From: Chlorokybus atmophyticus | Lineage: Eukaryota > Plantae > Mesostigma and Chlorokybus algae | DNA length: 64,000 nt | NCBI GenBank assembly: GCA_009103225.1 | Contig: RHPI01001020.1 | Span: 68,905 to 132,904 of the forward strand | Direction: 5' to 3' | Part shown: positions 1 through 64,000 of the stretch, piece by piece | How the letters are laid out: every line of letters begins with the position of its first letter | How positions within the stretch are numbered: position 1 is the stretch's first letter | Position numbers and translations under genes: made by a program | The notes under the pieces: generated by a model | What the model was told of the DNA's origin: nothing | Seen by the model: only the letters and a program-made list of their open reading frames with translations | Database searches by the model: none

Positions 1-3000
1 AAGAGTGGAAATCCGTCGTCATCCTCACGCCCGCACAGCAAGCTGCCTTGGAACAGCGTAATGCCCCCGTGCTAGAGCGCTACTTTTAGGAGTCTCTTTG
101 ATTCCTAATTGCCAACATGTCGAGTCACATCCCGGTCAACATCGCATGCCTAAAAATGGGAACTTCTAGACCACAACAGGGTTCACACACCGCTGGGCAC
201 TCGGGTTGATTGAAGAACATCAGCGAGTACAGCTGCTACGACAGGTGATGCGCCAGAAGCTACAACAACCTCCCCCAGCCGGCGTCAACTTTTGAGCTCT
301 GCTCGACAAGCACCACAACACCGACAATCGTGCGCACTTGCTCGCCTTGTTGTTCGCTCACCATCCCCTATACCCTTGCGTTTCTTCCGCTCTTGCCCGA
401 AGTGGCTTCATGCTTTTGCCCGCTCAGTCCGGCAAGCATACGATGAGGTGGCAACCCTAGTCGACATAGACGCACCCAACGGGGTGGCTAAGGCCATTGC
501 CCACTTGTCTCGGCCGGAGTATGCATGGCAGATTGATCGCGTCACCGCCGCTCGCGACATTCGCTGGGCTCACCACGACACGCAAGGCACGCTGTGAGCC
601 AGAGCAATGGTCATCCTCGATGTGGGCCTCACCAATAATCGTTGGGATGCATGCAATCGCAATGTGCTGGGAGCAACCGTTGCCAACGACACCCGTGAGA
701 TGCTGATGAGAGCTTTTTATCTACCGATGCTAAAAATAGAGCTGTACGAGGACCACCACTATGAATTGACTGCCACGTGGGAAGGCATGATAATTTGGAA
801 GGCGGCCCACGCATGTCTCTTCAGGGCAGCCAGGTTCACAATGAGACAGCTCCTCCTCCAACACCAGGGATGAATGCTCCATACGTCCCGCGCCCAGCCT
901 CATCATCATCATCACCTGCTCCGTCTTCCTCGACGCGCGAGGCTTTCCACCCAAGAAGAGGCATGGTCGCACGGAGAGTGCCGCCGCATCCACCAGTTCT
1001 TAACGACAGCACTGCATATCGGTCTAACGGCCGTACCCAGGTCAATGCCAATGTGGACAACCTCGAGAAGCACATGCTGATCAACGGACGCGCACCTGGA
1101 CATGTCATATTGGATGGCGGAGCGCAGCTAGTGTTCGTGGGCAGATACTTTGTTCGGAGCTTCGGCATCGATCCCACCAATTTAAACCCCTGCCCATTCT
1201 CTTTCAGCACTGTCCTCGACAACGAACACGGAACACTCGCAAGAAGGCGTGCCCCATCACGCTGGTTGGCCTCAACCGTTCACACCACAGAGTGTACACA
1301 GCGTATGGTGGTCACCGACTCCCGCGACTACGACCTCAGTTTTGGGCAGGACTTCAGCTTCGTTGTCAGCATCGGCACTGACAGACGGACGGCAAAAGCT
1401 TGATTTTGGCCGCAATGGCGCAATGGCGCGCGCAATGTTAAAGGCTACCTACCGGTTGACTTTGTGCTCGCCTCAGGCTCGCAGCGACATATAGCAGCAG
1501 TGGGTCTTACCGGCACCGGTCGCATGCCCTATAGGGTAGCTACGACAATGCTGACGCAGCAGCCACCTTAAAGGTGGCCTTGCAGGATCTTGCAGAGCGA
1601 TGTAACGACGCGTTGATCACGACGTATTAGCTGCTTCAGCAACACCACGCACCCACACGATCACCAATCATTGTGGCGCTTAATACCATTCATGAGCAAT
1701 TTATTATAGCCACCGGCGTGGTCGAGTTTCACACCTGTTGCCGGCAACAAGGTATCACACTCGTTGAGCTGTTCGGAGGGTCGGCAATGGCTTGGCAGTC
1801 GTTTTGAAGACCGGTGCTAAAATCAACCATTACCACTACTGTGACCCTGACCATGTAGCACAGACGTCGGTGCATCATCACCTACGCCAACTGCATGACC
1901 GCTACCCACAACAGCTTCCATTGTCAGCCCTGCAAGGCAGCTTAAAAGCTCTGCCACAGGGCATTCGGCTGATAATTGAAGACCATTTGCGGGCTCTCAG
2001 CAACGTAAATTTTTCAACTGCAAACTGAGAGTGTCAGGGCCATTCGCGAGCTGGCATCAGATGCGGCTTGCAAGGCCCCAATTCCGGTCTGCTTTGAGAA
2101 CCAATGCAAGTTATACACCTACTGCAGCACCACCGGATCCGCAGACCCCTAGCCTACATTGTGGAGAATGTGCACTCCGGCGCCGAGGCGAAGCAACGTG
2201 CAGCAAGACTTCTGCATGGTCTGTTCAAACTTATGCCACCCAACGAAGGTCAACGCCGCACGCCATGGCTCACGCGCGCATCGCATTTGAGGCAAGTGGA
2301 CAAACCTGGCCACCATGGAAGAACTCAGCCTGGCAACCCACTGTTCGGCCACGCGATGAATAACTTGTTGGCCGATGATATTCTCGATCCCGGCCGCACG
2401 TTGCAACCAGTTACCAGCCTTGACCACAAACACTTCTACCCTTGCAATTAACCTGGCGATCCTCGTCGCGTACTGCCAACTTTTGTATTACACCATACTT
2501 TCTATGCCTTCCGCGACAATGGCGATGGCATGGTCTTTGACATCGCCATTAGCAAGCTGGACAAATTAAATACTTGAAGCGAGATCGTGCCATGGGCTTC
2601 TACGCAGGCAGCATCACCAGTTGCGTGGTCACAGCATGGTGTGGCTTTAAGAGATGTATTTCGCGATGCAAAATCAACATGTGACTTTAGAGGATCTGGA
2701 ATACATGTTTGGGTGGTATGCTGATCGCCCACAGGGCACCGTTCAAGCCCACAATGCAATGGAGACAGCCTTCATAAAGGAACAGGCGGCAGTCACGGTG
2801 GAAGACATTTCTGTCACAGCTACGGCAACTTCTTGGGACCACGCCATTGGACCCCTGGCTACATGAAACATTAAGACAAAGCTGGAGACTCTGCTGAACA
2901 AGTGGAGACAACAACTCAGTTCCAATGTTCAGGAACTGGGCAAGTGCTCAATATACCAGATGGACATTGAGCTGATTAACGACGAGCCCATGTTTCGGCG

Positions 3001-5900
3001 CTGATACAAGCTCCCCAAGCTAGAGGAAGACTTGGTGGACCAGTGCTGCCAAGCACTCGTGGAGCTAGGACTCATCGAGGAGTCAGCATCCAACTTCGCT
3101 GCTGCTATTGACATGCCTTTGAAGAAGGACTCCAAAGGCAACTGAAAAGAACGGCGTATGCGTGGCGAATATTGGCCACTCAACATTAAGATCAAACAGG
3201 ACAAGTATCCCACGCCCGCTGTCGAAGGGAATCTCGACAACATCAGGTCATGCACAATGTTCAGCATTTTCAACATGCGGCAAGGCTACAATCAGATCCT
3301 GATTTAGGAAGAAGACAAGCAGAAGACTGCCTTCAGGGGCAACCGGCAACCGTACCACTGAAAGGTCCTGCCATTGGGGCTGAAGATTGCTCCAGCCAAA
3401 TTTCAATGCGTGATGCACAAGGCGCTGAAGGGATGCGCCTTCGCGCGATGCTACGTCAATGATATCCTCATTTTTAGCGAGACCGCAGAGTATCACCTGC
3501 TTCACATCGAAGAGATGTTGCGGCGAGTGCAGGCTGTTGGCAAGACAGTCCACCCCGACAAGTGCATCTTCTTCACTCATAAGGTGCCCTACCTTGGGCA
3601 CATGATCGTCCCCAACGGCGTATACACTCGCGTCCATTCAAGGTCACACCAATCTCACATGGTTGCGAGCTTTCCTCGGCCTCGCCAACTATGATCGACG
3701 CTTCATAAAAGACTTTGCCATGATCGCTTGTCCTCTTAAGGAGCTGCTCAAGAAGGAGACAGCATTGGAGTGGACCGAGGCACAACAGAACGCTTTCGTT
3801 AAGTTGAAGAATAGGCTCGCGACGCCCCCGACACTGCAGCATCCGAACTGCAGCAAGCCGTGCGTAATGCACACAGTTTGGAGCAAGCTTGGCATGGGTG
3901 CCGTGCTAATACAGCACAATGAGCAAAAGAAGGAGCGTATGGTCTCGTACGCCAGCCGCAGTAACAACAGCGAAGAGACCACTTGCAGTAGCTATGAGGG
4001 AGAGTGTCTCGCTGCCGTCACGGTGTGGGCAATCCTCTTCTTTCGGCCCTTGCTCTTTGCTCGTCAATTCAAGCTTATCACCGACCAGTAACCCTTGCGC
4101 TGATAGACGACGAATCAGCACCTAACCGGCAAGCTTGCAAGGTGGGCTCTGCTGCAAGAGTATGACTTTGCAATCGAGCACCGGGCCGACCTCGCCAACC
4201 AAGACGCCGACGGGCTCAGCCGCAATCCTTATCTGTCTACCAACAATGCCACAGGAGCAAGACACGAGCTGGGTCTCCCAGCCCCTGCGCCACATCTGGC
4301 TACTATGTTCGTTGTAGCAGCATTGAGCTCAGGACGCGCCACCTTTGGCAAGGGAGTAGTCACTACCGCCCCATTGAACAATGAGGACAGCAGCGATGAG
4401 GGGCTGTACGACGGTATGCCAACACCCGAGACCTGCATCCCGGCGACAGCCCCCTCGGCCATGCCAGCTTCTTGCAGGCTGGACATCGGGCTGGACGCCC
4501 ACTGCATTATTAATCGAAAAACCACTGTCCTACCTTCAGGCCTTAGCGCATGAGAGGGGGGCCGCGTCAACTAGCGCTGCAAACATTATCGCTGGGAAGA
4601 CGGCTTTCTCTATCACCGCAACCAAAGGGAGGACAAGGAGGTGCCCGCACTTTACCTACACGAAGGCATCATCTCCACTCTGCACACGGAGCTTGGTCAT
4701 TTTTGCGCAAACGGACTGTCGACCTTGACCGTGCGCAGTACTGGTGGCACGGGTTGTACACGCAGATTTGCACTTTTGTGGGCAACCGCTCACAATGCGA
4801 CCTCGTGCGCGCCAGTCTTAATACTAGGAGCGTCACCCTACGACCGTACCCATCACAAGCATATTCTACCGTTGGAGCCTGGACATCCTCGGCGATCTGT
4901 CCCCTTCAGCCGAAGGCAACAAGTACACTCAAGTGATCATTGAGCACTTCTTCTCTAAATGGGTGGAGCTGGTACCCCTACCCGACAAAAGCAAGGGGGT
5001 AGCTCAAGCTTTCTCGATTGCGTTCTCAATCGCTTTGGCTCGTGCGCCGAGGTACTCACTGATCAGGGCTTGGAGATTGGAGGCAAGTTCAATATATTGC
5101 TGGACCACGTGTACATCAATCACCGACGCACTTCTTGTGATCACCCTCAAGCCGATGGCCTCGCACAGCGAGCTGTCCAAACTATTATGAAAGCCCTCCG
5201 TAAGTACGTCGTTGTGCACTAGAAGCGCAGCCAGGACGACTACTTGCCTTGAATTGCTCTCGGCTATCACCTCTCCAAGCATGCGGCACTGCGGCAATGC
5301 AACCCCTACCATCTGCTCCTTGGACGCGAGCTTCTCCTTCCGTTCCGCGCACACCGAAGTCAAGCGCGTATTGAACAACCTCGACGACCCCGACCAGATG
5401 CATTGGGACTTGCTGGCCCGCGCCGAGCTGTTGAAGCATCTCATCCCCATGGCGTTGGGCAACTTACGCACAGCCCAGCAACGTGACACGCATGGCTATG
5501 AGCGGGTGCGCAATGGCTTCTACAAGCAGCGCAGTCGCAGGTTCGAGATCGGTGATTCTGTGTGCCGTATAACGAAGACTCAGGACACCCTGGATATCAG
5601 TGTCCGCCGTACCAACTACAAGGTACTGAAGGTGCTGCCCTCGGGAGTGTTGGATCAGCTAGGACAAGACGGCGTCCGTGTGAAGGACAACATGGAAAAC
5701 TGCGCGCCTTGCCATCTGCCACACGTCACTGATTTTGCCGTCGTTCAACACCCTCGTCCTCTCCGCAGCCTACGGTGCGAGACGTCTGTGCCACGACAAC
5801 CTTACAGCCTACACCTTGGACAGCCTGCTCGAGGTCGTCTTTCCCTCGAGGACACCCGGCCCAACAAGACCTCTCTCTATTATATAAAACACATGCAAGA
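1..5900 (+). mobile_element. Decayed Ty3/gypsy LTR retrotransposon (gag-PR-DNMT-RT-RH-INT order); 5' end probably outside the window, no LTR recognised
   Basis: Protease-like ILDGGAQLVFVG (~1105-1140); RT KKDSKGN*KERRM..Y.PLN and degenerate YVND (3120-3470); RNaseH FLGLANYDRRFIKDFA and ASRS...SSYEGECLA (3663-4020); integrase H-x4-H/W-W-x-G-L and HPQADGLA (4670-5170). Many stops and frameshifts. Confidence 0.9.
1750..2700 (+). pseudogene. C5 cytosine methyltransferase domain embedded in gypsy pol (disrupted)
   Basis: Reading across frameshifts: motif I GITLVELFGG; motif IV TAN*ECQGHSRAG (cf. AGWPCQGHSRAG); motif VI AYIVENV; motif VIII GSRAHRI*GKWTNL; motif IX-like RDRAMGF. Confidence 0.8.
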
Positions 5901-6633
5901 CCAAAACGGGTGTCCATGCCTATCAACCACACTTAAAAACTGCTAAGCACACACACAGCGCACAAAACACAGCGTACAACAGTGCAGCACTAACTGCCAG
6001 CTTCAGCAGCCCCAGCAAGTGCCGCTTCCGCCACCGCCGTGAGTATCGCTGGCTGTAAAGGTGCCCACCATGCATAGAACACGCTAGAAGCACGATTGGT
6101 ACATAGCATGCAGGCAACCGCAACCATTGGTACGTTCACCACCGGGCTCACCTTCTCTACCTGAGCTACCACAAACACCACTCTGTGCGTACGATATCAA
6201 TGACATGCATGTATGGCATCAGCGCGGTATGTGCAGACGATTTCGGCCATCAGGTGTAGAAGGTTGCTATGGAGTGGACATCAAACAAATAAGATGGGCA
6301 GCATGAGAGAAGGCATTGCAAGAGCAGCTGATTGTTCACTTCCGCAGTTGACAGCCACTCTGTGCAGGAAAGAGGACTTGCTTTATAATCTTATACATTG
6401 ATCCTGTTTCCTGGAAAGAGGCGGTGTGCTTGAGATTGAACATAAATGGCAGCGTTACAAAATCCTACAAAGCACAAGCAACACCTCTGGTAGCAAGTTA
6501 CATAGAGGTTGCCAACGACCTGTTCACCACTATAGACAAAGCATGCGTGGGGAAGTACCAGTGGTACTGTACCACGTATGTGTTCGTGATGCCTCTATTG
6601 GAGCCGAGGAGCCCCACGCCTGTAGTGCGCACA

Positions 6634-8577
6634 CTACCTGCGGTGGCGGCGCTGCTTTCGCATGTGCTTTGCATAGTGCGCGGTGTAGAAGCCCGCATGG
6701 TACCACGCCAGCAGCAGCTCGGCTAGATGAGGGTCGTCCGGTAGCGTCGACGGCAGAAGGTGAAGTGCTGCCTTGGGCAGCGTAGCGCCATCTGGACACC
6801 CCAACCACGTTGTATGAGCGCGGCGAGCACCATATGTATGTGCGCATGCTGTGTACGTGTGCACACATGGTTGCATGCACATGTCCAAGTCTGCATGCAT
6901 GCGCACGAAAGCCAATGCATGTCCTTGTGTATGCGTGTGGGCATTTGAGTCAGTGTACATGTTGGCGTGCAAGCATAAGCCCGTGTGACTCAGTCCCATG
7001 CAAGCACTCACTGCTAGCCAACTCCCAGATAGGCCAACAGTGAGTAACAGATTGACTCACAACTCCAGTACCTGCTGCATATAGGCCATCCGGCTGGGCC
7101 ATATCGCCACCATAAGGCGGCATGCTGAGCTCGGCGGGTGGGTACGCCGGGTTGATGCTGGGCGGGAAAGCATCATAGGGAGGTATGGGTGGCACATCAT
7201 ACCCATATTCGTAGGGTGGGTAGGGCAGCCCCGGCGGGTACACATAAGAGCGGTATGGCTGAAAGCCCGGGTCAGGCATGAGGTACGGGTAGGACAAATA
7301 GCCCGGGTAAGGTGGGTAGGGTGGGTATGGCGGTGGATAACACGGGTAGTCGCCAGGGTACGGGTACGGCGGTTGCGGCCCGTAATAATCCGTCTGGCTT
7401 GTTGACGGGTCCGTTGGCGGTGGTGCAGCTTCACCTCCATACTCTGCATTCCCTAGCGCTGCGGCATCTTGCGACCTGCATTGTGAATTGTTGTACGGAC
7501 TTTGCAAGTTGTCCTCCATGTGTTGCGCAGCGGCCTGGTGGTACGCCCTGCAAGCAACATGCACAATGTGTTTATGATGGCGCCCACCTTGCCAACAAGT
7601 TGGACTGGTTAAAGCCAGATTGTAAGTTGACTCTGGTGAATGACTAACTGCAGCTGATTGCAACCATGCAAAAGGCATGCAAGCATGAACTAGACTTGAC
7701 TCACGAGACAGTGTCAATGCACGCATGGATATGTTCGTGATGTGCACTCACTCAGCGACATTTGTAATCAAACAACACTCCCAAACAACACTCCTTTCGC
7801 TCTCTCACCTTTCGCTTCTGCCAAGTGAGGCGTAAGGGCCCTCCGATGAGGACTGCTCTTCTTCGCCATGCATGTCAGCGACGGCTGCGGATCTACTCTG
7901 CGAAGCGCTGTGCGTTTCGTCTTTTGACACGGCCTCGTCATTTTCATCATCTTCATCATCGAAGTCGCCCTCGCCGGGGGCGACGGGATCATCCGATACG
8001 TTACTGCGCCAGGAGGGGCTTTCCGCACTGCTGCGAGAGCAAAGGTTGGATTATGACATGCCCTGTCCTGTACACTGCAACGCGCATTGTGCAGTGTTGC
8101 GTGTGCCATAGTGACAATGCCCAAACTTGCTGTAGGTTCGATTCCAACAAAGTGCTTTCGTGAGTGTGTATGTTGGACTGTGAAACCAATCACGTCTCAA
8201 AGTACTACCTGAGGTAGTATGCGCTGTCATGTCAAGTGTTTTTATGTATGTCTTTTATGCGACCTGTTTGCTGAAAATGAAAGTCCGCACTGTGTGTATG
8301 AAAGTTTGGAGTACAGCCGAGTCGAGTGGTGTGGTTACCTGTGGTCTGGAGGGCAGGGGGAGGCGGCGTCGACGGGACAGGTGGCGGTCTCGCCGCTGTC
8401 GGCGTCCCCGCCGCCGTGCATAAGGTCATACCTGCGCACGGCGGCGTGGTAGGCGCGCACCAGGGCGGTGTCGTCCCAGGAAGCCTTCATGGTCGCCCCC
8501 TGCTTCTGCTGCGACTGCTGCCTGTGCTGCTCTCCCGGAGACACCACCGCAGGCGCCTCATCAGGCCTGCCCACCAT
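6634..8577 (-). CDS. SMN: Survival motor neuron (SMN)-like protein, multi-exon; start at 8577 or 8490
   Basis: N-terminal WDDTALVRAYHAAV (Gemin2-binding motif), Pro/Tyr-rich middle (7100-7450), C-terminal YG-box LAELLLAWYHAGFYTAHY, TAG stop at 6634-6636. Confidence 0.8.
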
Positions 8578-10181
8578 GTCTACAACCTTACCAACCCCTT
8601 TACCCCTTTATCCCTACCCCGCCTCCTCCCCGTCGTTCTCCTCCTCCACCGCCGCCGCCGCCGGCAAACCCTACTCGTCTGTCAGAAGTGCGCTTTTTTG
8701 CCGACAGTGGCAGCGACCAAAATATCTAGCGCGGGACCGTTAGGCGTTGTCAGTTGCCGACAGGTGCTTACCAGGTCAATCGCATCTTCATCAACTCCCT
8801 TATAAAGGCGCTCCCAATGATGACTGCGTAGGCCACGCATACCTCATCATGAGCTATCCCTTTTCCTGTACCAGTATGTGTCAGCTGTTCAGTTGCATTG
8901 TACTACCATGATGATAGTCTACCGGTAGGTGTTGCAAATACCCCTCGGCAGCAGAGGGATATTTGGCTCGGCACAGAGTTCATTCGTGTCACGCATAGCA
9001 TGATAGGTTAGTGGAGGAAGTTACTACTGATGTTGATTACGTCCTGTTGTCGACTGTGTAAAATCCGCTAAGCTGGCAGCTTGGAAAACTTGCAGGCTGT
9101 AGCATGTGCTTTTCTTGAGTAGTATAGGCTTTAGTTGCTTGACAATTGCTCACATCATACTACAACTACAGGAATATGTGCCGGTGAATGACTTACATGC
9201 ATGAATGCATGTGTGTGAGCTTACGGCAGCTATTTTCAAGTCATATCAATGTCCGATGTGCGATGTTACTCAGCAAAAACAGCCTGTGACAGTGGACTAT
9301 ATGTGTACTGAAAAACAAAGACGCTATTGTATTGTTGATATAGCCGGAACAAAACTTGTGAATAAAACCAAACATTTGTCAATGGACTGCACGCATGAAT
9401 AAAGCTACGAGTGTCTTATATAATTGTGTACATGTGCAATAAACATCTGAATCATTCAGCAGTAATTGTCAATAACAATCAATACCTGAACTCAATGCTG
9501 ATACTGCTAGATTTAAGTGCATAATCACACCATTAACGCGTAGCACAACCATAATAAAACATGTCCAATGCTTTACCTTGTGTTAATCAGTATGTATGTC
9601 GTACATTTATTGATAATAACGAGACACTGCAATTTCAACATTTGTAGCTTCAGAAGCTACAAGCACTTGTAATGTAATAAGTTAAATGTCGTGTTACATA
9701 TTTATATGTAATACATTATGTGGTTCGTATATACAACATCTATTACATTGATGTTAATATAATAACTTATCGTGCATTACACAAACTGACGGTTAAATGC
9801 CTCATCCTATAATTGATATGAGTAACGTTTGTGAAGAGTATACACATTAACCATGTATGATGTACCACATGATGCACATTTCTCATATTAAACTTAAGTA
9901 TCAGCATTTAATATAACATCAACATCTCAACTACAGATTTGCTTAAGCTAATATATAATACTTCCGTCAAGCAATTTGTGGATTAGTACTATTCTTAGTA
10001 AGGATAAAGATAAGATAACGATAATGATATTCGAAACATCTTACGCCATACATTTACAAGTACATGCAACGGGGCTACAATTCTCACACATAAAATCGTT
10101 AAAAACAAGTGGCCCACTTACTATGGTATGTTGTACCCGGAGTACGACATAAGTGAAGGTTGTAGGATGCTGAGAGGCGGG

Positions 10182-10427
10182 NNNNNNNNNNNNNNNNNNN
10201 NNNNNNNNNNNNNNNNNNNNNNNNNNNNNNNNNNNNNNNNNNNNNNNNNNNNNNNNNNNNNNNNNNNNNNNNNNNNNNNNNNNNNNNNNNNNNNNNNNNN
10301 NNNNNNNNNNNNNNNNNNNNNNNNNNNNNNNNNNNNNNNNNNNNNNNNNNNNNNNNNNNNNNNNNNNNNNNNNNNNNNNNNNNNNNNNNNNNNNNNNNNN
10401 NNNNNNNNNNNNNNNNNNNNNNNNNNN
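10182..10427. other. Assembly gap (N run)
   Basis: N characters flanked by G-rich sequence. Confidence 1.
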
Positions 10428-11516
10428 GGGGGGGAGGGCCAGGATGCATGCACACACTTATTACTTAAGGTTGCTTGAACTTGTGTCCTTTTATCCCTCA
10501 TTGGTATGCAATGCCTGCCCGTCTTGCATTGCATTGCACATAGTTAAAACCCCTTACAAAGCCCCTTGAGGATAGGGTAATTGGGTGAGGAGGTTTTGGC
10601 AGTGCATGCGTGCGCGTATAAGCAAATGCCTACACGCGTGTGTTTGAGTGTCTGCGCGTGTGTGTCTCTGCATGTGCGTGTGGGTGTGCGTGTGTGCGTG
10701 CGTGCATACGTGTGCAGATGGGCGAGTGCGTGCGTATGCAAGTACAAATGCTTGTGTGTGTGCGTGTTTGTCATAAGGTTACATTGTATGCTTTATTGCT
10801 TAATGCACTGTAGTTCGAAGCTGAATAGGAACTCCATTACATAACACACAAGGTTGCTATTAAGCAAACTCCAAGAGTGAGTGCAATGCAGTAGGGCACA
10901 AGCAGATAGCAAGCACGCAGCAGACATGCAGACAAGTGCACATTCTGCTGATCTTGATCTGCCATACTTGCCTGTCCTATCTTGCACATACTTGCACATA
11001 ACAATCAGCCCCCATAATTGTTTTTTGCGTTGTTGGGGTCATCGTGCCATATTGGTTAGAGGCAGCTGGCATGATATGTCGCAGAGGTTTGAGTATATTG
11101 TTTCGTATATATCCACCACGTATTGCAATGACCGTTTATGTCATACTTTGTACCAACACCCATGCCTATTACATGCACAACACGGCCACAATGCTGCCAC
11201 ACACATCACGGCGTGTCCTATGCTTGTCGTCTACACTAGCTTTCTTATGTGGTTGCTAGGTAAAAGTTGGGATGCAAAGATATGAAATTAGACTTGATAA
11301 TTTCCGCGACCCTCCATTTTGCCCTACAGATGTACATTATGTGTGTAACAGATGCACAATATTGCTGCAATCGCACATGGCAGCATACACCTTGTGGATA
11401 TTGCTAAACTAGTCCACATAACACTTTGCCACAATACACCATCCCATATCTTAATGTTAAAATAACGTAGATGTCGTTACACCCTTGCATTCATTCTTAC
11501 TATGCTAATTAGCATC

Positions 11517-12041
11517 TGTAATGGGAGCAATGTTAATAGGGGTATTATTGCTACCTAACTAACACATTTTGTATGAATAAGTATCTAAATATCCTTATTT
11601 ATACCTCGTTTCTAACATTCCTCGCTTGTTAAAGGCTATAATGCTTTGTCATAGCTCAAATAAGTCCCAATGGATATAGAACCGCTTATTCAAGCCTATT
11701 TAATGTCACATTTGATAAAATGTGGTGACCATCTCGTTAGGTACCTTACGATAGGTATCTTTCGATAGGTACCTTACCGCTAGGTACCTCATCTGAGCTG
11801 TAATTGTCTCACGCTAGATTTCGTAACTACCCTATCTGTAGGGTCGATGTCTAGTTGTGAGTTAAGTATCGAGAGGTATATTTGATATACTCTTAATATA
11901 AAAGGTCACATTAAACTGATGTGAGGGACTTTTAGTCCTCTGCTCAGTGGCGGCCACGCCGCTGAAAGGCTTGTCATAGGCGGTGTGGGTGTTGGGGTAG
12001 AGGATTGAAGGGGCATCACCGGCGACGGTGGTGCTGTTACA
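11517..12041 (+). repeat. 5' LTR (525 bp)
   Basis: tgtaatggg...gttaca, aligns with 17974-18493. Confidence 0.95.
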
Positions 12042-12902
12042 TTGGTATCCAGGAGCTGGGGGGTGACGTGGGTACTTGTAGGGGGCGGCGACCTGCTTTC
12101 GGCCAATTGAAGGCGTCGGCGGCGGCCTCTTATTCGTCCACGCAGCCCAAGCTTCAAGTTAGCTTCCCTGAGCTACCTCCACATTGAAGCCACCCAGCAA
12201 AGAGGCGGCTTCTCCATGTGTGAGGTACCATCACACACGTCGGTGACTTGCCTGCTGCTTGCCAGCTGCTTGCCAGGTGCACGTGTGTATTTTCATGCAC
12301 ATCATTCAGTGACTTGCCAGTGCATAAGTGCGGCTTGCTGGTGTGCCATCATTGCTTGTTACACTTAGTGCACTATCATTGCTTGCAATGATTGCCTGTT
12401 ATTGTGCTTGCCAGTGCATGTCACAGTTAGTCACTATACGGCTTGCCTGTTGCATGCATGTGGCTTGCATGTTGCATGCCTGTGACGTACCTGTGACCTG
12501 CCAGCTGCTTTTCTGGGTTGCTTGACCCGGGTCCGCAAGTTCCGAACCAAGCTGTTCTCAAACCCTCCCCTCTGGCTTTGGCCTGGAGATCGGGACTTGG
12601 TAAGGACAGTTTTGGTGAAGTTCTAGGACACTCTGTTCCCAAACTCTGTTAGTCTAAAACCCTCCCCCTCTGGCTTCGGCCTGGAGATTGGGACTTGGTT
12701 GAGGTCAACACAGGGTTGGGACATTCTGGTCCCATTCAGACTTGTTCTGTTTGGTAACACTCCAGATCCAACCTTTCTCATCTCTGAGACTGAGCTGGAC
12801 TTTGTTTGGAGATTTTACAACTTGGGGTCTTATTGATCCTCTCGTTGAACTTGGTCCATTGGTGAGGTTCTCACCATTCCATTTTGCCTATTTTGCAGAC
12901 AA

Positions 12903-15900
12903 ATGGAAGAGAACTCGATGCCCACCTCAAAAGAGGAAAGCTCGCAAAAAGAGCAATTATCCCGTGAGGAGGAGTTTCCATTTATGGAGGATATTTCCAA
13001 CGCGGATGATGCACCTGATGAGTTTCATGCTGCTAAGGATGTGAATGGCTTGGTGGAACCAGACGGGCCACCACCACTACCATTATTTGTGCAGCCTGAA
13101 ATCTTAATTTGCTTGACAAAACAGGAATTGATGAACCACTTTCTTGACACCTATGATGAGAAGCCTCGTGAGGCGGTTGTCTCGCTCGTCAACTTCCTCT
13201 TTCATGTGGCGAAAAAGATCTCAAAGCTCACCACCTTTATGGGGCGAGGTTGGGAGGGATCGATGGGTGAAGGCAAACGTGTTCTGAACATGATCGAGCG
13301 CTTTCAACGCTCTGACAGTGGCCCACCTGTTCATGCGCAAACTCGTCCTACCGAGTTTGTTCCCAACAAGCAAGCGGCAATTTTTGACTAGCTCGTGAAG
13401 CTGAGGCACTATGTCAACTCCCTTCACATTTCTGAGGAGGGGAAGTTGCGTGTAGCTGAGTTGCTGATTTCAAACGATGCTCTGGCAGAGTGGTACCGCC
13501 GTAAGTAACGTGATACGAACCTCGGGCGGGAAGTGAATCAGTTGCGCTCTTTCATGGAGCAGCGCTATGGTGACGCAGACCCTGCCTAGGTTGCTCGCAA
13601 CCAGCTGCACAATCTGCGTCAGAACGGGCGTCCGACTCAGCAGTATATCCAGGACTTCCAGTCTTTTGTCAGCAAGATTAATGCTGGCAAACTACCCATC
13701 AGTGATGCTGATCAGCTGGATATGTTCAGGCGTGGCTTGAACACAGATCTCGTGCAGCATGTGGCCGTCAACCCCGCGAGTTGGCAAGAGCGGGCCTCGA
13801 CGGATTTACCAATGCTGATGCAGATGGTTGTTGCTGTAGACAGTGTGAAGCGCTCTCACGCAAACATGCAAACCACAGCAAAAGAGGCAGCCCCGGCTTC
13901 AGCTGCAAAGCGCCCGGCCACTGAGAACAAACCTTTTGTGAAAAGGGCGAAAACATCTCAGCCTGCTGGCCCCTACAACGCGCCAAATCCACCATCACTT
14001 GCAACTTCTGCAGGAAGACAGGTCATGGGGAGGCCAAGTGCTATGCAAAGCAGAATGCATAGAAGGCCAAACAGCAGAAGGACAAGAAATAGGAATTGTC
14101 CGTGGTTGGTAGTTTGGTCGAGCAACGACTTTAACGACTTTAAAAACTCTGTACTTCTTGATAAAGTTTCTCCTCTTTGTAGTGTATCAGATGTATGGAT
14201 TGACATGAGCACACCACCTGTGTTGACAAATGCAAACGGTTGCGTTTTAATCAATGTTCTATTCTTTGAATTGGTAACTGCTGTTAAGCACTTACACGAG
14301 TTGCAAATACAACATGCTGTCACTGCATGTGTAGTTATCCCTCGATATCATGGCCCGTGGTCGCGATTGTTGAAAGGGGAGAAGTAATTATGCAACTCTC
14401 ACGCAAAAATACAGGTACTTCACCATCACAAGTGATCGTTATCAAGCCTGCTACCAATCACGGCATTCCGACATTAGCTACACTTGATGGTCACTCAGTG
14501 CCACTCAAATGGAGATTTGAGAGTAAACTTATGGGCACACCATGTACAGCATTGATTGATATTGTTGCAAACCATAACTTTGTTGAGCATGCTTGGGTGA
14601 AACGTAACAACATACCTTGAACACCGGTCACGTCGTATGTACGTGCTGCTGGTTCCGCCCTTAATTTACTTGGGGAGGTGAAGGAGCGTTTTGTTATTAA
14701 CAACCACAAGACTCGACCAGCTTTTATCGTGGTGGATTTAGGTATCCCCGGGGTGGATGTTGTTTTGAATGAACAGTGGCACACCGAAGCAGGTTTGCAA
14801 TTGGACTCTCGAGCAAATACATGCACCCTTCGTAGGGGTAAACGTAAGGTGACGTTAACCGCACATGTACTCGCACGTGTTGCTCGTGAGAATGTTCCGC
14901 TCCTCTCTACTATGCAACTGAACCGTTGCATGCGTAAACGTGGAAAAAGTATATTTGATGCACTTACGACAGGTAGAGACACTTGTTTAACAGGCCGTAA
15001 CTGACCCTGTGGTGCAATCACTGACGGAACAATACCCAGATGTATTTCAGGATGAACTCCCAGAGTTGCCTCCTGATAGAAACATACATCATACCATTCC
15101 GTTGGAGGAGGGGGCAAAGCCACCTTGGCGGCCTATCTAAAGGCTCAGTCCCTTGAAACACGTGGAAATGGAAAAATAGCTCAAAGATTCATTCGACAAA
15201 GGTTTGATAACAAAGAGCATATCTCCTTTTTGTGCACTAATTTTGTTTGTGCCCAAAAAGAATGGCAAGCTACACATGTGTATTGATTGCCGTGCGTTGA
15301 ACAAGGTAACCATGAAAAACAGATACCCTTTGCCTCGGATTGATGATTTGTTTGATAAGCTGTCAGGTGCAACAGTGTTCAGCACACTGGATTTGACAAA
15401 TGGTTATCATCAAATTAAAATCTACCCGTCAGATATACAAAAACCTGCATTTCGCACCCGACTAGGACAATTGGAGTATAAAGTGTTACCATTTGGGTTA
15501 ACAAATGCACCAGCTACATTTCAGACAGCAATGAACGCGGTATTTGCTGATGAATTGTACAAGTTTAGGTATATCTTGACGACATTATTGTGTTCAGCAA
15601 AACCCGGGAGGAACACCACAAGCATGTGGAATTGGTTCCAGCTAAGTTACGCGAACACAAATCTTATGCCAACCTATCCAAATGCAACTTTGCAAAGGAT
15701 GAACTGCCTTTTTTAGGGCATGTGATTGGCAAAGAAAGATTGAAACCAGATCCCCAAAAGGTGTGTGCGGGGAAGGATTGGCCACCACCCAAGGATGTAC
15801 ATCAGTTACGTGCTTTCTTGGGGCTAGCCAATTATTTTTGCAAGTTCGTGCGAGCATATTCTAGCATGGCAAATCCTTTAACATCTTTACTAAGAAAGGA

Positions 15901-17922
15901 TGTAAAACTTGTGTGGACGGAGGCACACGAGGTTGCTTTTACACGCATTAAAGATGCATTAACACAAGCCCCCTGTGTTGGCCTTCCCCGACCACACCAA
16001 GCCTTTTGTGGTGATCAGTGATGCTTCCACCATTGGGTGTGGGGCAGTCCTTCTACGGGATGACAGGCCATGTGCATATGAAAGCAAAAAGTTCATTCCT
16101 GCTGAACGTAATTACACAACCACTGAGCAGGAATTGCTCGGGGTGGTGCACGCACTGCGCACATGGCGTTGCTACTTGGAAGGTGTGGAGTTTTCAGTGA
16201 TTATTGATCACAACCCGCTCACATTCTTTCATACGCAACAAAACCTGTCGAGGCGGCAAGCTAGGTGGAATGAATTCATTTCTCGTTTCACTTTCACTTG
16301 GCAATACTGTCCGGGTCGCACCAATGTGGCGGATCCACTAAGGCGTAGCCCTGCTCTTTTGGCACTTACGCGCTCTCGAAGTACGCGTAATGTACAACAG
16401 CCTGAAGATCCTATTCAAAAGGAAGTGTCCACAGGTTATAACTCAGATGATTGGTTTAGCAGTCAAACTAACTTGCAACACTTTACTGGTGTTAGCAATC
16501 TGTGGTATAAAGGGGAGCAGCTGGCAATTCCCAACTCGGGCGACTTGCGTAAGCAATGCTTACATTCGGTGCATGACCCGCCGTATGCTGGGCATTTGGG
16601 GAAACATAAAACACTCAAAGCTGCGCAACAGTTATATTGGTGGCCGTTAATGTCAGCTGATGTGGATCAATATGTTCGCACATGTGGCGTGTGTCAGCGT
16701 AATAAGCCACTACGACTAAAACAAGCGGGATTGCTTAAACCATTGGTAATTCCAAAAAAAAGTGGGATAGTGTCAGTATGGATTTGATTACTGACCTACC
16801 TGAAACAACAGCCAAATACACTGCTATTGTGGTTTTTGTCGACCGTTTGACCAAAATGGTGCATTTTGCCCAGTGTTGCACAACTGTGAGTGCACGGGAT
16901 TTAGCACATTTATTTGTGCCTACGGTCTTTCGAGTTCATGGTGTATCGCGTGAGCTTATCACAGATTGTAATCCTCGGTTTGTCTCCAAGTTTTAGAGAG
17001 AAGTTTGTGAATTGTTGGGGGTAAAACAAAGCATGTCAACTGCTTTCCAATCGCAAACAGACGGACAAACTGAGCGAGCAAATTAATACTGGAAGAAATG
17101 CTTCGCCACTATGTGGCTCATAACCGTGCTGATTGGGATAGGTACTTGCCAATGGCAGAGTTCGCTGTGAACAACGCGTGGCAGGAAAGTGTAAAGGAAA
17201 CCCCATTTTTCTTGAATTATGGGATTCGCCCGAACACATCAGCGTCATTGCGTGTACCTCGCAATGCCCTAACTGTACCAGCGGCAAAGGAATTTGCCAC
17301 TGATATGCAGGAAAATTTAGCTCGAGCCAAGCTATGTCTGTCAGGAGCACAGGACAGGCAAAAAGCTTATGCCAATACACATCGAAAAATGGCCACTTTC
17401 GATGTCGGCGATAAAGTTTTGCATAACGCAAAGAACATAACCATCAAAGGTACTCGTGCTCGCAAGTTGCTGCCCCGATGGTTAGGTCCTTTCTCTATCA
17501 CTCATAGGGTTGGTACGCACGCTTATCGACTGCAATTGCCCCCAAGTGTGCGTATACACAACGTGTTCCATGTGAACTTGAAACCCTACCGCTCAGACGG
17601 TAGAACACAGCCTCCACCATCGCCAGTTGAGGTGGACAGCGAGCTCGAATACGAGGTAGAAGCTATATTGAACCATAAGCTAAATAGTCGAGGACGCGCA
17701 ACTTGCTATTTGGTGAAATGGAAAGGGTATGGCCAAGAACATAAAAGTTGGAAGCCCGACAGGCATCTTACGCATTGCCGCGAGTTGCTTCGAGCTTATT
17801 GGGATTCACCCTGTCACGTAAACTGTGGGCTTGGTTTTATGACAGACTGGCAGTGCAATTTCATTACCACCCTGTCATTTCCTGCTATCTCACTAGTTAC
17901 ATTTATACAAAACGAAGCTTGA
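12903..17922 (+). pseudogene. Chromovirus gag-pol (PR, RT, RNaseH, integrase, chromodomain) with stops and frameshifts
   Basis: [31 protein letters not shown]; RH VISDAS..GCGAVL, DHNPL; INT HDPPYAGHLG, MDLITDLP, VFVDRLTKMVHF; chromodomain EYEVEAILNHK..YLVKWKGYGQEHKSW. Confidence 0.93.
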
Positions 17923-17973
17923 TCAACTTGAGTTCAACGAGAATGTTGAAAACCTAAGTGGGGGGGGGGGGAA

Positions 17974-18493
17974 TGTAATGGGAGCAATCATAATAGGGGT
18001 ATTATTGCTACCTAAATAACACATTTTGTGTGAATAGATATTTAAACATGCTTATTTATACCTCTTTTCTACGGTTCCTCGCTTATTAAAAGCTATAATG
18101 CTTTATCATAGTGTAAATAAGTCCCAATGGGTGTAGAACCGCTTATTCAAGCCTATTTAATGTCAAATTTGATAAAATGTTGTCACTATCTCGATAGGTA
18201 CCTTACGATAGGTATCTTTCGACAGGTACCTTATTGATAGGTTCCTTATCTGAGCTGTGATTGGCTCACGCTACATTTCGTAACTACCCCATCTGTAGGG
18301 TCGATGTCTAGTTGTGAGTTAATTATCGAGAGGTATACATTTGATATACTCTTAATATAAAAGGTCACATCAAACTGATGTGAGGGACTTTCAGTTCTCT
18401 GCTCAGTGGCGGCCACGCCGCTGAAAAGCTTGTCATAGGCGGTGTGGGTGTTGGGTTAGAGGATTGAAGGGGCATCGCCGGCGACGGTTACAT
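17974..18493 (+). repeat. 3' LTR (520 bp)
   Basis: Direct repeat of 11517-12041, preceded by the polypurine tract. Confidence 0.95.
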
Positions 18494-18615
18494 CATCCGA
18501 CACAATAGTAGCCACTGTGTACGCGGCACACTCTCTTGACGGGTGGGTACAGGTACACTACCAAATGTCACAGTCGGTACACAGTGTTACACTGGGTAGT
18601 ACAGACTGCAGTCTA

Positions 18616-19086
18616 CAGTCTACCCCCCTTAGAAGACTTCGGTTTAAGAGAATAACCCTGTCAACATCATAGATTTGCAAACGACAAATGGTTTTACACG
18701 CAAATATCACTAGATAGTGGAATAGTCTTGTCCGTAATAAGACTAACGCAAGGGCCTAAAATCTGAAAAAGGCTCAGTGTTGTAACGGGGGAATACCTCG
18801 CTCATGGCATACAGATTTCTTATTATTAGCATAAGTATGTTACGAAACGCATATATAGTTTCATATATAATAGGTTTGATGATGACTATTTATCAAATCT
18901 CATTGTGCCACTGACATATGCTTATAATGACGTAGCTTACGGTTATTACACAATACTCATGTTAGTGGAATATACATTTTGTAATAATACAAGAATATAT
19001 ACTCTTAGTTAGCGCAAAAAGAATACCCCCGTTTTTGAAATGCAAAGCTAAAAGATAAACGTGATTCTTATATCGGGGGTTGGATG
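18616..19086 (+). mobile_element. Non-autonomous TA-flanked MITE (Tc1/mariner/pogo-like ends)
   Basis: TA|CAGTCTACCCC left end, degenerate right end gggggttggatg|TA; colinear with the reverse complement of 59263-59782. Confidence 0.7.
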
Positions 19087-19295
19087 TATTGTTGTTGCTT
19101 CTTATACGCGTTTGCACATTGTGTGCACACGATTTCTTATGCTAGTTTAATGTTGCAGAATCCTTGTATCGTGTTTGAATAATAAACAACCAAGGACAAG
19201 CCACAAAATAGTATGAATGCCATTGATGATGGTCCATTACTACCATGGACCATTATCAATGGCATTCATACCACCATTACTAATGATGGTATGAC

Positions 19296-22200
19296 CAGTG
19301 TGGGTGGTACACAGCTCGGACCATTGGTACGTGGTACAGGGTTCAGGGTACACGTGGTACATAAGGGTACACGTGGTACACGCGTTTTTTGACTGTTTTA
19401 GTAGCAGAGTGCATGATTTTGCGCTTATAGCGTGTATAATGAGTTGATTGACACTGTTTGGGGTTGACATGCAAGCTCGTTTGATGCATATAATGTGTAA
19501 ATGACACTTGCACAAGAACGCACCATATACTTGCCTACAAGTGTACGCCTAATCAATACTATTGAACCTACTCAACATGGCGACCTTGTCGAAGCTATTG
19601 CTGCCGACATGTGCACCAATGCGCACATTGTTGCCTGCCTGCAATGTGGGAACATACCCTGGCGTTAGAGTCGGGTGATCCAACACAAAGCTATCAAGGA
19701 ATGCACTGTCCAAGTCTGTGGTGTACTCAGCAAACTCAGTATCATCAATTCCTTTGCACATCTCATTCAGAGCTGACTCTAGCTCATCAGCGTTGGCTGC
19801 ATCTTCAGGGTCATCATCTTCAATTAGAGCAGACTGTGCCCATGCACCATCGTCGGATGTGCCAGTCGTGGGTGCTGCTGCTGGCTTCGCAACTCTGCAA
19901 GCATAACACTTACTTACAACTCCCCATTACATGCATGATGCATAGCACTATCTCAAGCACTTCTCACTTGGGAACAAGGCGTTCATGATGCATCTTGATT
20001 GTCGTCAACATGCCAGTGGTTTCAGCTTTCAAGCGATTCCTTTTATCGTTGTGGAACCATCCCATGAGGGAGAATGTTCTTTCTGGAGCAGCTGCATGAG
20101 GCACGATGTCATGTAACACTAGTGCCAAAGTGATGATCTCTAATGGTTCAGAGTCAATACTCTGCCACCAGGCCTTGTGGTTGAAGGTTGCGCCTGCACA
20201 TGGCATGTTGAAAGGGTGCAGAGAGTTCTTGTACTCTTGCATATGACCAAGCAGACGCTGGCACTCTTGCTCGCTATGTCCTCTCTTTTGCATCACATCC
20301 AGAGCCTGCCATGTGCCATGCAATGTGCGAGTGAGAGACGCGAGCTTGAACAGAACAGTGACTGTGATACACGCGTGCGCACGCGCATGTCAAGCCATTC
20401 ACGTGCATACCGTTGAAAGCAATTGTTGAAACTTGCCGCGCGTGTCTGCTGCTCCTTTAAACCTCGGGTCCAGGAACAAAGCCAGCCTTGAAAGCGACGT
20501 ATCCATCTCCTTCACGCGCGTGTTGAACGCGCTGATCAGGTGTTCCTTGAAATCAGCTGCACACACACATGTGTTAGGCTTTGCATATGGATCCCTGCCT
20601 TCAAGTGTAGACAATGCATGCATGTACATGCACCAAGACAGTGCTGCTACCTTCAAGCGCACGTGATTGAGCTTTAATCTCCTTGGCAAGATACAACCAG
20701 TAGCGCGTGACGTCGGCCAATGTTGCTGTCTCTGCTTGAATGGCCATGATAATTTCAGAGAAAGGTTGCAGCAACTTGACAATGATAGCGAGCTTGAACC
20801 AGAACTCCCTATCACTAAGGATGCGCAACACGGGTTTGGACTTGATGTCTACAGCATAGCGCCTCTGAACTAGCTGCAACGCAGGCTCCATGCGCAGCAC
20901 CGATTCCAAACACTTGTGCACGGAGGTGAACCTTGTCTTGTTGGATGACAACAAGGTTCCTGGAATGTCTTGGGCTCTCGCCGCCTCTAGTAACAAAGCT
21001 AATGGCCTATGAGATGCTCTGAAGTATGTAACAATCTTTTGTGCCTCGGTGATAGTCTGCTTGGCCCATGGATGGGATGCGCATGAACCCATGGCCAAGT
21101 AGAAACCATGCATGTAACACCTGTAGGAAAGAGAACCAAGTGCATACACAGCCAGCAACAAGTGAGAGTGATGCAAGACATGTGTGCTTACCTCAACTCA
21201 AGGATGTGCGTGTAGCCGCTCTGCGCGACAAGAAGTCTCCGCGCTTTGACCATGTTGGCAGCGTTGTCGGTGACCAACGCCACAATCTTGGTGGCACCTA
21301 TGGCATCAATGCACTCTCGGAAAACACCTGCATGCACCCAACCACTCTTCAACAACACAACATAGCCAAGTAACAGTGCCAGCAACAACAATGCATGCAT
21401 GTCACCTGCTATGTAGTCAGAGGTGTGGGTCTCTTTTGAAAGCACCAGCACGCGCAGCAAGTGCGTGCTGCGGTTGGCGAAGATCACATTGCAAGCATAG
21501 ACAGACTCGTTGTTGATATTGCTCCACCCATCAATTGTGATTGTCACTGTTGTCTCATGCTTGAGACGCTCGTTGAAAGCATGCACAACGTGTGCATGCT
21601 CTTGATTCAACAGATACATGCGCAACTTGGAGTAGCCTGTAACATGAGTAGCTGGGTGGTCATGACATGCACAAGCTCAACTACGCAACCGATACTCTGC
21701 ATGTCACTTACCAGGAGGCATGTAGCGTGGGCGCAATGTTTGAATCAAAGACAACCAGAATGGGCTTTCAGCAACACGGAATGGAATGTTGTTCATAACA
21801 AAGAACAATAGCACTTTCAGATCAAGCTCTTTCTCTAAAGCTGGTTGAAGAGCAGCACCCTCAAAGTGATGTGTGAGCTCCTGCTGCTCCTTGGCACGTT
21901 TGCGTGGTTGAGTAACAGGTGTGCTAAGATCAACTCTAGTTGATGCAATCAACTGTACAAGGTTGTTGCGAAGGCCGGCAGGGACACTGCGACACTCTGT
22001 GGTAATGTGTCGTTGCAGGGCAGGGATGCGAGCATCGTTGTACTTGCGCTTACAGTAAATGCACTTAGCCCCATCTCTTCTACTAGCCAAACCATCTCTA
22101 CCATGCAACACTTCAAAGCACTGCCAAACAGAATTGCGAGGTGGTCGCCCTCGTTTCTCTGGTATGCTGACACTCACCATGCCAGCTACATCATCTATAT

Positions 22201-22565
22201 CATCTACATCATCGTCACTCATCGTGCTTGCTGCTGGCTTGCCGCCAGGCCAGCACTGCACTTACTTGTTGAGCACAGCGGCGGCGCCGCAGTCAACCTC
22301 ACGCTTCTTGTTCACAGCAGCATACCCTTGTCAAGGAGCCCTTGACCACCATGTATGTCAAGCCCATGCACAGCTACCTCCTCGCCGCCGTTGCTGCTGC
22401 GCTTCAGCTGCCCAAGTTAGGGTTACACAGCCTAACTCGCGTCGCAGCTAACCCTAATTTTGCGTCATGTACCATCGCGGTACACGATGGCTGCTTGGTA
22501 CACTGGGTACGTACCTTGTGTACCTGTACCAATGGTACACTCTGGCCAGTGTACCACCCACACTG
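19296..22565 (-). mobile_element. hAT DNA transposon, 3270 bp, apparently intact
   Basis: Perfect 17-bp TIRs CAGTGTGGGTGGTACAC / GTGTACCACCCACACTG; perfect 8-bp TSD GGTATGAC (19288-19295 and 22566-22573); GGTACAC subterminal repeats. Confidence 0.97.
19549..22261 (-). CDS. hAT transposase, spliced (BED finger, DDE core, C-terminal dimerisation domain)
   Basis: BED W.CF...C.YC...L.RH...C; catalytic IDGWS, VTDNAANM, AAPERTFS; TRF and FLDPRF motifs; GT-AG introns; no internal stop seen in the exons read. Confidence 0.92.
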
Positions 22566-22657
22566 GGTATGACCCCGTTATGCTACAATAGCTCACTTCT
22601 ATTGTAAGCTATGCTCACTTTGAGCAATGCAATCACGTGCAAACACACAACTGCCAC

Positions 22658-23094
22658 CTGTCATCAGGTAGTAATATACAATAACTCTGCAGCAGCCCCA
22701 CCAATAATGTTCACCATCTCATCTAATGTTGGCACGCACAAACTCCAATCTTCGTTTTGTACCACTGTGCCACTTTCGGGGGTCCAAGGTACAGTACTGT
22801 CACACTAATGTACCTGATCACAATGGATCATTATTGGGGGTGCACCGCATACACGGGTAGCCAATCCCTATACAGAACTGTCATCAGGTAGTAATATACA
22901 ATAACTCTGCAGCAGCCCCACCAATAATGTTCACCATCTCATCTAATGTTGGCACGCACAAACTCCAATCTTCGTTTTGTACCACTGTGCCACTTTCGGG
23001 GGTCCAAGGTACAGTACTGTCACACTAATGTACCTGATCACAATGGATCATTATTGGGGGTGCACCGCATACACGGGTAGCCAATCCCTATACA
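22658..23094. repeat. Tandem duplication, two 217-bp copies with 220-bp period
   Basis: 22658-22874 and 22878-23094 appear identical. Confidence 0.9.
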
Positions 23095-23446
23095 TGCAAA
23101 TCCCCCCCTGCATTTCTTTCTTTACGCGTTTTCCTCCTATATACATAGATGTGTGTTTTTTTACCAAAGTGGTCTATGCATACAATGTGCGCATCTGCGC
23201 ACCGGCTCTTGGCTATGCTGAAATCTCGGCTTGCCACATAAGCCAGGCACAACCTCGCATTGCATACTCTGTACATTTGCGCTGGTTGTGTAACAACAGA
23301 GATACAAGCGGTTGATTGTCTACCCTACCACATTGCTACATATAGCTAACCATAATGACCACACATTGTAGGGAGCGACACACAATTGCCAGACAAGCCC
23401 AGTGTGGTGGAGTCAATGACTCGCTGCGTGTCCTTCATCTCTCACT

Positions 23447-26427
23447 TTAGACAATGAGCTCTACCGCCTCGCGCACCCGGGCTTGATCACTTACCGACAA
23501 GTTGCGCAATCCATTGATGGATCGCAGAGAGACACCGCCTCGCAGCTGCAGGCAGTGGATGTGATGGTGCGTAGGAGGATGGCCCTGCACATCCAAGTAT
23601 GGCACAACAGTTAGCACCAAACAGCAGAGACACTCAGCACAACTTCTCCTCCCCTCTTAAGGAGTTTGGGGTAGGTTGACTATCAAAACCACTATCATAG
23701 GTGTTAAGAGCATGCAACGATCACATACATCACAGGCGGGCGCATCTGATGCTGCACAACATGTACCAACCTCAGGAGCTACGGTAAAGTATGGCTGCCT
23801 TGTTAGTATGTGTGCATGGCAGGTGTGACAGGGGAATCTTCCATTGCGGGCATATTCAACCTGCCAGTGGAACACCATTGTCAATAACAATACGGTTAGG
23901 TGATGCAGGCCAGACTGCTGATGATGCTAATTTACTCACCGAATAAGTGCACCGCCTTGACGACCCGGCGCCGCCAGCACTCTGAGGTCTTCGCTGAACA
24001 CGTGGCGGTGGTACAGCATGCTGCCTCTCAGATGGAGGAAATAATCCTAGCGGGAGGTGTTGGAGCATGCGCAATACATGTGAGGGTGATGGAGCTGTCA
24101 TGCAGAAGACGCTGTTAGCATGCAAACAGAAATCACCACGAATGCTGCATCACAAAGAATGTGCTCTGACTATCCTGTCACTTTGGAGAGGATGACCAGG
24201 TCACAACTATGACATGAACTAAACTACTCACCACGGAGATCTGACATGTGGATGACATGGGAAGGGTAGTGTCCAAAAGGAATCTCTGTTCCCATGCGCG
24301 GGTGGTGGTGTCTGCTGCGAGGTGATTGTCGCTTCTTCATTTGCTCAAACACCTTCTTCCGCCTTTCGCGTTCTGCCCTTTCGGCATCCGTCATATGCTG
24401 CAGCACACGTGTGCTGAGAAGGCTGGCGTAGCCTCGAGGCATAACGTTCACACGATGCAAAACCAAAGTACTTACCGATGCCATTCGGTCAATAACATTA
24501 TCAATCGTCCTCACAGCAACGGGAGGGCCAGTGACTCTTTCTCGGCAAGTTGGGCAGGTGTCATTCTTATTTAGCCAGGGTGTGATGCAGTCGCCACAAA
24601 CTGCAAACAAGAAGGACTGAGCACGCAGGCAGCAACCATTGACAACATACACAGACAACAATCTGTCAAACATGACAAGGAAAGGACATATGGTACGTAC
24701 ATGTGTGTGAGCACGACAGCGTGTGTGCTGCAATGAGCCACTCCCGGCAGATGACACACTCAAATTCTTCGCCCAAAAGCTCCATGGCTGTATTCGTAGT
24801 ATCCTCCTTGCGTGGTTCAGTTGCGGACGCTGGTACCTATTGAGGTACCAACATAAACGTGGGGTCAACAACCTAACACAAAACACCTCAACAGAGCACA
24901 GTTGCCCGCTGCAGTGACAACCACAAACCTCACATTAACTACTGCCCGGCTTACCGTGGCATCCTGCTGCCTTGGTCGTTTAGGTGATGAGAGAGTCAAA
25001 TCCTCTTCTGCCCGGTTGCGCTTGCGGCGTGAAGCTGCTGCCTTATCAAGGTCTAGCAGAGTGGCTTGTTGCAAGCCAGGGCGTGCATGTCGTTCCCGCC
25101 AAGCGGAGGACGGACCAGGCTGTGCCGCGTGTGGCACGGCAGGCGGCTCTGCCGTGAGGTCTACTGTGCGTGTCGATGCAGCCTCGGGACCTAAAACTTC
25201 GGCATCATCGGTGAGATCTACCACTAGATCGACAGCCCTGCAGCTGCTGGAGTTGCCCCTTGCATCCACTGCTGAGAAAGACAGCTAGCATTAAAACCAA
25301 ATGCATGAAGAACATAAAACACTGACACAATACTTGGACAGACAACAGCAGTGCAGATTCTCTAGTTCACCCTGGTTAGCATGCAGCAACTGGTTCGTCA
25401 AACGAGTTCAGAGCTGGTTCCCCAATGGGCAACCAAGTAAAGCTAGTCAACCAGGCAATATAGGCCAATAGGGCTGCAACTATATGATGTTACTGACCTG
25501 TGGCCTTGCCGGGACGCTGAATGCGGTGACCTGAAGCACTAGCCAGCTCAGCGGCATCCTCCGGGCTGCTTTCTCGTCTCACAAGTTGGTCAGAAGCATC
25601 GGCTTCAAACCGGTATATAAAGGGGTTGCAAAACTCTCCACCCTCAGTGTTAATCAACACCTGCACAAAAGGGTCAGTCACTTCACCAGCTCGCTGGCTG
25701 TGTGTGGATGTTCAGTTTTGAACTGATGTATAGCGCACTGTTTATTTCTCTTCACAACGAAAAGAGAATGCCAAGCAAGCAATCAAACCACAAAGACTGG
25801 TCTGAAACACCACATTCTAAGAAGGCGCAGCACCTGGCACGCGAAGATACATGCACAGGCTGGTTGCAATGTGTAAACAACCAACCCTGTGCATGCATAT
25901 ACGCAGGCACGTAGATGCATGGTAATGATGACGAACCTGTGGACCGAAGGAGACTATGTCGCCATGGTTGAGTACTGTGGGCGAAGAAACGCGCCCGTTA
26001 TTAACAAAACAGCCGTTGAAGGACTGTTGATCTTCTAACACGAACTGGCCCTCATGCCGCCTCTTCACAACAGCGTGCTTCCTGGACAGCAGCGCCGGAG
26101 CCTACACCAAGAGCAATTCGTCAACGTCACAATAGCATCAAGCCACGTAAACTAAACACATGCTCGTGACAATCTGACGAGAACGACAAACGTTTGCAAG
26201 TCACAAATTCCAAGGTTAAGATTGTCATCAACGACATCAAAGCACATACAACAGCAGCTAGGGTTTCCTGTAACGTTACTTACGGTAGCGGAGCTGAGCC
26301 GAAGCTGGCAGGAGGGGTTCCTGCCAATAGAGACGCTGTTCCCGTGATCGCTGAGCCTTACAAGTTCCGGGACGCCGCTTCCACCAGCAGCCGCAGCGCC
26401 TTCCTGCTGCCGGAACAGCCGCAGCAT
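23447..26427 (-). CDS. CHFR/RNF8-like E3 ligase: FHA + SIM cluster + C3HC4 RING + PARP-type zinc finger, multi-exon
   Basis: FHA SIGRNP...LSRKHA...DQQSFNGCFVNN; SIM-like VDLVVDLTDD and TVDLT; RING ECVICREWLIAAHTLSCSHM/FCGDC..WL..CPTCR; zf-PARP VEYARNGRFPCHTC...HIHC...INGLRNLSVSDQ; TAA at 23447-23449. Confidence 0.8.
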
Positions 26428-26775
26428 CGCCTACTACTAGCTACACCTCACGTCGGACGGTGTACCACCAGGTCAGTACAACCCCAAAAACGAACTCTCT
26501 GGAACGCCTTTCAAGCTTCCTAATCACCCAGACAATGACAAGCCCGCCCCCGCCCACACCGTGGCCTACGCCGCGGAGCTTACGTGGCGCCGTGTGCTGA
26601 CATCTTAAACCCCTGGTCCCAGATCAGACTTCGTCTATAAGATACTGGGACTCTTTTGGGCTTGAGTTGGGACTATTTTGGGTTTAGGGATTAGGGTTAG
26701 GGTTCAGGACTTGGGTTTATGCGGGAGGAGGGGTGGAAGGAGGAGGGGGAGGGCGGCGGCGCTTGCCTCTCCGGG
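26428..26775. promoter_or_regulatory. Bidirectional promoter (~350 bp) with telo-box cluster
   Basis: Divergent ATGs at 26427 (-) and 26776 (+); tttagggattagggttagggtt at ~26683-26704; TGGGCT site-II-like motif at ~26657. Confidence 0.55.
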
Positions 26776-29700
26776 ATGGCCGGGAGGCAATGGGAGGCGT
26801 TGCTGTTGCAGAGCAGCGACCTCGCCGCCGCTGCGGCTGTCCGCAAGGATGCCGCCCCTGCCCTGGGCACCACAGGCATCCCGCTCATTGAGCGCAGCAT
26901 AGACCAGCTTGAGGCGCTCTCTCGCCAGCTACGGGAGCGGTCTGGACCTGCTGGAGACGCTGGTAAGCACATGCAAGTGTGTGTGAAGTCAGTCGTTTGA
27001 CCTGAGCATGCGCTTTCACTGCTAAGCTCTGTTTTGAGGCCCCGTGCCTGGTGTGCAAGCGATGCAGAGCGTGCATGAATTGCATTTGAACGTTGGCAGC
27101 ATTGGTTGCATTTCTACTCAAGTCAACAAAAACGCTACACAATCGTGTTCACGCTTGGGTTGTGTTAACTTGTGTACATTGTGTGTTATCTAGTCTCTAC
27201 GCGTCATTCTGCTTGGTGTGCGGACAGGAAGCAGTGCGCACAACTTGTATACGCCGCCACTATGATATGTTGTTTCCCTGCGCTATTGCTACCACTGCAT
27301 GGCCTGTGTATGTGCAAGCAGCATTCAGGTACACGCTAACAGCACGCATGGTCTGACCGCATCATCACAACAAGAACCATCTCCTGGCAGACACATCAAA
27401 GAGCATCGCTGCCATTCGGCTCTTGGCGAGGGAGGGTGTGGATGCGGACAGGCTCAGCCGAGAGTTGCGAAGCTTCGAGCTGCGCGCGTCCGTGGACGAT
27501 GTGTTTCCCATTGATCACACACCAACATCCTTGCCAGAATACCTGAAACACCTGCACCAAGCAACACTGCTCACAGCCATCCACCAGGTGGGTTTGCCAC
27601 AGTGACGTGTGCATGCACTCTTTTGGTGCTTATCACCAACAGGGCATAGAGTATATTGGTGTCTTTCAGGCGCAAGCGCTTGCAAATGAGAGGTTTGAGG
27701 CCTTCATGGCGAACGCCATGCGCAGAGACTACGACAAAGAGAAGAGGCAATTTTTGCAATCGTTTGGCCGGTTACTCGCTTCGCCTTCTGTTCCCACCTC
27801 AACCTCTGTACAAGCAGTTCCAACACCAGGTGCAGCTCCCACAAAAGCCGCTGCATATGCTCAGGCTGTCAAGTCGCTTAATCAAGCAGTCACAAGTGGA
27901 CAACAGTTTGAGGTGGGTGTTCACATACCTTGGCAACAGACATGAATGAGTCTCATGTGGGCATTGTGTTATGTTACACGCTCAGTTGGTGACACTAACC
28001 ATTATATGCTGCAGGTGGTTTCAAGCTGTTTAGAGGCGTCCACTATGGGCGTGTCACGAGATCAAGCTGCAGCTCTTACCAACGTGTGGCGCCTGCTGGA
28101 CTGCTTAGTCAATGGAGCCGACAGCGTGCTTGGGCAGGTGCTGCATTGTGTACGGTCAATGCCGTGATACCGCTTGCATGCATGTTTATTGCGTCTTGTT
28201 GTTACGCAAGCGCAGGTGCGTGGAGCGCGAAGCTTTCTGGAGCAGGGCCACGTACAGTACATCATGGATGTCATCAACTCGCATCCATCACAGGTACGCT
28301 GCTTACTTCACAACAGCAATAGCCAGCTTGTGCGTTGCTGTGTTGTTATGTTGCTGCATGCCAGTCGTGTTGATGACGCCAGGGTGCTGCAATGCTTGCA
28401 CATCAATCACAATAGGCGCGATTGGGCGGGGCAACCAGCACCATAGACCGCATCAAGGCCTTTCTGCGTGTGAAGTTGAGGGATCAGGGGCCCCTGGACT
28501 TTGATGCAGAGAGCAGCAATGCCCGCTCCCCTCCAATTGACACAACGTGGTATCAAATCTTCTACTGCCTCAGATCCGGTTACTATGACGATGCTCTACA
28601 GGTAGGGTGCATGATGTGACGTCAACATGCATTTGCAGTCACTCTCGCATGCGCGTACTTGACTGCAACTGCGTACACACGCGCACGCATGCACATATAC
28701 ACCTATTTACACGCATGCACGCATGTTGGTCCAATTCTTTGCAGGTTGCAAAGAACTCGAGAGCATTGTCAGCCGCACGTGGAGGGGCTAGTTTTTCAGC
28801 AGCGCTTGCCGAATGGGTGCATAGCAAGGGTGTGGTTTCCAGTGCGACAGCTGAACCAGTGGCGGCTGAGTGCGAACGCATGCTCAGAACAGCAGACCGG
28901 CAGGTTGATAGCACATTGCAATGTCTGCAGTAAGCTTGTGTTGTTTTGTGTCCCAGTTGTAGGGACTTCTTGCTGCTGCCAGGGTCGACCAAGCTATGAA
29001 CGAATAAAGCTGCTGGTTTACGCAATTGTTGCGGGTCATTGGCGTGCAGTGGACAGGCTGCAAGTTGACACTCCCAGCCTGTTCAACACCATCCAAGACT
29101 TCATGTGGGTCAGGCTAGCATTGATACAGAAGGATGAGTCCACGTCTCCCAATGACTACACCATTAAGGATCTGCAGTTCTACCTGCGACAGTATCCGCC
29201 ATCACATTACAACAAGAACGGACTAGACCCTTTGCTATATGGCCAAGTGAGCGTCACAATGTGTGTGTGTGTGTATCTCGCACCGTGTACTTGTGCTGAT
29301 TATGTGTTTGCAGGTGTTGCTGCTCAGCCTTCAGTATGGTGACTTCTTGGCATATTTGGCTCGCGATCGCGTCACCGAGCCGTACCGCGTGGACGCTGTG
29401 CATTTCGCCATAGCCCTTTCCCACTACGGGGTAAGGTGTTCAAGCATGGCTTGTCAGTCCGAGCGCGCTAGTGTGTGTTTGTTTCTGACAGGTTTGCTGC
29501 TTGCAGTTGCTGCGATCCCGCACCGATGCCATGGACGAGTCCATCGACGTGGTGGCGGATCCAACGGCTTACATCCGCCAGTATGGCGAGAGCTTCCTCG
29601 CAACAGACCCCGCCACCGCCATGGAGTACTTTGCTTGCGCAGCGCGCGCTGCCGGTCCGCAGGGGGAACACGAGGAGCTGCTGGTAGGCCCTTCATTTCT

Positions 29701-30809
29701 TTGTAATGTGTGTGTCCCCGTGTGCGCGGGTGCAAGCGTGCGTGCGCGCGCACGCATGTATGAATCCCTGTCTCTTTACCTGTTTCATGTGTGTTTAGGC
29801 GATGTTCACCGAGCTTCTGGTGTCGCCCGGAGGTTTGCAGTTGCTTCCTTCTGGCGATCGCCCTGGTGAGATCGAGCGCTTTATCAAAGACAGGAATGAC
29901 TTGCGCAAGATCATCCTGGACGCTGCTTACCATTGCGAAACCAAGTCCATGTTTGATGAAGCCATTGAGCTGTACCACCGTGCCGGTAAGGCGTATACAA
30001 GTGGTGTATTCAGAGCCTGTTTTCATCAGTGCCGATGACACCGGCCACTTTGGTATTGATGCCCTACTTATCAATGCATGATAGGGGCACCCATTCTGGC
30101 TTTGGCTGTTGTCAACCGAAAGCTTGCCGATGCGATTCAAGTGGGAGGAGGCACGCTGGCAATCAAGCCGCTGCCACCCCAGGAATGGCAGCAACTCAAG
30201 CGACGTGGTAGGCTTACATTGAAGGAAAACTGTGGCACATCATTTGGTGCATCTGTCTGGGTTCATGTAAGCAACCGATGTGTTGTGTCTGCCAGGTGAT
30301 GAGTTGAGACAGGACATTGAGTTTGCTTCCTCGCGCATGAAGGAGGCAGATTACAACGACGGGAGGCTGCAGATACAGACGTTTGAGCAGCTTTGGCATC
30401 TGTATGAGTTTGCTCGCGCCTACAGCGAGAGGAGGTGAGCCACATGTCGTGCCACAACTCTCAAGCCACTCACACATTACTGCATAGCGTTTGCAGTATA
30501 CATGCGGCACACATGTTCACAACCCGCAGGCTCTCAGATTCGTTGGCGTTGTTGGAGAAGCTGTCCTTTTTACCTTTGGAGACTCAGCGTGTGGAGTTGT
30601 GTCGCGCTGGTTTGGAGTCGCTGGACCAGTCCGTGGCATCAAAGCTGCCGGCGGTGCTGCTGGTCGCAGCCGAGCTTCTGTTCAAGCAGCATCGCTCAGG
30701 CGTGCCGGCAAAAGAGCAATTGCGAGCCCTCATGCAGTTTGCTACGGGGTTGCAGCTGCCGCCGTTTGTAGTGCAAAGACTTGCAGAAATAAATGGAATG
30801 GTTGCGTGA
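26776..30809 (+). CDS. NUP93: Nucleoporin Nup93/Nic96, multi-exon
   Basis: N-terminal IPLIERSIDQLEALSRQL, ASRLLAREGVD, SLPEYLKHLHQATLLTAI; WYQIFYCLRSG; LFNTIQDFMWVRL; QFYLRQYPPSHY; DAVHFAIALSHYG; TGA at 30807-30809. Confidence 0.92.
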
Positions 30810-31015
30810 TATGTTGCACTGCTCCATGCTAGATTTTGGTGTAAATGCCGCGCGCGCGTTGTCTGTGTGTGTACGTGTTTGCGTAGTTCACATCATCTCA
30901 TCATTGTCTCTGTTATTTTGGACATTATCACAAGCTCGCGGCAAGCGTGGTATACAATGCTAAGAGTTTGCTGCTAGGTGGCAAACCCTGGACCCACTTA
31001 ATTGCAACACAAATA

Positions 31016-32962
31016 TTACAACACCAACAGGCCAAATCCCAACGCGACAACTCCCGCCAACATGAGCAACAGTGCAGCAACTCCACGTGTCCCATATGCG
31101 CCATTGGGGCTCCCGGCGCCCGTCTTCGGGGGCGGAGGAGGAGGCGCACGGGCGACAGGCGTGCCGGGCGGGGGAAGCCCTGACACATCCACTCAAAATC
31201 AGGCTTCCGTCATGCTCACTCACCACAGCAGCATAGATGCCACTAATCATGTCCACAATACAAATGACAACGACAACAATGACGACGACATCAACAGTGG
31301 TGCGCTGTGAGTTGATCTTCCTCAGACCTGGAGGTGGGCGCGGGGGAGGCGGCGGAGGTGTTTGTGCCGGCAGAGCATCGGGAACTGTTTGTACCGTCAT
31401 CAACAAGTAAGTCTTGCGCAAGACATCATATCACTCACATACGTGGTGTGATCTGAGTGGGCATTCCCCGTCCACATTTACTGTATACACGCGCACCACC
31501 CGAGCACTTACCGTTGCAGTAGTTTTTGACGGTTGAAGGCGTGCCGGGCGTGCAGCAGACTATCGGCCCTTGGAGCACGCTGGTATCGATACCCGACGAC
31601 ACCATTGTCTGCATGTTGAGCATTGTGTATCATATGTGTATCAGATCATCATGATGTGTGAAATGTAGCATCACGCGCATGCGTTCACAACCTCAAACTC
31701 ACCTGATAAGTCTGGCTGCTGTTGGCATAAAAGCCGCCGTATTGGGCATTAAGCTGCCCCATTGTCACATTCTGTTACACGCGACAGACGTGTGCTGTAT
31801 GTCATTTCATCAGAGATGGGTTGTCTTCCAGCCAACAACAAAAGCAAGCAGTTGAATGTTGGGATCCCCTTTGGTTATATATCACCTGTGTGCAGGAAAT
31901 GTTGCCTGTGACACATCCAAATGCTTGCACCGTATCGGAGAAGCTCACGCTGGAACTTGTGCCTGTGTTTGCGTGCAAGGAGAGTACACAACAAAGTGAG
32001 ATAGTGTTCCCGCCACAATGCACATGAGCCCAGTCAGCTTTCACTCACTGACTAGGCTGGCTTTGAAACACGCCGTTGCGCCCGATGGACATGTAAGCTG
32101 CGTGTGACAGCAACAACTGTTAGTTAAGAGGTATTACGACTCGGTGAAGCAGCCTGGAACATGATGTATCTATTCAATGACTACAGTGGTGAGTGTACTT
32201 GCGGACACGTGCATACACCCACGCACACGTACGCAGTCACGCACACACGCACCCACACGCGCGCATGCGCATGCACACATACATACGGATTTGCGTACCG
32301 CGGAGCATCCTGCGCCGTTGCTGCACTGGTTGCGCTGATAGTCCAGCCCAGCTATGCACCCGATCGCCTCAACTGATCACACGAGACAGTATGAGAGAGG
32401 GACGAACATCAATACAAACAAGTTGGATGACTATTTCACGCTTGTCGTACTTCGTTTTAACACAAACACGCATCTTGATGGTCAACATGTGACGAGAAGA
32501 CGTCAGCATGTGACATACTCACATAATTATGCAACATGTGACGATTATAGCCACCTATAACCGTTTCACATGCTGGTCATTCTAAAACCACAAAACTGTG
32601 TGTGTGTATCTCTGCAGGCACAAAAGTCACTGGAGAATAATAGACAACCACCACCACCAAAACAACGTTTTCCCGCTGGTGACCCACCACAATGGCAACT
32701 GCCCATTGTCCATCCGTCAATGAGCAAATGATCAACAGACGGAGTGTAGTACAAGTACACGAGTGCATCCACCGATGTGAACGATGAGAACAGTTACTCG
32801 ATCCATCGGTAATGTGTTGGCTGATGGGCTGATCAGTAAGGAATGAATGAATGAACGGATGAATGAATGTATATAACGAGGTGTGATGGTATCACCTGTT
32901 GGCACAGCTGCCCACGCCAGCAGCAATCCCAACAAGCTGGCGATCAGCACCGCCCTCCCCAT
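31016..32962 (-). CDS. Secreted 10-Cys protein (~217 aa) with Pro-rich stalk and GPI-type hydrophobic tail; Ly6/uPAR-like cysteine pattern
   Basis: Eight phase-consistent GT-AG exons (32962-32896, 32372-32299, 32097-32049, 31962-31886, 31771-31703, 31608-31512, 31384-31328, 31179-31016) give one stop-free ORF: signal peptide ...AAVPTVEA, Cys domain ending VCC-x11-CN, poly-Pro, tail GVAALLLMLAGVVALGFGLLVL*. Confidence 0.8.
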
Positions 32963-33115
32963 CGCTTCACCAGCAGCAGGCAGGAGACTAGACAGGTGAT
33001 GCAGTGACTCGAGTTTCTTTTGACTGTTTTGTTTGCATTGCATTGTTGTGCCCCCCTCAACAAGAAACTGCACAGCTCAAGAGCTGAGAGTCACGTGACT
33101 GTGGGGGGGGCTGTG

Positions 33116-33216
33116 GTACGTACAGCGTGTACTGGTACGTACAACCGTGTATGGTACACTGTACCTGTTGTACCTGTACGGGTACTGGTACAACAGGGCG
33201 TTTTGTACCAGTGTAC
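33116..33216. promoter_or_regulatory. GTAC-core array (13 copies in 101 bp) in the divergent promoter
   Basis: Manual count of GTAC between the minus-strand Cys-rich gene and the GST. Confidence 0.5.
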
Positions 33217-33405
33217 GTGGTGTGCAGCGTGACGTGGCCGGCATTGACAGCGGCGGCGGCGGCGGCGGCAGAGCGAAGCTGCCAGAGTATTGAAGCTACC
33301 ATATCAAGCGACACAGGCCACCTCAGGTCTTGTTCATCGCCGCCGCCGCCGCCTCCTCTGCTTCTTGCTACAGCAGCAGGGAAAGCACACAGAGGGGTTG
33401 CAAGG

Positions 33406-33541
33406 ATGTCTGCTTCCGGCACCGCCGCCGAGGCCGCCAATGGCCAGGCGGAGGGCAACAAGTTGGTGCTGTGGAACTGCTTTGCGTGTCCATGGGCGCA
33501 CAGAGCATGGATAGCCATGCTGGAAAAGGTACACATTGGCG

Positions 33542-33573
<32 letters not shown>

Positions 33574-35136
33574 GGTGGTGGTGGTGGTGGTGGTGGTGCT
33601 GTTGTTGGGGGTGTGCTCGGTGTTGTTATTGTTGAACAAGTTTCTTGATAATGAGAGTTGGCGCAGTGTTGATTACTTTTTCATGCAGGGTGTGGATCAC
33701 GCGATGGTGATGGTGGATCTGCGCGACAAGCCTCAGGCCTTCCTGGACGCCTACGCACCCGCCCACGCCGACCCCAAGGTGACCCCCCTTATCCTCCTCC
33801 TCATCTACCATCACTACCACCATCATCAACATCAACATTGTGTTGTGTTCGTTGGTTCGAGTGGCGCATTACATGCATGCGGGTTGCCCTGCATGTATCT
33901 CACACAAGGATATAGTAGACAATTGCTTGCTGTTGTCCTTGTCCGTGCTCAGATGTATGCACTGCATGTAACCCGATGTCAGCGTTGATCAAATGCCAAC
34001 CCAACTCCTGAAGTTCCTGAGGGTTGACGTCGGTATGCGTGCAGGCAAGGGCAAAGGTGCCGACGCTGCAGCACGGTGATGCCACGCTCATCGAATCCGC
34101 TCTTGTCGTCGAATACCTCGACGAAGCCTTTCCCAACCAGGCACGCGCGCATGCATGTGTGCATGTGCACGTATGTGTCCATGAGTGCATGTGTGCATGT
34201 GTTCACACAACTCCTCACTGCAGGGCACCCGACTATACCCTTCCGACCCCTTATCTCGCTACCTCATCCGCCACTTTACTGAAGTCTTCACAACTGCTGT
34301 ATTGAATCCAGCCTCCAGTTTAAGCGCCGCCTCCACCGATGACGAGATCATTCAACACAAGGCCGACTGGATCGACGGGCTCGGACTGCTTGATAAACAT
34401 CTAAGGAAGTTTGGGAATGAGGAGGGAGGGAGTTATTTGTTGGGGGGGACGTATAGCGCGGCGGAGGTGCTCACGGCGCCATTTGTGCTGAGGTAGGTGG
34501 GGGTGGGGGGGTGGGGGGGTGCGTGTGCGTGTGGGTGGGTAGGTGTGGGTGTGCGTGCGTGCGTGCGAGGGCTCGTCCGTGCACACGCTTGCGTGCACAG
34601 ATGCATGTGTGTGCACCCACCCGTCTCGAATGCGTACGTGTAGTGTGCGCGTGCATGCGCAAGAAATGTGATTCAATGCTGCTTGTGGAGTGCAGTGATC
34701 TGTTTCTGGAACATGAGCTTTGTCTCTCTTGTTGCACACACGAGTAACCACATACAGGTTTGATTTGTATCTCAGGTGGATGCTGAGGCTGCCCCTCTTC
34801 CGCGACATCCACCTTATGGACATCCTCGCCGAGCTAGGTACAACCAACCAACTCACCAACACAACTGTTTCACCTGCACTTGTGTCACACAAGCCAGTCT
34901 GTAAACGCAGCAACACAATGTGCATCACTAGCACCCATACACACATACCCACGTATGCATCCACGTATGCAGGTTATGATAGGTTGTCGCGGTGGGTTGA
35001 AGCGGTGGAGTCTCGCAAGTCCTCGCGGGCAACATGGACGGAAGAAGTCAAGCACGAGAACCTTGCGGTCGCGCGCTACAACTTCAAGTATGTGCCGGCT
35101 CACCTGGACGAGCAGCTCAAGGCAAAGGGATTGTAG
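33406..35136 (+). CDS. Glutathione S-transferase, Cys-type active site (omega/lambda/DHAR-like), multi-exon; may extend 5'
   Basis: CFACPWAHRAWIAMLEK; VDLRDKP; KVPTL...LIESALVVEYLDEAFP; YLLGGTYSAAEVLTAPF; ends TAG TAA. Confidence 0.88.
33539..33606. repeat. (GTT)n(GGT)n microsatellite in GST intron 1
   Basis: Directly visible. Confidence 0.9.
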
Positions 35137-35492
35137 TAATGTGTGCTTGTGTGTATTGGTAGGTAATTGTAATAAACTGGCAAAAGTGGGCTTCACCTTA
35201 TGTGTACCATGATGACAAGTCTTTTGGATAAGATGGCCATTTCTTGCGCCTAGTGGGTTGTAATGATTTTGTTGATGCTGATGGCGATGTTGTAGTGTTG
35301 GTAGTATTGCCTTTCAATCTTGCACAACACTTGCCGCCAGGACCTTGCATGTTTAAATAGGTGTTAAGGCTGTTAAACAACCTTATGGGTGTGACATTGC
35401 TAAACTAGCCATGGATCAAGCACATTATAATTGCTAATGCAGTGTTGAAATTGTCAATCTTGTAGGGGGGGGGGGGGCAGTTGTAGGGACTT

Positions 35493-35581
35493 NNNNNNNN
35501 NNNNNNNNNNNNNNNNNNNNNNNNNNNNNNNNNNNNNNNNNNNNNNNNNNNNNNNNNNNNNNNNNNNNNNNNNNNNNNNNN
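35493..35581. other. Assembly gap (N run)
   Basis: N characters near poly-G tracts. Confidence 1.
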
Positions 35582-36744
35582 GGGGGGCACAAGTGATGGT
35601 TCATATAGAAATCGAGTTGTAAACATTGTGGTAATGACGATTTGCATCAAGGAGCATACACGCCGTGTCCATTTCTCGTTGTGGACCTTGATTATATGCA
35701 TTAAAACAAAACAAATTGTAGCAAAATGTAATTGCAACTCCGATAATGCGTCGAATAATCGTTCTTGGAAGAGTTGGCAAGCACGCGGTTGCTGCTCCCG
35801 GCAAAAGTTCCCCAATCTATGGTTACTTTAATGGTACTTGACTGCTTGCGGATTTGCTTTATAACATTTCAAAAACACTTCATAACATGTCTTCATCTTA
35901 ACATTTGTAGGAGGCATTCAGTAACAATTATGTGACACTCAGATGGTTGCCATTTTCTGTGTTGCATGCTACAATAATAACATAATTGACAAAACTCCTT
36001 TATCAAAATTCATGAGAGTCAATGCGAATTCCACAATGAGCAAAGCACATAACGCTTCTCAATCTGAATGTGAAGATTTATCTCTGCAAAGGCATGTTAA
36101 CAATTCTGAACACGCGAAATCCAATACTTTGCAATGTTTTATGCACTACATGCAAAACTTGCACAAGCGTAATTGTTGTGTGCACCGTACTTTTTATTAA
36201 CGGCCGCATGCTTAAACGCATCCCGCATCGAAATTTATGTACATTGTATAATCAGCAACATGCTACGACACTAACATTCCTTGTAATGAACACCATGTCA
36301 ACTTTCCGTCTCTTTCCACATAGCCAGCAGATTCATGAGCAGTCGGGACGCTAATGGGAAGATGCTTATGCCGGCTGTCTGAGATTGACCAGACGGACGG
36401 TTGCAATGCAGTCTGGCGACGTCGATTTGGGGCACCCAAGTGTGAACGCAACTGATCGACAGCGTGGTTCTCGATGAGATCAGGGCACACGGTCGGCGCT
36501 GTTTTGGCCGGGACTGCCGTCTTGAACGGCTGTCAATCAGCTCCGACCGTTGTGGACATATGTCTGTTGGCGTGTTTAGTCGTAGCAAACAGCCGTTTTG
36601 TTGGCCCTGTTGTATCGATGGGATGTGTGGCTTGCTGTTGTATCAGCGCTGCACCGCATCGTGATATCGGTGTGGGTCAACGGTGGGCGATTCAAATGCT
36701 GGTAGAGTTGGCGGCGAGCATTCAGTGTGGTCTGTGTGCTGATG

Positions 36745-39700
36745 TCGGCGGCGGCAATGGCGGAGGAACAGGACGTTGCTGCGCTTGTCGAGCAGCAGCG
36801 GCTGCGTCTGGAAGAGTATGAAGCTGCACGCAAGGAACGCTGTGAAAGCCAGCGTGAGTATGCTAAGCGCCGTCGGGAGGAAGACAAGTATGTGGTCAGC
36901 CAGCTTAGGGAGGACTTGGGGTTGAAGAAGTCCAGGATGAATGCCACCGGTGTTTTCCTGCATGCACTGATTTCCGGCCGCACGTGGAGCTGGGTCGGAG
37001 ACAGTCTCGTCATGAAACCCAAGGAGGGGGTGAGTGGTGCGCACGTGCTGCACCTGCGCGCGAGCTGGGTGCTTGTTTTGTGCATGTCTGTTGTGTGGGG
37101 CTGACAAGATGTTGTGACGTGACCAGGATGTATTGCGTTTACCGGGGATTGCCCAAGGCGGCATGCCAGAGCAGGTGATATCGATGGTTGATGTGGTTGT
37201 TGGAGGTTGTCGCTGCCATGCTGGTGTGTTCTGTGTGTTCATGCGGATTCTGACATGCTCTGTGTGGCAGAACAATGGTGTAGACTTGGGCTCCTCAGAT
37301 TCCGAGGATGAAGACCAGGAGAACATCCCACCTATGTCGTCGCAGCTACAGAAGCGGCAGAAACAGCATCATGCAGTGGGTCAGCAGCAGGTGCCGCCTG
37401 CAGCTGCACTCCAACAGCAACCAAATGGAAAATGTGACCGCAACGGCAATCGTGTCCATATGGGGCCTAATTTGTCGAGACTCAATGGCAGCGCAAGAGT
37501 TATTCCGAGAACGCCTAAGACTCCTGGTGCTCAGGCTCAAGGTGGGCGCATGCAGTAGCGAGAAAGGGTTAGTCGACGCCAGGGACTGGTCGCTAGTCCC
37601 AGCGGTATTGCTATGACCGTGGTATTTCGTGGTTGATACCCACGTGTGTATATATATGTGAACATGTGCTGCTTCTTTGGATGTTGGTTTTGATTGGGGT
37701 TATGTTGTGTGTGCAGAACCTGCTCGGACTGCGAGTGTTGATGCTGCGTCTGTGAATGCTGGTGGTACTTGTAGACAGACCCGCATATTCAGCCAAGTCG
37801 AGGTACATGACTTGTCGAGTGTGCACTGTTGTCTGGGTGTGGTGTTTGTATGCAGCAGTGCATGTGCAAATTGTGTAGAGTACTGGGTATGCTGCTTGGC
37901 GAGTGCCTGCAGATGCATTTGGTGTGCCTGCTGTTGATTGAGGGCACAGTATCTGACATTGTATAAGTTGATGGACTTCTTGCTGAGGGCATCAAGTTGC
38001 AACAGGTACGATCTCAGCACTCAACACATTTCAAGTGTCCGTCTATCATGCAGTTCTTGAGGCTGGAAGTTGAGCGCTTGAAGCAAGAACTGGAGGTCTG
38101 CTGTGCTGAACGTCAACAATTGAGGACAGAACTGGCTGACAGTCAAGCTACGCTAGGAGGTCAGCATAAGAATGTCGATGATGATACTTGTGCCCAAATG
38201 GAGCGGGCACAGCAGGAGGCCGCTCGATGGCAGTCCAAATGGCAGGTGGGCCGGTATGCGCCTGTGGGGCGAGTGCATTCTGTTTAAAATTGAATGGCAT
38301 ATACAGAGTGTCTAACTTCGCCCATGCAGCGTTGTTCACTGTGGACCTTGAGGGTGGTCGTCCAGTCGGAATGACATGCACATGTTCTTGCAGGAAGTGC
38401 GCGAGCAGCTGCGGCAACAGGAGACACTGAATGAGAACAAGCGTGAGGAAGCTGCACAGACTGTGGAGGAAGTGCAGGAAGAGTTGGATAGCATGGTGCA
38501 TCAGTTGCAGGTGATGTTGTGCGGGTTACCTGAACCATTGGACATGGATGAGGTCTGGCGAAGGCGACTGTTGACGCTTGGTATTGTGCAGTTGTTGGAG
38601 ACGAGGGTGCATCAGGAGGGCGAGGCCTGCAGCAACGAGAGGCGGCGGCGACTCATTGCAGAGCAGGACCGCGATGGATTTCGTTCCCGACTGGCCGAGC
38701 TGGAGGACGTGATCGCTGGACTGCGTGACACGTTGCGGACCACCCCCATAACTCAAGCATCGCAGCATGATGCGGTAGTGGCAGAGGAGGTGCGCATGCT
38801 TTATGAAGATGGCGTGCGTGCTGTCGCCGAAGAGGAGGTGGTGGAAGCCTTGGATCTTGCAGTCAAGGATGTTGCTGCGCAACTGTTGCAACGTGATGCG
38901 GTAGTGCTCTTGACGGCTGTGGCTGCACAGTATGGTATCAAGCAAGCAAGGGTGTTGTTGAGAGCGGTGCAAGCAAAAATACCAGGCGCGTATCTCCACG
39001 TCACAGGTGCAAGGCAGCAAGGCACCTTGCTCATTGCTGCATGGGCTGATCCCTTCGCTTGCCTTCTGCGGTATGCCATGAGGGTGACCGATGTGCCTGC
39101 CTCAACGCATCATAAGCGGAGTGTTCCAGCAGCAGTCGATGTTGATGAAGTTCCTGCTGATGTGCTGCGCCTGCTCAGTCAACTCATGGATAGAGAGAGG
39201 CAAAGGCTGGTGGAGCGCAACAAAGTGGATCATGACCTGCGCTTTGTGGACTGGCAAGCAGAGTGGGATGCTTCGGGTGAACAGATTCGCAAGGTCTTTG
39301 GTGCGCTGACGGGCTTTACAGTGCTGGAGAAGCTGAAGACTCCCGGGCCACGGCAAGAGCACCTGACGACTGTGTCACGGAATAAGACCCTGTTTCTGAT
39401 GCATTCTGTTATTTATGCAAGGAGTAAGTGGGCATTCTCGCCACTGCATATGGCTATCACAGATGCTGTGGACACAAAAACGACCGGCAACAAGCTAATC
39501 AAGACCTTGAACCGGATTGGGGTCACCGTCAGCAGGAGCCATCTGGATCGGCACATACACCGGCGAGCTGTGCACAATTTGAACTCAGTAGCACGTCTGC
39601 AGCCAAAGCCAGGGATGCATGTGCTCGCATCAATTGACAACATGGACGTCAGAGCGGGACACCAGGCGAGATACAAAGGCCGGGCAACTGGAGACATCCA

Positions 39701-42700
39701 TGCAACCTCTACTCAACTTACCTCTACTGCTGGACGGGAATCTACCGGACCTTTGGAGCTCAATGTGAGTGCTTGCAATCTGGTTGCCAAAGTGCTTGCA
39801 AGCTGTTACAACTGCTGGTGAGCACTAAGTACTGACCGACGTTCGCTATGCTCGGTGCAGCTCACGCGCTGTCGCACGCTGCAAGAGGCGATGATGCCTG
39901 CGCCTGCGGAAGAGTCCATGCCGCCACCACCTACAAGACCGCATCAGACACCTACGGTGCGTAGCGCACCCATCCTCACGCTGCAGCCTGAGGAGAGATC
40001 AGCCCTGGAGACATTCAGGGCTACAATCCACAACACAGTAGTCTTTCGATTGCGCAAGGACAACCAAGATGGGTTACTTAATCTGAAGGATGACTGGGCC
40101 AGCTATCTCTGGAGTGCAACATCTGTGCCAGACCCGGTGGTGAACGACGTTGAGTACTTGCCTGTTCTACCTTTCTGTCCAGATAAGATCGACAACCTCA
40201 AGATAGCACTTCTGCATCTGCGAGCCAAAGTCGTCCTCAGTGACCCAGAAACCAAGATCTGCATCACTGGAGACCAGAAAACATTTGCTCTAATGGTGGC
40301 TCTGAAGAAGGCAGAGCCTGGATACTGGGAGTGGTTTGTGCCAATACCCGGTGACTTTCATGTGCTAATGAATATGCAACCGGTGTTGATAAAGATCTAT
40401 TTGGATGCGGGGTGAGATGCACTGGCACCAGAGGCAGGGTATTCAGCCACAACTGCACGAAACCACTTGGCGGACGGCTCCCATTGGAAGCGCATCAACA
40501 GCTTCCTGTGCAAAGGCTGGGAGACATTGTATCGCCGCATGTATGACCTGTGGTGGACTGACGCAGATGTGGACACTAAGGCAATATGTGAAGAGGACTT
40601 GAATCAACATGGTATCCATGCTACCAAGTCCAGGGGCTTCTTCGCGCGCTGGGCTGTAGAGCAGGCAATGCAAGATGATACATGGCAGCTGTGGTGGAAC
40701 TTTGTTGACAGGGACATGCTGCATTACCTAGGCCTTTTTTGCGCTGTTCGCCAGAAGATCTGGCACCTTAGGGTGGCCAGTTGGAAGGGTCTCAGTCCGC
40801 TGCCATTCGCTTGGGACCGCTTCCATTACCAACGCCTCATGACTATCCACCTGGCAGACCTGCAGGTCATCCCTGCATCCCTGCTGGACATGCTGAAAGC
40901 AGGTGGCTTTGCGTTGAGTTTGACGGGCGCTCCAGGTCGTCACGTGGCTCTGGACGAGGCTCATGAGTACCTGGTGAACAGGGACATGAAGATGGGTCTT
41001 TGCAAGCCAACCAATGAACAATTACGGCAGAGATCACAGTAACTTGGCGAACGGAGCCAATCTCAAAAGCAGCTGGGGCGTCAACTCCTGCTGGAGATTA
41101 CCCCTGCCATGAGCGACATGGACGCTGATGCAGACGATGACCACGACAGAGTCATGCGCACACTTGCAGTCGATGCATCCCGCTGCGGCAGTGATCTGAG
41201 GCATATGGCTGAGCTACTCGACAGCACAGACGCTCTAGCCAGACCTCCCAAGCATCAGTTGACACATCTAACTACTGGGTTACCGGCAACTCCTGCTGCA
41301 GCCGCAGACCTAGCAAGGCAGTACACTGTTGGTGTGGAGGCTATGAGCAGTTTCGTGCATGTGGAGATATGCAGAGAGGCACCCACCTGCAAGGTGACGC
41401 GCAGATTCAACCTCCACACAATGGCCACAGTAGAGAAACGAGCCACCAAACAGTCAACTATGCTCAAGCAGTATCGACAGGAAATGTTGGTGGCTAAGAG
41501 ACTCGCATCCAATGGTGCAGACAGCCAGACAGTCACTGCACGATACTGTGAACATCCCTGGGCGCTGTTTGATGAGTTGACAGGAAAGATGAGGTCTGGT
41601 GATAAGGCCAAGTTCCTGTCGGAGGTAGCCGCCCACGATGCCCCCTGCTGGTCAACGAATGCACCTGCTGGCGTGGAGTGCATTATCCTGGAAGGCATGT
41701 TCCTCATCAACCAAGAGTGCCATCTAGGACAGGGCACCATCAGAGACCACATCGCGCACCTCATGCGTGCATGTGTGCTCAGTAGGCTGGCCAATCCGAG
41801 TGTGCGCAGCGTGCATATTGTTTTCGACACACCTAGATGGCAAACTGGCGTGAAGTCTTCGCTGCAGCGCGCACGTGACGGCGCAGATGCAGCTTCGGGC
41901 AGGAATCTCACACTTGATACAGAGCTGCCCAAGTCCTGGCGTGATTTGCTGAAGGATAGAAGTTTGAAACGGGCTCTGTGCGAGCTCATCACAGCACATC
42001 TGCCTGCGATGGTGGAGTCTTACCTAAGGCTGGATCAGGAGCTGGTGATCGCTGGTGGCTCTGACTGTCCAGACGTGGGTGACCTAGCAAGGGTGGTTGC
42101 GCGCAGCAGGAGCAATGAGGTGTCGCTCACGTATGTGGAGGATTACATGTGCAACCACGGTGAAGCAGACTCCAGGGTGTGGGTGCATGCACACAGAGCC
42201 CCATACAACAACATCATGGTCTTCTCACCGGACACTGATGTCACGATGATAGGGATGGCCATCACCGAAAGCTGGGATCAGCCATTCAAGGATGTGACCG
42301 TTCAGGTGGCTCAGAATTCGCGTGTGGCAACACGCCCGCCATTCATTCTCCCTGAGTCGTCTAGCTGAGCATGTGAGTAGCATGCATCAGTTGCACAGCA
42401 TCACCGATCGATGACGTGGTTGGCTGCTCCTGCTAGTCTATGCGGCGACGGGCTGCGATACTTCATTTATAGGTGGAATCTCCAAGCAGTTTATATGGCG
42501 TACTGTGCTGGCACAGCATGCAGACTTCATCACGTCCGGTGTGACTGCAGAGGACCACGACATGTGCTTCTTTGTGCTGAGGTTGATCGGATGCTCCTAC
42601 TTCGAGAAGTACAGGTCCTCATTCGACAGCGGTACCCCTGCTTCATTGTACTTCTCACTGCATGGGCCTGAAGCAACCACCAACGACAAGGGTTATCTGT

Positions 42701-43236
42701 CAGACTGGCTGGAGGCAATACACAAGACAGCATGGAAGAAAACTGCAACTCCACGTGACACTATCCCCACTGTGGATGCCCTGTGGCTACATGCACTGAG
42801 ATCGGTATATGCCTGCAACATGTGGTTGCAGAGCTGTGAATCAGACATGCGTCTGCCAGAGTTGGCGGACTATGGCTTTCAACAAGTGGATGGCGTTTGG
42901 TGGCCAGTTCAAGACCTGCCAGAAAATATGGAGGCTGCTATTGCCAGACGCAATGTACTCATGCATGGATGCAAGTGCAAGGGGCGCTGCAACAATCTAC
43001 GATGCAGCTGCAAGAAAGCAGGCCAGACTTGCACAGACACTTGCCAATGTATTGGTTGCGAAAATATCCATATTCAGGATAGCAGCAATAACTCCAGCGC
43101 CGCCGCCCAGCCTCCATGCAGTACACATCAACCACCACCATCCAATGTTAACTCTGGAGTCGACATACCTGATGATGTCTATGATGCCGACAGCGATGTG
43201 GAGGATTTGACCGACATGGACGTGGACGACATCTAG
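36745..43236 (+). pseudogene. Academ transposase-XPG/FEN1-like nuclease-CXC finger polyprotein, spliced, disrupted
   Basis: DDE-core motifs SIDNMD..HATSTQ, ITGDQKTF, IPGDFHVLMN, VALDEAHE..VNRDMK; PIN/XPG motifs HIVFDTP, NHGEADSRV, FSPDTDV, ATGCDTSFIGGISK; C-terminal CxCx3Cx4CxCx6Cx3CxCx2C. Lesions: TGA 40413, TAA 41040, frameshift near 42340, TGA 42412. Confidence 0.82.
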
Positions 43237-43298
43237 CCAGCCATTGGGTGACTTGCCAGATGCCATGCCGTTGACCGTCGCCACCCCCCCCCGCTGCC

Positions 43299-43332
<34 letters not shown>

Positions 43333-43393
43333 CTCCCACATCCACTACTTCGACTTACTACACTTCACGTGAACTCTGCCCACTCACTACAGC

Positions 43394-43828
43394 ATGCACC
43401 CGATTATTAGGTCATTGTGTGCAAACTTAGGGTGCGGGGCGACGTATCCCAAACGCATGTCCTGCATGTCCTCCATGTCGATGCTGGCCAAAATCGGTCG
43501 CAAAGCCTCGCTGGTGTGCTCAGTGTGCAATGCTTACGTGGTGACCAACGGTCAGCGTGCTCGACTCTATCGCCACCAAGAACAATGCAGGGAGTACCAG
43601 AGTCTCCATGGGTACACCGCATCTTGCTGGCACCACCATGCTGCCGGTATGCACATCATTGATTGCAAAGGCCGCCACAAGTGCACAGCTCCGGAATTCT
43701 ACCACAGGCAGTGCTTTTGCAACCAGTGTGAGCACTCGACTTTCGAGTGGCACGGTGCCCCCTTGCGATACATGCCTTATATACGACCCGGCACTGTAAC
43801 TCCAGGCCAGATCGTTTCCCTCACAGCA
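43394..43828 (+). CDS. Cys/His-rich ORF (putative zinc-binding), possibly exon 1 of the Tudor-MTase gene
   Basis: CANLGC, CSVC...RHQEQC, CWHHH, HKC..HRQCFCNQCEH; GT donor at 43829 in phase 0. Confidence 0.45.
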
Positions 43829-44206
43829 GTAAGCTGCGACGTCATGCCGGCACAATCACGCAGTGTGCTCACGCACAGTGCCCACTTCGTCCTACATGAT
43901 GGCATATTTTGCGCAGAGTTAACGCCCACGATGCGGCCGTGGAGACATGCAGCAGAATGCTCTCCCGGATGACGCTGTGCCCGAACGACAGGTGGCAATA
44001 CCTGCCGCAGGGTGAGAGCGGGAAGTGCAACATCTAATGCAGCATTTCTCTCTGCAGCAGTGGAGGTATATGCTTGACGTCATCGCTCACGTGCACGATC
44101 ATGCACGTGTGCTTAGTGTCGCAGTCGCGCGTTCAAGCGCATGCGCATGCACTTGCAGTCAGTGCACGCGTTGCACGAGGCTGAGCAATTCCACATGATA
44201 TTGCAG

Positions 44207-45436
44207 GGTACAACTTCATCCTCAAGCAACATCAGCGATGTGCGCCAGAGATGCCTGCGTGGTGGGCACTCTTTGATAGGGCTGGATGTGCAGGTATACT
44301 GGCCAGTTGATAAAGCATGGTATCAGGGCTTCATATACGCCCATAACAGCCGACAAGGTACTGATAACTACTACATAGGCAGTATGCTTTCAGTGCCATC
44401 TTGCAACTGACCACCATGCACGTGCCTGTGTGCTCACGTTGCAGGTAGGCACAGTGTGCGCTTCCGGGATGGTGATGTCCAGCACATGGTCATAGACAAA
44501 CACAACATCGTGGTGTCTGTTGTGGTGGACGGCGCACCCCACTGCATGCGAATTGGCGGATGCCGTTTGCCAACCAACCGCAAGGCACCACCACCAGTCA
44601 TGATATTACCTTTGCACAGCCAGTCGACACCCTTGCTTGTGACACACAGCGCCCTTTCTTTGGACGGAGTGCCTCACAGACCCAAGTTGTTGGACCTGTG
44701 CTGCGGTGGGGGTGGAGCCAGCATGGGTTTGTATCGGGCCGGGTTTGACGTGACTGGCTGCGATATCCACCCACAGCCAGACTACCCTTTCACATTCATC
44801 CAAGGCGATGCTATGCAAGTAGACCTCCATCCTTATGATGTGATCTGGGCCAGTCCGCCTTGCCAAGCATTTTCCCGATGCATACCTGATTCGCAACGTC
44901 GCCAACACTCGAGCACGTGGCATCACAGCACACTCCTCCTGGGCCTGCGCGCACGCCTGTAAGAGAGCGGTAAACCTTTTGTGATCGAGAACATCCTTGA
45001 TGCATCTCAGCACATGCAGCCCAACATGGTGTTGTGTGGCACCATGTTTGGTCTTGCCACCTTCAGGCACAGAGTCTTCGAGACGAACCCTGTGGTCAGT
45101 GTCGACTTGGTGTGTGACCACAACTCCAAGCGCCTTGGTGTGCTGTCTGGACATCGCACTGAAGCATGCCACATGCGCATGCCGTTGGGCACCCGACAGA
45201 TGTACCCCGTTTACGGACAGGCAGCATCCCGTGGCACCATGGCAGGGTGGAGCTTAGCTATGGGCATTCATTGGATATCAGCAGAGTCTACATTAGTAGA
45301 GTGCATCCCCCCTGCCTACTCTGAATATGTAGGCAGGCAGATGTTGGCAGCTCTTGGATACGTACTGCGCAGCTCGCCTCTGTCGTGGGCACAGGAAACT
45401 GTTGGGGGATGCAACAACACTTTGAATAGCAATTGA
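44207..45436 (+). pseudogene. Tudor domain fused to phage/bacterial-type C5 cytosine methyltransferase; one intron (44358-44444), one premature TAA (44960-44962)
   Basis: Tudor LIGLDVQVYWPVDKAWYQGFI...G/RHSVRFRDGDVQ; MTase I LLDLCCGGGGASMG, II GCDIHP, III IQGDA, IV IWASPPCQAFS, VI VIENI, VIII FRHRVFETN, IX/X AMGIHW...ECIPPAYSEYVGRQM. Confidence 0.88.
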
Positions 45437-45895
45437 GCAACTGTCTTCTTGCCATAGCACTATGTCACCGCAATGAACAGCAAATAACAGTTGTACAACC
45501 AAGTGGGGTCATGTGCTGTAGTTGCTGCCTTCATGTCGAGTAATCACATGTCTACAGGGCATAACATCATGAATGTGCGCAGCCAGTGAGTCCATGGCAT
45601 AGCAGATAGCAGTGAGGATGTGTGCACTAGTTGCACAACTGATGCACACTGATCACATATCTACCAACATACAATTAACAGCCAGAGGGCAGATCACTGT
45701 ATATACAAACCAACTATACATGCAGCTACAGACATTGAGTGTGCACAACTCCTACAGACCGCACATACCCGCACATGAGTGCATTTAGAGCTGCCTTCGC
45801 AGCACACATACACATACTCGCTGGCAACCACAATGGCTGATGTACACAACAGCACATGCATGCAGCTGCCTACACTCCTGTACACACAGCCATTG

Positions 45896-46960
45896 CTAGC
45901 CCACCAGTAGTGCACAGTTGCTCACACCAACTACCGGCCGCATCTGGCTCCACCTGGCGTTCCCATCAGCCACCGGGTCCTGCACAGCAATTATATTTAC
46001 AGTTGCAGGCATAGCCATCAGAGCGCCTGTGATGCGCGCACACAGCATCACGCGCGCACGCAATGGCTCACACAGCGTTCTGCCATCAGCCCACAACAAC
46101 CTCATCACACACAACTCGATGCTCTGGACATACTAACACTGGACGCCGCACACAAACTATGTAGCAAGTGCACAATGACAGTCGGTACACACCTCGTTCT
46201 ATGGGCATAACTGGCTGCCACCCTCCGCCCTCCACTGCAGGGGGTGGATGCGGCAAACCCGGGTTGTCATCGTCACCATCATCGCCGCCTTGCAAAGGAT
46301 GCAGACTCCATTGCCCCACTTCAAAAGGCAGCCATTCTGTGTCGTGCCATTGCTCAACCTAGTGTCGTCTACGTCCAGGGTCAGCATCACACTCAATGCC
46401 AATCACCCAGCGCGCCAGCGAGACACCGCCCACCACATGTTCAACTATCAACAGATCACTACCAAGGCGTGGAGGGAAGCCGGACGGCCTAAGCAACCTT
46501 TGCAAACTAAATCTAAACCCAAACCCACCAGGCAACTCAACATGCAACTCCCGTACACCAGCAACACCATCAACAGGCGTTCCCATTATATGCACCGGCC
46601 ATCCAATAGGTACCTTCGCAACAGGTGAGACAACATCAGAATTCCTCACATCACTCCGTCATTTACACACGCACTACTGCATCGAATGAGAACACTCACC
46701 TGCTCGTATGCAGACTGGTAAAATGCTCGACTCCTTCTGATGAAGGGGAGCGAACCGCCAAGAGCAAATGTCAACGACGGCGGGACTGCATCACCCACCC
46801 CTACAGGTGCCGCCATGTCCAGATCTAACCACCGATCAGGCTGCACCGGCACACGCCTGCCGCCGCCGCCCGCAACCACACCATCAACAACCCTTCTATC
46901 CCCAGCGACGCCTGCCAACCTACATAGCGTAACAATACGTCGATTTCGAGCTGGCGGCAA
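45896..46960 (-). pseudogene. Spliced gene of unknown function convergent on the MTase; in-frame TAG at 46359-46361; possible degenerate Tudor-like segment
   Basis: Exons 46960-46695 and 46612-46170 joined by a GT-AG intron; segment RWVIG...RRRH*VEQWHDTEWLPF..W resembles a Tudor beta-barrel pattern. Confidence 0.35.
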
Positions 46961-47385
46961 ACGGCGACAAACCGCTGTTACTAGACACGGAAAACCGTTT
47001 ACTCACAACCAACCAGCCCTGACCAAACGGTTGCCACAATCTGCTGACAGTCGGACAACACTGAGCTCCAGCACACTTTCGACTGCGGAACGCGCTCAAC
47101 CGACACTGATCCGTCAGCGCTGGGCGAAGCGGAGGGCCGTCGAGATGAGGGAATTCGACAACCACATCAAGCGCGGTTTGCAACTGTCAGGAGACGCCTG
47201 ACGACACCATATCGCGCGGAACACTGCGTCATTCACCAAGCACGGCGATGCACAGGACTGGCCGGGCCGGCACAAGCTTTGCCAGTGGGAAGGCCCCTTA
47301 GCGTCCTGACTGTGAGCAACTGACATGCAGCTGGTCACGTAAAGAAGTGATACATCATAACGTTAGTCCCCCTTCATCAAGTGCA

Positions 47386-47560
47386 ACTAGTGGTGCGGCT
47401 GTTTGGTCGGGCCGGCCCTCATTTGTAGTGGTCCACACGGGCCACGAGCGGCATCCGCGACTCACAATTACTCGCGAGTGCCGGGCTGCGCGGCAGTGTG
47501 CGCGGCCGCCTGCCTTCTATTGGCTGGACAGCGACGATGACGACCAAGCCGTTGGATGTA
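47386..47560 (+). repeat. Dispersed GC-rich repeat, copy A
   Basis: Shares gccgggctgcgcggcag...ccgcctg...attggct with 59917-60045 and actag.ggtgcggctg with 58404. Confidence 0.7.
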
Positions 47561-49299
47561 CATCAATTCTGTCTCACCCGTCAAAAGTACACCCTCACGG
47601 CATGGAATTGCATGTGTGAACAAATGGCAATAATGATTCCATTGATAAGATAATTATAAATCACAGGGCGGTATTGGCACATATGGCCGCATGGACATGC
47701 GGGGACAGTGCATTTAACCTATACACGTTCGATTGAACAAATGCGATGGGACGATCCGTTGTAAATTACAACTGATCAATACCGTTCCTGCCCCCATCAT
47801 AATCAATCATACAGCACATACTTGTGTTATCGCTGCATAGGTGCCAAAAAAACCGTATGCAATACGCATAATACTGGAAGGACACAACTTTGAGTTTTTA
47901 TGTAGCAACGTATACAATAGATCAATTTCAAAGCAGTCTACTAAGATTGCTTAGAAATGTATCCATTGAATTGGTCCCACCATATATGAATAGGAGGAGC
48001 GCCGTCACGTTGCAGTGCGTCAATTCAGTTGCTGCGTAAACTAGGCGGTGACATCGTCGGAAACGCCGTTACCAAGTATGAGGTACAAAGCCGAAAGCTT
48101 CTATTACCGCTTGGGCGACGGCGAAGGAGAAACGGCATATTTGGTGTCGCGCGCATTATCAACACAGCGCAACACTGTACCGTGATCGTTCTAAGAAGCG
48201 CGTTTCCATTGGTACGAGGTTGCTCCCACCTTATGCCCCAAATAATCTTCTCACCCAATGTATTAACAACAATCTCACTCTGATCGTCACAATGCACGCT
48301 ACCGTTATTGCGACTGTTTTTCGTTTGGGCGGCCGCCAATGTATCAGCCGAACAAGAAAAGCTTGATGCACGTACGGTTCGCTCTTATCGCTACAACCAG
48401 TGCGGTAGCGATTCCGACGTGGAAGATAATAAGACTGGTGTGCCGTACGAGGGGAAGGTGTCAGCATGAATCTGCGCGCAACCCCCTCGGCGGAGGCGGA
48501 GGCGGCGGCAGAGGCGGCGGCGTGCGTGGCGCGGTCGGCAATGACGTGACTACTACGCGTCTGCGTCTTGTGCTTCTGTGGGAACCACTTTGCACCACTC
48601 CTTCTCAGGTGAGCAGCTCAATGCTGCCACACCAGCTTGGTGTTTTCCATTCCACAGCCCTCCTCGACTGCCGGCAATTAGGGTTGGCGTGATGGTGGCT
48701 GACTGTTGCGGTTGCCATTGAGCTTGTGGTCGTGGCCGTGGTTGTGGATGTTGCTGTTGTCATCGTCGCCGAAAATGGTTGTCCAGTATTTTGCTTCTGC
48801 CTGTATGCACGTAATGCGACATGTCGTCCAAAGCGACGAGGCCACATGCGCTTGCTCCTCGCAATCAATCAATCAGTCAAGCTCAAACTGTCTACTCATT
48901 CCAAGCAATTGCGTACAGCAGTGGTTCGCTCAATTTGTTGTGATCTATAGAGTGTGCGCTTCGCCTGAGGTCGCTCCGGACTGTCAGGTGTCGCACTGGT
49001 TGCTTGCAATGGAGTAGGAACTGCTGCTGTGTCACCCACACATGCAGGCCTGTGTGCACATGCGTATGTTCAGTATGCACGCACACATCCATATGCATAC
49101 GCTACACTCATGCGCATGCAACCACCTGCTTTGACTTGACACATACATACCACTTCATGTGCACATACATGTATACGTACACATCCACATACAAGTTCAT
49201 GCATGCATCAGTTGCGTGTGCAGATAGGCGTCACATCACATGCTTCAGATCGCTTATGTCAATCTAAACTTTGCAGGCTTGCACGTGGCGACAGCAGCC

Positions 49300-52200
49300 A
49301 TGAGTTTGGCCCTCGGTGGTTGCGCCGCTGTGGGTCTCGCACCCTCGCGCGCATACAAGAAGCACAACCACCACCACCACACCCTCAGAGCAAAGCAGCA
49401 CCATGCAATAACAATTGGACCCCACACACAACGCCACCAACACAGATCTCACCCACTCGCACCCGCGCGCTGCTGCTCATCAACACCACCATCATCACCA
49501 TCACCATCATCATCATCATCATCATCATCAAAGAGCGAGGAGGAGATTCAGTCAAGACTTGAAGCTAGACTTTCTGCTTTGGATGCATTGTTGCCCGACC
49601 GGCCTCGCAAGCCTGCTGCCGCTGCGAGTCCTTTCTCGGCGCCGTCGCGTGCAGTTGTGGTCGAAACTGATGAAGCCAGCAGTTCAACACAACAAGATGG
49701 AGAAGAAGAGCCGTCGCGGCCTACTGTGGCGCTGACGGCGACAACATCGATGCAAAATCAGGCTGGAGACAACAAACCGTCCAGCACCTTTACCAAGGTA
49801 TCGCCGTATTGTCTGAAAAGTACATGTACATATATGTAGATGTGATGACATGTGTACGTGACTTTTCACACGCACACACACACGCATGCGTATGTGCACC
49901 CGCATGTACACGCACAAGCAGTGCTCATATACATGCGCGCTGACACGCAGCCACACACTCACACAAGGCTCATACTGCACTGGTGAAGCTGTACATGCAC
50001 AGGAAATGCGTGCGCACATGTGTTGATATGCATCCGCGCATCAGCCCTTACCAACCCAACAAGTGGCTTTGTTCACAGACCTTCCAGCTCGACAGCGACG
50101 ATGTTGATGCGGACAAGATCAGAAAACTGCTCAAAGACAGCCTCAAAGAGAATTTCGGGAACGACTTGCCGGAAGCCGAGCTGGATATGATGCTGGAAGA
50201 GATGGTGTCGGACATCACATTGGCCAAAGAGAGGTTACAAGACAATCCGGACGGCGCGGGGCCAACAGTCATAAAGCGCAAAACAGTCGTGGAGGTGGGT
50301 TATGAGACATTTTACATTGGCTTTGAACCGCGTGTGCACGTTTGGTTGATTGTTATTTGTGCAGGTGTCGGAGTCGTTTATTGACAGTATCATGGACACG
50401 TTGGACTCGGACAGTCCCGTGTGGGACTCTCCCATGGAGCTGTGGTACATGTTTGTGGCGATGATGGGCATGGATGTCGCCGCAGAGCGCCAACTCGGCA
50501 GCTTGGACGGCCTGGCTTACATATCAATATCAACAGTAAGAGCAGCTTCGCAACAATGCACATTATGTTGGTTTGCGACACACACAAGTATCTCACCCTT
50601 GTAACATTTGTGCAGGAGGTGCAGAGGAGGGCTGAGCACACGCAGTACTCGGTGGACTTGTGGGACGACAAACACGAGCGGGAGGGTGCGGGCGGGGAGG
50701 GACAACATCATTCTGTTGGGTCGTTCAAGTTCAGGAGCAGTGCTGTTGTCAACGCCGCCGCGGCGTTTGCCGACGGCCGCCAGCTGATACACAAAGTCCT
50801 GAGGAAGGATGTGTTCACTGAGATGACGAACAACTTTCAGTACCGCACAGGTTGGTTGTGTACATGTGTGTGTTGTATTGATGGTGGATGTGACTTGGTG
50901 GTTGTGTGTGCGCAGCGTGGATATTTACCGGGAAGCTTGCGGAGGGCGACGCGGATGAAGTCAGAGCGTGCATCCAAAGCAGGCTGGATGAGAACTTCCC
51001 TGGAGCCAATTTTGCGGCGTTCTTGCTGCCGCAGCCGGAGGGCCAAGATGACGTGTGCGCCATCATCCCAGAGGTGTGGGTGTGTTGCGTGCAAGCAGGA
51101 ACACTTGCGTGTCCTCAGGCATGCGCATGCTTGTACTTGTGCGTGTGTGTGGGCATGTGTGTACTGTCAGTGTCATCATCTCCGCAGTATAACAGTTATC
51201 AGTAATACGATTCACATGCTTCTCTGTTGTTCAGGTTGAAGACGACTCCAATGAGGGTTTGCTCGACAGCTCAGATGTGCCGAGCGGCATCTTGTTCTTC
51301 GCGCTTCTCTTCTTTGTATGGGTCTGCTTGGGTTTGCCGTCCACCGCCGAGGGACCCGACACCAACCTGCTGTACCTCCAGCTCGGCGTCGGCTTGTATA
51401 CCACGTACAGACTCTCACAAGCTGCGCGGATACTCGTCCTCAAGTCGTATGGGTGCGACATACTGAAGGTATGTTGTGTACTGTTGGTATGTGCAACAAT
51501 GCACTCGCCAAAAGTGGTATACCAAAACAGACACACGCACGGACGCACACACATGCACACACACATGCAGACGCACACTCGCACACACACACACACACAG
51601 AGACACACACACACACACATGTGCACACGCAGGCTACGATGCTCCCCTTTGCGGCGCCGGGTTTGGGTCTCGTGGGTTCGACCATCGCGTTGGACGAGAA
51701 CCTTCCCAACCGCAAGGCGATGACGGACGTGGCGCTGGCAGGCTCGGCGGTGTCCTGCCTGGTGTCGTTGGCCATGGTGTACGCGGGCCTGCACGTGGTG
51801 CCCGAAGGCATGGACCCGTTCCAAGCCGGACTCATCTTCGTGCCGTGCTCGCTGTTTGAACACTCGTCGTGGCTCCTGGCACTGGTAGGCAAGCTAGTTT
51901 GTGCACCACAACATGTATCACACCTGCTGCGTGCGTTGGTGTGTGTCTCTCTCAGTGCATGGGCGCGTGTGCGTGTTCTTGCACAGCACAAGCGTGTGAG
52001 CCAACGGAGTTGACCAAGTCTCTTGGCTCACACGCTTGTGCATGCGTTGGCATGCAGAATGAATGTGCGCGCGTGTGCGCGTGCACAGAGCCATTGGCTG
52101 AAACACGCTTGCATTGCAGGCTGGGTATGTGCAGACGGCCGTTGTGAGGGGTGCGGACGATCAGTTGTTGACCGCCTTCCACCCGTTGACGCTGGCGGGG

Positions 52201-52527
52201 TTGTTGGGTCTGAACTACACGGCTTTGAACCTGCTTCCCGCCAACAACACCGACGGGTACAACCTGATGCAGGCCGTGTACGGCCGCTGGCCCGCGCTCT
52301 TCTTCACCACGGGCGTGACGTGCGTGGCCACGTGGTACGCGCTCTTCGAGCACTCGGCCGTGGCGGGGTGGTGGCTATTCGCACACACGATCTCGTCGGC
52401 ATTCTGCAACCCTGTCGGGTCGAGACTCGTGCTCAATGAGGTTACTGATGTGGGGCGTTGGCGACTCGTGGCCGGCACGTGTGCGCTGCTCGCCGGCATC
52501 ATCTGCCTGCTGCCCAACTGGCAGTGA
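49300..52527 (+). CDS. EGY-family (M50/S2P) chloroplast intramembrane protein lacking HExxH (EGY3-like), multi-exon
   Basis: Transit-peptide-like N-terminus; GLVGSTIAL...LPNRKAMTDVALAG; HPLTLAGLLGL...LNLLPANNTDG; LNEVTDVGRWR; the HExxH position reads SQAAR. Confidence 0.8.
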
Positions 52528-53367
52528 GATGTTGTGTCGCTCTGGGGGGGTTGTTGTCGTACATACGCGTGGGAGTAGGAGTAGGAGTTATGCTTGTGAC
52601 GGGTATTGGCGTGTACGCCTGTGCCGCCTCTTTAGCATTAGCTGTACATATCGCTCTGCTGCTGTTGTGTTAAAACTGCCCACATATACCTGCGCTTGCT
52701 ATTGGTTCATAGAGTAGGGTGCATGGGATGTAGCACTGCCATAATGGAGTGGTGCCACTGCGTTTGTGTACAGGGCACATGACGTGCTGTTGTGCACACG
52801 CATCACCACGCAACATGCATATCACTCAAGCACTGCATCCACACTACTGTACACCTCGCAGTGTGCTCACATCACAGGTCAAGTTGCAACTGCAGTTGCG
52901 AGCTTGTGCATTGGTTCGTGCCACAGTGACGTGTCCCGTGTTGCACTCGCTGGTTGCGTTCACTGTGAAGGTGAAGGCCCTTTGTCACAACGCACATGGC
53001 CAATGCCATCTGTAATTATACACGTAGCTATTGAAAGTTCCTGGAACTGATAAATCTATTGTCCCTTCTACATAGGTCATAGTTTGACGAGAAAAAGTTG
53101 TTTTTAGGGACTAGGGGGATGATGGCAGACGCAAATGTTTCCAACAATAGATATGGTCAAGCCTAGGGGCTATAGCAACAAAGCAATAAGCCAGCAGCAT
53201 AGGGTACAATAGAGGGCCACGGAAGCATGTGAGCAGGCTCAGGCAAGGGCCGCAATAACATTGTTGTTATGGTTGATGAGTCTCTGCGGCACACTAGACT
53301 CATCAATAGCAGATGATACAGTCACCTTACAACACACATGCAAATGACAAACCAAAGTACATACCAT

Positions 53368-53368
53368 G

Positions 53369-53420
<52 letters not shown>

Positions 53421-53421
53421 T
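53368..53421. repeat. (TGCG)n microsatellite
   Basis: Directly visible. Confidence 0.9.
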
Positions 53422-53685
53422 GGTAGGGGAGGTGTATGAGCAGCAAACAGCGGGCATAACCGCCAGAAGATGTCTTATCAGCACAGTACTTCCTTACAAC
53501 TTGTCTTGTATTGAGAGCACGATGTTCGCCTGCAATACGCGGTTACCACTGCTTCTTACTGTATACTCAGGGATACCACATTTCAATCTAGGTAACAATA
53601 CGCGAGCTGCTTTCTAGGCCCTCCCTATCAACCTCATCTACAATGCTCTACTTGCACTAATCTGATCACACACTCAACATGTGTA

Positions 53686-56570
53686 TTACCCAACACAAGT
53701 GGACCACAACCGATCCTGCGTGCTTGTGTCGAACCACTCGCTCACGGCACGGCGTGTCCACATATCAACATCCTCTCCATGTGCACTAAAATCAGGCGTA
53801 TATTGACTCCCTTTGTGTCCCATTGTGTTGACAAAACCCTCGCACGTGTGCGACACATTGCTGCCGGGCGGGAAACCCAACTTGGAGCTGAAGTCGCGGG
53901 GGACGTGTGCCACACGCACACCTGTGTGAGTCACGTCGTCTGCGCGACGGAAAGAGGCGTGGAGGCCGAGAGCGCGAGCGTATATGCTGGATATGGACCA
54001 GTGGCCCTTAGGGCAGTCTGCATCGATCTGTTGCACAAGATGAGCTCAACTCAGTAAACTATGCTTGTTATGTGCCTGCCTGCATGCGTATCTGTGCGTG
54101 TTCGTGTGTGCATGTCTGTGAGCATGTGTCCACACGTGTGCGCATGCCAGCATGAGAGTAGACACAGGCGCACGCGTGCACACACACGTACGTACACAAG
54201 CATGCAGGCACACATACACGCATCTGTTCACATGTGCACGTACACACATGCGCATACACATACGTACACACATGCATGCGCGTGGGCATGTGTCTGCGTG
54301 CGTGTATGCGCATGTGTGTACGAGCACATGTGAACAGATCCGTGTATGTGTGCCTGCATGCTTGTGTATGCACTGGTCACACACATGCACTCACCTCGAG
54401 GAATGCCGCACAGCGTGGTAGGTACAATGCGAGCGCGCCCTGTGCGCCGTGTGCTCCAACATACACGTCCGTGTTCGCAAAAGCGAGCACCTGGTCTCGA
54501 AACTCAGGATGCCGATTGGGATGCTCGGTGGCATTGCACGCTAAAACATCACCCTCCACGACATCAAGATTGGTGATGTGGACTTTAATGTCGGGTCCAC
54601 CTTGCGCGCGTAAGGCGGACACAACTCCAGCAGCCACCTCACACGGGTTGGAGAGGGAGCGGTGGAACACGTGGGTACGCGCGTACACGGACACGCGCAA
54701 CTCCTCGCCGTCGAGAGGGCGGGATAGACGCGGCAAAGGCACGCGCAAGTACGCGAATGTGGCCGCGCGGAAGCGAGCAATCGCCTCTGACACCTGGACA
54801 CATGTGTGTGTGTGTGTGCGTGTGTGTGTGCGTGCATGCGCGTGTGTGCTTGTACACACCTGCTCCTGCGTGTACACGCGTTCGCGCGGGTTCTCCCAAC
54901 CCAACACCATAATCCACATCTGGTTCACCACGAGCGTGTCGAAACACAACATGTTGCCCTCCTCGCCGAGCGCAATCAGGTCAGCTGTCGGCGAGAGCGT
55001 CATCACCACGCGCGTGAGGTGCGCAGCCAACGCATACTCAGGTTCACGCAGCCGGGAGAACTTCTCACCCGCAAGGAAGTGGGCCACATTCCCACCCAAC
55101 TTGCTTGCAAACTCGGGGAGCTGTATGAGACTCTGATGAAGTATGTTCTCCAACATGTGATGGTTGGGGTTGGACACGCTCACGCGGAGCCTCAGAGTGA
55201 CACCCGAAACCCACACTGCTCCCGGGTCAGGTTGAGCCGCAAACACAATATTTGGCGTGTGCGCAGAGTGGAATTGTTCCTCCCATTCCCTTCCCGACAT
55301 TTTCAACTGCGGGTCCTCGTTGAGCCACGCCTCGTCCCGGTCGATGAACACGTATTGCCACTTTGAACCCCTCATGGCACGCACGCACACATTGCGCATG
55401 ACTGCGGACAAGGGCGGCACGTCCTTTATATAATCCGTTGTGAGCGAAAGAGGGGGAGAAGATGTGTACCCGTCGTGCGCGCGGCGTGAACCCACATCAC
55501 TAAACACATCGAAACCCCAACCTGTCCCCGCTACACCCGGCACAGGTGACAATCCGCACGCGGGAAGAAAATGTGGCCTCCTCACAAGTGTGGCCTCACT
55601 CACATTGGTATTGTTGTTGGGTGAGAGAACCCGCGTGAGGTCATTGTTGTTGGCTTCGCAGGCAACGGTGGCGGGGGAGGCGGACAGCGTGTCCACATTT
55701 GTATATATGTTGGTGATGATGCGGGTGCGTAGCGGGGGGTGGAGGAGGACAATGGCGAGCAGCGGGGCGGCGAGGAGGAGTAATGTGGCAATGCGGGTAG
55801 ATGGCGATGCCCATACAGCTGCGATGATGCGTGTCCCCGCACGCCTCCGCTCTGCACGTACCCAAGCATGTGAGTTGGCTTCAAGCGTGTACACGGGCGC
55901 ATGTGTCTGTACGTGCGTGCATGCGTGCGGTGAGGCCCAACGCTGCTTGGGTGGTTGTTATAAACTATGCGCTGCAGTTGTGCATGCGTGTGTGCAAATC
56001 CAACACTCAGCCATGAATAGATAGGTTTGTCATTGCAACTTGCGCTGCAGTTGTACATTCTCTCTGCGCGTGCTTTTTGCATGCATGTGCTCGTGCGTGC
56101 ACTCATGTGTACATGTCCAGTGTGCGCATCTGCGTGCGCATCTGCATGTGCGAGTGCATGTGTGTGTGCTTGTATACACGTGTGCGCACTGCATCAGTCA
56201 CTGACTGCGTGCGGGTACCTGTATGCGATGTTGTTGGGGGGACTTGACTACGATGGACGGGCAGTTTTGTGGGGAAGAGTAGTAGCGTTTTGGATGTTGG
56301 AGTGCCTCTGCTGTGCTTGTTGGTGCTTTGATACACGTTTACCATTGGGACGATTCACTGCCATGCCAGCACACATTGTGCAAAACATTGTCAATGAGCG
56401 ATACACTATATGCGTGTGCATGTAGCCCAACCACACACACACATATCCACTACTACTTTGCCATACGCACCGTCAGAGGAGGGCGAAAGCAGTTGCGCCA
56501 AAGTCGCCGCCCCAGCCGGAGAGCCTTGCCTGATGCCACTGCTGCTATCGGCGGCGGCGGCGGCGGCCAT
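53686..56570 (-). CDS. GT61/DUF563-like glycosyltransferase, type II membrane, multi-exon
   Basis: Exon 1 MAAAAAADSS...SSD (phase 1) joins the exon at ~55850; TM ATLLLLAAPLLAIVLL; NPNHHMLENI; FANTDVYVGAHGAQGALALYLPRCAAFLE. Confidence 0.72.
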
Positions 56571-57335
56571 GGCAGGCGACCGCCGCTGCCCGCTGCTGAT
56601 CTGCCCCGCTGGTAGCGGCGGCATGCTCCTGCAGCCCAACCCTGCTGTCTACTACTACTTCTACCGTACCCACCTGGCCACCCCCCTCTACGGCGGCGGC
56701 GGCGGCGGCGGCGGCAACCTCGTCGCCATCATCATCCGACATGTTGTTGACGTCAACGACACCACACCAACAATGATTGCTGTTCAACAACACCGTTTCA
56801 GATTCCAGCAGCGGGTCTCGTCTTGCAGGCAGCCCTGTCCCTTTCCTTCTTTCCTCCTGCTGCCCCCAACGCGCTTTCCTTCTTTGTCTGTGTGTCTTCC
56901 TGGTAGTGGCACACCTGTGCCGCCGCCTGGCCTCACCAAGGTGAAGGGTGCCGGGTTCAGGATGAGCGGGGGACAAAAGTGACGCACAGCGCAGGGCCGT
57001 GTGCCGTGACAGGGACAAGCACGGAGCCAATCGGCAATTGACACACGGGAAGGGGGGGCGGACAGCGAAGCTCGGGGGACAATCTTGCTATGATGGGATC
57101 ATGTATCCGATGATCCCTAATTAGATTCCTTGCCCGCTTGCCGGTATCCCCCGACACAATTACTTGAGATGAATGCATTGATCTAACCATGCTAGTGGTA
57201 TGTACAGCAGTGTACCCCGGGTAATCTAATTTGTTCTCATTTAACATTGTTTCGTATAACGTTTCATAGCTGACGTACCTGTGCTTATTACACCTCTTAC
57301 GATAGTCCGTCAGTACATGTTGTTACGTACATAGA

Positions 57336-57434
57336 TTTCAGCACTCTTTGCCAAATTAAAACTTAAGCAAGGGCTGCTGGTCAAGTTTACCCAGCAGCCT
57401 TTCTCGAATCTAATTTTGGCAAGGGGTGCTGGAT
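57336..57434. repeat. Imperfect inverted repeat (~100 bp hairpin)
   Basis: cagcactctttgccaaatta...aagggctgctgg pairs with ccagcagccttt...taattttggcaaggggtgctg. Confidence 0.7.
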
Positions 57435-58403
57435 AAACTTGTACAATCATCAAGCTTAAAACAATTGTTTAGGCGAGCATGGTGCACCCAGCGCATAGCC
57501 TGACCACTAAAGCTTGAATAGTTTGCGTAATCTACAATTTGCAAAATTTAAATTGTATCCAAATGCAGTACCATAAATATGTGGGTGTGGGTGCTTGTGT
57601 TTGGACCGATGTTATGTTATATATATGTCATACACATCCAAGTGTAGTCCATGCTTCTTTATTTTTCCCATACATGTGAATACCCCCATGTGTATACTGC
57701 GTTTGTGTAGCAAAAAGTGCAATATTGCTTGAACGGATGAAACAGTTTTTAAACACATATATATATATGAACGGTTACATAAGCAGAATATTTGTTTAAT
57801 ACTTTTAATGTTGTATGCTTATTTGCAAATGAGTTCAACACAATATTGCAAAAGTATAGCAATTATAAAGTGCAACAGTATATCTCAACTATCCCCTGCA
57901 ATTGATTACGGGTATGTGCATCATGGATTATATGAAAAGCCCACCCTCACCTGTCAAGGCTGCAAACGGGAACGGTGCTTCGTGCACTCCTTTGCTTTAA
58001 TAAAGTCACGAGGGGTAGTCAATTGACAAAGATGCTTTGGCCGCAAGAGCGCGATTTGTGATAGGGGAGATTGTGAGCTCAGTTCCTCACCCCACGATCA
58101 ATGCGACATATAGAGTATGGTTACACTTCCGGGTGACCCTCGCCACCGCATGCAATCGAGCTGGCACGTCGTGTATTGGCCTTCTACCGGCTGAAAGGCC
58201 ACTTCTTAGAGCACTCGTCACTTATTCCCGCTGAGCGGATCAGCATGACCATGCAGCAGCATACAACGAGCACCCTTTAAGTCAGCATCAACTACATCGT
58301 CAGTGACGATTCGTCACTACGATAGTACACTTAATGGGTGTCGACATATGATATGTCGAAAGTATCAATATATGATATCATACATGATGTTGATATGCGT
58401 TCA

Positions 58404-58580
58404 ACTAGCGGTGCGGCTGATTGGGCGGGATTGGGTCGGCCGGCCGGCCGGCCGGCCGGGGAGGACGGCATTAGGGCACAAAGACACATCACGCGCACTG
58501 AGGGCCATCACACACAGCACCCAAGACTACATGCCTGCTGCGCGCATACCGAGCAGCCCGCCTGCCTCTCATTGGCTATG
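58404..58580 (+). repeat. Dispersed GC-rich repeat, copy B
   Basis: agggccatcacac..gcaccc..gact...gcccgcctg..tctcattggcta shared with copy C. Confidence 0.7.
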
Positions 58581-58742
58581 CGACGTGTATCAGCTATCGG
58601 CCATTCGATTTGTGTTAAACAACTTTCAACCTTCCAAAGCCCATATCGTGCAATTGCACAAAGTACATGCGAATGAATAAAAGAATCCACTCATTTTGAG
58701 CACAACATGCACGGTGCACATATGCGTTATGTGTGCGTTGTA

Positions 58743-59208
58743 CAGTCCACCCCCGCTAAAAGACTTTGCTCAAGAGAATAACCCCGCTTGTAGCATACGT
58801 TCTGAGATCACCAACGATGTTACAGGCAAATGTTAGTGCTTAAGAGAATATGACTAACCGCGAAGAGCATATTATTTTTCATGACATTTTTGCAAATGTC
58901 AGTGTGCGTAATCTTAACATTGAGGGAGTAGCGCGTGACGGGTGTGTCATCAGGCGTAATGAGTGCGATCGACAAGGCGTGATGGGTACAGTGTCACGCG
59001 TAATTGGCGTAATGAGCGTGATGGCATGATACGTGACGTAATGCGCGTGATGTAATGGGCGTGATGGGCGTATTGAACTGCATTGTAGCATACAAATGCT
59101 CTTAATGTTTAAGAGCATATTATGCTCTTTTTAACGCCAAGAGCATAACCCCGCCAGGAGCAAACTATCTTTAAAAACAAACAGCATGCTCTTAAAAGGG
59201 GTAGACTG
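58743..59208. mobile_element. TA-flanked MITE with CAGTC(C/T)ACCCC TIRs
   Basis: TA|cagtccaccccc ... ggggtagactg|TA; internal AAGAGCATA/TATGCTCTT motifs. Confidence 0.75.
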
Positions 59209-59262
59209 TACAATAAATGTTTCAATGTAACTAGGTACGTACCACTATGTACCTTAACTGTA

Positions 59263-59782
59263 CAGTATACCTCCACTATATTCATCACGTGTATCTTTCA
59301 TTCCATCAACGGGGTTATTCTCTTGGCGTTTACAATAATATATACTACTTTTTACATAATATATATTCTACTAACAGGGGTATTGCAAAATAACCGTAAG
59401 CCACGTTATTATGTTGTAACGTGGCATACATTAAATTGATAATNGGGTATTGCAAGATAACCGTAAGCTACGTGATTATGTTGTAACGTGGCATACATTA
59501 AATTGATAATAGTCAACAATATACCAATTATGTACGTAACTATATATGAGTTCTGTAATATGTTTATGTTTATAATATTTGAAATCAACATGCCATTAAC
59601 AAGGTATTCCCCCGTAACAAGACTGCCCACACAAAATTTGAACCCTTTGTTGTAGTCTTATAGCGTACAAAACTATTCCACTAACCGATGATATTAGTCT
59701 GTAAAACCATTGGATTTTTGCAAATTCACGATCTCAACGGGGTTATTTTCATAAACCGAAGTCTTGTAACGCGGGTAGACTA
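59263..59782 (-). mobile_element. TA-flanked MITE, same family as 18616-19086, with internal 67-bp tandem duplication (59377-59510)
   Basis: Reverse complement aligns along its length with 18616-19086. Confidence 0.7.
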
Positions 59783-59916
59783 TATAGTTTACCCATTTGT
59801 AAGAGCATACTGGTATCCTCAAAAATTGTATGCTCTTGGCGACTAAGAGCATAATATGCTCTTGAACGTTAAGAGCATATATATGCTATAAGCGCAGATT
59901 CATTTCGCCCATCACG

Positions 59917-60045
59917 CCTATTGGTTGGGCCGGCCTGTCGGCATTCAACCTACATCACACATCCCGCGCTAGGGCCATCACACGGCACCCGCGACTGCCG
60001 GGCTGCGCGGCAGTATGTGCGGCCCGCCTGATTCTCATTGGCTAG
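59917..60045 (+). repeat. Dispersed GC-rich repeat, copy C
   Basis: See copies A and B; contains the hairpin ctgccg-ggctgcg-cggcag. Confidence 0.7.
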
Positions 60046-62269
60046 GTGGCGAGAACAAGCGTTACACCGTTAGATCTGCCTAAGCACGATCGTGGCCGTC
60101 CAAAGCACATCCAATTGTTTAAGCGCATGCCAATAAATGTAAAAATAAGCACATTTCTGCAACGTGGCCGCTTATGGCTGCATGTTGATAGTTTCTTTAA
60201 AGTGTTACATTAATTATATCGATAAATATGCTGCAATATGGTGCAACATGGTGCGATATGATTAGCAAATGCTGTTAAGTGTTTCACAACTTAGTATTCA
60301 ACGTAACGTTCACGCCACGGTACGTGCTGCGGTACTTAGTATATAATGCCGAGGTTACGACCATCAAAATAATGCTAACCTGAATTACCTTAACGTTAAG
60401 ATTCAACTAAACGAAAAATTTCATCGTTAGGCCACCATTCGGTCACGCATGAGATTGATCAAATGGGATCGCAACGGTGACAACAGCCAGTTGCTCAAAA
60501 AGGCAGCGAAATGGCCAATCATTGCAAAGATGCGTAAAAGATGCTAAGAAATATCTCAGCGGCAACCGCTTACCAACGGCGACCCAATATTGCTAGGGGT
60601 TTGGTGCAATTGCGGCATAGTTAGTGGTTAAAATGGCTGCGTTTTTGGCGGTACGAGGTCGGGGCAGGCCCCATACCCCAAAGACATGCCGCCACTACTC
60701 ACCCTCTAACTAATCCACTCTACCCTTTACGCTAATTGATTACACGCTATAGTTACTGCGTCATCAAACATGGTCAACAGCCGAATAACACAACCACAAG
60801 TGTCATCGATCATAATCGTACTATAATGCCGTGCTTAATAATAAACCATAAAACCGTAACGCCTCCGAGGGCTCGAATTAGGTAAGTCGGGATACAACAC
60901 GGGGAAACCCGGGTCGGGACGCACAACCAAGCAAGAAAATGCCGCGTCGGGACATACAAACAACAGACGACCCGATATACTGATATGAATTATGTAAGGT
61001 GGGGAACGCGATCAGAGGTAATCTCGATTTCCAGCGCCGCGTCCCTGCCCAGCCATTACGCGCCGACAATGTTCATTACCGTCAACTGGTTTTGTCGGCG
61101 TCGGCGTGCCCGCTCACGTGAGCCAACCATACTGAACGACGCTCAACAGTCGACTATTTTGAAATCAACTACAATATTTAAGTTGAAGATAATTGGGCTG
61201 GCGTTATGTGACATTGATAGTGTGCTTGTTCACACTTCCTATACTTTGCATGTTGATGTATAGTGTAGCACACAGTGATTGATAAATATGTCAATATAAA
61301 TATAAAGATTAAAATACTTGCACAGCATCACTCACACATGCATATACACATACATTTTATGAAATAAACATAACAGTTGCAAGCACACACATATTTACAA
61401 CTTTAAGTAACATAAATGGAAGAAATGTAATGCAGTCTATACGTGTATAAACGAAACTTAATAATCACTTTTACTACTACAGCTAAGTCATTACTCAGGA
61501 TTGAAGGTTACTCACTCCGCGTGTCAACTATTGCACGCACGTGCGTGTGCATGAACATGCACGCATACGTTGCACGTAGCTGTATTTGGGTAGCTATAGT
61601 TGTGTTGTTGTAAGCTTTACACCCCGGCTGGATAAACTATTCCTACATGTGTGTTATGCTTGCTGTGAGTGTTTTTTAGCTACGTAGCTTAGCAACGTAT
61701 ACGTCGTGCATGATCCTGTATGTATACTGATGGGTTGTGCCGCACGCTTGCACGCACGCTTGGAGCGCACCCACACTTACACCATCACACATATGAGACA
61801 AACACTAGCACGCACATCAATGTGAGTGCTTCATTGTGTAGTGAGTTGATTTGTTCCGCGTGTCACACTCTCGTGTATGCCGCAATCCTTGCAAACTATA
61901 TATCATACACGCAGCACAAACACACGCACACATGCAGAAAACCCACCAGGTCAACATCCTTTACACAAGTAGAGAGATCTAAGGGGCTGGCTAGGGAGAG
62001 AGGGTGGGCCCCACCCCACCCCACCCCACCCCACCCCCCNGGGGGCTGCGCGACGTAAGTTGTAGCAACAGCAGAGCGGCATGGGTGAGACGCAATAGCC
62101 GCCACCCGACCACACATTACAAGGAAGCGCAGTTGGCTGAAGCTGCTGTCAATGATGGAGTGACCATCACTCGCTTTCACTTCGGCAAGGCCCTGAGATG
62201 GCCCACATGTGGGTGTAAGCTGATGTGGATGCGTGCATGCGTGTATGTATGGCGTGCATATGCGTGTTC

Positions 62270-62555
62270 GTGTGTGTTACACATGCATGAGCGTGTGTGC
62301 GTGTGTGCGCGTATGTGCTAGGTTATGTGTATATGGCGTGCGGGTGTGGCGTGCGGGTTGGCACCTGCATGTGTGTGCGTGACGATGTGAATATGTGGCG
62401 CATGCGTGTGCGTGCGTGTATGTGTGTGCATGCGTGAGGCTGTGTATGTGTGGTGTGCATGTGTGTGCGTGCGTGTATGCGTGAGACTGCGTATGTGTGG
62501 TGTGCATGTGCGTGTGCGTATGCGTGTATGTATGTGCATGCGTGCGTGCGTGATG
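62270..62555. repeat. Alternating purine-pyrimidine (TG/CA/CG) tract; block 62477-62551 recurs at ~63762-63841
   Basis: gtatgcgtgagactgcgtatg.gtgg.gtgcatgtgcgtgtgc..atgcgtgtatgtatgtgcatgcgtgcg present twice. Confidence 0.7.
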
Positions 62556-64000
62556 TCGGGCTGAGAAGGGTCGAGTGCTGATACGCCTCGAGGAACTGAA
62601 TGGCAGTTGTGTGGGCACTGATGTGTGCGCTGATAAAACAGATGTACGTACATACACAAGTGTCTATACGTATACATGCCCAAGTGCTGTTCATGGAAAT
62701 GAACAAAGTACCCCCTTGTCGCGGACATCGTGGGTGCGCGCACTTGTCACCCGCACCAAGTTGTGTTCCAGCAGATGCGAACAACAGATAGAGAGAGGCA
62801 ACAAGCCATCTATATCGATGCTGTGATCACAGTTCCTTGCGCGAGGTTAATAATGGGGTTTTCTTCTGTTGAGTAAGGCGAATGAGCGTAACAACTACAC
62901 AGATATCACGCTCTGAATGCGACTAACACACCATCCACATGAGTGTAACCAAGTCCACCTGCATGACAACAGTACCGTGTAAAGTGCGGTACTCGCTCCC
63001 ACAGTGGTGCAGGTTCCTTGGCCATTGAGATGGCTTGCTGTGTACAGTCGTACTCCCTTCATAGCTTGCTGGGCGCACACGATGACAATCTACGCCAAAT
63101 CCACGCACCGCAAACTCACCCAAGCCAAGCCTCACATACCACACCGGAACGCAAGTCTCAAAAATTCTTGCTCACAATATCACCAAGTGTACAAGTGTGC
63201 TGCTACTGCTACTTATACTACTGTGGCGGCACAGGAGTTAATGCACACAGTAAGTGCCACAATCACGGCTATGGTATAGATGTTCTACTGGCCTATACTA
63301 TGCTTCAACGGATATCCGTTGAAGTTGCGAATGCCGCTAAGGGAAGGCGCGGTTGAACTCATAACAGGGGGGCTAACGCGGGGGACCCTACGGTGTGCAG
63401 CGGTCGACATGAGCGCTTGCGGGGGACCCTTGGTTAAAGATTGCCAACGGGTCTGCTATGAGTTGATGCCTATATTGACAGTTTGATGAGTAGTTCGTCG
63501 TGAACCACTGGTTGATGCTGATAGTGCGGGAGTGGGACATGGATATGGGAATGTCCGAGGAGAATGAGCCCTCATGGACGGTTAGCACGACAGTGAGGCC
63601 GCGTGTATGTAACGTGCGTGAGCGGGAGTGTGTGCACTTGCGTGTGCGTGTGTGTATGTGTGTGCATTCGTACGTGCGTGCTTGCGTGCATGTGTGAGGC
63701 TATGTGCGTGTTGGCTCATGCGCGTACGAGTGCGTGTGCGTGCGCATGCGTGTGCGTGCGTGTATGCGTGAGACTGCGTATGCGTGGCGTGCATGTGCGT
63801 GTGCACATGCGTGTATGTATGTGCATGCGTGCGAGCGTGAGGCTGCGTGTCTCTCCTTCACTCTGGCTGCTGACGCTGAGTGTGTCATTGCAAAAATTGT
63901 TCATGCCGTTGGTGATACTGCAGTCGAGGCTCACGCGCCGGGTCAGGCGGTGCTGCAGTGTGTTGTTGAGACGGAGCGTAGTTGTGGACGCTTTGCGGTT

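Follow-up and report, generated by a model that had tools for sequence, protein, structure and literature searches.

Does the gene directly downstream of a decayed transposase in this 64-kb stretch of DNA (the window), which appears to join a Tudor domain to a C5-cytosine methyltransferase (MTase), belong to the transposon, and what would an intact copy of it do? We consider it probable that it is an inactivated member of a multi-copy family of Tudor-MTase genes associated with transposons, likely the cargo of an Academ-like transposase, and that intact copies act as reader-writer enzymes.

The two genes lie on the same (+) strand, with 158 bp between the transposase stop and the start of the Tudor-MTase gene. 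The latter is predicted from its sequence to contain three exons and two GT..AG introns:

43394..43828, + strand: putative exon 1, Cys/His-rich and zinc-finger-like, 145 codons; an open frame followed by a phase-0 GTAAGC donor at 43829
43829..44206, + strand: putative intron 1, 378 nt, GT..AG, phase 0, acceptor AG at 44205-44206; read from the sequence
44207..44357, + strand: exon 2, first half of a PDS5C/MSH6-type Tudor domain, from PDB and Pfam matches
44358..44444, + strand: intron 2, 87 nt, GT..AG, phase 1; its removal restores the exon 3 frame
44445-45436, + strand: exon 3, carrying the second half of the Tudor domain, a linker and a compact C5-MTase
44445..44683, + strand: start of exon 3, Tudor second half (to about 44520) and then linker, judged by eye against the Tudor pattern
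44684..45436, + strand: C5-cytosine MTase domain, about 220 aa, from profile, homologue, alignment and tree evidence
44960-44962, + strand: premature TAA, the only one in the MTase, in a variable alignment column that lies between motifs IV and VI

The initial annotation had proposed that a phase-0 donor and acceptor join the upstream Cys/His-rich ORF to the gene, and both sites are present at 43829 and 44205-44206, keeping that ORF in frame with exon 2. Exon 1 has no detectable homologue in Pfam or ESM Atlas, which makes its membership the weakest part of the gene model. Without splicing of intron 2 the frame stops at a TGA (44408-44410); splicing of exon 2 to exon 3 is predicted, and the proposed Tudor-MTase fusion with spliceosomal introns is borne out to the extent that the GT..AG phases are canonical and every feature lies where it had been placed. 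A genomic contig of sequencing run X1 (public low-coverage contigs from the same organism) spans intron 2 unspliced, identifying the run as DNA. The MTase occupies a single reading frame (44657-45433, terminal stop TGA 45434-45436) interrupted only by the TAA, which is known from the assembly sequence, no independent read or contig extending across 44960-44962. Because this TAA truncates the predicted enzyme before motif VI, the copy as assembled is dead.

The half-Tudor encoded by exon 2 matches PDB 7de9 over residues 8-36 (E=7.2e-5), an entry confirmed to be the A. thaliana PDS5C Tudor with H3K4me1, and matches Pfam Tudor_KDM3B below the family cutoff (0.004). The remaining half, with which exon 3 opens, is too short for a score of its own and has no Pfam or PDB match, and a search for small Tudor proteins as alignment references gave no candidates. 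Together the two segments appear to form a PDS5C-type Tudor split by a phase-1 intron, the second half being recognized by eye.

All of the MTase motifs expected are found by alignment: I (CCGGGG), IV (SPPCQ), VI (IENI), VIII (RHRVFE) and X (AMGIHW..IPPAYSEYVG). In motif I, the SAM-binding loop (FxGxG), the window reads DLCCGGGGASMG where relatives have LFCGAGGASMG, and the conserved G columns are retained, as are the S, P, P, C and Q columns of motif IV (ASPPCQ), which are 93-99% conserved among relatives. Motif VI, IENI, differs from ENV by a conservative V>I, and motif VIII is FRHRVFE (RxR). Across 231 relatives, 49 columns are at least 85% conserved, and the window MTase keeps 47 of them (exceptions V>I and G>A). 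Aligned along its whole length with C5-MTases of roughly 210 aa, it is about 45% identical to them across some 210 aa, and it contains no large target-recognition domain. Since the premature stop divides the protein, it was searched against Pfam in pieces; the N-terminal half scores 20.1 bits against PF00145 (cutoff 22) and the C-terminal half has no match, while intact relatives pass the same profile at 25-56 bits.

From 800 collected homologues and several searches, the enzyme belongs by its sequence to the short phage/actinophage-type family rather than to DNMT1/3/CMT/DRM, as had been proposed. The phrog_363 profile matches its N-terminal half (E=1.7e-24); tblastn of each half against phage gives 1e-17 to 1e-21, with about 300 phage genomes matched; and the only C5-MTase matches in PDB are bacterial, M.HhaI (0.17) and 3g7u (0.034), with no DNMT1 or DNMT3 chain at E<=1. 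The phage-like character that had been read from its compact style therefore stands at the level of the family, phrog_363, but not for its immediate relatives, which are found on giant-virus-like contigs, some with MBD or zf-CW domains, and not in phages. In a careful maximum likelihood tree the window MTase forms a clade (support 97/95) with P0127 and P0128 and with the MBD-bearing P0126, P0191 and P0200, and the four phage references are all placed elsewhere, in another group; a quick tree agrees with this placement (SH-aLRT 98). The contigs bearing the nearest relatives are gene-dense and giant-virus-like: L003 encodes a ribonucleotide reductase (RNR) small subunit, a U-box protein and topoisomerase II, L004 (245 kb) an intein-bearing Rpb1 and PolB, and L006 is likewise gene-dense. 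Several of these giant-virus-like relatives are fused to MBD or zf-CW reader domains, suggesting that the methylase represents a giant-virus-associated branch of the short phage-type family that has been repeatedly fused to eukaryotic readers (MBD, zf-CW, Tudor). We know of no member of this short family with a demonstrated substrate.

Upstream of this gene, frame scans and tblastn delineate the transposase as follows:

38352..43236, + strand: decayed transposase frame, frame 0 to 42317 and frame +1 from 42346
39819-39821 (TGA), 40413-40415 (TGA), 41040-41042 (TAA), between 42318 and 42345 (frameshift) and 42412-42414 (TGA), + strand: transposase lesions
39822..41039, + strand: DDE transposase core, DUF6589-like, with GDQ... 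and ..ALDEAHE motifs
41661..42480, + strand: XPG/FEN-like domain (a PIN-like 5' nuclease), in which the acidic motifs ILEGMF, VHIVFD, GEADSRVW, SPDTDV and TGCD are conserved (alignment A1)
42964..43065, + strand: CXC/TCR-like Cys-rich motif in the C-terminal tail (Pfam TCR, MSL2-CXC)

The lesions thus comprise four stops and one frameshift, and the true stop is TAG 43234-43236. When P0294, P0295 and P0297 were compared with the window by tblastn they gave colinear HSPs (E 2e-41 and 4e-40) that change frame; the alignment of the Mytilus protein P0295 begins at 40773, and the GCD motif of the XPG/FEN-like domain appears in the frame-shifted HSP. Several other accounts of the interruptions were tried and rejected. 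The TGAs at 39819 and 40413 both occur in a GGTGAG context that could signal tiny introns, but no acceptor restores the frame; an intron at 42373-42472 and a frameshift placed by eye near 42470 both conflict with the tblastn alignments to animal homologues, which put the shift between 42318 and 42345 and add the stop at 42412; and an alternative code (TAA/TAG = Gln) is not consistent with most in-frame stops being TGA.

Domain assignments within the transposase draw on several modest similarities. The DDE core matches Pfam DUF6589 below the cutoff (E=2.3e-4), and 65 named ESM Atlas clusters at >=0.9 carry DUF6589 (Arthropoda, Mucoromycota, Basidiomycota). The nuclease region has no match to Pfam XPG, its A1 profile finds only human EXO1 in PDB (E 0.11), and Foldseek with its AF2 model returned nothing significant; that model has an overall pLDDT of 50.6 and is usable over residues 207-420, and VIA-align on it gives rows enriched for FEN, XRN1, T5 exonuclease, GEN1 and EXO1 (Z 6-8), and the acidic motifs agree with such a nuclease. 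The Cys-rich tail scores E=3.4e-4 against Pfam TCR (21.3 bits, cutoff 23.5) and 1.5e-3 against MSL2-CXC, and related ESM Atlas clusters carry TCR. The architecture as a whole is colinear with animal TE-like proteins, and the relatives come from arthropods, molluscs, Mucoromycota and Basidiomycota, all taxa with reported Academ elements. An Academ identity is accordingly plausible, and the decayed same-strand transposase that the initial annotation saw beside the MTase gene is recovered in the sequence, with an XPG-like domain and a Cys-rich tail.

Both genes are multi-copy and under coding constraint, a conclusion drawn from diverged paralogues whose differences are mostly synonymous. Besides exact contigs of the locus, run X1 contains diverged ones that, relative to the window, show 9 synonymous and 4 nonsynonymous codon changes in the MTase at 44728-44771, exclusively synonymous changes (5/5) at 45293-45316, and 11 synonymous and 4 nonsynonymous changes in the transposase at 42138-42278, counts that come from a few short contigs in which several paralogues may be mixed. 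No second copy was found within the 64-kb window, and JGI metagenomes yielded five distant matches and no close copy. CpG depletion is common to the region from about 38 to 46 kb (o/e 0.56-0.71, compared with 0.9-1.0 downstream). At the lesion density of the transposase (5 in about 1630 codons) about 1.6 lesions would be expected in the MTase gene, which has 1 in about 525 codons; the densities are compatible with joint decay but carry little information.

The limits of a mobile unit enclosing both genes were sought by seed-based search, blastn-short and Smith-Waterman alignment with shuffles, and no terminal inverted repeat (TIR) between 33-38.4 kb and 45.4-50.5 kb rose above chance, the best candidate (36340-36354 versus 47298-47312) being within the range of the shuffles. 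Nor was any target site duplication (TSD) found around the transposase and MTase unit in the window. Cargo status is for this reason something that we infer, and this copy may be too decayed or truncated to retain its ends. The flanks are ordinary host and retrotransposon sequence, for example a Nup93/Nic96 exon and a chromovirus, and contain no viral hallmark genes within the window; the ORFs on either side of this copy show no trace of an OTU domain.

These observations bear on three other explanations of the locus. The gene might be a stand-alone 'orphan DNMT', acquired laterally from a giant virus, duplicated, and lying beside a transposon remnant to whose mobile unit it does not belong. 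The giant-virus-like contigs that carry its nearest relatives agree with such an origin, as does the absence of any TIR or TSD tying MTase and transposase together, and virus-derived orphans exist in many eukaryotes, with six in Klebsormidium nitens (PMC12344493). We nevertheless judge this explanation unlikely, given a gap of only 158 bp on the same strand, multiple copies of both genes with similar divergence and constraint, a CpG depletion common to both, and a reader domain and introns in a gene whose published orphan counterparts are said to have no companion domains. Much less credible still is an origin of the locus as a piece of an endogenised giant virus, from which methylase and transposon were both inherited: although the MTase has viral relatives and a virus-resident DNA transposon with a C5-MTase is known (Mariner-1_OLpv, PMC3627910), the gene contains two spliceosomal-type introns and a plant-type Tudor, its flanks are host and retrotransposon sequence (the Nup93/Nic96 exon and chromovirus) free of viral hallmarks, and the transposase has its relatives among animal and fungal TE-like proteins.

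A different objection concerns the enzyme rather than its location, namely that the family does not write 5mC on chromatin at all, acting on RNA or some other substrate or persisting as a catalytically irrelevant relic, in which case not even intact copies would behave as the reader-writer model says. Such a reading draws on the missing large target-recognition domain, on a Pfam match that spans only motifs I-VI, and on the published remark that the sequence of an orphan DNMT does not by itself tell whether it acts on DNA or RNA (PMC12344493). Conservation of the full C5-DNA-MTase catalytic motif set across the 231 relatives argues against it, as do the phage members annotated as DNA (cytosine) methyltransferases and the sister proteins in which a methyl-CpG-binding domain stands in place of the target-recognition domain, a replacement that makes sense only with a DNA substrate; we regard the objection as improbable, though less so than an endogenised virus. 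The Tudor-MTase gene most likely travels with the Academ-like transposase as cargo, which suggests that a DNA transposon can bring along a methylation enzyme of its own, guided by chromatin.

Retrotransposons, and mariner elements that reside in giant viruses, are already known to encode cytosine methylases. The retrotransposon-borne examples are KnitGypsy-Dnmt3 of Klebsormidium nitens and SymbioLINE/SymbioDIRS of Symbiodinium (de Mendoza et al. 2018, PMC5890265), which resemble the window in being TE-encoded C5 methyltransferases with copies under purifying selection, one of them in a charophyte. They differ in being intronless domains of Pol or ORF1 polyproteins and of the eukaryotic Dnmt3 type (PMC5890265), whereas the window has a separate, reader-fused gene with predicted splicing and a virus/phage-type methylase, beside a DDE cut-and-paste transposase. 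Beyond the retrotransposons, the only carriers of TE-borne C5-DNMTs known to the initial annotation, there is a DNA transposon precedent in a phycodnavirus, Mariner-1_OLpv (PMC3627910). This element and Mariner-2_PGv reside in phycodnaviruses (Bao & Jurka 2013, PMC3627910) and share with the window a cut-and-paste transposon with a methyltransferase as a separate ORF, in a giant-virus setting; they are Tc1/mariner elements of viral genomes that combine the MTase with a restriction-type endonuclease (R-M logic) and have neither reader nor introns.

Among methylases, the short phage enzymes (phrog_363; actinophage and Paenibacillus-phage, about 215-235 aa) have the same compact domain and motifs, but the window enzyme falls in a separate, well-supported giant-virus-like clade and has eukaryotic domains joined to it. 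Virus-derived orphan DNMTs (Mol Biol Evol 2025, PMC12344493) are, like the window gene, lineage-restricted, outside DNMT1/3/5 and of probable viral source; unlike it, they are described without companion domains or any link to DNA transposons (PMC12344493). The first half of the window Tudor matches that of PDS5C/RDM15 and MSH6 (PDB 7de9). In plants the PDS5C/RDM15 and MSH6 Tudor tethers a DNA-acting enzyme to H3K4me1 chromatin; in the window its partner is a methylase. Other C5 methylases are also fused to readers, CMT through a chromodomain for H3K9me2 and DNMT3 through a PWWP domain for H3K36me. ChloroDNMT-PWWP is a further reader-writer DNMT (PMC12344493). All three resemble the window in fusing a histone-methyl reader to a C5 methylase; the window differs in having another member of the reader fold family, another methylase lineage, and a genomic parasite in place of a host gene. 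KDZ transposons in fungi, reportedly shown by Iyer et al. in 2014 to carry TET/JBP genes, also associate a eukaryotic DNA transposon with a DNA-base-modifying enzyme, in their case a 5mC oxidase rather than a methylase and a different transposase superfamily. In the literature we found no description of a nuclear cut-and-paste transposon carrying a spliced gene in which a methylase is joined to a reader of histone marks.

In intact copies, the Tudor domain would bind methylated H3 tails through its aromatic cage (H3K4me1, if it resembles PDS5C in this), and the methylase tethered to it would then write 5mC on nearby DNA, a reader-writer module that would be akin to CMT-chromodomain or DNMT3-PWWP but parasite-encoded; DNA as the substrate, the histone mark read and the effect on the host are parts of this model that we infer. 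More broadly, we hold it to be possible but doubtful that intact cassettes are active epigenetic writers in more than one nuclear DNA transposon superfamily, a giant-virus-derived methylase having been joined to a plant H3K4me1-type reader to let the parasite itself place 5mC on chosen chromatin. On this conjecture the methylation could disguise the element as a gene body or tune the element's activity, and the cassette family could also explain part of the charophyte algal 'orphan DNMT' set.

Were intact copies active, a genomic parasite would write the host's silencing mark, guided by chromatin state, rather than just suffer it, and would offer a small reader-writer enzyme, modular by nature and simple to test. 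The dead copy in the window has its value as one dated member of the family. Active copies would also make visible a route for methylases of giant viruses into the chromatin biology of eukaryotes. Bearing on this route, sister proteins of the window MTase already have MBD or zf-CW readers.

The locus lies in a eukaryotic stretch of ~53% GC in which host genes are intermixed with retrotransposons. The Tudor-methylase gene begins 158 bp past a transposase-like frame located by frame scan, on the same strand, and its exons and predicted introns were read from the sequence as follows:

38352-43236, + strand: single long transposase-like frame
43394-43828, + strand: putative exon 1, Cys/His-rich, 145 codons
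43829-44206, + strand: predicted intron 1, GTAAGC...CAG, phase 0
44207-44357, + strand: exon 2
44358-44444, + strand: predicted intron 2, GT...AG, phase 1, the split codon giving GGT
44445-45436, + strand: exon 3

Frame scanning of exons 1-3 finds a sole in-frame stop, TAA at 44960-44962. Every coordinate in the initial annotation is correct, and its observation of a Tudor motif joined to a compact C5-cytosine methylase beside a transposase is confirmed; its interpretation, that the gene is the cargo of an Academ DNA transposon, is supported only in part. The interval separating the transposase stop from exon 1 contains a GCC/GCCGCC microsatellite (43276-43346), with which GGC runs at 33239-33271 and 48495-48546 form inverted repeats. 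This low-complexity sequence was rejected as a terminal inverted repeat (TIR).

Exon 2 alone matches PDB 7de9, the Arabidopsis PDS5C Tudor in complex with H3K4me1 (E=7.2e-5, residues 8-36); its only Pfam match, Tudor_KDM3B, is sub-threshold. The first ~25 codons of exon 3 would contribute the remaining Tudor strands; they show the usual Tudor pattern by eye and are too short to score. The predicted splice of intron 2 is argued mainly from this point, because the Tudor is complete only with that intron removed.

The methylase domain was searched as two separate halves, either side of the in-frame stop. The N-terminal half matched phrog_363 ('DNA methyltransferase', E=1.7e-24) and 800 proteins of ~200-290 aa, and scored 20.1 bits against Pfam PF00145, slightly below the 22-bit cutoff; each half matched ~300 actinophage and Paenibacillus-phage genomes (1e-17 to 1e-21), the genes concerned being annotated as DNA (cytosine) methyltransferase. 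Solved eukaryotic DNMTs in PDB showed no close similarity. Aligned with X in place of the stop, the domain matches short phage-type proteins end to end (~45% identity over ~210 residues) and contains motifs I, IV (SPPCQ), VI (IENI), VIII (RHRVFE) and X (AMGIHW...IPPAYSEYVG). Across 231 relatives, 49 columns reach 85% conservation or more; the domain keeps 47 of these and deviates by V>I and G>A, so that the enzyme looks intact apart from its single stop. As read, this copy would be truncated ahead of motif VI. Activity would require either readthrough of the stop or an assembly error at this site, and on its sequence the copy is a pseudogene; no independent contig from two public sequencing runs of the same organism (X1, X2) spans 44960-44962.

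The methylase had been described as phage-type, which is right for the family, but its immediate kin are giant-virus-like rather than phage, judging from a tree and from the content of their contigs. An exhaustive profile-free search of 1.84 billion representatives with the C-terminal half returned no match above 54% identity, the top-scoring match being database protein P0126 (50% identical). The top-scoring relatives are longer, have the extra motifs C.H.S..LG and QM(Y/F)PVYG..RGT..W in common with the window's methylase, and lie on intronless, gene-dense environmental contigs. L004 (245 kb) encodes an intein-bearing Rpb1 and a 1173-aa PolB; L003 encodes a ribonucleotide reductase small subunit, a U-box protein and topoisomerase II; and L006 is a marine contig of similar style. 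From this gene content we infer that these are giant-virus contigs. In a careful maximum likelihood tree (59 rows, LG+C20), the window's methylase falls in a 97/95 clade with P0127, P0128, P0243 and three proteins bearing a methyl-CpG-binding domain (MBD), P0126, P0191 and P0200. A second virus-context clade (P0134, P0140, P0201) is likewise separate from the larger prokaryote/phage-type group, which contains all four phage references; a quick 90-row tree was consistent with this one.

The MBD of P0126 (L001), P0191 (L020) and P0200 (L019) takes the target-recognition-domain position, with motif VIII before it and motif X after it; P0201 (L017/L018) has zf-CW at its N-terminus. By domain comparison, the Tudor is apparently a third eukaryote-type reader joined to this enzyme lineage, besides MBD and zf-CW, and the reader-bearing relatives suggest that giant viruses bear enzymes that both read and write 5mC. 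L006 also contains a separate gene with a faint MBD near its methylase, and in P0129, P0133, P0131 and P0137 the whole short methylase domain is tandemly duplicated within one polypeptide of ~377-453 aa.

The transposase aligns colinearly with animal TE-like proteins, from an ...ALDEAHE motif through a nuclease-like domain to the C-terminal region (E 2e-41 for an environmental protein, 4e-40 for a Mytilus protein). This alignment fixes the positions of its lesions: stops at 39819, 40413, 41040 and 42412, and a frameshift between 42318 and 42345. Its core is similar to proteins that bear DUF6589 in arthropods, Mucoromycota and Basidiomycota. The nuclease-like part conserves acidic motifs; EXO1 was its sole PDB sequence match (E 0.11), and the best structural rows for a medium-confidence model were FEN, XRN, T5-exonuclease, GEN1 and EXO1 (Z 6-8). 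A TCR/CXC motif in the tail is sub-threshold. Compared by domain composition, the element appears Academ-like, of the AcademX type. The premature stops of both genes are TGA (39819, 40413, 42412) or TAA (41040, 44960), none of the five being TAG, and a GGTGAG context surrounds two of the TGAs. Loss of a methylated element through C>T / G>A changes could explain this pattern, one copy showing no direction of change.

The Tudor-methylase gene is likely transposon cargo. Neither TIR nor target-site duplication was found around the two-gene unit (33-38.4 kb compared with 45.4-50.5 kb of the window), nor a second copy within the 64-kb window. X1 and X2, which are DNA runs of low coverage, yielded exact contigs of the locus, with intron 2 unspliced among them, and diverged contigs over both genes. 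Changes in the latter are mostly synonymous: 9 synonymous versus 4 nonsynonymous codons at 44728-44771 and 5 of 5 synonymous at 45293-45316 in the methylase, and 11 versus 4 at 42138-42278 in the transposase. Both genes are therefore multi-copy in the organism and appear to have evolved under coding constraint, which fits a TE family that is functional. A CpG deficit extends over ~38-46 kb, with CpG returning further downstream. By their lesion densities the two genes could be equally old, a comparison without power. A 32 bp segment at 46694-46725 has identical foreign flanks in X1 and X2 contigs, and is a short repeat common to another locus.

C5-DNMTs carried by TEs are known from retrotransposons (de Mendoza 2018, PMC5890265), the only TE setting that the initial annotation gives for them; this needs correcting, since mariner elements with a C5 methylase occur in phycodnaviruses (Bao & Jurka 2013, PMC3627910). 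Virus-derived orphan DNMTs, six of them in K. nitens, are described without companion domains (PMC12344493), and capture of chromatin readers by TEs has published precedent. Our literature search, of incomplete coverage, turned up no nuclear DNA transposon reported to bear a methylase fused to a Tudor; the locus is probably a new variant among TE-borne methyltransferases. Intact copies would encode a reader-writer enzyme: its Tudor would recognise methylation on an H3 lysine (perhaps H3K4me1, by analogy with PDS5C), and the methylase tethered by it would write 5mC nearby. The MBD-bearing sister proteins suggest a parallel design, in which 5mC would be both read and written.

Elsewhere the window holds a Ty3/gypsy chromovirus-type retrotransposon (13700-18000, + strand) and a decayed LTR retrotransposon (1000-5000, + strand), with these domains:

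15975-16784, + strand: RT-RNase H and integrase zinc-binding domains (chromovirus-type element)
17098-17919, + strand: integrase SH3 and chromodomain (chromovirus-type element)
3374-3691, + strand: RT (decayed element)
3663-4088, + strand: RNase H (decayed element)
4550-4933, + strand: integrase zinc-binding trace (decayed element)

ORFs of at least 90 aa at ~1750-2700 gave no Pfam match, hence no DNMT domain is confirmed there. An exon-sized ORF at 28659-29339 (+ strand), ~9 kb upstream of the transposase, matches Nup93/Nic96 nucleoporin (E=2.8e-11) and is ordinary host gene content.
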